Shown piece after piece: positions 1-64,000 of a DNA stretch of 64,000 nt. Every line of letters begins with the position of its first letter. Positions within the stretch are counted from its first letter, which is position 1. The DNA lies in contig RHPI01002503.1 in the NCBI GenBank assembly GCA_009103225.1, positions 1,063,076-1,127,075 of the forward strand. The letters run 5' to 3'. A program made the translations under genes and the position numbers. Below the pieces are notes generated by a model. The model searched no databases. It was not told the DNA's origin and saw only the letters and a program-made list of their open reading frames with translations. The DNA comes from Chlorokybus atmophyticus (taxonomy: Eukaryota; Plantae; Mesostigma and Chlorokybus algae).

Positions 1-200
1 AGCCAGCGGCGTGGCCTGGTGCTCTTGGTATGGAGCACCAGGCCGCCCGCCAGGCCACGAGCGGCGGCCTAACTGCGGTCAGCTGCGGCTCAATTGCAGC
101 TGCAGCTGACCGCAGTCAGCCACCAGAGCACAGTCAATTTCAAGCATTTCAGCCGCTGCCGGTCAGCTTATAAAGTCGGTCCGGCTACAGCCGGCCATAA
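1..200. repeat. Hairpin-containing repeat, inverted copy of ~10660-10855
   Basis: 61-96 is the exact reverse complement of 10769-10804. Looser inverted similarity extends over about 1-190. Contains two stem-loops (GGCCTGGTGCTC/GAGCACCAGGCC and ACTGCGGTCAGCTGC/GCAGCTGACCGCAGT). Confidence 0.85.
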
Positions 201-317
201 CGCACAATAAACACTGCCAACCGGACCACACCTGGTTCGACTATCTACCGGTATAGATGCGCACCAGCCATGGCTGCTACTTTGCATGCTTGTATGAACA
301 GGGACCATTGATGGTCC

Positions 318-545
318 TTACACATGACCATAACCGGTCCGACCTCTAACAGGTTCTGACCGGGACCAGCCTTGGTTCGGTTTTTTGGGGGACCGTGGGA
401 CAATTACGTACTGTTTGGACCAGCCGTGGTCCCCGCGTGCAGACCAAGGCGGGCAACCCTGGTCCGGACCCCAAGCCGCCCGGGCGTTTTGGCCCTGGTC
501 CGTACGTGCGGACCAGGGCTGGTCCGTGGAAAAAATTCCGTGTGA
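318..545. mobile_element. GGACCAG/CTGGTCC-rich segment, probable end of a non-autonomous DNA transposon
   Basis: Many GGACC/GGTCC motifs in both orientations. Shares CCCTGGTCCGTACG with ~15965 and ends in ...TGTGA like ~16850. Confidence 0.45.
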
Positions 546-1005
546 GTAGTATAACTTGACCATATGAGCAGCAAATTAGAAGATCTTTGGTGCGTTGGAA
601 AGGTCTAGAAGTGTACTGCAAGATTCTGCAATTATATCTTAGCTTCTAGTTCCGTGCAGCGCTAGAATCGTCTAGACAGTAGCATGTGCAGACTGGTAGG
701 TATAAAAGTGACAATCTATAATTTGCAATACAACCTTTAGCTCCCTTGTTTCTTGTGTGCAAGCTTGGTGGTGGCTAAAAGGGGTTGCTAGCGTGTGTCC
801 ACTGGTGTGTGCTTGCTTGTGTGACGATCCAAGGCGCTACACAAGTCGGTGTGTAGCTTCGAGCGCATGCGCGTGCGTACGCGAGTGGCGGGGCGCGCGT
901 GTGTGCTTGGCAGAGGGGGCAAGGTTCCGGTGTGAATACCGTGTCTTTGTGAGAGGGTTGTGGATTAGACCAACTCGCAGGTGACAAGGCACGAGCACCG
1001 TCACA
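546..1005 (+). repeat. 5' LTR, lacking the first 212 bp of the 3' LTR
   Basis: 546-1005 aligns with 5921-6380 without gaps; about 9 mismatches in 460 bp counted by eye. Ends ...GTCACA. Confidence 0.95.
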
Positions 1006-1007
1006 TC

Positions 1008-1019
1008 TGGTATCGGAGC
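1008..1019 (+). promoter_or_regulatory. Primer-binding site (tRNA-iMet type)
   Basis: TGGTATCGGAGC 2 nt after the LTR end; close to the canonical TGGTATCAGAGC. Confidence 0.85.
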
Positions 1020-1099
1020 AAGGTTTACGGAGGTGAGAGAGGAAGTGTGTGGGCGTTTACACTTTATATTCGGAAGCGGAGTGTAGTGTGTTAGTGGAG

Positions 1100-4000
1100 A
1101 TGGAGGGTGCTCGCATGGAAGAGCTTCAAGCTGCCATCTTAGCATTAAGAGAAGAGCTTCATCACACGCAAGCGGCGGCACAAGCACAATGCGAGGCGTA
1201 TGAGCATGCGATGGTGCGTGTACAAATTCCCATGGCATCAAGCTCGCGCGTGCATGTGAAGGTGCCAAAGCCCAAGCCATTCAGGGGTTAACGTGATGGA
1301 GATGCAGTGGACGAATGGATTTTTCAAGTATCGTCTTGGTTGAAGCTCACGGAGGTGCCCACGCATCTGCACGTGGAGGTTGCAGCGACATTGCTTGAAG
1401 GTGCAGCACTTGTGTGGTGGAGGCATCGATGTACGCGTGTTGCAGACGGGTTGGCGCTACCATTGACCACCATGGAAGAGTTGGCACTGGAGGTCAGGCA
1501 TCAATTTGTTCCCGTTGAGAGCGTGAAGGCCGCACGCGACAAACTTGCAGCCCTTGTGCAAATGGGGTCGGTGATGGCGTACACGGCCGCGTTTCAGCGA
1601 TTGGTGATGTCCATACCCAATATGACCGAGGAGGAGCAGTTGGACAGGTATACACGTGGGTTAAAACCTTTGGGGCGTAAAGAAGTGGAGCTACGGGACC
1701 CGAAGACACTCGCGGAGGCTATACGCATCGCGGAGCGTCTCGATGCGTTGTACTTCAAGTCCACTACAAGAAACACTGACTGGAGGCAAAGGCATGGTGA
1801 TCAGCCCCGGGGAGGCTTTCAACATGCATGGAGACGAGGAGAACCAAGTTTAGCACTTGCCAATGGAGGTGGAGCTGACTCTGGGCCTGCACCAATAAAG
1901 GTGGGTGCCATACACACGCATGGAAGTGAGGCGAAGCACGGCGGACGTGGTGAAAGAGGTAAAGGTGTGCGCAAGTGTTATGCGTGTGGGTCGACGGAGC
2001 ATTTGGCGTACGGATGCCCCAAACGAAGCATGCAAAGGCCAACACCAGATGGCAACCCTCGCCGTGATCGTCGCGTCAACACCATGGAGCAAAATGGCGT
2101 GGAGCAGGAAAAACTACTTCCCCCAGAAGGTGAGGAGGCTACTGCTGGGGATAGGAAAAAGCCTCATGCACGGACGGATGCTGTGACATTTCCATTAAAG
2201 AAGCAAGAGGAGATGGCTTTGAACGCGCCAATGGTGCTAAGTTATGCAAACGAGGAGACAACAAAGTACTTTGGGCTTCGAGCACACATTTGCGATGACC
2301 AAGGACGATGGAGAGAGTGTAAGCTCATGATTGATAGCGGTGCCAACATCAACTTCATGAGTATTGATATCGCGCGGCGTTACGGTTGGCTTTCATCATT
2401 ACGAGGTGAAGTGAAGCTCGCTGATGGAGAGCCACCCTCTGGAGGTGATGGCGCTGCGTTTATGACCAAAGAGTTGTGTGTTCGCATTGAGAAGATGAAG
2501 GAGAACATGCGATTTTGCTGCATCACCCTACGGAACGGGTTTGACGGGATATTGGGACTACCGTGGCTATGGCAACATAATCCATCCATCAATTGGAGGA
2601 AGCGCGTGCTCACCATCGAACGAAATGGTGGAGAATCCATTCAAGCTGCGTCGGACGTCATCGAGGCGCGGCACGCACAATCAGGTGGTACGACAATTGC
2701 CCAGATCTGTTATGTGCAATTGAGGAAGTTATTGTCTCCACGGAAGGCAAAGGCTGCATGGTTGTGCGTGGTGCGCGAAAACACTGCAAAGTCAGCACCA
2801 GAGCTGAGTGACGATGTTAAGACGGCTACGATGGACCCCGAGGTGTGTAAACTTGTTAAAGAATACCAAGGTATCATGGTGGACGGACTTCCATCTGGTC
2901 TACCACCTCCACGGAGCGTAGACCACCGTGTGGAGCTGATTGAGGGCGTGCACAAGCCACCGTATCGACCCGTATACAAGTTGTCACCTTTGGAGCTAGA
3001 AGAGGCTAAGAGGCAGGTGGCGGACTTGCTGAAAAGAGGCTACACCAGGCCTCGTAAGTCCCCCTATGGTGCACCTATTTTGTTTGTACGAAAGAAGAAC
3101 GGGAGCTTGCGCATGTGCGTCGACTACCGAGCTCTCAACAACATCACAAAGAGGAATTGCTTTCCACTCCCACGTATCGACGAGTTGCTGGAGCAATTGC
3201 AAGGTGCGCAGTACTTCACAACACTTGATCTTGCTGGAGGTTATCACCAAATCCGCATCGCGCCCGAGGATGTGGAGAAAACAGCTTTTAACACACGTTA
3301 TGGGCACTACGAGTGGTTGGTCGTGTCCTTCGGACTTACGAACGCACCGGCAACATTTCAAACGCTTATGAACAGCGTTTTTGCTGACTTGATTGGTAAG
3401 GGAATCCTCGTGTACCTCGACAACATTTTGGTGTATGCGAAAACAAAGGAGGGGCACGTGGCACTTCTACGGCGCGTGTTGCAGCGTTTGCGCGAACACA
3501 AGTTGTACGCCCAGCTACAGAAGTGCAAATTCTTGCTTTGAGAGGTGGAGTACCTAGGCCACATTGTGTTGCATGAAGGCATCAAGCCGGACCCCAACAA
3601 AGTGCAGGTGGTGCGCGAGTGGGCTTCCCCAAACAACGTAAAGGAGGTGATGTCCTTTTTAGGCCTTGCGGGTTATTATCGCAAGTTTATCATGGGGTTT
3701 TTGCGCATAGCTGCTCCCTTGACTGCCCTACTCAAGAAGGGGAAGCCTTGGAGCTGGTCAGCAACAGAGGAACATGCATTTGCTGCGCTGAAGAAGGCGC
3801 TGATGGAGGCACCAGTCCTGGCTCACCCCGACATGGAAGAGACATTTATTTTGGCTTGCGACGCGTCCGACACAGCCGTCGGAGCTGTTTTGCAGCAAGA
3901 CCATGGCAACGGCCTTCAACCAGTAGCATTCTTCAGCAAGAAGATGAGTGGTGCGGAGCTGAATTACCGCATGCACGAGAAGGAACTTTTAGCGCAAGTC

Positions 4001-5713
4001 ATGGCGCTACGACAATGGCGTTGTTATTTGGAAGGCAAAAAGTTCGTGCTTGAGACGGATCACTCTCCATTGAGGTACTTACAAATACAACCTCATCTAA
4101 GTCGCAGACAAGCTCGTTGGCTTGAGTTCTTTCAACTTTTTGACTTCGATATCAAGTACAAGCCCGGTACGTCAAACGGTGTTGCTGACGCGCTGAGCCG
4201 GCTTAATGCAATTGAGGCCCTGGCTCAAGTGCAGCCCGAGTGGACCAACCAGATTCGGCAAGTGCTTCGTGAGGACGCGGAGGGTATGAAAGTGTTGCAA
4301 GAGCTGCAAAATGCAGCTACGGACACAAGTGGGCATTGGTCAATGCGCGACGGGCTGCTTTGGCACCACGGGCGCTTGTACATCCCCAACGTCGCGCATA
4401 TCCGTGTGAAGTTGCTGAAGGAAGCTCATGACGTGCTCATTGCTGGTCACCAAGGGTTGGAGAGGACTTTGGCAAGCTTGAAGCAGCGTCTTTACTGGCG
4501 AGAGATGCATCGCGATGTTCGCGACTACGTGGCGTTGTGCGACGCATGCCAAAGGGTGAAGGCAAGCAACCACAAGCCAGGTGGGTTGCTGCAACCTCTC
4601 CCTGTGCCATTATCCAAGTAGGAGCAAGTTACCATGGACTTTATCACGGGGCTACCAAAGACAAAAGAAGGGTACGACGCTATACTTGTGTTCGTCGACA
4701 AAACCAGCAAAATGGTACGCTTGGCACCGTGTAGTGAGTCTTGCACGGCACCGGAGGCAGCACGCTTGTTCGTGAAGCATGTGTTTCGTTCTCATGGATT
4801 ACCACGAAGCATTGTGAGTGATCGCGACCCGCGCTTTACAAGTAAGTTTTGGGAGGCGCTGCATGGTGCACTTGGTACCACACTGAAGTTTAGCACGGCA
4901 TTCCACCCGCAAACTGATGGGCAAACGGAGCGGGCCAATCGTGTGATCGAGGACATGCTGCGTTCCTACGTTAACGCGCGACAACACGATTGGGCGGAGC
5001 TGCTTGAGTTGGTGAAGTTTGCGATCAACAACCACCACAATGCAAGCACAGGTGTCACTCCCTTCCTTATGAACTACGGGCAACATCCATTGACACCGTT
5101 GACGGCATGGACACCGCGACGACATGACGTGCGTGTGGAGGCAACCAATGACTTCCTTACAAAGTGCGCGGACATTAATAAGGCAGCTAGGGAGGCGCTA
5201 TTAGTGGCACAAAATCGGCAGAAGCAGTACGCGGACGCGCATCGCCGACACCTCACGTTTCAGGAAGGCGACATTGTGTTACTCTCCGCGAAGCACGTAC
5301 AGGTGCGTACGGGAGTTCGCAAGCTGAATAAACGCTGGTTGGGACCATTTAAGGTCAGCAAAGTTGTCTCGGACGTGGCGTACAAGCTGGAGCTACCCGA
5401 CACCATGCGTGTGCACCCCATTTTTCACGTCTCCCTTCTGAAAGCATATCGAGGACAACCGCCAGAAAGGCCGCCCCCCAAAGTTGGCACGGACGGTGAA
5501 CCAGAGTGGGAGGTAGAAGACATCCTTGGTGAGAAGTTTGTGCATGGCGTACGCAAGTTCTTAGTGAAATGGAAGGGCTATCCGTTGCATGAAGCATCCT
5601 GGGAGCCAGAGGCACACTTGACTAATGCTCAAGACGTTGTGCGTGCCTATCTTGCTCGACGACAACCTCGCGAGCTTCGAGGACGAAGCTCACCTGGGGG
5701 AAGAGGAGTGTAG
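1100..5713 (+). pseudogene. gag-pol polyprotein (Gag with CCHC knuckle, aspartic protease, RT, RNase H, integrase, chromodomain), inactivated
   Basis: Motifs: CYACGSTEHLAYGC, LMIDSGAN, YLDN (catalytic YLDD mutated), ILACDASDTAVGAVL, integrase H-H-C-C and FHPQTDGQTER, chromodomain EWEVEDIL..KFLVKWKGYPLHEASWEP. One frame interrupted by stops ending at 1291, 3541 and 4621. Confidence 0.95.
5696..5708 (+). promoter_or_regulatory. Polypurine tract
   Basis: GGGGGAAGAGGAG immediately before the TG start of the 3' LTR. Confidence 0.9.
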
Positions 5714-6380
5714 CAGTCAAGGCCAAATTTTGTGATTTTCATGGCCGTTTTAGGCCTTATTTGTAAGGTACATGTTTTTTATGACTCGTGGCGGTTATCG
5801 GCGAGTTATGAGTCTGCCGCGGATATCGACCGGGGCCCCAAGACCAGTCCGGAAAGTGCCAGAAAACGGAGGGCCAGTCGAGAAGGGCTCGACCAGATTT
5901 CTGGAAGGGCCTGGCGCCAGGTAGTATAACTTGACCATATGAGCAGCAAATTAGGAGATCTTTGGTGCGTTGGAACGGTCTAGAAGTGTACTACAAGATT
6001 CTGCAATTATATCTTAGCTTCTAGTTCCGTGCAGCGCTAGAATCGTCTAGACAGTAGCATGTGCAGACTGGTAGGTATAAAAGTGACCATCTACAATTTG
6101 CAATACAACCTTTAGCTCCCTTGTTTCTTGTGTGCAAGCTTGGTGGTGGCTAGAAGGGGTTGCTAGCGTGTGTCCACTGGTGTGTGCTTGCTTGTGTGAC
6201 GATCCAAGGCGCTACACAAGTCGGTGTGTAGCTTCGAGCGCATGCGCGTGCGTACGCGAGTGGCGGGGCGCGCGTGTGTGCTTGGCAGAGGGGGCAAGGT
6301 TCCGGTGTGAATACCGTGTCTTGGTGAGAGGGTTGTGGATTGGACCAACTCACAGGTGACAAGGCACGAGCACCGTCACA
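5709..6380 (+). repeat. 3' LTR (672 bp, TG...CA)
   Basis: Begins TGTAG after the PPT, ends TCACA, and its last 460 bp match the 5' LTR. Confidence 0.95.
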
Positions 6381-6381
6381 C

Positions 6382-7260
6382 GGTGACATGCACCAGCTGC
6401 CAGCCGTATGCCATCATCGTGGTACACCATGCTTACAATGTCAAATCACGACCAGTCACTGGTGGACTGATGCAAAAGTTATGCATTTGACAAGTTCTAT
6501 CCGACAGAAACAAGATCCGCACTTCACGCGATTTCTTTCGCAAATCCGGCACGCTATTCCTTCGAGCGAACGAATATGAGAGGTCTTAGCATCGTGCGTC
6601 TGTGATTTCCAAACCGTCTTACAAACTCCAGGAGAAATCACGGTCATTTGTTCCCATGTTGTCGACACAATGGTATACAACCATCTCATATTGCAGAAGT
6701 TGTTCCCTGATGCGGTAATTACACAAGTTAACATCAAACACAACTTGCCTGACAACATAATAGACACAAGAATTCTGCAGTTTTAAGAAGAACCTAACTT
6801 TCACCGCATGCAATCGGTGTGCATTGGTGCACGTGTACTCTTCATGAAAACAGATACCCGTCCGGCTATCACGAACGGCTCTACCGGTACTGTCACCGCC
6901 ATTGAACTAGAAACAGATTCGTTGCTAGCTGACATCAAGGCAATCCACGTGCAGTTGCATGACATTAATCGCATAGTCCGGGTCACCCGCAGCGACCGAA
7001 AATACTGCTATAACACACGGCAAACGTACTTCAAACGTACATTCCCTATGCAATTGGCCTATGCTGTCACCGCCCACAAATGTCAAGGAATAACCATTGC
7101 ACATACCGCATACATCGATATTCAACACGCTTTCTGCTTCGGCATGTGGTAAATAGCGCTGTCAAGGGTGACACACAGATCCTACCTCAAGTTAAAGGAA
7201 TTGCCCGCACCACAAGATTTAACACCGACACAAACGTTTCAAAGCAACGAACGAGTCTAA
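6382..7260 (+). pseudogene. PIF1-family (SF1B) DNA helicase, C-terminal half, cut at motif III by the LTR
   Basis: One frame reads GDMHQLPAV, LTSSIRQKQDPHFTRFLSQIR, TNGSTGTV, FPMQLAYAVTAHKCQGITI and GMW*IALSRV. In-frame stops at 6577, 6784 and 7150. Confidence 0.88.
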
Positions 7261-7672
7261 CACGTTGCAAAATACGCGTGGCCTTCTGCGAAACGTCAAG
7301 ACGTGTTAAAATGCCAATATGCATATACGCAGTAAGATCGAAGTAACGTATGAATAACGCTAACTTACATGACCTAACGTTATGCGTAACGCCATGAACG
7401 GATAAGGCCATCGGCATATCACACCAGTCTCATCCGTTGTGATAGGCCGCGGCTTAAGCGCAGCGGCGCGGATAGCCGCATAAAGCAATCGATATGTCAC
7501 TCCAGTAGCATCAGTCGCAATAGGTCGCGGCTTTGGCGGCGGCGGCGGCGGCAACGAAACCACCATTGTTTCAGAACAGATAGGCCAGCCAGCGGCGCCG
7601 TCGAGAAGCCGTAAGTTTTGTGAAACGTCGCGTGCCATTCGTGTCAGAGCATTAACTTCCTGTGCGACACAG

Positions 7673-8865
7673 ATGGCTGACCTCTTCAGCGCTGCGTTCG
7701 ATGCTGCGGTCAAGCAGCTCGACAAGCTTGATCCGGCAACAGACACTCCGTTGAGGGACGAGCCGCTACCTTGGACTGTCAACCAACGGCGGTTGCTGGA
7801 CAGCCATAGGTACTTACCGGAGGAATACTATGACCGCTACGACATTTCCTACAACGACATCGACCGCATGATCACTAAAGGAAGACAGAACGAAAAAGAT
7901 TGGAAGCGCCAACATCAGCAGGAAGTCGGCGCACCTACAGGTAAATGAACCACACGTTCATACTGAGTTTGTAATGACTACAAAGTTGCAAATTGCTACT
8001 GTTCTTGGTAACACCCCAATGATTATCTAACAAGGTCGTGCATTAGGATCCGCCAAATACTTCTTCGCCAAGTTTGGCAAGCAATTCGGCCCAAACATGA
8101 ATAGGTACGACGCGTTCAAGGCGCTCAGCGAGATCATGAACCGGGAACTCGGACGCGACGTAAAGACAAGGGTCATTCAGACAGTACAGCTGTTGGAGAT
8201 TATCTTTTAATGCAAAGCAGCAACGTGGGAAAAGTGCAAGCATCTAACTCAAGAAAAGGCAGCCAAGATCGTTATTGCACTGGACAAAATCGCTGAAAAG
8301 GAAGGAACAACACTGACACCCCAACGTCATAGAAAAAAGATGACTTATCTCCAGGACTGCTTCGACATTGCTTCGCCATCAATATCCCGACGCAATCAAG
8401 CATGTCCACGGTAACACCAACCAGCGCAGAGACCACCACAAAAAAAAAACACACTGGATCCAGCGTGGGAGCCAGCAATACCACCTTTACAAACTGCCGC
8501 ATACACCAACAGGTACAGTACGCATGTGCAACTCGTACATACCCTGCTACAACACAAACAATAACCACCAATTGTTAGGTGGTGTGTACGTGGGGCAATC
8601 CGTTCATCCCCACCAGCGGTACACCCAACACGCACGTAAATCGCCCCAGAAAGTGAAAGATGTGTTGATAGATGCCCCTTTTCAAAAACAAGTCACCATG
8701 GAGGTGATGGGTTCCTACGACTTGCAAGCAGAAATCGACGCGGCGAAAACCGCGCTGACGCTGAAGCTGCGTCGTTAAGGAGTGCCCAACTTGAATACCT
8801 TGGTGGGAGCACCACTAAAGACTCGCCAAGGGTGGCTGTTCAAGCGGAACGACATTATGAAGTAA
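7673..8865 (+). pseudogene. Spliced gene ending in a GIY-YIG endonuclease domain
   Basis: GT-AG introns 7941-8034 and 8513-8578 give HLYKL-HTPTGGVYVGQS...RYTQH and a distal helix plus LN motif (AEIDAAKTAL...GVPNLN). Stops at 8208 and 8776 and a frameshift near 8370. Confidence 0.75.
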
Positions 8866-9261
8866 ATGTCGCCTCCTCATTAAACATTACATGGCATTTG
8901 CTGTATTAGTTGCAACTATATTCCCCAGCATAAACCCGAATAGGTGTATGATTCATGCATGTTTTGCAAATGAAAGCGCATTTGTTAAAAGCGCCTTCCC
9001 CACACAAAGCAAAACACATAGTAACAATATGTGCGACATATAACATTAAAGGCGAAAAACATCATCTGTAATCAAAACTGCCGCACAACTACACGGCTAC
9101 AACTAATAACAACAAAAATCTAAAGTAACCTCGCTACTAAGGCGGAGGACTACCCTCCTCCGACTCCTCGTGCTCTGGCTCCGAGGGTCCACCTCCGCAT
9201 CCGGCGGACCCACCTCCTCCAGGATCTCCTCGATCTCTTCCTGCCGCCGCTGCACTCCTCG

Positions 9262-10201
9262 TCACCTACGACGCCACGCTGCTTTATCGTCCTCAGATGA
9301 AGGCGGAGACTCACATGTCTCTGCTTCTTCGGAGGGCTCCTGGCCGCGGTCGAGCGCCCGCTGCCGGCAACGTGCTTTCGCAACGCGCTGACGCTCTTTG
9401 CGGATGCGGCGCTTCGTCTTCAGCTTCGCCTTCATGATGCGACGGCGGTTGACAATGATGTTGATGTGCCGTGGGTCATGGGCTTGCCACTCGTGAAAGT
9501 CGACGGTGCCGGGGTTCAAGGCATCCCCGCGGAAGACCTTGCTCAGATCACTGTCCTTCTTCATAATTGTGACCCGACGACCATGAAGAGCAAGCAGGTT
9601 CCTGCATCATAACATATTAACATTGACACAACATGTCAAGCATCAATCATAAAACGCCTGCCACCAAGAACAAGCACACAACTCAACTTACATGTCATGC
9701 ATGTATTCGGTGACAAACATGTCCCCAGCATTCTGAAGTGCATTCAGAGCTTCAGCCCTCCAGCGGAAGGTGGGTGTGTGAAACACGTCAGCTGCAACAC
9801 CGCTTCAGTATATATGCAATTATAACAATTCAAATACAGATTACATACCGTATTTCTTGTCAGCAGCGTTAACACATCCGCGCACAACTTTGCTTAAAGA
9901 CAACTTGGGGATGACTGGAGCGGTACTCTTCTGCATCCGCCGGATTTCGCGCAGAGCTTGCGTAACGCGTGGCCTGCATGACCACCCAATTACCAAAAAG
10001 TACATATCAAGACATATGTTAAGACATTTGCTTACTTGCGGCGAGGACGCGCGGGAGGTGCAACCGGCAAGGCTTGATCATGTGCGACAATTGCACCTGC
10101 GCCAGCGGGTGCAGCGGCGGCAACAACAAACCGCCACCAGGACCCCGAGGACGCGGGTAGGCACCATCGACGCGACGACTGCACTGCTTCGTGCATGCCA
10201 T
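9262..10201 (-). pseudogene. Divergent histone H3 variant (CENH3-like) with C-terminal extension
   Basis: Exons 10201-10036, 9973-9849, 9791-9692 and 9601-9262 are joined by phase-compatible GT-AG introns. They read MACTKQ...RPRRKPRVTQALREIRRMQKST...RWRAEALNALQNAG...MNLLALHGRRVTIMKKD. One frameshift lies in exon 1. Confidence 0.88.
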
Positions 10202-10659
10202 TGCCAACACCTACAAACCTGCCCCGAACTACACTCAAGCACGATGATACACAATAGCAGCGACGCAACAACAACTGAGCAGAGCTCAAAGACGTTTTAA
10301 AAATACCAATGCGCCACACGATCCAAAAGAAACACATATGAGCCGCCAAAACGTCGAGGCGGTTTCGCCTGCACAATCGGCTGCCAATTGGCCTACGAAA
10401 CAGCCTGTGGAGCCGTCACCACCCTAGCCCTAAAAGTGCCATTTCACAACAAGAATATGCCGATAACCGTACCTAGTAAACGCGATCGATGCTAATGTGC
10501 ATGACCGCGGTTAACAAACACATGTACAGGCGGGCAGTGAGCATCACCGCTGGTCAAAGAGCCATCATTGGTCTCATGTCGTTTTGTGCACACATGCGAC
10601 GGAGTCGTGGTCCGTATCTATGGTTCATGGCTGGTGCGCGTCTCATGATTTAGTTCAAA

Positions 10660-10855
10660 TCATGGTTAGTTGACTGGCGGGCTACAGTCAGAGCGGTCGT
10701 CAATTGACCGGCAGTAGTAAAATGCAGCGAATCAACTGTGCTTGGCTGCTAACTGCGGTCAGCTGCGGCAATTGAGCCGCAGCTGACCGCAGTTAGGCCG
10801 CCGCTGCTGGTGGCCTGATGCTCCATACCGAGAGCACTCGGCCACGCTGCTAACC
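10660..10855. repeat. Inverted copy of the 1-200 repeat with a perfect 21-bp hairpin (10749-10796)
   Basis: CTAACTGCGGTCAGCTGCGGC-aattga-GCCGCAGCTGACCGCAGTTAG. Confidence 0.85.
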
Positions 10856-10945
10856 AGGTCATGCCGGTCGCTACTAGGCCAACATGGTCAGGTCAAGGGC
10901 GGCGGCCAGGCCATAGGCCATGGCTTTTTTCACCGCCGCCGTCTA

Positions 10946-10993
10946 CAGCCTGGCCTGCTGACACACACAGCCTGGCCTGCTGACACACACACA

Positions 10994-11044
<51 letters not shown>
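10946..11044 (+). repeat. 22-bp tandem duplication running into a (CA)n microsatellite
   Basis: CAGCCTGGCCTGCTGACACACA twice, then (CA)n. Confidence 0.9.
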
Positions 11045-11046
<2 letters not shown>

Positions 11047-11829
11047 ATGCACACACACTTATGCACACACTATGTGCTGCCAATTGCACGACCATGCATG
11101 TGTATGCACAGCGTCACAGCACGTTTACACTTAAAGGCTTTTGTATTTCAACAACATCGGTGACTGTGTGTTGACAAAAAACCAAGAATTAAATCTCTGC
11201 AATGGACCAAGCACATTGCTTGAGAAGTCACTTGCTGCACAGACCAGTGCGCTCTAGACTTCACCCCTTGTGCAGCTCAACCTTGACCCATGCACAAACC
11301 TGCACGATTGGTGTGTATGTGCATAGATGCTTGTTTGGTCAGGGCTTTGCAAGTGTGCGACTGTTCCAGATGCATGTGCAATGCGCAAGTTGTGCATAAC
11401 GTTGCATTAAAATTGGACAAGATGTATGCATATGCATCTGGTGCACTTTACAAACACTTGTACCTGCCACAACCTCACGCCCGGGCCTCCCTTCTAGTTG
11501 AGTGCCACACCTCAGCTGTTATGCGGGGCCTGCACGTGTGCGTTCAGTAGCGTGTGATTATTTATATATATTTGCTCAAAGTGTGCATGTGTATATGCGA
11601 CAACTGTAATTGTCTGATGTGAAGACCACCAACCTACAGTAGGACTGGACAGCCTGCCTGCTTGGCCATGCAGCGAGAATAACGAATGTGCAGCGTTTCA
11701 GCGGTTATAGCGATCCTCGCCACCTGTGAGACCTGTACTGTGGTGTGGTGTGATGTTTGTGTGTGTGGCAATGTTTTATGTGTTTGTTCAACACATGGAC
11801 ACACACAAACAAACAATAAAGTGCTCAAA

Positions 11830-14220
11830 CTGTCTCATAGGCTGCACTGGACAGTGCCGCCTATGAGCCCGCCTAAGAGCCCGCCTCATAAGCTTTGCTG
11901 CACAGTGCGGTCCATAAGGCCAATCTTTAAGTATGAACATGCATGGGCGTGCACATTCACACATAAGTGATGTCGAATGTCTCATATAACGTACGCACGC
12001 ACGCGCATGAGCGTGCGTGCGCATGCACACTCAGCGTACCTTTAATTTGGAGAGCACGAGCAGCTGGGGCGAGGTAGTGCTTGCATATATAGAGCCGTGC
12101 ACTACAATCTGCTCTCTTCTCGCAGCGGGCTGATTGCTAGCTAGGGCAGTCGGCGTACCTGCACGTGTGCATGCGGTCGCGCATGCACGTGCGCATGTTC
12201 GCATGCTTGCGTGTGCGTGTGCGCATCTTATTAAGGAGGAAGAGGAGGGCNNNNNNNNNNNNNNNNNNNNNNNNNNNNNNNNNNNNNNNNNNNNNNNNNN
12301 NNNNNNNNNNNNNNNNNNNNNNNNNNNNNNNNNNNNNNNNNNNNNNNNNNNNNNNNNNNNNNNNNNNNNNNNNNNNNNNNNNNNNNNNNNNNNNNNNNNN
12401 NNNNNNNNNNNNNNNNNNNNNNNNNNNNNNNNNNNNNNNNNNNNNNNNNNNNNNNNNNNNNNNNNNNNNNNNNNNNNNNNNNNNNNNNNNNNNNNNNNNN
12501 NNNNNNNNNNNNNNNNNNNGGGGGGGGGGAACACCTGTTCTTGTGCTTAGTGTATACGCAGAACTGGCTCATGGGCCGCACTGTCCACTGTGGCCTACGA
12601 GCCAGCTTATGGTGGCTCGTAGGCGGCACGGAGCCGCCTATGAGACCGTCTCTATAGTCTGTGAGCCAATGTTAACAAATGTGTGTATGTGTGTAAGTGC
12701 ATGCACGAGTGATAAAGAGCCCAGCAAGTGTAAGACAGAGCAAGACAACATGCGTGTACAATATGTGTGCGCAAACGCACGCGCACGAGTGATCGTTTGC
12801 GCACACATATCCTCGCCCTTCCCTATCCTTCCCCCTCTACTCACCTGCTGTTCAGCTGTTGCACCTCGCTGTAGCAGCTCCCACATGCAATCTTGCGCCC
12901 TCCAAAGAGCAGCAGCGTCGGGCTCCCACCAGCGGTGATGCCTTGGAGCATCATAGACTCTAAAGGTGATGTTCACCAGCGCGCTACTGGCCTTGCGCAA
13001 CGTCGTGGGCAAACACTCCGCAGCGGGCTGACCATGTGTCCTGTAGGGGACAGGTAAGTAAGCATGTGAATACACATACATGTTAAGCCGCCAAGAGTCA
13101 CACATGCATAAGCATGCATGCACGCGCACCACATGCCTGGTGTGTGTTGCATTGCAGCATGTAGCTGTGCTCTTGACGTGTGAAGACACACAAAAACAAT
13201 TGCAAGCTAGGCAGTGCCGTCTGTGCGCCCATTATGGCAACCGCCTCATAGGCTGCACTGATCAGCCTATGAGCCCGCCTCATAGGCTGCACTGTTCAGT
13301 GCAGCCTATGAATCAGCCTGAGGCGGTTGCTACTACAACGGCCTCATAAGCTACACTGGACAGTGCGGACTAAAAGGTTAATTACGAGTATGTGTACTTG
13401 TGTATGTGCGTTTGTCACACAGAAATACATGTATACTTGCAGGCGCGTGCGTGTAAGCCCCCTCCTCCCCCCTCCCCCCCCCCTTTCCTCTTGCCTTACC
13501 CCTCCGCTTACCTTGCCAAGGTACCTGTGGTTCAGCAGCACCTGCTTGCAATGCCCTCCAGTCCCGCGTCTTGCAAACAAAAGTAGCATCAAGCCCGACA
13601 GTGGTGCCCCGGATCACCACTGCAGTGCTGCCCTTGCGCGGCGTCAGGGGAAGGCCCTGTTTGTCACACACATTTGCACGTGCGTGTATAATAAACAAAG
13701 TGCAAGGATTGTGGCATGTGTGATAAAGAACACTTGGGCTAGCATGCGCATGCCTGTGCGGACAATGCGCTCCATGAGCCCAATTGTAGGTGTGTGTGTG
13801 CACATGCACACGTGCACGCACACTCATGCGGGTGCGCACACACACGCTCATTGCACCTCAGGGCTTTGAAGATGGTGATGGAGTGCACGGGAAGCTAGGG
13901 CAAGGTAGTGCTTGCGCACGCAAAGCTGTGCGCACCAAAGTTCTCTCTTTTCAGCACCGTGTTGCTGATTGCCAGCTTGGGGGCAGTCCGTGTACCGCGT
14001 GTGCGCGCGCGTTATGCGTGCTTGTATGTGTGTGCGTGCGCATCTTTTTGAAAAGGACGAGATAGGGGAAGGGGGGGGGGGGGAGGGGGCTGTTCACATG
14101 CGTGTGTACATGCAAAACTGCCTCATAGACCGCACTCTCCAGTGCGGCCTAGGAGACAACCTACAACAATTGGCTCATAGACCGCACTGGACAGTGCGGT
14201 CTATGAGCCAAACAGGAACC
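11830..14220. repeat. Diverged ~0.7-0.9 kb repeat units marked by clusters of CTCATAG...CTATGAG hairpins
   Basis: Hairpins at about 11834, 12566, 13244, 13280-13311 (15-bp stem), 14122 and 14172-14209 (perfect 18-bp stem, 2-nt loop). Segments 12030-12250 and 13850-14080 are homologous. Confidence 0.75.
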
Positions 14221-15875
14221 AGTGCGTGCACGCATTGCAGCTTGACCCAGTGCGTGCATGCATGCAAGTACACTTTTTCTTGTGTACGTACGTGCATGTA
14301 TCACGAAGAGCGCATGTGTACTTGCACGCGTACATTGCTTGCATGTGTGCGTGCATATGCTTGCACTCCCTCCCCCCCNACCGGTCACCTTGAGGTCCAG
14401 GTGCTCCTAGTTGCAGCTCTCCCCGGTCCCGCACCCTGCGAAGAGCAGCCCAGTGTGGTCCCGGTGGAGGAAGCTGGGTAGGAGCTCTCAGTTGATGCAT
14501 GCGGCATGCGTGCGCAGCGAGTGCATGCACCGAAGGTGCTACTTGCAGTATAGTAGACGGTAAGGGAGGAAGATGCACGCGAGGTGGAAAGTGCGCATGT
14601 GTAAGCGCGTGCTTGTTTGAGAGAGAGCTGGAGAAAGCTCCCCCTCCTCTCCCCTTCTCTCCCCTTCTATACGTGCACCTGATGCTGGCAGGCACGCTCA
14701 GTGTGTACGGCCGTTGATGAGCGTTTAATAATGCAACTGTGCATATGCGTGCTAGCTATATAATTTTTGTGTGAAGCTGTGCCAGGCCAGGCCGCTCCTT
14801 TCTTCCCCACACAGCCAAGCAGCTTGCAACCCTCTGTGATGATGTGTTGGGAAGCGCACGTGACCGCACTGGATAATTGTGGGGCCTGCTGACTAACTCC
14901 CGCAGCAGCCGGCCTGCTAGTGGAGATGACACTGGGTTAGAGCACAGCCATAAACGCATCAAGCACTGTTCGTCGCCCATCAGCACAACACCGCAAGCAA
15001 GAGCGTACGCATGCGGGTGGCCTTGCACATGCAAAGCACACAGTTAACGTGGCTGTGGAGCAGAAGCACGCGCAACAAACATACCACTAAGTAGAGTGAC
15101 ACAGTGAGACGCGTGCACGCACGGCCACTGTGAGCTAATTACATGCATAAATGCAGGTGTGGAAGCCAGCTCTGCGTGTGTTCTTGTGCTTATGTGCTTG
15201 CTGAGACAATTAAGCAACTTGCCAAGCTTTCACATGAAGCACAATAACATCAACGCTAACAACAACATCAATTACGAGTTTAACAACAAACATCAACATC
15301 AGCAAGTGGAAACGATGCTGGGAACAGCCGCTGCTCCTGCTGCAGCGCTAGTGGTAGTGCGTTGCAGTGCATTGGCAGCAGCTGCTGCCATACAGCCGCT
15401 GCAATCCGTGGCCAGTAAGGCCATTCGATGGTAGCTGCAGCTTCAAGTAGGGTTACGGCATACTTATGTCATGTACATAATCACGTCACGCCATGGTAAG
15501 CTGCTGCAACAGTACCGATGCTGCAGCAACGGCAGAGGGGGGGGGCTACACGGCTACNCTGTCAACATCGAGCTGAGCTGTAGAAACTCTAATATAACAA
15601 CTATCAGCCACCGCACGCTTACCCATGGGCGAATGTGTGCAGCACAGCAACACACCCTTGTCCTATACGCTCAGCGACAGTATGAGACGGTGGGACTTAC
15701 CGGCTGCAAAGTGCTTGGGTCAATTGTGTACTCTCAATCTCCTACCCTTTCCCCTATCCTCCCCCGCTGTCAGCAGCACGCAGGCGCCACCAGTTCCGCC
15801 GCCTCCAGCTTGTGGACGGCATCACCGTCAGTAGAGGCTGCAAGGCAGTGCATGGTGTAGCCGGCTTGGACTTAT

Positions 15876-16850
15876 CTTGTGCTTACACCTGTACTTGCTG
15901 ACGTGTGCAAGTAGTCGCGAGCCGCGACTTGCTCACGTCAGCAAGTAAGCACAAGCTCAGCTACCCTGGTCCGTACGCTGCACTGCGTGCAGTGCGGTAC
16001 AGTCTACCCCCGTTATAAGAATCACGTTTATCTTTCAGCTTTTCATTCCACTAACGGGGTTATTCTCTTGGCGCTTATAAGATTATATATTCTTTTATCG
16101 TTTGAAGAATATATATTCTGGTAATGGGGTTATCGACCGATGACCTCAAGCCACATCATCATTTGCTGACGTGGCAAAATATGGATTCAGATTTTCTTTA
16201 TTAAATCATACAAAATAATATATAAACCTAATGATTTGATTCTATTTTTATATAATTATCCCAATATCAACAAGACAATCACGCTATTAACAAAGTACTC
16301 CCCCGTTACAAGACTGAGCCCACTTAAATTTTCAAGCCTTCTCTTTAGTCTTATTACGTACAAGACTATTCCACTAACCGAAGATATTTGCCTGTAAAAC
16401 CATTGGTCCTTTGATAATCCATGATCTTAGCGGGGTTATTCCCTTAAAGCGAAGTCTTTTAACGGGGGTAGACTGTACCACGCGTCTAGCGCACAGCACA
16501 AGTTGATACAGTGGTACATTGTGCCGCACAGCACGTATCAGGTGTGGTGCGTTGTGCGTTGCGCCGTACACGCGGTACCGCGGCTGCTGCGGTTCGTAAC
16601 TTGCCAGGGGTGCGACCAGCCCTGAGCCTCTTGACCGAACGGCGTACTGTACCAGTGGTGTACTGGTTTTGCAAGCCGCGGGACACGCGACCAGCCCTGG
16701 TTCGGTCAGTTGAACCAAACCGGCGGGCTCCTGGGCCAGACCACCGGTGGTCCGATCACGGCGGACCAGTCGTGGCACTGGTACACTGAGCCGTGCCAGA
16801 CATGGCCTGCGCGCCGCCTTCGACTGGTCCGCGCGTAAAAAGCCCTGTGA
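15876..16850. mobile_element. Putative non-autonomous DNA element with a long left hairpin and GGACCAG-rich right part, interrupted by a MITE
   Basis: Fold-back 15876-15955 (CTTGTGCTTA/TAAGCACAAG, TACTTGCTGACGTG/CACGTCAGCAAGTA). Repeated GACCAGCCCTG motifs, and motifs shared with 318-545. Confidence 0.5.
16000..16475. mobile_element. Tc1/mariner-type MITE
   Basis: TIRs CAGTCTACCCCCGTTA(T/A)AAGA at both ends, TA target duplication (15998-15999 and 16476-16477), AT-rich non-coding interior. Confidence 0.9.
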
Positions 16851-17780
16851 AAATCTATGGAAAACCCCACATTAAGATTACTACAAACTATATCGAGGTA
16901 TTAAGCTGCCACCCATCACTAAAAACACATCTGCAGCAAGAGTTACGAACTCTTGTTTCCAACTTAACGAAGCGATAAAGTCATTTACTTGCTGTAGCCT
17001 ACTAGCCAAGCTGTAATGGCCTACTGGCTGCAGGATGTTATCAAGCCCTTGATTGAGTTCGAAAGTGGCAATGCTCGAGGTCTCTACTGAAGAAGGCGAA
17101 ATTCGGAAAATCAACCTGACGGAGGCGCTGTTCAAGGGCTTTCCTCTGAACGTCCTGCGCGACACATTCAGAACCAGCGGCCTGCAGCTGAGCCTGATGA
17201 ACGCTACCCTCCCCACCGGTCAGTACACTCCCAGTGCAAACACTGCCATGCATTGTTGCCAGTGGTTGTCTACTTGTTGTGTAAACTGTAACGTCAACTC
17301 CCTGCTGAGCCTGAGTCTGACTTTTCTATTGTTGCGCAGGTGTCATTGAGGGCAACATTCTTACCTGCAAGAAGGAGTTTGCCAGCTACCAGCCCACCTT
17401 CCCTCGCGCATAGAAGACGTGATGTCTCTCTTGCGGCTTTGTTGTCTTAGTGTCTGGTTTGACAGAGTATCAGAGGTAGCACCTCCATCCCATCTGAGAG
17501 TAATAGTTCATTTCTACTCAGGTGCTTGATACTTAGCTATGAATGAAAGTATTGCAACCAACAGTTCTTGCATGCAGTTTGCATATAAGCTTGTGTACGT
17601 GCACTGACACAGCTTGTGCTGGTTGTGGGCACTCTACCTCTATGCATTGTCTTGGCTAATCTATCCAGCCTCTGTCCAAGTTCTGTAGCATAAGTGACAC
17701 GTGAGCAAAGGTCAATCCCACTGTTCTCTGGCATCGAGATGGTCCAGTTACCACTACTCAATAGCTGGCTAGTGACAATG

Positions 17781-18414
<634 letters not shown>

Positions 18415-19591
18415 GACGTGGGTGAGCACGTCAGGGTCACGTGGGCAACGTTAGGTGACCGTGTGTTCAAGCAGAGAACTGGAGACCGTGTGTGTAAACA
18501 GAGAAGTTGAGAGCGTGTATAAAGGTTTTAAGGGCAACTGAGTGCGGCTGCTGCGTCTGTCAATCTACTAGAGTGACAGATGTTGAACAATGCTGTACAT
18601 TGACGCAATCCTCGGAAGTGGTGTAGTGCGTGTGTGTGGAGTTGTGCATCACTGTGTTTGTTGTACAGGATATGCGCGAGACAATTGGCGACATGCATGA
18701 CGTCACAACAGCATAGCATACCAACCAGCATGCAAACACAGTCACATACACCACCACCGGGCTATATTGTGTTACGGTGATAGGCACGGATGTATTAGTA
18801 GTGCAGCCTTCTGGCGCTTGTCGTAATAGAGTCATAAACATGATATACATTATACAGATGTACACAGGCACATCCCAGCTAGGTGCCCGCTATGACTGCA
18901 TACTGGCACAGGTGAGGCGCTGCCTTCCTTGATGCTACTCCTGCCTGGCGGGCTGCTGTGGGTTCCGGCCCAGCGCACTACTACCATAACCCTCTATGAC
19001 ATTCAGACGCAAGCGTTTGGCTGCTACCATTGTTGTTGCTGCACCCTAACACTCACCTCCCATCCCCAACACCACCACCCCAACCCCTCACCGGCCCTGC
19101 TCCTGCCTGCATTGCCCATTGACTGTGCATGCTGTGATAGTCACACCCCTCTAGTATCAAGGACATACAAGCGATAGTTGTTGCATGCATGTCTCACAGC
19201 TACCATGTGGCTAGGCTGTGGTCTTCGCGTCCAGTCTTGCTATAGTCTGCTCCAGGCTTGCGCATGTACACTTGTGAATACTAGTGTTGCTGCAAGAAGC
19301 ACACACCAATGGCGCCCAGAAGTGGGTGATACGTGAGGTGACTGATTACCTTTGTAGCATGTTAAGTGCTGAACTGCATGTTGTGCTATTGTATGACGAG
19401 CTTAGGCACAGCAGAATCGGTTCATGGCGCATCTCACTTACTTGTCAAACATTCGTTACATACACCATGTGAGTTATTCCAACCCCATGATGTGGTATAG
19501 CAGGCGCACCCTAAACTGGTAGTGTACTACATCAATTGCCAACCCTACTGCTGTTGTACAGGTTACAACTAAATGGAGGCATATACGTAAT

Positions 19592-22048
19592 TCATAGAGT
19601 GCTAGTGTAATCACAACGGCGCAGTTCACCATTCTTCAACGCACGAACTGCAACACGCACCTGACCTACGCAACCGAGCTGCTTCAACCGATCCACCTCA
19701 CTACACAGGGCTCCTGACGACGAGCCCTCATCCATAGCCCTGCCTTCCAATTCTGACACATAGTCGGAAACATCCAGCTGCACGCCAACATAGAAAGCCA
19801 CCTGCAATGGAGTGGCCACGGTTGCAATGCAACTGGCTGAAGGCATTTTGAGAGCAACGCCTCACACAAAGCTCTTTCAGCATTCACAAGAGCGTACTAC
19901 AGTACATTGCGTACATACCTTCCCATCAGAACTCCGTACAGGCGCGATATGTAGGTGGTTCCAGAATGATGCTCCATTCTTCCTGTAATTGAGCAGACGG
20001 ACCGTGCAAGGCTTTGCAGCTTTCACTGCTTCGCGCAACTTGGCAACCTCCTGAGGGTCGGTTCCGGGACCTTGCAAGAAGCGGCAGTTGCGCCCCACTA
20101 CCTCCTCGCGAGAATAGCCTGCATTGCAGGTACCAGTGCTTAAACAGATGCACATGTGTGACAAGTCACGCTTGCAGCCTTCAACCAGCCAAACCACCAC
20201 CAAGACATGCACTAAGTACTCACCTGACATCCTGCAGAACACATCGCTGGCGTGTATGATTGGACAATCATTCAAATTGGGGTCCGACCTGCAATGAGGT
20301 GTTAAGCTAAATAGTGAGCACAGACTCACTCTGATCTAAGAGTTGCCTGAACCTATGCAATGAAATGGAACTCACAAGACAAAGCTTTGCTGGATCCGTG
20401 TCAGGGACAGAAGAAGAGAAGAGCTGACAGACGGGACCGTGACCGGTTTTCTCAACCCTTCCCTGGCCAACTCCTCCTCGACATGGCTGATAGAGTGCAC
20501 TACCCTGTCTGATGTAGCCGCTGCCATGTCGCCGGTCTGCGCTCCTATGGCTTCAGGGGCCGTTGGGGCTGCAGGAAAGTTTAAGTCCTCAGCAGAACCA
20601 GAGGGTGCTGTACCGAAGCCATGCTGGGCCTCCGGCTCAGGTTCGGGCTCATGCTCCAGACTGTGGAAGGTACTAAGGCGGTGACTATCTATGGCTGCAA
20701 AGGCGAAGGCAACGCCCTGATGCCCAACTTGCTTGCAAAGGGGTGATAGATCAGTTTGAACACCAACGAAGAACAACACCTTCCCTTGAGTATCGTAAAC
20801 CTGCGATGATGTCAGAAGTATGTGTTATAGTTTGCAACGTCCCCCACCCATGCTACTTCTACTGTACTTACTGCAGACATGTGGAACAAGTTCCAAAATT
20901 TTCTCCCATCCTTGCGGTAGTTCAAGATGCGAACCTGTAACAAACCAGTGAGTCATACACACAGGCACCTGCAAAGTGAATGTACGCAGCAGCCCTACAA
21001 ACTCAGCCTGTACTACTTACCTGGCATGCACGCTCCTCGCGGATAGCATCTCGTATCTCTAATACTGCTCGCCTATCCGTTTCTGGCCCCTGTTGCATGG
21101 AACGACATAAGTGCGGCGAGGAATCAGGCTGCACGTGGCACATTCCAGTACCATCACAAGCATACCTGCAAGAACCTGCAGTTGCGGCCGATAACCTCAT
21201 GTGGCTCATACCCTGTGAGCTTGAAAAACCCGCCGCTAGCAAAAACAATGGGGTTATCCTGTGTTACACCAAATTCAGTACCGGAAAAGAGCAGACAGGC
21301 ACGCGACGAACACGTGAAAGAATTCCTTCAAACTATGCCCTAACTGGAAGACTGTCAGCAGCGGAACCGCGATCCGCAGTGTTGATTGGCAAGCAAATGC
21401 TGGATGGCAGTGTAACGGACCATTTGCAAACCATTGTACTGCACGCATTGAACAGTATTCTTGCAGTTGGCTGCCTATGTACAGCCCAGCCTAACAAAGA
21501 ACTGCTGCTTGTGAACCTTACACAAGAAATGAGGGCAGACTACAACTGACACTGGCTGAATTCAGCTCCGATCGGAGAGCACCTTCCAGGGCATTCTGGT
21601 AGCAAAACGTACCAACGCAAAGTCCATTGGCAAGCTATGCGCTTCTGAGCGATTCCTATAATGGCAACATTACGCTAGTGCGCTGCACTGTAGCAGCACA
21701 ATCCGTATAATTGAGGCAATAGATAGATGTTACAGAATTGATTAACATTGCTGGTGTAAAAACTGAGACCACAAAAGCCACGCAGCACAAGCTCCCTCGA
21801 AAAAAATCACACAACAGCAGCAAACTGGCCAAAAGATTCCGAGACTTTCCCAAATAAGTAACCACAGAGCTGCTGTGGAATGCTTGTGGACTCACCGCCA
21901 TACGCGGGTTGGACACAGCAAACGTATGGTTCAAGCGGTTGAGCGCGTGCTGCAGCTTGGCCAGCTCAGGGTCATCAGTATTGAGCGCAGCGCCAATGCC
22001 GACAGCCGACAGGCCATCGCTGTCGGAGCTGTGGCCGTCGCTGCCCAT
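19592..22048 (-). CDS. LLP: LOV/LOV (PAS/LOV) blue-light receptor protein, two LOV domains and no kinase
   Basis: Spliced exons give two GRNCRFLQG motifs, [39 protein letters not shown] and a C-terminal [15 protein letters not shown] before the stop at 19592. This matches land-plant PLP/LLP architecture. Confidence 0.9.
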
Positions 22049-22481
22049 CGTGTCAGGCCCAAGCTCCAGGTTACGCAACAACTTACTCACCAGCGACAGC
22101 CACACATCAGATCAGCTTGAAGCACACGACACCTTCAAGACGGCCTAGACCGCCGCCACCACCACCACCACCGTCACCGTCGCCGTCGCTGTGGCTCACA
22201 CACGTCCCTCAAACCCTAATTGATCCGTACTGTTTGCCGTGGCGGTCGTATGCCGACGTGTACCAGTCCAATTTCCAGAGTCCGAATCTGGTTTGATACG
22301 TCCTGATGTGCTTCGGGTCTATCTGATCCGGTTCTGGCGAGAAAGATGACAATTTTTGCATGTACATGTGAAGTATTTCCATTCGTGGCCTGAAGCCTCC
22401 AGGGTGAAGGTGTTGCTTTTGCTGTGTGAACAGCGGTGGCGGCGGCGGTGGGGTGGTGGGGAGCGTCTGTCTCAGCTTTGT

Positions 22482-23898
22482 ATGGACGTTGTTGTTGACG
22501 CTGCCGCCCCCGTCGAGGACACCGTCATTGTGGACGATATCGGGCCGAACGCCACAGTGGACGCTGTAAGGTACCTGTGAAGCAGATTAGCGCGCATGTA
22601 TTTGTATTTGTTGTCTGGCAGAAGCAAGCTTACGTACGCATTGAAGGCATCTTTCGAGTTCAGTATCTGGTCTAAGTTGCCAACATGTATGTGCTTTCAT
22701 GTCTTTCTCTCTGCGTAGGTCAGGTTTCGCTCAATTTGGCAAGGTGAAGGAGAACGGGGTGAGGATCTACCGCCACCCCCTTGACTACAACGTTTGCAGA
22801 GCCTTTGTGACTTTCGAAAACCCCTCTGATGCCGTCAAGGTGCGTGCGTGCGTGTGCATGCGCCCATCTGATGTGACGTGTAAGTATGCATGCATGTTTG
22901 CGTGTATGCTTGGGTGCATGTGTGCGCGCGTGTAGCTGCATGTGCAATCACATTGCACAGTCTGCCATTGAGCTAGTGCATTCTCTCGGGCATTGACCAA
23001 ACTAGCTTGCCATTCTGTGCTCATAGCATTCCAAGCATACACGTGCTCATAGCATTCGTGCAAGTTGCACATCAAGCCACACAGAGCACAACTACTACTC
23101 ATTCATACGACAAATTCTGTGCACACGTGCTGCGACTATCACCAACCTGACCGGTCCTGGCGTGCAACTCGCTGCTTGCAGGTAGTTCAAGAGTTGAAAG
23201 ACAACCTATTCATACTCACCAGCTCGCCGCGCCCGGCCACAGCACGATTGGCACCACGCAAAGACCCTCCCCCTCCTCCTCCTCCCCCTCAAGCAACCGA
23301 TTGTTCCAGAACACTGAGCACAAGCGGGCAGCACAAGGCAGAGGCCGTCAATGCCAGTGACGGTGGCTTCAAGTTCAGGCCCAGGTTTGCAGAGGGTTCT
23401 GAGCTGGCCGCCGCCCGCGAGTGGGTGAAACTGGCGAAACGGCAGCGCCTTGAGAAGTGCATGCTGCAACAAGTGAGTTCATAGTTGGTTCCAGTGCGTG
23501 AGCCTGTTGATCCTTCAATCAAAGGGACGCTCATGGGTGTAAATAGCATATGTGAGATCTGGACAAATCTTTTGTACCTTACCTCTTGTCATGGCATTAT
23601 ATTCTCTTATTTGCAGAGGCATGAGCAGAAGCAGCTTGATTTGCACAAGCAGTGCGTAGCAGAGTTCACGGAGGAGAGAGAGAAGCTGAATGTGGTGCAG
23701 GAGTTAAAGACGGATGATTTGGTTCGGAACATCAACAACCCGCGTGCCTCTCAACTCTACCACTTGCCCCCACCTCCAATACCGTCAATGCCACCCGGAA
23801 ACTGGCACATGGATGCCCCGCAGCCCCATTATCCGATGCCACCGCATGCACCTGGTTTCCCAATGCACCATCCTCATCATTACTTCCCACCCAGATGA
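22482..23898 (+). CDS. RRM plus coiled-coil protein resembling AIPP1/EDM3
   Basis: Four exons (22482-22570, 22719-22840, 23182-23472, 23617-23898). RRM TVIVDDIGP...AFVTFENP...PRPATARLA, then a helical coiled-coil segment and a Pro/His-rich tail. Confidence 0.65.
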
Positions 23899-24419
23899 TT
23901 GTGACTAGCAAGGTATGTTGTTGTGCTGTGAATATGCCTTGGGTTCACATTGCTATGGCAATGAGCACTTGACACACACACACATCAGTAGGGCAAGTTG
24001 GGTATGCCGGGCACGACCACAACAACTACTCTTGGGGCCTTCTAGCTGACCTGCAATGTTAGTGCCATATGTGCAAGTGCAGCTAGAGGCAAGCAGTAGA
24101 AGTCGGCCGGTAACTATTTTGCCGACAATGCGAGTATGGAGTTGTCAGTCATGTGCAATAGCTTGCTATGCAACATCCTATCAGCAATTGATAAAAACCT
24201 TCAGAATATATCAAAGCCAAGCACATGTTGACGCGATGCATATGACAAATAGTGTGCATGCTGTAGTGCATTGGAAAAGTGATTGTTGAGTTGTTAGACG
24301 CATCAAGCACAATAACATTCATGTGTGTACGTCATTGTAAATATTGATAGTATAATTGTTTAAAGTTCTATAGCACGGCATTTCCCCCTTTAAACTATGT
24401 AAAAAGTACAAAGACACAC

Positions 24420-24840
24420 AACCCCAACCCCACCACCCAACCCCACCGCAGCACCTAACTGCCAGCCCCAAACCACAACAGACTGCACTGGCACAGCATG
24501 CGACATTCAGCCACTGACGACCGTGCGGGCAAGTCGCGACAACCTTGCACGCAGTTGCGTACTGCTGACGTTGACACTGCAACCCTAGCAGCGTCAACAG
24601 CAGCAGGGGCGCAGACTGCCAAGAGAGAAGCAGGGCGGCGGGCGGAGAGAGAGCGAGAGAGCAGAGGGAGGGGGAGTCCGTCTGCTTTGTGCTGCTGCCA
24701 CAACTACAGCCACACCGGTGCCTAACTGTGGGGACTCTACTTGTGTACAGGTAGCTACGCATGCATGTTGACTAACGGGGCAAGGGCTTAGCGAAAGTAG
24801 CTACCTAGTTTGTATAGGTAGCCCGGTGGTGTAAGAAGTT
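24420..24840 (+). mobile_element. Non-coding fragment homologous, in opposite orientation, to 61140-61610
   Basis: Near-identical ~44-bp block CCAACCCCACCACCCAACCCC..GCAGCACCTAACTGCCAGC, plus shared CTAACGGGG and AGCCCGGTGGT blocks in the same order. Confidence 0.65.
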
Positions 24841-25991
24841 GTTTGCTGGCGTGTGCAAGTGTGCGTGTGTGTGTGCATGTCATGTTCACAATGCAATGGG
24901 GTCACATGCATAACATTGCATATATGTTACACAGAGTATTGCAATATTGAGACATAAAAGGAGTTAAAAAAGCTGTATGCTCATCATGATGTGAAATGGC
25001 ATGGTCACGGCGCTCGTTAAAGGATCGATTTTGTGTATGTAATTTAATTGTGTAATGTCACACATGCTGCATAATATCGTCAACACCAATGCAAGTCACA
25101 TGGACTAAAATGTCCATTTCAAAGAAAGATTCATACGGTTGTACATGATAATTGAAGTATACATTATAACTGCTTTTATGGGCACACAGTTTAAAGATGG
25201 ACATATATGAGTTGTACAAATACTGTTGTATCCTATTTTTATTTTATGTATCATCTACACATGAGCTTCAACAACGAGATGTACCATGTATTCATACAAG
25301 TGAAATTGTTATACATTACATTTATGAGCACGCTGCATAAATAAATAAAAAAAAGTTATTCAATTAGCAACACGAGCTTAATGTGCAACACGATATAAAC
25401 AAATATCTAATTTAAGCAAAGAATGCTTATGCATAATACATCAAGTTGCATTGATAATGATACTAATAATTGCCGGCCGTAAAGTTAATGATTCGCGTGA
25501 GGTTTCGCTACATGGATGAGATTGAGCAAGGTGTTACATGATACTTCGTATAACTCACATGTTCCACCCATCTCAATGGCAACTTCATCAAGGTCGTGGT
25601 ATGCCTATGACTCAGCGGCTTGACACCAGGCCTACCGCCCATGACTGACGCTTCGCGACGCATGCTTACAAGGCGGGCGCTCCAAATTGTAGGCACCTGG
25701 CGCCAAGCTACACCTGGGGCTAGCAAGCAACCAGCTTGCTTGCTGCAAGCCAAAAGGTTGTTTGTTGACGCACGCAATGGAGTGCATTGCTGTGCTATGC
25801 AGCCCATCAGGCAACGGCCGCGGAAGGACAGGTGCAGCATAATCACCGCAGAGGACAGGCGGCGGAGGCTGTGGCGCGGGAGGAGCAGGAGGCGGAGGGG
25901 GAGGAGGAGGAAGATAACGAGGTAAGGGGCTGAAGGGAAGGACAGGGCGGCGGAGGCGGTGCGAGTGCGGCTTGCACGAGTGCGAGCAGCC

Positions 25992-28469
25992 ATGGCGCTC
26001 GCCTACGAGGTGAGCTGTGCTTTGCACCCCTCTTCCTTGCCGTCGGTGTTTGCTAGGGGCTTTGCTTAAACGGGGTCTGCGGGCTGGGTGCCGACTGGCT
26101 CGTCATCAAGTATCTTCTTGCACGAATTTGCTGCTTGCCTGCCTGTGTGTTCAACGACTGTGGCAACCGGTAGCTGCCTTGCTGAGTGGTTGCCGCAGAG
26201 AGGGCTCGGCAGAAGTGGCTATCTGGCCTTGCGTGCTCTCAGGGTTTGTGGTTGCTCGCCAAGCCTTGAACGTAGTTAGGCAATTTACTTTCGTTTCGTT
26301 CGCGTTCAGTGTCGTGTAGCTGGTTGACATGACACAACTGCATCTCGCGTTTGTAGTCTCGAGTATGCCGGCGTTAGTACTCGTGGATCTGTTTTCCACC
26401 GCATCTTGTTTTGTGCTCGAACCGCAGCTTGCACTCGGAGTCAGTTCATGCTTGTTGAAAGGCAATGCTTTTTGTCGAGTTACTTGCATCAAGGCGCTTG
26501 TGGATCAGTTTGTTGCATTCAATTGCGTTCATACAATTAACAGCTTGTTGTTTGCAGTCTGCCTGTCTGTTCTTGGGTACAGTGTAAGCTTGCTGTGGAT
26601 AATTGGACTTCCGCATGTTACAACAGCACGGGAAATCGTAAATGTGTGCGTACCCACCTGGCATTACGTATGAGGGAATCTTGATTGTCACATAATGTAT
26701 GCTTACGTTCAGATGAATTGGCTAATAGGCGCTGGCATACTGCCATATGTTGCATGTGACGCACTGTACACCGGGTGTTGTCGTGTCCTTTTGCAAATCA
26801 ATTTTGCATACTCCTCATTGTGTATCATGTGCAGGAGGCGCTGACCACATTGCAGGGCATGTTCAGTGATGTGAGTCCAGATGTGATTGCAGCAGTGTTG
26901 GAGGCTCACCAGGGCCACATGGAGGCCACTGTTGAGACACTGCTGTCGATGACGGGCGGAGGGGTTGCCGACCCAACAGTTCCTGGTAATTTGCGTTATT
27001 TGAAACCAAGATTTGCCATGCAATGAGTTAGTGATAAACTACTGAGTGCGGATGGTGCAGCTTGCTCGCATGTGCCTGTCCCACACGTTATTGGCGTCAG
27101 TGAGTAACATTAGTTGTGTATGGTGTGCAGGTAGGGATCTTGCAGCTGAACGTGCGCAACAGGAAGAAGACGAACATTTGGCACGTCAGCTGCAGGTGCC
27201 CAAAGTTGCCTATTAACATGTGCTGCAACTGTCGTTGCAACTTTGCATCCAACTGTGGCTGTACTGTTAGAAAATTGAATTGCAGCTCCTTTGTGTGTTT
27301 GGAGGGGGTGGTGGTGGTGGTGGTAAACGTCATACAAGCATGCATAGATGGTTGGGCTGTATTGGTAGGTCCAGTACTGGTGTTGATGTCGACGGTGCAT
27401 GTGTTGGTGTGACCTAATAGTAAGAACACAGGGTACAGCAAGCACAAGATATCTGTCTGATGCAGTGTGTCTCTGTTGTTGCGTGAGTGCATTGTCTCTG
27501 TGCTGCTGCAAGTAATCAAGGAGTCGATCCTCTTGCAGGCGGAGTTCAATCGCCAGCAGCAGCCACCGATCGTGCCTGCTGGTCAAACACCTGCACCGCA
27601 AGGTGCGTCCTCGCTGCATGCTGTGGTGTTCTGCCCAGCAAGAGGGCCCTTGGCAAGCCATTTGCTTGTTGGAACATGTTTCGTTCTGTGCTTCTGATGT
27701 GTTCTCAATTGCTAGTTATATGCTCAATTGGTAGTTATATGCTTAAGTGGGTATTGTTGGCTTGCATCATAGGAGCTGCTGAAGGGGTCAGCTCATTTAC
27801 AAATCGGATGGCACCCGCCACTGATACCGTGTCGGATCGGATGAAGACCATGGGTGAGGCGGCGAAGCGCAACTTCAACGCTTTCACCAACAAGATTGCA
27901 AACATGACTTCAACAAAGAAGTACAGTCTGGTACGTACACAGCGTAGGAGAGGTACTCACGTGTTGCCGGTCTGATTGTGTTGCATATAAACTCATGTTG
28001 TCCACAACAGGTCGGCACAACGGAGTTTGGGGGCGATGATGACAATGACAACCATCACAATCGCAATGCGACTGCCGACAATTACGGCACGTATACGCCC
28101 CCACCGCCTGTCCTCGATGCGCCGGCGCCGCTGGACATGAACCCAACAGCACAGCCTCAACGGCGTCCGCAAGCTGCCTCCGGGGCCCCGCAAACCTCAC
28201 CTGAAGCTGTGCCGCCCTCTTTTGGAGCCAGAGCAGGTGAGAGAAGCTGTTCCTATTTCACATACACTGCGGTGTTTCTATGCTGCAGCGCAGCTTGCAT
28301 TTACCATAACAACTGAAAGCCTGGTCTATTGCATTGCTGCACGCCATTTGTTTGCATGCTGCTCATGATGGGTGTTGGCACTGCAGAGGAGGAGGCACAG
28401 AACCAGAACCTGGTGAACAGACGGACGGATCGGTCAGATTCGCAGTTGCAAAGAGACCTTTTGCTGTAG
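25992..28469 (+). CDS. CUE ubiquitin-binding domain protein
   Basis: Seven GT-AG-joined exons. CUE signature LQGMFSDVSPDVIAAVLEAHQGHMEATVETLL followed by EEDEHLARQLQ. Confidence 0.8.
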
Positions 28470-29442
28470 ACTAGTGCCACTGTGTATATGTCTCTGGCTT
28501 TCCTAGCCGGATAACCTTGTACTTGTACGTGTCGTGAACTATCCTGGAATCCTGTTGAGCTTTGCTGCCTCAACTGCTTGCTGCTTCAAGGGGACATCTT
28601 GTGCAAGCGATGGCCAGTGTACAAAAGGGGTATACTGGTGTCTTTTGTGTCCTGGCAGTAGTAACAGATGTTCTCTTGTGTGCAAGTACTCACAGATACC
28701 CAAGCACCCTTTGTACGAGATTTGCTTGTGCAGACTCAACGATTGTGATGCCGCATGCTGTCACCAGCTGTGCTTGGATGACAGCGTACAGAGACACTCT
28801 GTTGCACTCATGAATGAATACCCGCTTCGCGTCTTTCAAGAGTTTCCGCTTCGTCTTCTTTTGTTCTTTGATTCCAAAGGCTTGTCTTCTCGAAGCTTCG
28901 ACTGCACGTATAATGTGCTCAGCGCCCTTTTGAGTCATAGCTAAAAAGGAAGGCTTGTGTGGACGGGGATTCAGGATGATAGGCATGGTATAAGAGACTG
29001 GCAAAGGTTACCACAACAGTAGCGTACATACAGGAACCCATGATCTATGCCAAGCGCGCAATGAAACACCCACATCACTACATACTCTAATTCACACCAC
29101 CACCACCATCTGCTTACAGAGACTCTACCCTATTCCACGTGAGTGCATGGGCACGCTACGCAGATTGCCCCTCGAGGGGAGCAGTGGGCTTAACCTGCAA
29201 CAGAGCAGAGCAGAGAGTTGGCATGGTGGTGGGCTTGATCTCTCTCTCCACTAACAGCGACATCGTCACACCAAGCTACGTACTGTCATCCCTGCCTATC
29301 ACTGCACAAGCATACTCACACGCATGCCAGCGGCATGCAAGCACGTCTACACAAAAACTACACTGCCGCAGCCGCCAGCACAGCGTCCGCTTCCGCCGTT
29401 GGCGCTTGATGGACGTGTACGCAGTGCTTATGCCATGCTGTG

Positions 29443-29602
29443 TGTGCGTGTGGGGGGCGGAGGCGGCCAAGCGTTGCAAGTATGGAGACCACACTCGGCA
29501 TGCTGCTGACTGTGCATGCCACTATGTGCGTGTGGGGGGCGGAGGCGGCCAAGCGTTGCAAGTATGGAGACCACACTCGGCATGCTGCTGACTGTGCATG
29601 CC
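29443..29602. repeat. Two near-identical 78-bp copies in tandem (82-bp period)
   Basis: 29443-29520 matches 29525-29602. Confidence 0.9.
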
Positions 29603-30730
29603 TCTATGCATGTGCATTGCCGTTTCGCTTTGTATGTACATGGCACATTGCATTAGAACTTTTAGCACGTATTGCGCATGAGCGTGCGCCACATTGCCAC
29701 ACTGCGGGGAGCAGAGCCACGGCGCCTGGAGGGCTTCATTTGCACCTGCCGTCAGAGCGCGGCATGCGCCTTGCAGCGGGCTCAGGCGATCTTGGAGCGG
29801 GGAGCGGCGGCAGTGGCAGCAATGCCGGCTTGGGGTCCTGTGGTCCAAGGCACTCCAACGACTGAAGCGGATGCAGCACTACTGCAGAATAGTGACGCGT
29901 GCACGTGCGTATGACTTTGTGTGTGATGTGTGCGGGTAGGCATGGTGGCAGCATTGACAGCGGACACTTGCAGGCCAATATTTATAGAGGAAGTGCCTGC
30001 CCCGCCCCCCCCCCCCCTGATACGTGAGGTGACTGANNNNNNNNNNNNNNNNNNNNNNNNNNNNNNNNNNNNNNNNNNNNNNNNNNNNNNNNNNNNNNNN
30101 NNNNNNNNNNNNNNNNNNNNNNNNNNNNNNNNNNNNNNNNNNNNNNNNNNNNNNNNNNNNNNNNNNNNNNNNNNNNNNNNNNNNNNNNNNNNNNNNNNNN
30201 NNNNNNNNNNNNNNNNNNNNNNNNNNNNNNNNNNNNNNNNNNNNNNNNNNNNNNNNNNNNNNNNNNNCCCCCCCCAAAAAGCGTTCCTCACTCTTCTCCT
30301 GGCACCGCCGCCGCCAGCAGAGCAGATACAATGCTTGAACGTGTTGTGTATGTCCTGTTCAACACAGCATGCAAGCCACCTGTCGCTGTGATCCATACCA
30401 TTGTCCATGGATGGTGAGCGGGTTCAGGTGAGTGGCTTTGTTCTGTGTATGGGGAGTGCTCATGCATTGCTCAATCTGAGGGCTTGGGCCCATATTACTT
30501 GGGTTTGGTTTACTGCTTGCGTATGTATGCACTCTTACGTGAACTTACGTTACCTCGGCCACTTCAGCCAGCTGCAGCATCGAGAGTGAGCCAGCATGCC
30601 ACACAACTGCATACATCTTCTATCATACCTTGTATACATACAAGTACTAGTTAACAGCAAATGTCCCCTAAGTGGACCCCAAAAACAAGACGCAACGAGC
30701 AAGCTATTCCGCGCTAACACCCTTCAAACG

Positions 30731-32615
30731 CTACCGATGCAGCTTCAACAACCCAACCTGCTCCAAAGTCTTGTACAGCTCCAGCTCCTGCTTAAACGGG
30801 TGCACGTCTTCACGTCCCGGCTTGGGTCTCTCCCAATCATAGTAGTGCGGTTGCGTCTGGTTATTGAAATACAGCTCAGAGTTGTACCCGAACACGTCTA
30901 TGGGCGCAATGCACAAGTGCAGTGCCAACATAACCCCGACGAGACCCGAGCTTGGCCTTTGCCCCGCACGATCAACAGCGTCCCACGCCATGCAAAGGAA
31001 CTCCAGGTCAAACATGAACGCCACATCGAGGGGGTGTTTGGACTTCTGGTTCACCCACGAACGCATCGCGGGGTCGCGCATCTGAGCGATTGTTATCTCA
31101 CCAGGCTGCTTGGGCTCTACGTACGGGCCGTTGTAGAGTCGGATCGTGGACTTGCGACCAACCTGTGTGTGTGGGTGGGAATGGTTGGGTTGGGATGCCG
31201 TGCACGTGCATGCGTGTGTGTGCATGAGCAGCGGGTGCGCGTGTGTCAGCAATGCATTGTCTCAACACTGTCCACGCGCTTTGTTGGGCTTGCCTGGCGT
31301 TCAAAGCCTTTGGTCCTTCCTTGGTTGAACCTGATGACAACGTCTTTGCTGTCAATGAGAGACCCGAAGCTCGCATTGCGCAGGGACCCGGCATTACCCA
31401 CAACAGCGCACGTGTACACCCTCTCGTTCTCCTCCTCCTCCTCCCTCTCCTCACCCCCACTCCTCCCCTTATGTGTGTCACCCTTCCTGGCGACCTCCAT
31501 GGCATCAAGCATGTCCTCGAGGTCAGCGTCGCAGTCGTGTCCTCCTCGCCGGTCAGCGAGGCAGCTCCCGCTTACAGCAGCAACAACATCAGCGAGGGGA
31601 GCCGCACGCCGTAGGAGCGCCTGGGCTATGTTGGGTACCAGCTTGATCAGACCCATCCATAAACGCCAGCTGACGGCCCCGCTGCCGCCGCATGATATTG
31701 AACCACGCATACCCAGCCTTGGACCTGTTAGGATTGCATGTGATGATTTAAGCCGAGCGAGAAGCAGCTTAAGCTTTGAAGGGAGACTCTGGAGACTTGA
31801 TTGATACAGTGAGGCTGAACGCTTCCTGGCCGCTGATTGTCTTTCAGCATTTCTATCCTCCTCCTCCTTATCTTTCTCCTCTTGCTTCACCTCCTCTTTC
31901 ACCTCCTCCGTCCTCCCTTCCTGCTCCTCTTCCTCCTCTTCCTCCTCCTCCTCGACGTCCTCCTCCTCCTTCACCGTCTTCAACTCTTCAGTGTCATCAG
32001 CGACCTTGCCACCATGTTGTCTTTCCTCCTCATCACTATTGACTAGTGCTCCGTTCTCCAAGTTGTTTACTAATGACTCAACAACAACAATACTTCCTTC
32101 TTCTCCTCCTCCTCCTGCTTGTTCCTGAATCTGCCTTTCGTGTCTTTGCAGTTTGGATGAGATGTCCGCGTTGGCTGTTGATAGGGAGTTGTGCTGCTGC
32201 TGGTCTCGGAGAGGGTTGTTGTTGTTGGTGGTGGCGACAAGCGAGCGGGTTGGGTGTATGTGCAAAGGCAAGCCTGCGAAACTGAACAGAGAGACAAGTG
32301 CACCAGTGAGCCTAACAGATTGATTGAAGTGTTTGCCAATTGTAAGGGTTTATTGAATGTCTCTAACGTTCAAAACGTAAGACTATAGTTGTTGCTTTTC
32401 TTCCACCATAACAACAACCAAGCAAGCATAGATGTATAATTGCATGAGTGTGCTATTTACCTTCCGTGCAGCGGGAAGATCCATCCAACATTGACAAGCA
32501 GCAGTCCAAGGACGACGGCGTAAGGCAGCTTCAGCCTGTACAGAGGGACGCCCTTGCCGCCGCCCCCTGCTCCTGCACCTCCTGCTCCTGCTCCTGCTCC
32601 TCCGCCTCGCCCCAT
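30731..32615 (-). CDS. GT29 sialyltransferase-like type II membrane glycosyltransferase
   Basis: Exons 32615-32461 (TM anchor), 32281-31294 and 31162-30731. Sialylmotifs L (CAVVGNAG...IDSKDVVIRFN), S (PSSGLVGVMLALHLC), III (HYYD) and VS (HPFKQE). Confidence 0.9.
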
Positions 32616-33921
32616 GATTCCGCCGCCGCCCCCTTAGCCCACGGCTGCGCCCATGACCTGCTACTGCTTTACCTCACCGTCACTTTTATGCTCCACCTCC
32701 ACCTCCTCACTCCCATCGCCGCCGCCGCCGGCGGCGATGCCCTTCTCCTCCGTGCGGCAACCCTCAGCAAACCAAACGGCAGCGCCAGCAGCCAACACAG
32801 ACCTTTCCTGGGTGGGGGAAAAACACAATCTTTGCCGCTGCTGCTGCTGTTGTTGCTGTTGTCGACAATTCGAGTAAGGCTGCAGCGAGTGGCACGTCAC
32901 GTGCTTGTTGAAGAAGGAACGACAACTTCCGTTGTGACATGCGCGGTGCTTCCGCTCAGCAAGCTGCTGCCTTCTGATCCGGAAGTTTCGGCAGAAGTTT
33001 AATTCTACAGTTGGGAAGATTATTATAATCATGCTATCAATTTCAATAATACAATAGCCCAACGTCTTTAAACTAGGAACTTGCTAAACTCAAGCTGTTA
33101 GATCCCATGCACAATCCAAAAACCCAAAGTTGATTGCTTCGATTTTGAAATTATACTTAAAATGTGTAAGTACATATTAATGGTAATTGATGGGATCTAG
33201 GACTGGGGCCGAACCTACGTTCGGGCATAACTGAACAAACAAAGAACGAGAACCCGAACAGTATGTTTATTTTAGTGGTTATAACCTTTTTGGGTTCCTA
33301 CGAAAAAAGCAACAATTATGAGTGACAGCGAACAAACCATTACAACAAAAGAAAATTCGGACAAAATTCTTATCTAAGTGTATATAAAGCTCGTAAAATG
33401 GCATACATTTACCAGCACGATCACATGCATTACACGAAAATTATTGCACACTATCAATTGTATATTGTGCTAAACAACATGTATATGAAAGCGTGTATTA
33501 GACAATAGTGTGACATCGAGTCACTCTACGTCACGTGTTACGCAAAGCACCAATACAGCGTGACACACTGCATTGCTGCGTGACAATGCGTGATGTCGCG
33601 TGACTGAAAAGGTCGTTCCCTTTATGCGCCATGCATTGAGAACAAACAAAAACGTTCTTCGACCCTTGGTTTATTTCATTTCCGACCATTGACGTAAGAA
33701 CGAACGAAAAATCATGGACCTCATAACATTATACAATAATTGTTGTACATACGTTTCTGATAACAATATAATGTGAGCATTGTTACAATTGTATGAAACA
33801 AGTAACTTCTTCTATATAGCATATAAGTGAAAATGTGACATCAGCTTATGCATGGGACCGCACGTTTAGCGTTAGTTTGATGATCACGTAATTGTTTCGC
33901 ATGTTAATTAAACTGCACATA

Positions 33922-34523
33922 CCGTATTTACCCGTTCACAGTCCCCCCCATTACAATTACCCCCTTGGAACTGATGAGGGCGCACTGTTAGGGTATACTA
34001 TGCCCCTTCTCATATATAATGCCCCCCTGCTATGGTTTCGCATCAAATAGAGTAAGTTATAGTTGGTTACGGTTATGGTACGTATTTGGCCATTGGGTTA
34101 CCTTGAATGTAGGGAAATACGGTCGGTCAGCGTAATTAATTAAATACAATGCCGCCTTTCGAGTTGAGTGCCCCCNNNNNNNNNNNNNNNNNNNNNNNNN
34201 NNNNNNNNNNNNNNNNNNNNNNNNNNNNNNNNNNNNNNNNNNNNNNNNNNNNNNNNNNNNNNNNNNNNNNNNNNNNNNNNNNNNNNNNNNNNNNNNNNNN
34301 NNNNNNNNNNNNNNNNNNNNNNNNNNNNNNNNNNNNNNNNNNNNNNNNNNNNNNNNNNNNNNNNNNNNNNNNNNNNNNNNNNNNNNNNNNNNNNNNNNNN
34401 NNNNNNNNNNNNNNNNNNNNNNNNNNNNGCCCCCCCCCCCACACACACACACACAATTACCCCCCCATAAAGTTTTGGAGGGGCACTAGCTGGAAGGGGG
34501 GCACTATAAACGGGTGAATACGG
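33922..34523. mobile_element. pogo/Tc1-mariner-type MITE spanning an assembly gap
   Basis: TIRs CCGTATT(T/C)ACCCGTT with TA on both flanks (33920-33921, 34524-34525). Confidence 0.8.
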
Positions 34524-34952
34524 TATGCAACGGAATCTTAAGTACTCGTTGATCATGTTAACGAGTAGGCATTGCTCTCGTGCGCACGCATGCATAACAC
34601 GTTGTATTACCAGTGTTGTGAAGTAAAAGATGACGGATTTCATGCAATCGGCAATGCTTTATCCAATAATGTGCATACAAGACAACCAGTAAAACCACTT
34701 TCGGATGCACACATAACCACCAATGCTTGAACAAGTTTACAAAAAATGCAAGAGGGAATTGTGCTCACCATGTGACTTTTTGCTTTATGCAAGTTGCGCC
34801 TATATTGTGTGGCACAAGTTGCAAGGGGGTGCGTTGAATTTTCTTCAGTACATAGTCTTGGTGAAAGCATCACCATAGGCATTGAATCATTGAAACGGAT
34901 GAGTCTAGAGTGGACTTTTCAATATTGTCAGCAAATTGCAAGCGCACAGCAA

Positions 34953-37198
34953 TCAATCTTTGGCCCAAGATGGCTTTCTCTTGTTTTTCACTTTCTTGTA
35001 GAACCCTCGTCCACCAGATTGTTTTGCGTCCTGTATTTGCAGATACTTCCTTTTCCTGCACATGAAAGGTGAGTGAAACAAAGTAGAAAACCACCGAGCA
35101 TGCACGAGCAGATCGTCTTGTGCAGCAGTCACAGGCATGCAAGGCACTATACCTGTAAGATTTTAATGCTTGGTCAGCCAGAAGCTCATCTGTAATCGTC
35201 TGCTTCCGTTCGCGCTGCGACAGCCTTGACGAGTAGAAGTCCGCTGGACCTTCAATGACAGTGCCAATCTGTTTCAGGGCACAACACATCAGTACAGTTG
35301 GACACAAGTCAGGCAGTCTACATACAACGCAGCATGAATAACTTGAAAACTCCGCAGCACAATTACTATATGCTTATGGACAGCACTGCAAAACGACGTC
35401 AAGACATAGCCAAGACCAATCTCAACCACTTGCACACAGTGTTGGTTGCCACTTGTGGTCAATAAATGCATACGAGTGCATCAGGATATTGCTGCCGTTT
35501 TCCATTGTCACTGAAAGCAATGGCAAACTGAGAAGCAATGGCTTCCCCCATAACAAACCTGAAAATACTTGGGGTACTTGCTGCTGTCGGCAGATTTGTA
35601 AAATCGTTTTGGGTCTGTGACTGATCGCAACTGCACAAACACACCTTGTCAGCAGCAGTCGCAATTTGTCGCCCTCAACCCCACGGTACGCACAGGGACT
35701 CTGCAGGCATGCAGCGCGTTGTGAGAGGCCATACCTTCAGAAGCTGCAGTTCCCGCTTGAGTTGAGTAGTAAGTGTTGGTGCAGGAAGGTCATACCTGCA
35801 GTTCAGAGTCATTGATCCGCCAAGCAGTAACAAAGCAAACACCGTATATGGATATGTACAAGCAACTTCCCAGCGAGCAGCAGATACGCTGCGGTGTCAT
35901 GGCTGTGTTTGCTAACGCTGTCAGAGGATTAGCAGTCAGCAGTGTCACTGACCAGTTTGAGCCTGCAGTGTCGGGAGCCACCTTCGCTGCTAGTCTGTTG
36001 GCTCTTCTCGAGTCGAGTGGCGGAACAGTCAGTGACTTGAGCAGCGAGCCAGGGAGCTCTGGAGCAGATGGAGCCTCTTCACCTTCATCATGCTGAAATC
36101 TTCCAAGGCCTGTTTCAGGGTTCCAAGAGATCTCTTTTGCAGCCGCTGCAGCTGCCAGCGCCCTGAGATGGTTGAACACATTGTTAGAGTGCATGCATGC
36201 AATTTGTATGTGTGTATGACATAGGGCATGCAGTGTGGTTGCAACTGCTTGTGCGCAAAGGGCGCACCTTCTGTCTGCTTCCGATAGTGCCAACGGTTGA
36301 AAGCCCTCATCGCCACTGCCGGCGTCGTTGCTGGCATGGGCGGCATTGCTGGCAGCGACTCCTGTTTCCCCTCTCATCGCCTGCAACGCCCTTTCCAGCA
36401 TCCGATCTTCCTCGTCGCTGGCTTCAGACTCATCATCGTCATCCTGTACACGAGTGAGTCTCACGCGTGAGTATCAATTCCAACCATGTGTTGATTGTCA
36501 GACCCACGCTATGGAACACCAGCAAGAAGCTCAACTGTGTGGGTATGCATGAATGACACCACACACACGATTATGAAACCGCACACTCTTTTCTCCGTTG
36601 ATTGGCTTCCTTCCTTGCATTGCATTCCTTGCAGGGAATCGCACAGTGGCAATGCATGCATGTATTCAGCTACTAATCAGTAGAAACAAACCTGCAGCCA
36701 GCTTTGCAGGCGTGAAGCAAGCGTAGGCGGAGGCAAGTCCACTGCAGGTGGAAGGACGGACGCAGCCGCGTCCCGCCCATCCGCAACCGAATCGTCATGT
36801 CCCTCCTCAGGCGCCTCCGCCACCTCATCCAGGCGGGCTTCCAGGCGCGCCGCCGGGTGGGCGGCGGCGGTGACGTCGTCCTGATCCTGGGCGGAGGTGC
36901 CGTTGGCAGCAATGCGGGCAGAGCGGCGGGATGAAGCTGGAGTCCTCGCAACAGTCCTTGCAGCTGCTCGTCCAGCTGTCAACCTAGAGACAGCATTGCG
37001 GGAAGGCGCACTGGTAGCCTCCTGTCCTCCTCCTCCTCCTCCTAGTCCTTCTGGTCCTTCCTCTCCTCCTACCCGTGCGGTCCTCGCTCTCCGCATGCTC
37101 CTCGTCTCCACCGACATGCTGGCGCTCGGCTCAGAGCCGTCCACAGAGGGCTCTGCGGACGGGGCGCCAGCAGCCTGGCCCTGCCGCCTCGTCCTCAT
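34953..37198 (-). CDS. FCF2: Fcf2/DNTTIP2-family pre-rRNA processing protein
   Basis: Spliced exons give DTAGSNWYDLPAPTLTTQLKRELQLLKLRSVTDPKRFYK...PKYFQIGTVIEGPADFYSSRL...ITDELL. Confidence 0.9.
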
Positions 37199-37631
37199 CG
37201 TGGCAGCTGTAAGACACCAACCGCAACGCCCACGCCGCCGCCAACAACGCCTTCGCGACTGCCAACAAGTCCCATAACCAGCTCAGAGATTAGGATTTTG
37301 TTCAGGCTTTGATTAGGATTACACCTGTGAGGTTTGAGGGCTGGGCGGCGACAACGGTGGCGGTGGCGGCGGTGGAGGTAGGCTGGTCGGCGTCTAGTGT
37401 GCTTGTCTCTGCTGCGAGAGCGTGCAGAGAAGAGTCGAAGGTGGTGGTGGTGGTGGTGGTGGTGGTGGGCTTGTCCACAAGAAGCGCAGCTGGTGTGGGG
37501 TTGTTCTGATCCCGGACGGCGGCCTCGGAGTGGCTGCGCAAGGGGTTGGCGTTGCCTGGGCAGGAGGACAAGCAGGAGGCGGAGTTGGGAGAGAAGGCGG
37601 AGAGCAGGCGAAGAAAAAGTTGTAGGTGATA

Positions 37632-38486
37632 ATGACGCGTGGCAAGCAGAAGATCGACGCTCAGAAGAGGGCGGCTGAGAAGAATGCACCTTCCAAAGGC
37701 TCCCAGCTGGACGCACAGGTATGGGACACGATGTTCGCACACGTAGTTGTATGTGGGTTGTTGGTGGTAAGAGAGGAGGAAGAGAAGGGTATTGTTGGGA
37801 AGTCATGAACAATGCTTTGCTGTTTGCACACCTTGCGAATCCAACCAATGCAGTCAGTGGGACAAAATACTGTGGACGCATACGAATCGGCGTGTTACAA
37901 CGGAAACTTGCTAGAGTCCTGGGCCCGATGTGCCTACAAAACCATACCAGCAAGCACCTGCATGCTTTCAATGTCACTGCACGGTTGTAGTGTTGAAGGC
38001 TTGGAAAGCAGCACATTACAGCATGGCAGATATGATGGTTGTGTCTAAAGGCATTGAGGTGCAAAAATTGTGTTCATCGCCGCAGATTGTTGGACCAGCT
38101 GCTCTTTTATCAACTGCTCTGCGCGAGCAGCTGTGTTCCACCGTGTACATCTAGCTAGTGTTGAGGCTGCATGCGTGTGCGCACCGATACTGAACCCTGC
38201 TGGCAACTGGTGCATTCAATGCAGCTATGTCTCCTCTAATGCCAGAGTTACATCTTGTAACAAGGGATACTAACTGTTGTGTATCTGCTCAGAAAGCTGG
38301 GTTGAAAGCGCTTTGTCCCATCTGCAAGGTAAGTTGCTATGGCTGTCAGCGGTTACATCTGGTTGGGTAAGGCTGGTGTGCATCTTACGGTGTGTCTTGC
38401 AGGTGCAATTGGCACATTCAAAATTGCTCGCTGCACATTACGAAGCCAAACATCCAAAAGAGACGCCACCAGCTACAAGCTCATAA
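37632..38486 (+). CDS. Small ZNF706/4F5-like zinc-finger protein
   Basis: Exons 37632-37718, 38293-38328 and 38403-38486 give MTRGKQKIDAQK...CPICKVQL...HYEAKHPK. Confidence 0.88.
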
Positions 38487-39431
38487 CACAGGGCCTGGCG
38501 GGCGGGTCTGATATATGCGTTGCATGTCTAGAGTCGTGCATATTGCAGCCAGCCCTCAAGGTCACGATGTTGCGCCTCGTGCTTTTGCATGTGCTTGGTA
38601 GTTTCCGCCTACCAGCAAACAAGCCGAAGTACGCACGAGGCCCATGTGCCATGTCACCAGGCTGTCTTGGCAAGCTTAGTGCTCTTAGTATGTATCTATC
38701 AAAACCATAAAGCCTTGTGCGATATTCATCGTTGCCTGCCTGTCCTGCGATACGCAGGGCAGGCCTACCTGGTTGTACAGGATATGCAAAGTGCTGTTAC
38801 GAACATACATGACAGTGCAACACACCGTAGTAGTGTACAAACTATGTGGAACACCATTGCCTGTGCGCAGTGACATTTATAGCAACAAATAAAGGCATTA
38901 CCAGGCATCTGTGTGTGCCTGAAAACGCCTTCATGCTGCGGTGGAACAGAAATCAATCCATCTTTGGTGGAGTGGTTACCGTACACTGTGCAAGCAGAGT
39001 TCTTGATTGGCATGTTGCAGTGCAGCAGCTTGCCCCATTGGTGTCAGGCCAGGTTGTGTTACAGGCATTGGACCAATAATGCCATGCGGCATTACTATAC
39101 ATTATATAGGGTAGTGTATGGAACATAAAGGGGCCACAACCAGTAAACAAGCAAGAAACCATCAGTTACAAGCCTCAAGCGCAAGCAATCACAAGCAACC
39201 TAGCTATACAAGACTAGGGGGCTGGGTTCTAGGTGCAGTATGAGACGAAGACAGCAGCAGCAGCAGGAGTGATTATGCGGCTAGTTGCCTGTCATCCCGC
39301 TAGCACAGTGCTAGTGGCACTGCTGGGAAGTCCGTCCCTGATGGCTGAGGTCGAAAATGTCATCGTTCTCGCTAGCGTGCAATTATGGATGAAAACAACA
39401 AGCTCAAGCACTGTTAAGCTAGTAAAAAGCT

Positions 39432-39505
39432 TACGACGGCCGGGGTTCGATCCCGGGACCTCTAGTGTGTGAGACTAGCGTGATAACCAACTACACCACC
39501 ATCGC
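39432..39505 (-). tRNA. tRNA-Val (anticodon CAC)
   Basis: Complete cloverleaf: acceptor GCGATGG/CCGTCGT, anticodon arm CTAGT-CTCACAC-ACTAG, T arm CCGGG-ATCGAAC-CCCGG. Downstream TTTTT terminator and upstream AT-rich plus CAA elements. Confidence 0.95.
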
Positions 39506-39897
39506 GCAGATGTTGCTTCGTTACCAAATTTGCATATTATATTTTATTAAGTCAATTATAAAAGACGCTTTTCTTCTGTCGGCAACATGCATGACGACAT
39601 CGTCGTTGCCAACGACTCGTTGCTGCCTTCGCGCCCACTACTGCACCATCTGTTGCATGCGTCCAGCCGGCTGGCGTCGGAAAAGCTCGGCGAAGTCCCA
39701 AGCTGGCCAACGAGCACAGTCGTAGTCAGTCCAGCTGCATGCAAACCTGCGCTCATCCACATCCTCCACCCTCATCCTCACGCTCGCGCTGCGTGCCGCG
39801 GCGTCACCACCAAGTACGTGAGCGAGAGTGAGTGGGAGTGAGTGAGAATCAGAGACTGTGTAGGAGTAGGAGTCTCTCTCCTCTCCGCCTGCGCAGC

Positions 39898-41403
39898 ATG
39901 GCTGGACGCAGTAGCAGCAGCAGCAACAGCGTGGACCCCGTCTCCCGCGTTCAGTCCGCCGTGGAGAAGCTCCTGGACGACCTGGATGAGCCGGTCGTCA
40001 GGCCAATCACGGTGCGCATGACGATGAGGAGCATGATGAAGGGTTTATTGATTGACCACATGGTGCTTGCATGTGATCAGCGTGTGTTGCAACAGTAGTG
40101 ACATTAGCAGCGCAGTAAAGTACGCAGTGCATGGGTCAAAGCCGCTGGTGTACGTGATTAGAAAGACCAGAATTTCGTGCAAACTCAGCCACACCACGCT
40201 GCACATAATTCAAGATCACATGATTTGAGGTTACCATACACCTCAAGTCTATGCTGCAAGGGGAGCATGGAAGCTTCTTTGTCCCCAAACCATCCTCAAT
40301 CTTGCCAGTTTGCGTTGCGTCTACTCTGACTGCTACTTACTGCAAATGCTTTCAGAACTGCACGTAAGTATCTGAGCAAGTCACGTACCCACTGTCGTTT
40401 GTTAGCGTAGATATGTGACCTCATGTACAGTCGTTTTTGATCAAGATAGAACGTCTACGCCCATTCATTTTTACACATGTTATTGTTTGTGCTCCTACAC
40501 TAACATGAACAGCTGTACATGTGTGCATGTGGTCGTCCAGGGTCTCACACCCGGATACAAAACATCTATCTGTTATCTTACACCCGTTGTACGGCCATGG
40601 CAGCGTGGTATGTACGTGTGCGGGTTGAAGTGTTGCGACCAGCGTGGTGTCACGCGTCAGGAGCTGCGGCAATGTCTCGAGCGATGCAATTCGCCGCTCC
40701 AGACTGTCGAGCGTACCATCCAGGCGGAGCTCAACGTCTTCCAGGCAAGTGATGACTACGATTTGTGGTGTTGGGGTGAGAGGTTAGTTGTGTTGATGTT
40801 TTGTCGATCTGCAGGAAAGGCTGCAACGGTGCGTGCAGCAGTGCCAGGATGAGGCGCAGGACGCACTGCCTATTGGGCATCCGCCAAGCGAAGCGCAGGT
40901 GACACTTTTGTGGTTAGTTGTTGTTTTTGTTGGTTGCAGAATCAGATGAAGTGGCCATTGCGTTCTTACTGATCTGCATGCAAACCATGTGTGCTTGCAC
41001 AGGCACGCACAAATGTGCACATAGTCTTGCAGACGCGCATATGCACACACGCACACGCACAGACGCACACGTCTGTGCGTAAGAGCGCATATACGCAGCT
41101 GCATGTGCACGTCCTCGCACAAGCCTACGCACACATTCGCATGGGTGCGCATGCACAAACGCACAGGTGCCACGCACACACCCATGCGTGTATGCACACG
41201 CACACAAGTGTCATGCTATCTGTCTCGTTGCTTAACAATGTTCTGTTGGTTTCTTGTGTTGCCCACAGTTGAAGGCAGCTCAGGACCAGATGAACAGGTG
41301 CGTGTCACGCTGCGCAGACGGCCACATACGCAAGCTGCCCAACATTGCCGCAAGGATAAAAAATGTCGGGGACCAGTTCGATCCGGACCGACGACGCAAG
41401 TAG
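39898..41403 (+). CDS. FAM136A-family twin-CX3C protein
   Basis: Exons starting 39898, ~40603, 40815 and 41269 give CGLKCCD..CLERC..ELNVFQERLQRCVQQCQDEA..CVSRCAD. Confidence 0.85.
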
Positions 41404-43205
41404 CAAGCGTCAACGCAAAGCAGCGCACGCAAGTTACTTTCCTGTAGTTTGCACTCAATGCTCGCTGGAATACTCGCTGCACACAAGTTTATGTGCCATG
41501 TTGCATCAGACATTGCGATACACATCAGCTTGTTGTTATGTGCACATGCGCTGCAGGAATTGGCTGGCTACATCGGGCCTGCAACGCGCGACGTCCAAGC
41601 GGTTGTATGTGTGCATACTGAGAATGAGAGTTATGATGTCACCTCACACACATGCGAGTTGCAGTAACCCAGGTCGATGTCATGCTTTGTTTTACCCTTT
41701 GTTTGAGAGCCTATTGATTTCAGAGCCGATCACATGCATGTCTGCACGTAGTTCAGTTTTCCACATGACCAGCGTTGACAAGTCAAAACGTTATTGCGTC
41801 AGGTGAGGTGAAGCTTGCGTCTCCTGCTCTCGCTGATCCGTCCTTGTGTTGCCTTGCTTTGTTGCTTACAAGTGTTTGTACACGTTCGTGTGGTTGGCAC
41901 ATGACTGGCAGTATGCTCATGTTGTAGAGTAGGCCAAATGTTGGTGTGTCTGAGTAGCACACATTTTTCTGCTACGAAAGTCGACCTGTTGTTAGTGTAA
42001 CAGATAATCAGGCAATGTCTCAGATAAGGTGCGAGGCTATGCGCCATTGTGTTGATCGGTATACATGTCAGTGTGTATTTGCCTTCCCCCATGCAAAATA
42101 AAACATCAAAGGGGGGGGGGGGGGGGGGGGGGGNNNNNNNNNNNNNNNNNNNNNNNNNNNNNNNNNNNNNNNNNNNNNNNNNNNNNNNNNNNNNNNNNNN
42201 NNNNNNNNNNNNNNNNNNNNNNNNNNNNNNNNNNNNNNNNNNNNNNNNNNNNNNNNNNNNNNNNNNNNNNNNNNNNNNNNNNNNNNNNNNNNNNNNNNNN
42301 NGGGGGGGGGGGGCTTTTTAGGGAACTTTGTGGCAGATATCCTTATAACTATTGCTGCCAGACACATGTGGGCAGGTGATTACTTTGTGCATGCTTGTAT
42401 GACTGACGGGGAAGGCTAATAGTGGTAGCATAGATGGTGGACAGCAGCCCAGTGGTAAGTTGTATGAGCGTGAATGTTGGGTGAATGTCTGAATGGCATT
42501 CCATGCATCGCAGGCGCTGCAGTTGTTGTTGTGGCAGACATTGGTGGGGTTGGGGTGTAGAGGCGCGGGGGGAGGGAGCGATAGCACCACGCACAGCACT
42601 GCCACGCACTGCACAGCACAGCACTGCTACGTTCTGTACTGCGCGCCCTGTGACCACGGCACTCACCACCCTTTTCCTTTCCGTCCCCTTCGGCTGCTGC
42701 AGGTTGCTACACTATCCCTGCCATCTCCTTGCTACCCACTGCATTTGCACGCACGCACATAGGATAGTGGCTGAGCTAGTTGGTTGGCTTACAAACTTCT
42801 CCCCCCGGTCAAAGTTTTTGGTTGTCGTTGTCATGTGTATTGACTCGCTGGTTGTTTGTGCATGTTACCTCATACCATATGCATTGCAGCATACCACCTT
42901 CTGTACAACGAGGCACTCCATCGTGTAATCAAAGACCGATTGTATTGTATCAGTCGCAACCTCTTTCTATACACCAGCAATGGAGCAAAGCACTGGACCA
43001 ATCCAACAATACGTGTATACTGATGTACAAAGCGTGTGCTAATGAAACTCAAACCTCAAAGACTAATTACGCTAAGGTGAAAGGTAAGTGGGTTGGGCTT
43101 ATATTGCTCGCTCACGCTGGGCTACCTTGCAGCTGGCATCTACCTAGTTTGCTACTCCTTGCTAACTCACTACAGTGACGCGCACGATCGCAGCCTTTCT
43201 GCACA

Positions 43206-45340
43206 TCACACGCGCTGGAACTTGCTGTACCGAGTCAGTCCGGTAACTTCCAACCACCTGTAAGGATCAGCCTGTGCTTTAGGCGGCTTGAGTTTCAACA
43301 CTGCTTTCATTGCCTCCAGCATGGTTCGCTCCATTGGCCGTTTGCGGGTGCTGCCTTCAACCTGTGCAGAGTCACTTGCAGCCTTTGATGGTGGGGAAGG
43401 CCGCGAGCTGGTTGTTATTTGCACGAGTGCTGGTTCAGCGTGTTGCTGGTCGGCTGCCGGCCCCTGGCTCTGACATTGTTGAGCCATCTGATTGGGGCTG
43501 CTGGGGGCCAAGACCTGAGAGATTGTGCCAACTTCTTTCATGGACTGAACTGTCATGCCTTGAGACTGTGTGTTCTCCGTCGAGTCTGTGGGTGGCCTTA
43601 CACGCGGTTGACTGCTGGCTGACTTTGCTCTCTCAGCTGTTGCCTGTTCAGTGGCTGCCGGCACAGGTTTCTGAAGCTGTGGAGCCATCTCGGTAGGACT
43701 GCAGGGGGCCAAAACCTGAAGAATCGTGACAACTTCTTTCGTGGACCGATCTACTTTGCCTTCAGACCGTGTTGTCTGTGCGGACTCTGTGGGTGTTGAA
43801 ATTGCACGAGGTTGATCACTGGCTGACTTTGTCTCTGGGATTGTTTTTGAATCAGGTGTCCTAACCGTCACTGTCGTTGTCTTGACCATAGTGGATGCCG
43901 CATGCTCACGAGCCGGCGCGGATGCAGTCGATGTGCTGGGTGCTGCTGCTGCTGCTTCTGCCGCAGATGCAGCAGCACCAGCAGACAACAGAGCTGCTTC
44001 AAGCACTTTGCTCCCGATGCCCACGGGTGGCGATGGCCGCCACGCTGCTGGTTGTGAGCGAGTCTGCTGCTGCTGCTGCAAATGGTGCACATTGTCTGGG
44101 CTGCTGCTGCTTGTCTGCTTGTCTGCACCTTCCAGCTTGGTGGTTGCTGTGGCTGCTGGCGCAGATTGTGTTGACGCTGTTGGTTGATGGGAGACAGCCA
44201 CTGCACCTTGTGATGCCGTGGACTTTGTCTGCTTCGGTATGCTTGCGGGCTTTGTGCGCTGGTGTGGTGCATACAACTTCGACTGGGCGCCTTGAGCAAC
44301 TACAGCAACGGGAGCGTCGCTGTAGTTGCTCAATGCGGTCTGATCGGCGCCTCCAGCTTTGGAGCTGCCTGCAATCTGTGACTCGCTCAGCACCTGCGTG
44401 TCTTGAGTGTCGCGCGCCGGTCCCAGCGGTGAGGCCTTGTGTCGCGTGTCTGCGCCATCATCGTCGCGTGTTGCTTCATCATCGTCTTGAACGCCTGTTG
44501 TGAACCTTGATGGTTGAGACTCCGGAGTCTGGAAGAAGTCTTCAAAAGCGGGGGACATGTCGTGGGTGGGCGTCTCAGCCTGTGTTTGATACTGCCTTAC
44601 TTGCACACTGCAACGGGCAGATATAGTCAGAGCGAGAGAAAGCTAACCAGTGCAAGGGCTGAGTACAGCTGTCGGGCATGACAAGTACGCATGTGCACGC
44701 TTGTCATGGTAGACAACCGGGCTGGTACCTGTCATGAGACTTGCGGCCAGACATGCCCAAAAGGCGAGAGACCCCTGCAGATAACCTCGATAAAAAGCGT
44801 GGCTGTGTTGACGGATGGTTCTCAGAGGTGTCTTCCGCAGGTTCTGCCAATGGTGAAGCCTGAAGCCCAATGTGTTAATGACATGGAGACTTCAAGCAAA
44901 GTGCCTGTTTCGAACTGCATAGCAAGTTAATTACTTGTGGGTATGGTTCGTGTCCAACAAGATGTTGGTCACGGGCTTCAGCATTCTCCAGATCAACATC
45001 TCGTGGCTTGGCAGCTTGATGCTCTTCACTCCCACGCTGAACTGCTATTGGCAGAAGCACAGGAGGGTTCCCATGCATTGGAAACCCGCCTTGGGCCTGT
45101 TGGAAACAATACAGGTAATGTCAAACAAGTACCATGCAAGCGCACGCAGCATAGAACACAACTCTAGGTGACCAACCTTCGCATTGCTTCTTGATACAGT
45201 CCATGAAGCCCATGGGTTGATGGCGGGCTGTTCTGCTGCCTCTGGAGCAGCAGGCTGATCCCTTCGAGTGGTAGTCTCCTCCTGATCATCTGACTCCCAG
45301 CCTGCATAAGTGCCATACAATGCTTGCTTTCACGGCACAA
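43206..45340 (-). CDS. Uncharacterised low-complexity Ser/Thr/Ala/Gln-rich protein (partial model; may extend to ~46250)
   Basis: A 1.4-kb open frame (43206-44606) with an internal ~70-aa repeat, plus upstream segments ending in GT donors. No recognisable domain. Confidence 0.5.
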
Positions 45341-46864
45341 TGTCAATACGTCATCCATCCAACCAATGGCGCTGGCAGGGCAGTTGGGCTCACAATCTGG
45401 CCATGAACAACACGCACTGTCTGCAGGCAACTACTGTGCATGCATGACTAACAGGGTGCGGCAGTAGTAGCTGTAATTGGATGAGTGCTAAATAGGAAGG
45501 GGCACAGACGAGGTAAGTGGTTTGGTCCAGTGGTGAAGCATGCATGTGAGTTGCCTGCCAATGTGCATAACATGTGCGTGCGGTCCACTGTGCATGCTGC
45601 AATGTCACTTTGAGTTTACGTACACACTGGGGCGCTATACCTGGGAGGTTTGCCAGGATCTCCTGCTGCGATGCGCTGATCTCTCCTTCCCGCAGCAGCC
45701 GCTGCGCAAATGCAAGTTAGTAGCTGCATTGCACTCTTGAAGGTTGCGATCTGCGCTTAAGTTATGCAAGCATTGCCCTGGGATAGACAAGTGCTGCAAC
45801 TTCAGACACGCAGGCATGCAGCGCTTGCAGCGCACTTAACTCGACCTGTCTGGCTGATAATCCAACAAACCACCAAACAACACGCACAGAACACGAATTT
45901 CAACGACAGCGTGCCCCACAGCACGCACCCACGCTGCAAGCAACAACTTGGTGTGCATACGGCTATATAGGGCGATGTGTAACCGCGTGCAGGACAACAA
46001 GGCTAAGACTGCTGATATGCCTTCTGTTACTTGATGAAGAGCAAACTACCAAAGGGTCTGTGCAGCTCACTGGACATGCTTGTCGCCAAACTACACTAGT
46101 GTCATCTCGCGAGCGCACGCATTCGATATGATCCGCACGAAACTGGCCTTGCTACCATAAATCAACACACTTGCAGCTGTTGGAGGCTTTCCACCTGAGC
46201 TTACCTCGCGCAAGGCGGCAACGTCCTGGTCCTGGTGTAAACAGCTTGGAAGCGAAGTCATGTTGACTCACGACATTTTAAGCCTCTCAGCTGCTTACAG
46301 GTTGATTAAGTAAACCGTTATGGCTCCAATCCACGCACGCTCCAGACATCCCGCACAGCAGTAACGAGCAGAGCAAACACCGACCATACGCCCGTGTAGA
46401 TTGCGGCAATCCCGCTCGAAGCATGCATGGGTGAGCAGCAATGCTGTGCTAGCCTTGCGCCCTTCTCGCCAAGCAGAACATCAAGCCACCACGCAAGCGA
46501 CTAAGCGCAAGCTGACCACCAAGCTGGACGATCGCCTGCCAGCCAAGCAGACCGCACAGCACGAGCGGCGCCAAGCATGCGTCTCAGCTTTGCGTACCTC
46601 GACTCTATGAACCGTCAGATCAGCAACAATGGATGCAATGCGATGCGAAGCGTAAACGTCTCTACACAATTTGACCAAAGCTGTGACGGTTTCCACCCGC
46701 GTGTGCGATTGACTCTGTGTCCTAAGATCCTTGACAATCCAATGGCTGCATTTAGACGCATCATAGAGAGTTACGCAACAATTAGGCTAAGGGTAAAAAG
46801 TCGCTGGTTGTGGTCTAGTTGAGGCAGTGTGGCGGTGGCGGTGGCGGTGGCGGTGGCGGTGGCG

Positions 46865-48629
46865 ATGGCGACGGTGGCGGCAATGTCGCAGGGCGTAGGG
46901 GCGCCTACGACGCTGTCTGAGCTGTACGCGTCGGCGACGAGGCTGGTGCTGGAGCTGCGGGAGGGCGTGGAGAGGCTGGAGGTGGCGGGCTACAACTCCA
47001 ACTCTACGCATGCCGCCGTCGCCATGGGGGGCGGCGTTGGGGTTGGGCCGGGTTCAGGAGGGCTGGGCGAGCTCGCCCGGGAGTTGAGGATTAAGCTCGG
47101 CCAGCTGCAGAATGCCTCCGTTGAGATGGATCGCCTGTGGCGAACCGCAGCTGGCACCCGGGAAGGAGCCTCGCGAAAGGAAATCTGGAAACGGTAACGA
47201 ATGAATACGTCTACATTTGTGATGCCATGTGGTTACAATGCCGGCAAGCAAGCTGGCTTGACTGAACGAACCTACATACTACCAACTGTCGCACCGACAA
47301 TGTGCATACTGCCAATACAAGCCTCTACTGATGAAAGCGTGCATGCACTCTCGTAACATTTGAGTTCTTCCGGTTGGTTGGAAGGTTGGCATTATGTCTG
47401 GGTGGTATGTGGCTAAATCACAAGTGTTGCATTGTTTGTGCTGTCGGTAGGATTTCACAGCTTCCAGAGCTGCTTGTGATAAGAGCTTTGTAGCTTGCTC
47501 ACCTGCTGCTGCTGCTGCATATATCACTCATGCAGATTGTGAGATCAACTGTAGTCAGGATCGTGCATTGTGTCACAGTAGTCATACAGCGACTGCGAGA
47601 ACGGTCTAATTGACAAGTATGCTTGCAGTGAAACTCCGCCTGAGTCGTTCTAACATGCGTCGACTGTACAAAAGTGCGATTAGTATTGCAACAGCTTACA
47701 GTACAGTGGTGACCTCCATGTATTATCCATTACTTGCTTACCTTGAATATGGACTACTTGGCCCCATACTCAAATGAATGATAGTTGACGCAGGAAGGTG
47801 GAGCAGGTGGCGGAAGAGACAGACTCACTGCGCTTGGCACTGGACAAATTCATCTCCAGAGAGAACCGGCGCATTCGTGATGAGCAAGAGCGTCAGGACC
47901 TTCTAAGACGTGTGGTACACTCTAGTTTGCCAGTTGCATGCCCTCGCACTGTTATGCCAACCAGAATTGAAACAATTGTCAAGATGTTATGCCTGCGTTC
48001 ATTGCTGTTGACATTCAATTTATCATTGCGCTCATCTTGTGACTGTCATTGCATTGGACTAACAGCGATGCAAGCTTAACACTGCATGCAAACATTTCTC
48101 TCTCTGCTGCCACCATTCTACCGGCGCTGGCACAATGTACCATGGCTGATGCGTATGTTGGGTGCATGACAGGTGGATGACAAGCTCGATGGGTCAAGAT
48201 TAATGTCAGAGTACGATGAGGAAAATGCAGCTCGCTCTTCGGTGGCAAACTCCAGCCGCATGATTGAAGAAGCGTTTGCGACGGCCAGAGGCGTTCTCTC
48301 ATCTTATGCAGACCAAAGAGACAGACTAAAGGCAAGTTCGTTGCAAATGTATGTGGTGGTTCGTCCGTCGTGTTCATGTCGGGTGTTTCAGTCTGTGTTA
48401 CATATTGATGTTTGTTAGCGATTCTGTGCTTTTATATTAAGGGTCTTATCTTATTGTTGCGTGTGCGCAGTCTGCGCAGCGGAAAGTGTTTGATGTGTTG
48501 AACACTGTGGGCCTGTCAAGCGCGATGCTGCGGGTTATTGAGCGGCGACAAAGCATGGACAAGCTTCTGGTCTATGGTGGCATGCTGGTGACGCTAGCAG
48601 TTGTTCTCCTTATTTGGTTGTGGACGTGA
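46865..48629 (+). CDS. MEMB: Membrin (Qb-SNARE, GOSR2/Bos1 family)
   Basis: Four exons. KEIWKRKVEQVAEETDSLRLALDKF, SNARE motif ...QRDRLKSAQRKVFDVLNTVGLS..IERR, and a C-terminal TM helix. Confidence 0.92.
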
Positions 48630-51435
48630 GAGTATGCCGTTTGTAGTTGGTGTCATAGCTGTGTATAAGATTACAACTTGTATATCTGTGCATTTACCAT
48701 TGGTCAGCTGGTTAACAACATCGTTGTGCAGCCCTGGTTTCTCCCGTATATAAGGTATGGCATCTGTATTTATGTTTTGGCATAAACTCATGAACATGGT
48801 GCACCGAATCTGGAGTGTTGCACACCCTAAATGCAGATGCTGAGTGCAGCATGAAAACGATGTGATACTACACATCAATCAATATGTATGTTGGGTATTG
48901 TGACCACACTAAAGTCCTTGAGACACTGTTGCAGCCAAGAGACTGATCCGCAATCTCTAGAGTTCCAGGGTGTTGTGGTTAGAACATCATGCAGCGTCCG
49001 TATCTCTCAGCCAGGATGCCACAGTGTCCATCCGGTCACATAGGGTATAGCAAACACAAATCCCATGCCTTCATCACACACATTCACTCAAGCACGCTGT
49101 GACACACGCACACACGCACAAACCAACCAGCAAGCCAGAGCGTACCAATTGGTTACACAAAGCCAACAACTAAAAGAAATAAGGGGGCTGGGCTATGTGC
49201 AGTGCTGACTTATGACGGCTGCAGTAGCTTCCAGTAGCAGTGGTACCTGCAGCCGCAGGAGTCATATGTATCTCCCTCAACAGCAGTGGCATAACGCTAA
49301 CCAGCTCGCGAGCAATGATTGTATCAAGCAACAACCAGTGAGTTACAGGGACTTACGCGGTGCCCAAGTAAGTACAGGTAAGCACGCACATGAGGGGAGC
49401 AACTGGTCTGCCCTCATGCAGTCTTATAGGGGCTAGCAATGCTATGCTATGCTATTGCTGCTATTGCTGCTGCTTATGTTGTGTGTACGCACTGCAGAAA
49501 CACGTTACACCTTACAAACAGTTATCACATGCCTTGGGTAAAACTACAGTTGTAGTTTTCATCAGGTATTATAGGCCTTGAATACTGTAAAGATCAATGC
49601 ATTGACTTTTGTGGTCATCATAGCAAAAGATTGAAATGAAAATAATGCAAAAGTGAGTGCGGGTTGTAATTTATGTGTCTATGCGGTACTAAGTGATAGA
49701 GTGACACTTTCATTACGATGCTGTGCCTAATGTCGTAACTAGCGGCTTCTGCCTATTGTCTACTGTGCGCTAACTCACTAGGCTTCGCGCGCTGGCTGAC
49801 ACAACACATGAGACCAGCATCCCGCCGTCAAAGAATCATGAGGATTGGAGTGTGGCGGGGAAGGGAGCGGGCGTAGAGCACAGCACAACACAGCATACCA
49901 CGTCACATCACGTCTGCTTACTCCCGCCTCCTGCACGCACTCCGCTAACTGTGGCCTGTGCGCCTCAGGTTGGTTGCTTCGTACGTTGCCCTGCTACCGC
50001 TGCTGCCTGCCTCACACGCCCACCCACCCACTCATTGCATTGCACATACAAGCACTTAGCATAGTAGTGCCCCGGGTACAATGTGATTGTGCCAGCGTGT
50101 TTTGATTGCTTGAATCATTGTTGGCTTGTGACCTTGTGTGAGCTTGTATCATACATGATGTGCACGGACGGTGAGCATGTATGAAAGATGACTTATACCC
50201 TATGCACTGCGTGGTGCCCCTCAACAAATACCATGCACCGCATCATGTATCCGCTAATCACACACACATCCATGCCCACCAATTGTAAAGGGTAAGGGAT
50301 ATGTAGAAGTGAATGCATGGCCGTATGATGTATTACTAGCGACATGGCTGAATCACATTGTGACAAATCGCTATTGAAGCGACCCTAGCTCATGTCGTTG
50401 TTGCGGGAGTGAGAGCGCTTTAATTCTCGTTGGAACCTCGAAGCGAAGGCCCGACAAGTGTTGTCATTCACGGCATGTAATATCGCATGCTGTTCACGTA
50501 GTCGGGGGCTCAGTCGGGATGCAAGCACAAACAACTTACTGAAGTAGCTCGCAATGATACCAATATCAACTCGCTTTATATTTTATGGCAAGGGAACGTC
50601 CTGTAAGTGATGATGTTGAATACGTAGGTTGGACTGAACACGGGATTGCGTAAGTTACAAAGGATAAAACCCTCTATAAAGAAAGACGTGCAATAAGTGC
50701 AATTATTTATGCTCCATCCTCCGTTGACAATTCCCGAACATATGCGCTGTCACAAACTAGTAGCAGTAAACCCATGGCTAAAATGGACAATGGTAAAAAA
50801 CTCTGCAAGCAATAACAATCCGACTTTTCAACATTTGCCGCATGAGATGTCTTTATTATTAAACAGTTATAAGCAATACTGACCATCTTGTAGTGTCGTG
50901 CGTCGTGCCCAATGATGTGGTGTCTGATGGTGTTGTGCATAACATCACCACACATGTTTGGCGATGGCCGAGCGTGATGACCGAGTGAGTCTCTTGCAGT
51001 TGCAGCACTTATTAGCTCACAAATAGCGCGGGGGACGGNNNNNNNNNNNNNNNNNNNNNNNNNNNNNNNNNNNNNNNNNNNNNNNNNNNNNNNNNNNNNN
51101 NNNNNNNNNNNNNNNNNNNNNNNNNNNNNNNNNNNNNNNNNNNNNNNNNNNNNNNNNNNNNNNNNNNNNNNNNNNNNNNNNNNNNNNNNNNNNNNNNNNN
51201 NNNNNNNNNNNNNNNNNNNNNNNNNNNNNNNNNNNNNNNNNNNNNNNNNNNNNNNNNNNNNNNNNNNNNNNNNNNNNNNNNNNNNNNNNNNNNNNNNNNN
51301 NNNNNNNNNNNNNNNNNNNNNNNNNNNNNNNNNNNNNNNNNNNNNNNNNNNNNNNNNNNNNNNNNNNNNNNNNNNNNNNNNNNNNNNNNNNNNNNNNNNN
51401 NNNNNNNNNNNNNNNNNNNNNNNNNNNNNNNNNNN

Positions 51436-51468
<33 letters not shown>

Positions 51469-51844
51469 AATTTCCCTTTGTATATGCCTAAGTGCGCATA
51501 GTCATTGCAAGTTGAGAAGACAGATTGATCAATGCTCAACTAAATGGCGCAATTATGCGCATTACCAAAAATGGCTAGGCGGAATGCAATGTCTTGAGAT
51601 GTAGCATCAAACCTTGCGGCTTGCTCTCTTCACCGTCCGTGCCACCTAGAGACATCCACACTAGTATGTTCAGAGCCACAGAAGGCAAGCACAGCGTGCA
51701 TGCATGATGATGCCACCTGTTGCATTGGCAACAGTGGGGGGTATCTACACAAAGCATTCGTAATGCACCATAGAAGACAAGCACAGCGTTCATTAGCACA
51801 CCCGAGGCCTCCTACCCTTATTAAGGGCACAGCGTGCATGCATG

Positions 51845-53220
51845 CAAGGGACAGATTGGGTCTGAATGAGGAAGCTGCTCCTGGCACATTCTGAATTACA
51901 AACTTGACCTGGCTTGCAAGCAGCAGACGTCGGACGAGCGGTATCATATTCTGGTGTCTCCAGGATGTGCCATGTGCCGCCCGTTGAGGTGCTGGGATAG
52001 CACCTGAATAGGCCTAGCATGGTGGACTGGCCCAGATGAGTTCGTACTCGCTCAGCTCTCCTACACTCAGGGTGCATACTTCGCGGTGTATGAAGGGCAG
52101 CGGGTACTCAGAGAAGGGACTTATGTCCATCCCGGTCACGTCAAAGCCTGCGTGGTATAGACCGACACTGGCACCGCCACCGCTGCAGAATAGGTCGAGT
52201 GCCCTTGGTCTGCGTGTGCGTCCCAGCTTGTTGTAAAATGGCGTGTATGTGGTCAAGGCTGGCCGTGGTGCTGGCCAGGGACTAACAATGATGCCGTCCG
52301 GGCTTACTTTGCGACTGACGTTCTCCCCTCCGGCGCGCAGATTATGGCGTGCCCCGTCAACTGATGTGTACGCGAATACGTTGTGCCCTTTGAAGTTGAT
52401 GGTTTGTGGTCGATCACCGTCATCGAATACTATACGGTGCTGCCCTGCAAAGACATTTTCCATTGCACCATGCATATATGATGCGTCCTCAATCTCGCAC
52501 GCCACGAAGCGATGCTGACCTAACGCTTGCTTGAATGATTCCACAACGCCCGCATACCATTCCCCATCCAGCGGCCAATGCACCATGACACTCACACCGA
52601 TCAGCTGCTCGCATCCCAACTTAACTGCGTTCCGCAGCCGATGCAGTGCGCTGTCCAACGGTTGATGGTCTGCCTCCTCTACAGCGGCCAGGGGATGGAA
52701 CTGCCCACGCCCACACCGTGCAAGACTGCTCTGAATGCGACAACAGCTTCAACATGCATGAATTAAGCATACGCCCAACATAACATGCAGTGATACGTCG
52801 CGGTCCACTCTTGTGGATTACCTCCACAGCATCCACCACCTGTCCACTAACCACATGTCCCGGTGTTGTCCATGTGAAGAAGCGCATGGGTTCCCCTCGC
52901 CACTCGAAGCATGAGCGCGAGCACGATTCGCATATGCACTGCACGCAATGGAAAAACTTGGGTTCCTTGCACAGTACTTTGCCGAGGCGGCAGCCAAACA
53001 CGTCGACATTGTGTGTGGTGTGATGCCAGCAAGCAGCACTCAAACCGTGGCCTACCGTTTGCACTCGCTGGCATTCGGTCAAGTGTGCTCGCATTTGCTG
53101 CCTACGGTCATTGACACATACGTACGCATTGCGTTGTGGGCACACCAAGCATGGTCTCCTAAGAGAGGGGGATTCAATTGCTGCCGCCGACATCATGCAA
53201 AACATGAATCGGCTGCCCAC
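51845..53220 (-). pseudogene. Cys-rich plus Tudor-like domain fused to a cytosine-5 DNA methyltransferase (motifs I-VI), truncated
   Basis: LIGVSVMVHWPLDGEWYAGVVESF..HRIVFDDGD (Tudor; 75-nt intron 52519-52445), RALDLFCSGGG (motif I), IWASPPC*AYS (motif IV, stop at 52014) and, in the same frame, FVIQNVPGA (motif VI). Confidence 0.82.
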
Positions 53221-53316
53221 AAACTGAGCGAGACTTTAGGGTATGGGCATCAATTTGGGGTTGCCAGCTTACAAACCCTAAATGAGTCACACTTTAGGAA
53301 GCACGACTATACCATG

Positions 53317-53356
53317 GACGGTATTACAGTACCATGCAAAGTACTGTAATACCGTC
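53317..53356. repeat. Perfect 16-bp hairpin
   Basis: GACGGTATTACAGTAC-catgcaaa-GTACTGTAATACCGTC. Confidence 0.9.
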
Positions 53357-53694
53357 TAAGGTATATCAACATGAATGGTACTCCATCCATAAATGGTACT
53401 ACAGTACAAGGATACTGGTATACTACTACGATCGTAGAGTAATACTGTGCTGTCATGCCATGGAACCCAGAGCGCTGTCCGAGTTTGTTGCTGTCAATCA
53501 CGCTCTGAACCTGCAAGGTATGCAAGCCATGCACTGACTCATGCGCCGGGCAGTCGTCATACACATGTACAGCCAATGCTTCTGACTACAGCAGATCTCG
53601 GGTGCACCATGCTGCAACTATGCACGTACATATATGGTTCACAGGAAGCCAACACAAAACAAAAATACATGCATAATTGCCATCATGGCGGGGG

Positions 53695-54693
53695 TCAAAT
53701 CACCGCCGACACATTGGCGTCTTGCAGCAGGCGTGGCGACCAAAACGGGTGAGGTTGCTTGCAGAAGGGACACGCTTGTAAAGTCTTTGATTTATTTGCC
53801 ACGCACTTTTGATGTACTATGATGCAGACATGGCACATCGCTTTCTTGCAACAGGGCGTCTCCCCATCCGTTGGGGGGGGTGGCTCTTCAATGCAACAAA
53901 TCAGCACGCATGGCGCACGCGTGTGTGCAAGCTGCCTCTGCCACCAAACTCTGTTATCGCGTTGCAGGCGCAGCGACTCCCATCTGAATGGCACAGCATA
54001 ACGCTCCACTGCCTGCTCGACCACCTGACGCCCATCTGCCGCTATACAACACCTGCTGGTCTTGGTGGTCTCGTCCAGCATGCGTTCATCCAGGCCCTCG
54101 ACATGGCTATCGTCACTCGTGCAATTGCCCGCATCGCCATCTTCTTCAAGCTTCCACAGAATCAGCTCGACGTGCCGTATGACATACAGCCACTGCCAGC
54201 CAAAGCATGCCAAGTACAGCTCGAATGGTTTTACTTGCCACTTAGTATGTTTGCTCAGATAGTGGCACACATCTCGACTCGCATCAGTCGACATCAACAG
54301 GTACATCTGTTGCAGCAGGTCGAGGTTCTGCTCCACGGATAGCTCTTGCACATTGCCGGGTTGCTGCGGCAGCAACAACACCATCATATCGAGGACCGCA
54401 AGGGGCAACAACGTATTACGGATGGCCATATCGTGTATGGGTTCCAACCACGGCCAATCCCCAGAGGTCTGTTTAGACCGCACTCTCCGCGTTTGCTCCC
54501 ACTTATTGCATACTTTCGTCACCCACCTCGAGGCATGCCGCATGCCGTTATGCAGCGCGTCTTTAGCGTACTGTAGGGTGATCAACTTCTCTGCACTACG
54601 AGTCAGACCCTCAAAGCGTCTGCGCGTCGGTGCTTTGAGCTTGGACAGCTCGTGCCGCACCGGCTGTCTCTCAAGACAATGCTGAGCAGCCAC
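53695..54693 (-). CDS. ORF with C-terminal RING-like zinc finger (possibly one exon of a larger decayed gene)
   Basis: 332-codon open frame ending CVLICC...PCCKKAMCHVC...CPFC. Confidence 0.6.
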   Translation of the reverse strand: MAAQHCLERQPVRHELSKLKAPTRRRFEGLTRSAEKLITLQYAKDALHNGMRHASRWVTKVCNKWEQTRRVRSKQTSGDWPWLEPIHDMAIRNTLLPLAVLDMMVLLLPQQPGNVQELSVEQNLDLLQQMYLLMSTDASRDVCHYLSKHTKWQVKPFELYLACFGWQWLYVIRHVELILWKLEEDGDAGNCTSDDSHVEGLDERMLDETTKTSRCCIAADGRQVVEQAVERYAVPFRWESLRLQRDNRVWWQRQLAHTRAPCVLICCIEEPPPPTDGETPCCKKAMCHVCIIVHQKCVANKSKTLQACPFCKQPHPFWSPRLLQDANVSAVI

Positions 54694-55343
54694 ATGACGC
54701 TGTAAACCCGCATGTGCCTACTTCGGACACACAGTCAGCCCCAGTGAGGCTTCAAGGCACAGTGCTTCTTCTAACATTATAACAATGCCTCACCTTTGCT
54801 TTTTTGTTATTGTTAGCATCCCTTGTTCCAACAACCTTATTCTTTTTTTTTTGCGTCAACTTGCACATCCTGGCAGGCGCTCTCCGTGGCACTGTCACTT
54901 GGAGGAGGTAAGGCGTTATCTTCTTGCTCCACAGCCTTGCGCTTATTGGTTGCCTCCCGTTCCTCCACGACCTCATGTTGCTTCATGAGATCGAGCATAA
55001 AGCCTTTGTCTTTCAGCGCAGCTTTTAGAAAACCCCGATCAATCTCTTCACCAATAAGACAGGCTGGGATAACTGTGGCAAACTTAGAGGGAGAGGGCGA
55101 GCTACAGCTGCTTTTTGATGGAGATACCTTTGGATGGTCAGAATGCGGTGGCGAGTGAGTCTCCGCAGCAGGAAGGGAAGGTGCTGAATTGGTTTTACGA
55201 GCATGTGGCTGTGGTTAAGGGGAGGCAGGATGTGCGGAACAGTCGGCTACTTCTTGCCTAGCACACGATGGCGAGGCCTGAGGCGTTGGCGCAGCACCCT
55301 GGGTCGCAGCCGGTGGTAGCGGGGAATTGGCAATGCCATTTCG

Positions 55344-56718
55344 CTACTCTTTAATCAGGTCTGTTACCGGTGGCACTTCATGCATAAACCACGACCATTG
55401 TTCGGTGCTTGCAGGCTTGAGGAGCTGAAAGTGTGCTTCTGGCTCATCAGAAGCAGTGTTGCCCACCACCAGGGTTGAATTTAGGGCGTCTTTATTTCCA
55501 ACCCAAACTGCGCTGCCGGGCCGTGGCACCCACTCCCCATGCTCGCGCTGAACGGTCACGCAGCCAATCAACAAGCCCAGCTTGTTGGCAAACATGGTCA
55601 TTTGCAGGTGCTCCACGTACACATCTTTTCTCCGTACGATCTGTCGCACCTTGGCCATAGCTATGTCAATGTTGCAATTGATATCAGTTAATATGGTCGC
55701 AAGCAGTGTCGTAATACTGCGCCATCTCTCCCACAGCATCAATGGCTCTGCGGAAGTCTAGGATTCTGCTCGCCACACCTGCATCGACAGCCTTGGCGGT
55801 GATTTTGCGGAGAGTGTCCCCCCTGCTGTCGTCGTCCATGGTGTTCAGCATGGCCCCAAATCTGCTTGAGCTGGGGCACTTGTGATCATCCAGGACACTT
55901 TGCGCTATGGATGGCCTGGCGTGAAACACACAATGATTGAAGCAATTACCATCCCTTGGCGCATTGAAGTGGTCGTATGAGGCGAGCTGGCCACCTAGCA
56001 TGACTGATGGCCGTAGCGGGTTGCGGCCAGCTCCTCTGGTGACTCGCTGGCAAGCGGTGACCCCTGCTGCATGCGCATACAGCACTCAAATGGTGTGTCC
56101 AACTGTCGACGGCAAGAGTCACAGCGACTAATAAAGTACCTGAGCTTGGGGCAGATTGCCGGCTTCAACTTGCAGCGTGTGGGGTAAGGTAGGTGCAGAA
56201 GCCACATCGGTTGTTGCATTGTGCTGTGGTCTCGCCGGTTGCGGCAAGAGGGATTGTTGCCCCGCAATCACCAGTGCTGCTCGTGGAGGAGACGGCAGTG
56301 CATGATGGACTGGTGCCGCGGAAGGTGGATGCGCTCTGGCTACGAGGGGAGCAGATGCGGCAGGAGAGACCACTTGTGCATGCAGCAAGGGGGGCTGTAT
56401 ATAGGACCCAGGATAAGATGGCTCACAATGTTGCAAAGGACGAATAAAAGCTTATGCAGTGTCTGACGCATTGTTACCAAGGCACAAGCATAAAAGACAA
56501 TGACCTACCTCAATGGCCCGTGGGCTCCATGAAGCAGGGGAAGCCATGGGGGCTGACAAAGTGGTATTGGGTGCACTCTCCTCCCCACCCTCAATCGCAG
56601 ACTCGTCACGGAGCTCGTGAGCCATGGGCACAGGATGCGCCATAGCCCCAATGGACATGTCAGGATTCATTAGGCCAACATGCATGTTAAACTGATGCCG
56701 CATTGCCGCCGCGCCCAT
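55344..56718 (-). pseudogene. OTU-like cysteine protease (deubiquitinase) domain with Pro/Ala-rich upstream exons
   Basis: Cys-box APRDGNCFNHCV (~55940), helix YVEHLQMTMFANKLGLLIGCV and His-box EAHFQLL (~55435). The domain is split by a frameshift near 55700-55740. Confidence 0.65.
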
Positions 56719-58114
56719 TCAGCAAGTGGGATTGAAGGACCAGTTGATGGGATTGAATTCAGGCTTGCATAGGAGCTCCAACAGGATCTAGTGCACTGTG
56801 GTGCTGTCAACCAGTCACATGTGGGTTAGCTGCATGCTTGTGACACTGCAATTGCAATAGTCAACTGCGTCACACCGTCATCAGTTGGTTGCTTTGAACA
56901 GTCACCTGCGGCATTGCTGGTTGATGCGTGCATGATTGCATGAACTACGTCATCGCTGGTTGATGCACTACAGGTTGAATGCCGGACGCATGGCCACGCG
57001 CTCCTGTGCTCAACCCAGCCTATTTCGTTCGGCACGCGCGCGCGACTTCGCACGCTCATGCACATCCTAGCATGCAAATGTAGGCATGCATTGGAGGTGC
57101 AAGCGGTCAACATGCACAGCGAGATTGGCAACAACATACCGCCGCCCAGCTCTTTCTATCTGCTCTGGCTTCCGCAATATCAGCTTGACTGTGGGGTGGG
57201 TATGGGTGAATAGTGGAGGCCTGCAGCCACGCTACATGTATCACATGGACTGCGCAAAAAAAACAATGCTCTTGCAAGGAAATGCATGTGATTGTTGAGC
57301 GTACCTCTTCATTCCTTTATGCTTGTTCCCATAGTCGCAATTGGTCCCGCATGGGTTCTGACAAGGGGCTCCAAGGATGGCAGCTCCTGATCCACTCCTT
57401 GTTGCAGAAAGCGAGCCACCAAGCAGCTCTCTGTGTGAAGATGGTCCTTAATGGCTTGCCTGCTGGTTTGTCCAATGTTGGTGATGCATGTTTGACAGCC
57501 CCATTGCTGACGCCTGCCATGATCCATGACGTGGCGCCCGGTATTAGCTGGCTTCGCTGCTTGAACTCTTACGACCAAAACTTCTCGCAAGATGTGACAC
57601 GTTGCCGCCGCCGCCGCCGCCTACTCCTGGTTCTCCGCCTCCTAGTCAAACCCAGGTCCATTATGCCTGACATTCGAGCCGCTATAAACGTGATGCCCCT
57701 GCGTGCCATCATTCGGCCATCAATGAAACTGTTTGGGTGAGTGCACGCTAACTCCCATTAGGGCTGGTCGAGCAATGCCTCTGTCGTACCATGGATGATA
57801 TGTCAGAAGCATAGTACGCTAATGGCTGGGTTGGACGAGAGATGCCTCTGTCGTACCATTAATGTTACGCCCAAGCCATTGTTACCCTTGGTTGTACGAA
57901 GCATGGATGGTACGAATGCATAAGTTGTACCATCAACCATTGGAGAAGGACGCACTACAAGTGCTACTCTAGTGCGGGACACTAGACGTTAAAAAACGCC
58001 TCATTTTCGTTTTCGCGCCTCGTACATTTGGGCGGGCCACCTGGCGGCGGCAGCGTTAGATGCGGCAGCGCCACCATCAGCTAAGCAGGCGGCACCCGAT
58101 TATCACATAGAGAG

Positions 58115-59953
58115 ATGCCTTGTGGTCTATCTGCAGGTGCACCTCGTCGTGGAGGTCGGCGCCATCGGTCCACATTGCCCCCAGTGTTCAACCAGGCAAC
58201 CGTCGCCAACCAGCAGCAGCCATTCTTGGCCAACCAATCGCAGCAAGACCCCGCGCCAATGCCCAGCCCATCGCAACAACTCCACCTGACACCGCAGTCG
58301 CAAGGGCAAGCTAGCATGCATGCGTTCGTAATGCACTGTGCACGTTGCTTCTTGCTCAACTTCAAAGTTTTATAGCTCGCTTCTTTCATGACTGGCACAG
58401 TGACTCACTGCATGCGTTCTGGATACACTGTGCACGTTGTTTTTCTTGCTCAACTGTGAGGGTTGCGCCTTTCATGGCTGGCAGCACGAGTCACGTGGTT
58501 GTGCTTGCAGAGGGTCGATTGGAACCCCCAACCCAAACGCATTTGGCCGTGACGTAGCAACTCCGGCCGTCAGCAACCCTTCCCCAAGCAAGTGGAAGAT
58601 TGGCAACGAGGTAAGCACTGTAAGACAAAATGACACTATGTGTAACGGATTGTTCTTTTGTGGACGGCATTTGCGATGCCGTCGTTGAAATCATAAACGG
58701 CCACTGGGTAGAGAGCCACGTTTATCCCAAAGAGGACACTATTCTGTGCTGTAAATGCTGTGAATGCTGTGAATGCTGCATGACCTCACTGCACCGTGAC
58801 ACTGACCAACCTGCCTGTGACAGGTAGTTAGATTCGACCATGACGACGAGGCCGATGCGGCCAAGTTCTATGAGGTGTATTGGACGCCCAAGGAGTGCCC
58901 CTTCCACTGGAGTGTCGCCTTGAAGAAAGCTACGCAGGTCCGGTCCGAGAATGTCACCAAGATCAAGCATGCTCTTGACAAGGAGTACAGGTGGACACTG
59001 TTTAACAGTAATAAGCGCAAGTGAGTTTGGTCCCTTACCACCATGTCTGCTATGCAACATTGCCTTCCTACTCGACCTCCATACACACGTACGCATCTCG
59101 CCTATTGTAACCGATTCAATCTGGCACATCGATGCCCTAATGGACCCCGAGACCCAAAAAGCCCAGATGCGCAACGCGCTCCAAAGTAAATCACAGGCAC
59201 TATTCTAGCCTATTGCAGGCTCAACCTGAACTATATCTATATCGTGACTCATGCCTTGTTGGTATGACTCTCGCAGACAAGTCATGGCAAAAATTTGAGG
59301 TGACCAACAATGCAGACCCGGAGCGGAGGAGATACATCCATGAATGGGGCAATCTCATAATTTGGCAAATGATCGTGCAATGCTCTTGCGCCGTCACTAC
59401 ACCTGGTCGCCGGCAGCCGACAGTCAACCACCTCGCATACCTGTTGCTTACGGTGAGCACTCTGAACTCAATCACTAGCAATTCAGGAATGCTGTAGCCC
59501 CAAACTACAGGCTTGCAGTCGCGCTGCAGTGAATAGTGGCTTTTAATGCCACTAAGACATGCATGTAAACTACGCAGGTGGAGCGCATTCTAAAGGGCAA
59601 GGATGGAGACCCTCTCATAGCTACCAGCATCGACACACATGAAGAGTACTCCAGCAATCAACACCATGATCATGTCAATGAAGCGGGAGATGAGGCAACG
59701 GTACGCAGCCCTCCACTCATTCACCTTTGTGAAACGCCGCACTGAATCTTGTGTCGAATACCTGAAAGATCCCAATCGCCGGCCGCAAGAGACGGCAGCT
59801 CGTGACCCGCTCGCGGAGGCAGAAGCGGCATTTGATTGGCTTGCGCAACCATTTGAGGAGGAAGAGCAAGCTCCGGCGTCTCCGCTACAGGCCTCAGCGC
59901 GTGGTGCCTTGTTCCATGATGACGAGCAAAGCGATGATGGTGAGGAGCTGTAG
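58115..59953 (+). pseudogene. Uncharacterised multi-exon gene or pseudogene, divergently oriented to the OTU/RING/MTase genes
   Basis: Exon-like segments with GT/AG borders (KWKIGNE|VVRFDHDDEAD..., ...HLAYLLLT|VERILKG...) and an acidic C-terminus ending at 59953. Not all phases could be reconciled. Confidence 0.4.
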
Positions 59954-60359
59954 CGCAGTTGGTAGTCCGTTTACCTGGTAGTGTACACAGCTGCAAGGCT
60001 CTTGTGACTTAGTGTTGTGCAGCTTAAACCAGCTCAGTCAATCGTCATTATGCTCATGCATGTCAATACTTACATCCCTATGATATACAACGGAACTGCA
60101 TGCATTCGAGTCACATAATCGAACTACAAGCCTTGGCAAGTGACTGAGAGACACTGCACACATTTCAGGTACCTGTACACAGCACATGCACAATTCGATG
60201 ATGGCAGCCAGTGACAGTCGCGTGTAGTCATGCTATGCAAATACATATAACGACAGTTAGGCATCAGTCACCTTCAGTTGCTTAAGGAATGCCTTATTTT
60301 ATTGATAATTACCTAGTTGGTGCTTGTGAATTAGGCTCAGTCGCCTGCGCTGGACGGGT

Positions 60360-60570
60360 GTGTAACCTGCAGGTGCCTGTCACATAGGCTGAGTAACCTA
60401 AGTAAGACTGATGTGTAACTTGCAAGTGCCTGCTAATAGGTGTAGTCACCTGTTAATGCCTGATGTGTAACTAACAGGTGCCTGTTAATTAATCATAGTG
60501 ACCTGTTAAGGATTTATAAGTAACTAACAGGTGCTTGTTAATTCAGTATAGTCACCTGTTAAAGACTCAA
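60360..60570. repeat. Four diverged 52-53-bp tandem units
   Basis: Units start at 60360, 60413, 60465 and 60518, sharing GTAAC..CAGGTGCCTG..ACCTGTTAA. Confidence 0.8.
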
Positions 60571-61139
60571 CTGTAACGGAAATTGCCTGATAGTAACGAG
60601 AGTTGTACTCAGGTCCCTGTATCAAGATTATAGGTAGACTGAGCCACGACAGTCTATATTAGTATCTTTAGGGGCACGGCCGTTGCCAATAGTTAGTCGG
60701 CCGGAAGGAGAAACATTTTGCGATGTGCACACAATAACATGTATAATATTTCAACCAACAAACGACCATCACAAATCCCATATTGTACTCCCCTTCAACA
60801 GATAAGAACACCAAGCGACACCATCATCTGCGTGTACATCAGCATGCAGATCCATGTGCACGCCGCCAATGGCAAAAGCCATCAACCTATCTTTGCGGTT
60901 GCACTATTACTTTTGTCATACCACAGCATCGGTGTGCAATTGATCGCACACACAACAGGGGATGCGACATTACACATTGACAATTGAGTTTGTTAGTGTC
61001 TCACAATTAAGGTGCTTTGCGCTACCCCTACTGGTACATACGCATAAGAGATGGTACGCTAGATAAGCTGCATGCAAAGTGTCACACATATCATGGTATG
61101 CATCGTGTCAAGCTCATGCCACACGCAAGCTCACCACCC

Positions 61140-62200
61140 ACACTTCATAAAAGTTAACCACCGGGCTGTCTACCACGCTACCTAGCACACTACCTACCCC
61201 GTTAGCCATAGCAGCATGCATGTCAGTCAATCACTTGCACGGGTGCAGTTCACAGCGTCAGACACGCCGAGTCAAGTGGTTGACATAAGCAGTCAGCAGT
61301 GTGCGCATGCAGCATCCCCGCCCCTCCCTCTCTCCCTCCCATTCTCCCTCTCCTCCGCCACATCTTCCTCTCCGCTGCGCTGTCAGTCGCATGGCGCTGT
61401 AACCCTTGCTGCTGCACACGGAGCAGGGCCCTTCTGCCCCGCCCCTCCTCCCGACCCTCGCACAGGGCCCTTCCCTTCGTCTTCATCGCTCACTGGTCGC
61501 TGTCATTCGCCATGCAAGTGGTAGCAGAGCTGCTGCTGCTGGCCGTTCGGCAGTCTGGTGCTGCTGGCAGTTAGGTGCTGCTGGCGGGGTTGGGTGGTGG
61601 GGTTGGTCTTCTCCGCCGTCCGCACGGGCAGGCTGCCTTACCGTGCACTTGATGCTGTTGCTGCGTCTGCAGTGATGGCGCTGTCGCTGCCACGATGCCT
61701 GCACATCGCTGCGAACACGACCTTGTACAGCAGCTGCGGTGGTGTGCAGTATACGTACGCATTGTTGGTGAGCATCTGGTGGCGTAGCGTCGCCAACAGG
61801 CGCTTCAGCGGGTGTCCATCCGTTTGCATCGCTAGCAGCAATGCCGTCATGGCATCAATGAGATGTGTGCGGTAGGAGCAGATGCGTACAAACCTCGCAT
61901 AATGCGATTCTACTACGCCCAGCGGCAAATTTGACGTTGGCAATGGCGCGGTGCCTTGGTATGGCGCTGTAGGCTGGCAGCTTGTGCTTGCTGTATAGCT
62001 TCACAATGCCCAGCTCAGTTTGGCAGAGCATCAGGTCCAGAAATGGCAGTGTGGTGCTGGCGGCCATTCTAGTGAAAATGAGAATGTCACGTGGGTACAC
62101 ACCTCCCCCCGGCACGTTGGGGGGTGGGTGGGTGGTTGGGTGGTTGGGCTCCCTGTATAGGGCATCCGCAAAACGTGCCAATCCCTGCCTGCCGCTAGTG
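61140..62200 (-). mobile_element. 5'-truncated Penelope-like retroelement: RT C-terminal/thumb fragment plus 3' non-coding region
   Basis: GGVYP..LPFLDLML..KLYSKH (61855-62181), frameshifting into SNLP..GVVESHYARFVRICS..L..GHP (61638-61943). This pattern is typical of PLE RT thumbs. Confidence 0.6.
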
Positions 62201-62713
62201 TAGTCTGATAAGCCTGTCTACATGTCCTGCTTTGCCCATAGCGCATGAAAACACCACTACTCTAGTCCAGTTGTGCTAGCACGTGTGGAGTTATTGTATA
62301 TGGTTGCTTGCTAGTATATCTAGTGTGTTAGATCTGCTTGTGTTCACGGCCCCTCTACGTTACCATGAGCATGTCTGGAATAAATATATGCAGCATCTTG
62401 CACTTACCCCAATCAGGCAGAGTGTGACATAGGTGCCTGTACGGAACTATGACTCCAAGGCCACTCAGTGGTGGTGACTGATGTGTTGCCATATGCAGTG
62501 TACATACAACGCGACCTGTATATGTGTGCCGAGCAGCCAGGCACTAAGCTACTAACAACGCACAATGTGGCGACAATGCACTTGCTATAGAGTTGCTATA
62601 CAGCGTGTTCGAACAACCACGTGCTCCCTATCCCTCTGCGACAATTGCTCGGCTAGAATGGGTGCTGACTAGAATAAAATACAAGCCCTATACATGCTAT
62701 GCAGTGACAGCTG

Positions 62714-63881
62714 CTAGCCTTTTATTAGGCCTCGCAATTCGTACAGCATCTTGACGGCAGACCTGGATTTGGGGCCTTCCCAGACGACCTACAAGCAAAC
62801 AGAGCGTTGTCATAAAGTTGACATGAGCAATACCTCAAGACAGGCACAAACAGTTATACATGCAATTGCATATCCCGCAGGCCTAAGCAACAAGCACCCA
62901 GCACTTGCCTTGCCACATTGGCCGCACACCCAAAACTCATGTACTTTCTCCCTCACGTGCGCAGGCACGAGGTGAGCGATAGACGCAGGCTCGCATCGCT
63001 CAAACAAGGCGGCATTGCAGCTAGCACAGCGACTTAGCAATCGACCGTGCTCGAAGGTGATGCCGAAATGTGTCGCCACCTGGGCCAACTGCAGCACACC
63101 AGCTTATCAGCATGCATGGTGCAGTGTCATCATAAACTCTGGCAACCTGTGGCATCCTATACTGTAGGCACGAGGCAAGTATGTCGCTGTGCGTTATGAG
63201 CCAACACTTCGGCCAGAGAAGGCAGCCAAGGCATGCAAGCAGACAACAGCAGTATGAAGAGATATGGGATGCAGCAGCTAAACCCTATGACCTGCTGGCG
63301 AGGCTCGTCGTAGTCTACATAGAAGATGCTCGCAGCAGTTACGCTTGTGGCATCCGTGCGACAGTCTCGAAGCCGCCTCTCTCGAGTTAGAATGGTGCGT
63401 CGCTGCTCTATAGCTAGCTGAATTAATTGATTGCGGGGCAATGACCCAGCGAATTCCACGTCTACCTGCAACACAACAGACCAGTTGAGCCTCTACACAG
63501 CTGCTCCACTTGATGACATGCATAACCTTCTACCTCACCCAGCTAACATCTTGAAAACGAGGCAAGCTTAGCATACAAACCATGCGCACTCAATATTTCA
63601 AGTCTTGCTTGCATGCATCCAGTGCATGAAGACGCCAGCTAGCACGCACTAGACACACTAGTGCTAGGAATAGACACCTCACCTACAAAACAATGGATGT
63701 GTCGTACCCCAAGACAACGCAGCCAGCGACCCAGGCGTCCAACGCTGCTGTCTGCAATGAACCGCAAAGACGCACGCGATCCACCTGCCCCAGGATCAAG
63801 CATGCCCGCAGTCACTACACCGTACTGCCACGGGCTTACACAGGTAGACTTGAGCAAGTAAGCAACAGGACCCTCCCCCCC
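62714..63881 (-). CDS. Mut7-C RNase (PIN-fold) domain protein, 3' part; 5' end lies beyond the window
   Basis: FIADSSVGRLGRWLRCLG|VDVE..AIEQRRTILTR..|SRCASCN..FWVCGQCGK|VVWEGP, ending at a TAG at 62714. Confidence 0.88.
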
Positions 63882-64000
63882 TATGCAACAACTTCAAGGC
63901 CAGCATTTGCTGCAGAGAATCCTGGCCTTGAAGTACAGGTTTTGTAAATTGGCACCGTCATACAGCCAACCAGCTGTAGACTGGCAGGCATGCTCTCATT

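Follow-up and report, generated by a model that had tools for sequence, protein, structure and literature searches.

The locus described here raises the question of whether a transposon can encode its own centromeric-type histone. In a 64,000-nt stretch of genomic DNA from Chlorokybus atmophyticus (hereafter the window), the original prediction identified a spliced, frameshifted CENH3-like histone H3 gene, located beside PIF1 and GIY-YIG pseudogenes and between inverted hairpin repeats, and proposed that it is carried by a transposon or an endogenous virus. Transposons are known to carry erasers and writers of chromatin marks, and fungal transposons carry an H3-like cargo without demonstrated function. 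If an algal element has kept a spliced H3-family gene in frame through long divergence, this would show a transposon supplying its own nucleosome subunit, and, if the CENH3 ancestry of the gene is functional, would offer a direct test of selfish DNA encoding the centromere mark in the centromere conflict.

The H3-like gene and the element around it

The H3-like gene lies on the minus strand and comprises four exons separated by three GT..AG introns. Exon 1 (10201-10036) encodes the N-terminal tail and carries a one-base frameshift near position 10133. It is followed by intron 1 (9974-10035, 62 nt), exon 2 (9973-9849), which encodes helix N and helix 1, intron 2 (9792-9848, 57 nt), located in loop 1, exon 3 (9791-9692), which encodes the end of loop 1, W84 and helix 2, intron 3 (9602-9691, 90 nt), which interrupts codon 107 in phase 2, and exon 4 (9601-9262), which encodes loop 2, helix 3 and a C-terminal extension. 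The GC content of the introns is 32–39% vs 51–66% in the exons. At 731 nt, the spliced CDS lacks one base for a continuous frame, so that the start motif is read in a frame other than that of the histone fold. The 192 codons that run from the last part of exon 1 up to the stop are open, with clean splice sites and 42% identity of the product to canonical H3. The genomic frame covering exons 2–4 matches the Pfam Histone family (PF00125) with an E-value of 1.3e-7 and 32.3 bits (cut-off 26.4), and all 74 matches to the histone protein in a library of 1.84 billion proteins are of the H3 type, in agreement with the presence of an H3-type fold including helix N. The predicted exon-intron structure is thus borne out by the splice sites and the GC content, the H3 fold by the Pfam score and the library matches, and the frameshift in exon 1 by the length of the CDS. 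A word-index search of exon 4 against longer proteins confirmed none of 164 candidates. Of 288 metagenome stretches for exon 4, a single one (L001) matched; its contig is unspliced, resembles prokaryotic DNA and lacks a histone fold, and the match of 8 residues was put down to chance.

The N-terminal tail is ~14 residues longer than that of H3 and retains K4, after which no lysine occurs before the fold; equivalents of K9, K27 and K36 are absent. Within the fold, R49, R83, D106, N108, L109, H113, R116, T118, D123, L126 and R131 are kept. The alteration of R63, P66, F67, C110 and I130, together with the retention of 32 of the 59 columns common to H3 and three green CENH3s, makes the formation of nucleosomes less than certain. 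Helix 3 is followed by 86 additional residues (23 K/R and 13 D/E), in which AlphaFold predicts a basic helix of 42 residues (mostly pLDDT 87–97) before an acidic end; this tail, which the original prediction does not mention, is matched by none of the 74 library proteins. An AlphaFold model made from the frame with its introns left in had low confidence (pLDDT 66.6, pTM 0.37) and was set aside.

The gene lies between two imperfect terminal inverted repeats (TIRs) of ~330 bp, each of which folds into two hairpins. The left TIR (5-330) has GC-rich hairpins at ~5-57 and 69-119, and its true end may lie to the left of the window; the right TIR (10551-10851) has a hairpin with a 21-bp stem (10748-10797) and a second hairpin. 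Positions 5-165 and 10851-10705 are 79% alike in inverted orientation, and the similarity extends inward to 330/10551, where the inner part scores 35, above all 500 shuffles (maximum 34). A 14-nt core of the TIRs occurs four times in the window, exclusively at these two ends (0.09 occurrences expected). The match between the repeats, the shuffles and the core count confirm the predicted inverted hairpin repeats, and the position of the gene between them supports the prediction that it lies inside a mobile element. The inner end of the right TIR and the start codon of the histone gene are 350 bp apart. Just inside the left TIR, the region 180-530 contains 14 copies of GGACC/GGTCC in ~350 bp and a palindrome (492-519), which could be either subterminal repeats or part of another nested element. 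In contigs from two public sequencing runs (X1 and X2, see below), the hairpin core 10748-10817 joins several different inner flanks, which suggests that related element families share the right end.

The left part of the element is interrupted by a Ty3/Gypsy-like retrotransposon on the plus strand (546-6380), whose LTRs differ at 9 of 460 nt. Its gag-pol region (1292-5713) contains two in-frame stops; the family was read from the ORF text. The 3' LTR (5709-6380) is taken to start at the TG that follows a purine tract, and since it appears to begin at 5709, the 5' LTR (546-1005) lacks its first ~212 bp. This missing start probably marks a deletion that also removed the left internal part of the element. 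Two bases past the 3' LTR, a frame opens at the GDxxQL motif of a PIF1-family helicase, of which the C-terminal half is present (6382-7260, plus strand, three internal stops). The retrotransposon apparently landed inside the helicase gene, and the deletion would then have taken the first half of the helicase and any Rep or transposase. The predicted PIF1 pseudogene is confirmed by matches to PIF1 helicases in the PDB (from E 4.8e-10) and to phrog_325 (E 2e-18), and its ESM Atlas neighbors are led by eukaryotic Pif1_2B clusters; word-index searches against longer proteins confirmed none of 62 candidates for the ORF and none of 157 for the read-through sequence. Further downstream lies a decayed, probably spliced gene (7673-8865, plus strand) whose end encodes a GIY-YIG nuclease domain, with putative introns at 7941-8046 and 8513-8578, internal stops and a frameshift. 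Its Pfam match is weak (E 0.09, below the cut-off), and the prediction of a GIY-YIG pseudogene is upheld by the ESM Atlas score of 0.92 (146 of 256 features shared, with viral clusters as neighbors) and by the tyrosine spacing, as removal of the 66-nt intron puts the canonical ten residues between the two tyrosines of the GIY-YIG motif. The histone gene is oriented tail to tail with the GIY-YIG gene, and both convergent genes are followed by a TGTAA motif, the chlorophyte poly(A) signal. The hairpin pattern has no match in metagenome contigs, and in a scan of prokaryotic genomes none of 57 stretches was confirmed.

Several other features were observed in the window. Palindromic hairpin repeats of ~50 nt that form a second family (6–8 copies, including the inverted pair 11824-11879 / 13267-13322) occupy 11824-14219 and probably represent the ends of small non-autonomous hairpin-ended elements, and isolated long hairpins with stems of 18–20 bp are found at 15892-15947 and 44288-44337. 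A decayed block on the minus strand (52000-56100) contains part of a C5 DNA methyltransferase (phrog_363, E 5e-12) that follows a Tudor-like stretch, a RING-like cysteine cluster (both recognized by eye) and a palindrome (53315-53358); possibly this block is a further element that carries chromatin cargo. Host genes on the minus strand include one that encodes two LOV/PAS domains and whose introns are mostly short (19600-22100; PAS_9 E 2e-15 for one exon); a gene for a sialyltransferase-like glycosyltransferase of family 29 (GT29) is located at 30731-32349, also on the minus strand (E 3.5e-12). These two genes and the TGTAA motif suggest that the host is a green alga. A tandem array of 4–5 units of ~53 nt is found at 60338-60577.

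CENH3 or H3 ancestry of the histone

CENH3/CENP-A proteins are distinguished from canonical H3 by the absence of Gln at position 68, of Phe at 84 (often replaced by Trp) and of Thr at 107. The window protein has Ser, Trp and Met at these positions, respectively, and its loop 1 (positions 73-83) comprises 20 residues vs 11 in canonical H3 (+9), exactly as stated in the original prediction, which counted these four traits as evidence for CENH3. Part of that evidence carries less weight, since among simulated H3s diverged to 42% identity (under a crude uniform-site model) the combination of non-Gln68 and non-Thr107 arises by chance in 33%, while W84 appears in 2% and all three changes in 0.6%. 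The C-terminus of CENH3 after helix 3 is short and recruits CENP-C; in the window protein this place is taken by the 86-residue extension with its long predicted helix. CENH3s have further been described as having a longer loop 1, a longer, unalignable N-terminal tail and a fold ~50% like that of H3 (PMC8015243), to which the loop (+9), the tail (~14 residues longer) and the 42% identity of the window protein correspond.

Of the 22 columns where at least two of three green CENH3s differ from H3, the window protein has the residue of CENH3 at 7, that of H3 at 1 and a third one at the remaining 14. A CENH3-type profile made from 14 W84/non-Q68 rows scores it at 97.5 bits vs 92.8 bits for an H3-type profile made from 19 F84/Q68 rows (+4.7 bits); for 60 randomly diverged H3s the same difference is -13.2 +/- 5.0, with a best value of -3.5. 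Over 16 residues that span loop 1 and the beginning of helix 2, the protein is identical to Volvox CENH3 at 10 and to H3 at 6. Green algal CENH3s (matches from Volvox, Gonium and Chlorokybus, and Chlamydomonas CENH3.1/3.2; bioRxiv 10.1101/2025.03.28.645958) share with the window protein W84, non-Gln68, non-Thr107 and the stretch F82-R-W-x-A-E-A-L that opens helix 2. They are nevertheless far closer to H3: the three green CENH3-type matches, including those from Volvox and Chlorokybus, are 69–73% identical to H3 with a loop 1 longer by one residue, whereas the window protein is 42% identical with a loop longer by nine and, unlike them, has a long C-terminal tail, is probably multi-copy and is linked to a transposable element. 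Judging from translations, an intron appears to be retained at codon 107, as intron 3 here, in the W84-type proteins P0013, P0014 (named cse-4) and P0025, and in codon 106 in P0019 (W84), P0029 and the canonical-type P0032.

The window fold is 35–47% identical to 52 comparison folds; canonical H3, at 42%, falls within the 38–46% range of the W84 rows, and the nearest row of all (47%) is of the Q68/F84 type. CENP-A chimeras top the list of PDB matches by just 0.4 bit. Phylogenetic placement, proposed together with the original prediction, leaves the window protein unplaced on a long end branch both in a first tree (3.97), from which 23 of the 74 matches were left out (10 canonical duplicates and 13 partial or interrupted folds), and in a second tree of 28 hand-picked rows (1.86). 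Under the AU test, placing it with green CENH3 (p 0.121) and placing it with canonical H3 (p 0.176) are both acceptable. The predicted CENH3 identity therefore stands in so far as the fold leans towards CENH3 beyond what random divergence of H3 produces, while the trees do not place the protein; on the residues and profiles discussed above we favor, without strong conviction, a CENH3 ancestry of the window histone. If CENH3 is essential, as in Chlamydomonas (bioRxiv 10.1101/2025.03.28.645958), the frameshifted copy cannot be the sole CENH3 of its host.

Other copies and the possible role of the histone

Two public runs, X1 and X2, contain 0.09 and 0.05 of the words of the element, respectively, and yielded 19 and 10 contig records aligned at 80% likeness; their variants could reflect mixed strains or species, and one of the runs may be the source of the window itself. 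One X1 contig over exon 1 shows 5 differences in 227 nt (98%), no gap and the same frameshift, which argues that the latter is not an assembly error. Another X1 contig has 42 differences in ~425 nt (~90%) and an extra base behind position 10133 that brings exon 1 into frame. X1 also has two contigs that cover the last part of exon 4, with 21 and 19 differences in ~230 nt (8–9% from the window). Among the records listed, seven rows with indels fall within 9143-10370, six of them in non-coding sequence, and the single coding one is the frame-opening base in exon 1; given ~802 coding vs 562 non-coding bases, this avoidance of exons has a rough p of 0.005 for the 16 of 30 pieces listed. Within the 40 of 113 differences listed, changes in the histone exons are synonymous in 5 codons and non-synonymous in 4, numbers too small for a dN/dS estimate, and PIF1 has 5 synonymous and 11 non-synonymous codons plus the stop. 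One PIF1 contig carries an in-frame 12-nt deletion, and another, from X1, reads Arg at the first stop of the window copy. Likeness to the window is 91–100% for PIF1 pieces and 88–98% for histone pieces, and both TIR end types occur in X1 and X2 (the loose ends match the left-end sequence). The region 8353-9107 is without contig cover in both runs, and among the 16 of 30 pieces listed no single contig carries the histone together with PIF1, GIY-YIG or a TIR. Thus, the diverged copies anticipated by the original prediction do exist, one of them with an open exon 1, while their joint travel with helicase, nuclease and hairpin ends is not seen in any of these pieces. The 98% copy with the frameshift, the ~90% open copy and the non-coding location of the other six indels suggest that the window histone is probably a multi-copy gene under selection rather than the sole CENH3 of the host. 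That the frame is still open and cleanly spliced when identity is down to 42% further implies long selection after the gene left its parent, as neutral decay would not leave such a frame.

The best explanation, which we put forward tentatively and at somewhat short of even confidence, is that the window contains a frameshifted copy of a CENH3-derived cargo long held by the element, whose intact copies make H4-paired nucleosomes that shield it. The histone would likely derive from host CENH3 and be expressed in intact elements from near the right repeat, convergently with the helicase and the nuclease. The protein could pair with host H4 and build nucleosomes that, with K4 as the only tail lysine, could not bear the H3K9 and H3K27 silencing marks, and the element would thereby be shielded from silencing. 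The predicted basic C-terminal helix might serve as a DNA anchor or as a nuclear import signal. This hypothetical anti-silencing role is suggested by a tail without equivalents of K9, K27 and K36, although the N-terminal tails of CENH3s are normally lysine-poor too. Chromatin-acting cargo has been described in DNA transposons, including TET/JBP, SET and Vandal proteins (PMC12730594).

A possible but unlikely alternative is that the histone is a passenger, i.e. that the element took up a genomic copy of a fast-evolving host variant of CENH3 or H3 with a long tail, introns and promoter included, like Pack-type elements or the dead H3-like copies of fungi, and that this copy is now decaying. The ~90% open-frame sequence would then be the host gene, and the avoidance of exons by indels would be expected. 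The retained introns, sized like the short host introns of the LOV gene, fit such a capture, as do the frameshift in the window copy, the finding of just one open exon 1 among the contigs listed and the known capture of host genes by Helitrons (PMC11417382). It is harder to reconcile with the much smaller divergence and shorter loop 1 of green CENH3-type proteins, with a tail unmatched in the library, and with the occurrence of at least two exon 4 variants 8–9% from the window within one run.

Alternatively, a CENH3-like protein loaded by the CENH3 pathway could steer insertion to centromeres or give excised circles a kinetochore, a scenario that we regard as improbable. The CENH3-like residues are indeed concentrated in loop 1 and where helix 2 begins, a region around loop 1 being recognized by chaperones (PMC8015243), and Helitrons have been found in centromeric arrays (bioRxiv 10.64898/2026.09.17.752431). 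On the other hand, loop 1 is longer by 8 residues than in green CENH3s, and this copy of the element lies ~9 kb from the host LOV gene, in a region where several host genes but no satellite array were seen. The 86 residues that follow helix 3 also replace the short C-terminus by which CENP-C is recruited. In our reading, centromere targeting is less likely than an anti-silencing role, and it is just as improbable that a green-algal transposon family has domesticated host CENH3, with a new predicted DNA-binding helix, as its own centromere determinant.

It is very unlikely that separate insertions own the two ends and that the histone belongs to the host, as a gene or pseudogene caught by chance amid transposon debris. 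The repeats are indeed only 79% alike, the hairpin core has several flanks, and the left end coincides with the edge of the window, with the TSD unreadable; but the core is confined to two inverted sites in 64 kb, the similarity continues ~330 bp inward, both end types recur in X1 and X2, and the pieces of PIF1 and histone show the same range of divergence. Least probable is the endogenous virus that the original prediction offered as a second option, which here would be what is left of a Polinton-like virus, a transpoviron or a giant virus and would make the histone a viral one: an SF1B helicase, GIY-YIG and long TIRs typify Tlr1, Polinton-like viruses and transpovirons (PMC5499653), and the Atlas neighbors of the GIY-YIG domain are viral, but the cargo genes are spliced, the remaining ~5 kb (part of the element being deleted) contain no capsid, ATPase or polymerase gene, the PIF1 neighbors are led by eukaryotic clusters, and four scans of viral contigs by exact words, a weak method, confirmed no locus.

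Comparison with known transposons and histone cargo

The succession of PIF1 and GIY-YIG genes and the hairpin ends suggest that the vehicle is most likely a rolling-circle element of the Helitron2/HLE2 type. MULEs and Pack-MULEs are recognized by long TIRs, a DDE transposase and a 9–11 bp target duplication; the long imperfect TIRs and the convergent genes of the window element would fit this description, but no transposase remains. With Helitron2/HLE2 the element shares a PIF1-family helicase and hairpins at both ends, and gene capture is known in that group (PMC3627910, PMC11417382, PMC5148889). The repeats do not agree with those of Helitron2, an element that inserts at a T-T site: its inverted repeats are asymmetric and measure 8–16 bp (8–15 bp in PMC3627910), whereas those in the window measure 160–330 bp. 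With respect to the fusion of HUH Rep and PIF1, the C-terminal half of PIF1 is present, and everything upstream of GDxxQL has been lost to the LTR insertion and deletion. A GIY-YIG domain occurs in one Sphagnum family of HLE2, and histones are absent from the captured domains named in the main text of the same report (PMC11417382). The pairing of an SF1B helicase with GIY-YIG is also found in Tlr1 and Polinton-like elements (PMC5499653).

H3-like cargo borne by transposons has already been published in fungi (PMC3538342, PMC6710886). What is new here is the lean towards CENH3, the host, the vehicle and the C-terminal tail, as well as the kept introns and the signs of selection; in the open-access literature that we searched we found no report of a transposon-encoded CENH3. 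Among previously described histones of selfish elements, a close counterpart is the H3L gene of Pyrenophora tritici-repentis, carried by 26 hAT copies with ESTs and two of them frameshifted (Manning et al. 2013, PMC3538342). Like the window gene, it is a diverged H3-like gene located between TIRs in many copies, some of them frameshifted, and as described there it fully matches neither H3 nor CenH3 and has insertions in the N-terminal tail. The two differ in host and vehicle (a fungus and a hAT transposase vs an alga, PIF1/GIY-YIG and ~330-bp hairpin TIRs), and the CENH3-leaning fold and the basic 86-residue tail set the window protein apart. The P. tritici-repentis copies are near-identical and were ascribed to drift (PMC3538342), whereas sisters of the window copy differ by up to ~10% and their indels avoid exons. 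Amplification of H3-like copies by hAT elements is also known from Pseudocercospora fijiensis and its relatives, with 784 copies in P. fijiensis (PMC6710886); according to that report the P. fijiensis copies are intronless, canonical H3 and all killed by RIP, in contrast to the three introns and the signs of selection found here. A parallel outside transposons is the bracovirus H4 (PMC9145170), where a selfish genome has likewise taken over a host histone and changed its tail. It is encoded in a wasp provirus, is close to host H4 and enters host nucleosomes, whereas the window gene belongs to the H3 family and resides in a DNA transposon.

Follow-up and report, generated by a model that had tools for sequence, protein, structure and literature searches.

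In bdelloid rotifers, N4CMT joins a methyltransferase of bacterial origin to a histone-reading domain, an arrangement described as 'histone-read, DNA-write' (PMC8885841). Retrotransposons of Klebsormidium and Symbiodinium carry DNMTs of their own, known as KnitGypsy-Dnmt3, SymbioDIRS-Dnmt3, and SymbioLINE-Dnmt (PMC5890265), and giant endogenous viral elements of Amoebidium carry DNMTs as well (PMC11244446). ChloroDNMT is often accompanied by a PWWP histone reader, and orphan eukaryotic DNMTs generally have no companion domains (PMC12344493). Transposons are reported to capture reader domains recurrently (10.1101/2021.11.30.470311), and PDB entry 7de9 holds the Tudor domain of Arabidopsis RDM15 with H3K4me1 bound, where E647 contacts H3R2 and the H3R2 pocket consists of E647 and Q654 (PMC8184781). 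These descriptions follow the available parts of the respective papers.

We compared these systems with a gene found in a 64,000-nucleotide stretch of the Chlorokybus atmophyticus genome (hereafter, the window). With confidence only a little above even, we read it as a decayed and truncated gene for a Tudor–phage-type C5 methylase, the intact form of which likely resides in a multi-copy mobile cassette and would direct methylation to nearby DNA under the guidance of H3K4me1. Like N4CMT, the gene fuses a foreign methyltransferase to a histone reader; N4CMT is, however, described as an amino-methyltransferase making 4mC, reads silent marks through its chromodomain, and belongs to the host's own genes, whereas the window gene encodes a C5 enzyme with a Tudor domain predicted for H3K4me1 and likely lies on a repeat. 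The retrotransposon DNMTs are similar in being C5 methyltransferases with intact catalytic residues in an algal repeat, but they are intron-free, lie in Pol or ORF1, and belong to the Dnmt3 or a Symbiodinium-specific lineage (PMC5890265); the window gene differs in its predicted introns, its Tudor domain, its phage-family enzyme, and in having no linked reverse transcriptase in 51440-62800. The word 'tudor' does not occur in the available part of that paper. ChloroDNMT and the orphan enzymes are likewise green-lineage or horizontally gained DNMTs outside DNMT1/2/3/5/6 (PMC12344493), but by their descriptions, in so far as the text is accessible, they are set apart from the window gene, the reader of which is an RDM15-type Tudor and not a PWWP as in ChloroDNMT; PWWP gave no Pfam match with the window gene.

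RDM15 is matched in the exact spacing of the domain and in four of the five methyl-lysine pocket residues after a predicted splice, but it is an RdDM accessory factor, not described as a methylase in the accessible text, and has E647 where the window has P (PMC8184781). The Amoebidium insertions similarly bring foreign C5 methylases, of likely giant-virus origin, into a eukaryotic genome; they differ in carrying viral marker genes and in being mostly intron-free, and the available part of the report mentions no Tudor fusion (PMC11244446). Compact phage C5 methylases (phrog_363 and actinobacteriophage genes annotated 'DNA methyltransferase') share motifs I, IV, and VI with the window gene, spaced equally closely, and are 39-42% identical to the window among the matches listed (20 of 300), but they are stand-alone, intron-free proteins of ~210-250 aa, unlike the Tudor-fused window gene. 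The parts of PMC8557442 and PMC11982613 that were available mention no Tudor–methylase fusion, and we found no report of a Tudor-fused phage-type C5 methylase in the literature covered, which takes in few subscription papers.

The gene lies on the minus strand. Its core is an open reading frame at 52748-52017 (244 aa from stop to stop) that runs from a Tudor-like stretch through a linker of ~70 aa to motif I and IWASPPC and, past one stop, reads on in the same frame as AYS...FVIQNVPGA, so that the Tudor-like domain and C5 motifs I, IV, and VI share one frame as the original prediction had claimed. The methylase part, at 51846..52220, is the N-terminal half of a compact phage-type C5 methyltransferase as judged by profile and phage matches. 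It reads RALDLFCSGGGASVGLYHAGFDVTGMDI..YPLPF, then IWASPPC, and the SAM-binding FxGxGG of motif I is present as DLFCSGGG at about 52200, aligned with homologues. The predicted mutations of PPCQ and ENV were both found: in motif IV, a TAG stop at 52016-52014 replaces the Q of PCQ, and in motif VI, ENV has become QNV with the Q codon CAG at 51893-51891. The gene is cut off at 51846, after motif VI, and the second half of the methylase (motifs VIII-X) was not found in the window, where a six-frame scan with the profile of the relatives matched only profile positions 21-150; the sequence after motif VI is lost, as had been proposed. An alternative code with TAG as Q was rejected because the public sequencing runs carry CAG at this site and TAG ends other frames of the window. 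Folding of the window protein without an alignment gave a pLDDT of 34.8 and was set aside.

The Cys/His-rich exon had been thought to continue in frame into the Tudor domain. The stretch in question (53235-52624) in fact lies in a different frame, and the join holds only through a predicted phase 0 intron of 91 nt at 52731..52821 with a good GT donor (GAG/GTAATC) and a TTCAG acceptor. The resulting predicted exon 1 (52822..53205) is an open frame from an ATG at 53205 to the donor at 52821; the Cys/His-rich stretch had no match in Pfam. Approximately 100 nt upstream of the predicted start lies a hairpin (53308-53365) with arms of 25 nt, 92% complementary, and a loop of 8 nt, at which some of the run contigs diverge.

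For the Tudor domain, the best PDB match was 7de9 (E 1.8e-5), in two stretches 25 residues apart. The 25-residue gap corresponds to the GT..AG segment 52519-52445, and this 75-nt segment also came out on top of the 34 possible in-frame GT..AG introns when scored with a Tudor HMM built from eight Tudor stretches of two plant and algal proteins (39.7 bits vs 33.7 unspliced), which supports the earlier proposal of an intron inside the domain. The exon before it (52520..52730) provides the N-terminal part of the domain with the equivalents of RDM15 W616 and Y623, and the segment after it (52205..52444) provides the C-terminal strand, with F, D, and D in the places of Y641, D643, and D645, followed by the linker. 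With the predicted intron removed, the spacing is exactly that of RDM15; W616, Y623, D643, and D645 are identical and Y641 is replaced by F. The position of E647 is occupied by P, and Q654 is not aligned. From these residues, the window Tudor is predicted to read methyl-lysine, most simply H3K4me1. The two ends of the Tudor intron (52445-52519) are alike in 10 of 12 letters and encode GQHR twice, as if the intron had been born by duplication or insertion.

The methylase half matched phrog_363, a PHROG DNA methyltransferase family, at E 3.1e-16 with the stop read through as X, and 300 phage records matched it at E<=1e-5. Of the two domain families named in the original prediction, Tudor was recovered through 7de9, and the methylase was recovered through phrog_363 but not through Pfam DNA_methylase (PF00145), which gave only a weak match to the truncated half (E 0.0093; 15.9 bits, below the cut-off of 22). 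Protein searches returned mostly stand-alone metagenomic methylases of 210-250 aa with 41-50% identity, the named ones being prokaryotic, and the Atlas neighbours of one relative were mostly tailed-phage clusters. The distance from the catalytic Cys to motif VI is 40 residues in the window, inside the 30-49 of the family. No affinity to DNMT1/CMT or DNMT3/DRM was seen: a profile search against the PDB hit DNMT1 at motif I only (E>=0.005), DNMT3 was absent among the best 60 of the 62 PDB matches of the family profile, and no BAH, chromo, or PWWP/ADD domains were found by Pfam upstream of the methylase. The best PDB sequence match of the compact family had an E value of 3.4e-7. The full-length relative P0274 was predicted to fold as a C5 methyltransferase (pLDDT 76.5), with 10-19% identity by fold to DNMT3, DNMT1, HaeIII, and HhaI, and motifs VIII-X were found in full-length relatives. 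Judged by its sequence and by the fold of this relative, the methylase is a member of the compact phage family and not of DNMT1/3/CMT, and its prokaryotic or phage type, as opposed to a host DNMT, was correctly called. Two proteins of ~450 aa, P0009 and P0010, contain two compact C5 methyltransferase domains in tandem.

The resemblance to orphan bacterial and phage methylases holds for the type of the enzyme but not for its nearest relatives, which form a small group with an inserted MBD domain. Counted from the catalytic Cys, the window and 17 of 325 homologues share a signature with IP at +7/+8 and R at +12. Motifs VI and X are separated by 140-219 residues in ten full-length members of this group, whereas the fetched loci have a median of 90. 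The extra sequence is an MBD: P0140 and P0033 scored above the Pfam cut-off, P0274 and P0276 are so assigned by precomputed family, and marine signature members align with a divergent version of the domain. The four best BLAST scores, computed with no composition correction, belonged to signature members, and an HMM of 11 signature members gave the window 146.9 bits vs 129.9 for the 11 best other homologues, the HMMs of 20 random homologue sets reaching 126.8 bits or less. The phylogeny suggested as a check was divided: in a quick tree of 83 rows, the window fell beside a long branch and outside the signature group, whereas a 37-row tree, with the long branch (P0091) and 45 other rows omitted, placed it inside with support of only 51/30. 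An MBD or MBD-like domain lies between motifs VIII and X in P0033, P0140, P0274, P0275, P0276, P0283, P0287, P0289, P0301, and P0350 and in loci L001 and L003. We found no description of this group of compact C5 methylases in the literature covered, and among 388 proteins and 163 loci, none had a Tudor joined to the methylase.

The five closest signature members come from Logan contigs, and one signature relative comes from the Tara 0.22-1.6 fraction. Marine members (L002-L004) lie on gene-dense, intron-free contigs with eukaryote-like genes, contigs that look giant-virus-like. Scans of IMG/VR yielded no relative with A2, P0301, and P0283 as queries; with the window ORF and A3, it returned ordinary phage-type methylases, none with the signature. 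A degenerate DNA pattern of the signature had 0 matches in viral, metagenome, and genome contigs, blanks that carry no weight because the pattern is too strict for two true members (L001 and L003). Since the nearest relatives are the MBD-insert group and some of these are on giant-virus-like contigs, passage through a giant-virus or eukaryotic intermediate appears no less likely than a capture straight from bacteria. We infer that an MBD-insert methylase was the donor and that a giant virus probably served as the carrier.

Three of the six listed public DNA runs contain the stretch, X1 and X2 from one sample and X3 from another study. Over 51790-52860, essentially all of the depth in all three has 52016 A>G and 51893 G>C, so that the codons at the two lesion sites are CAG (Q) and GAG (E); both PCQ and ENV are intact in the dominant form of each covering run. 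The frame is open from the Tudor to motif VI, and the catalytic residues and the Tudor pocket are retained. The runs leave the window at 51846, the break point where the window leaves the gene (51845..51846) showing loose ends in 3/3 covering runs, and the loose end continues in frame as CGTMFGLSTF (30 letters read), a stretch that alignments show to be conserved after motif VI across the methylase family. One 2521-nt contig of X2 is colinear with 51846-52825 and extends 1541 nt further; because it spans this region gap-free, the Tudor and the methylase are linked outside the window copy as well, as the original prediction required.

As the runs carry intact PCQ and ENV and continue in frame, the window copy is a decayed, truncated derivative. 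Over 980 nt, it differs from the runs by 16 fixed differences, 15 of them coding (12 nonsynonymous and 3 synonymous; dN 2.0%, dS 1.5%), and 11 of 11 transitions in the Tudor–methylase region are toward T/A in the window (P value 0.001). By these counts, neutral decay of a sequence much like the form in the runs produced the window copy.

The stretch covered by the runs starts at 51846 and reaches at least to 60500 (at least 8.6 kb), over which divergent contigs of X1, X2, and X3 evenly cover 29 of 30 bins; its right end lies past 60500, and the left flank (51440-51742) is uncovered. It is flanked by a SNARE gene and a Mut7-C gene, and its own genes have no significant Pfam matches. A 340-aa open frame at 53695..54717 (-) ends in a weakly matched RING-like finger (PDB E 0.19, Pfam E 2.2, Atlas 0.85), the Atlas neighbours of which are mostly Nucleocytoviricota RING clusters (0.85, a lead only). 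Farther along, broken frames at 55347..56085 (-) contain a motif (PRDGNC ... EAHFQL) that we take to resemble an OTU protease; they matched an open frame near the L003 methylase in a pairwise comparison (E 0.002 over 24 aa) and had no Pfam or PDB support. A decayed multi-exon gene with splice sites in the sequence and frame-shifting indels relative to the runs occupies 58511..59953 (+) and had no significant Pfam match. Its CxxH and SWIM-like motifs presumably make it a transposase-like candidate; its CPFHW and CxC...H motifs resemble those of Mutator or Zisupton transposases, but such an assignment had no Pfam or PDB support and is not claimed. Likewise, broken frames at 61641-62217 (-) resemble the C terminus of a reverse transcriptase of the Penelope-like type, and the reading of 62100-61650 as such an end, again with no support from Pfam or PDB, is not claimed. 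At 60335-60577, a 53-nt unit recurs in four to five degenerate copies, which are longer in the runs and may represent the subterminal repeat of an element.

Over 9 kb, transitions toward T/A in the window outnumber the opposite ones by 227 to 108 (X1), and several genes of the stretch are frame-shifted relative to the runs; from this bias and the frame-shifting indels in the neighbours, it follows that several adjacent genes decayed together. In X1 and X3, the main contigs have depths of ~80-150x and occur alongside pieces of 10-18% divergence at 2.5-6x. The two studies also share one diverged loose end without a difference. This pattern fits a young family with older paralogues. If the low-depth pieces are single-copy paralogues, the main form would have ~20-40 near-identical copies, although contig depth is no copy number and X2, flat at 6-9x, fits one copy equally. 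X4 is assigned to the sample of X2 and has almost no words in common with the stretch, and X5 gave no contig that aligned to it. The stretch is likely a multi-copy element. Pfam revealed no transposase, integrase, or reverse transcriptase in 51440-62800, no terminal repeats or target-site duplications of the element, the left end of which is missing, were found, and Rfam had 0 matches in 49000-64000. The divergence from X2 is 1.6% in 51846-52825 vs 7.0% in the remainder (52826-60500; P value 3e-14), a contrast that a simple one-element history does not account for and that suggests a mosaic copy or a recent conversion of the methylase module.

In the mechanism that we favour, a compact phage-family methylase would have passed, probably through a giant virus or else through another eukaryote, and been joined, within a large mobile cassette that bears introns, to a Tudor of the plant type. 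This reader would hold the enzyme on nucleosomes of the H3K4me1 type, where it would methylate nearby cytosines, and the element, or its insertion sites in genic chromatin, would likely gain a host-like methylation mark. The splicing, expression, mobility, and catalytic activity of the Tudor–methylase and its binding of H3K4me1 are all inferred. A bolder version, which we regard as distinctly unlikely, has a recently active mobile element encoding a giant-virus-derived double-reader methylase (Tudor and MBD), dozens of copies of which spread 5mC in H3K4me1 gene bodies, a parasite-run independent invention of histone-guided methylation.

The gene could instead be a domesticated host methylase present in a single copy, which related strains keep intact and the window strain has lost, an alternative that we consider unlikely. 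The canonical, predicted spliceosomal introns and the plant-type reader would suit a host gene, as would the flat depth of X2 (6-9x), the long unbroken main contigs of X1, and the lower divergence of the methylase gene than of its surroundings. Selection fails to explain this low divergence, however, because divergence is just as low at synonymous and intron sites as at coding ones (dS 1.5%); in addition, several neighbouring orphan genes are broken together, and the same diverged low-depth piece occurs in two studies. We consider it rather improbable that the stretch is no transposon but what remains of an endogenous giant virus, invaded by introns and multiplied by segmental duplication, the Tudor having been gained by the virus or after integration. 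Known DNMT-carrying giant-virus insertions, as described in the available part of PMC11244446, give this reading a precedent, and signature relatives such as L003 sit on marine contigs that are densely packed with genes, some of them eukaryote-like, and free of introns. L003 itself encodes a protease and exostosin-like, cold-shock, RING, and DUF3431 proteins, and in its region 7363-11011, OTU-like, RING, and methylase genes are ordered as in the window cassette; the Atlas neighbours of the RING frame, mostly Nucleocytoviricota, point the same way as a lead only. Yet beyond the methylase, this L003 region has no significant similarity to the cassette, nor has any of 80 loci (tblastx best E 0.048), and no giant-virus hallmark (Nucleocytoviricota) gene was found in the decayed 11-kb stretch of the window or in L001-L004. 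The IMG/VR scans likewise turned up no contig bearing the signature, and a neighbour of the L003 methylase had one 38% match there, which is uninformative.

In a third alternative, the fusion is not made as one active protein, being silent cargo, spliced otherwise, or inactive as a DNA methylase in its intact form. The second half of the intact enzyme is known only to 30 letters past 51846, and the compact family has no close solved structure, as the PDB E value and the low identities of P0274 by fold illustrate. We nevertheless hold such a failure to be very improbable, as the runs keep an open frame from the Tudor to motif VI together with the catalytic residues and the pocket, and the full-length P0274 folds as a C5 methyltransferase.

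The design of a reader plus a foreign methylase is known, and the real novelty is the combination of a Tudor with a phage-family C5 enzyme. If active, the fusion would add one more independent instance in which a foreign methylase is coupled to a histone reader, and it would be the first that we have found to use a phage-family C5 enzyme with a plant H3K4me1-type Tudor. Such an enzyme would be small, the intact form being estimated at roughly 450-600 aa, and would link H3K4me1 to 5mC, and it would bear on the targeting of gene-body methylation in the green lineage and on the imitation of host marks by mobile DNA. The MBD-insert relatives are an uncharacterised writer-plus-reader group and may be a route by which enzymes move from phages to giant viruses and on to algae.

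The gene content of the window is that of a eukaryote of the green lineage: a LOV photoreceptor, a protein resembling GT29 sialyltransferases, a SNARE, and Mut7-C are all encoded by genes rich in introns; the best match of the LOV domain, 1n9l, is, we assume, from Chlamydomonas. A chromodomain Ty3/gypsy element spans 546-6380, with LTRs at 546-1005 and 5921-6380 that share 98% identity; stops interrupt its frame at 3539 and 4619. At 6787-8778 (+), Pfam matched the remnant of a helicase C terminus and, weakly, GIY-YIG (E 0.011 and 0.097), possibly another mobile element.
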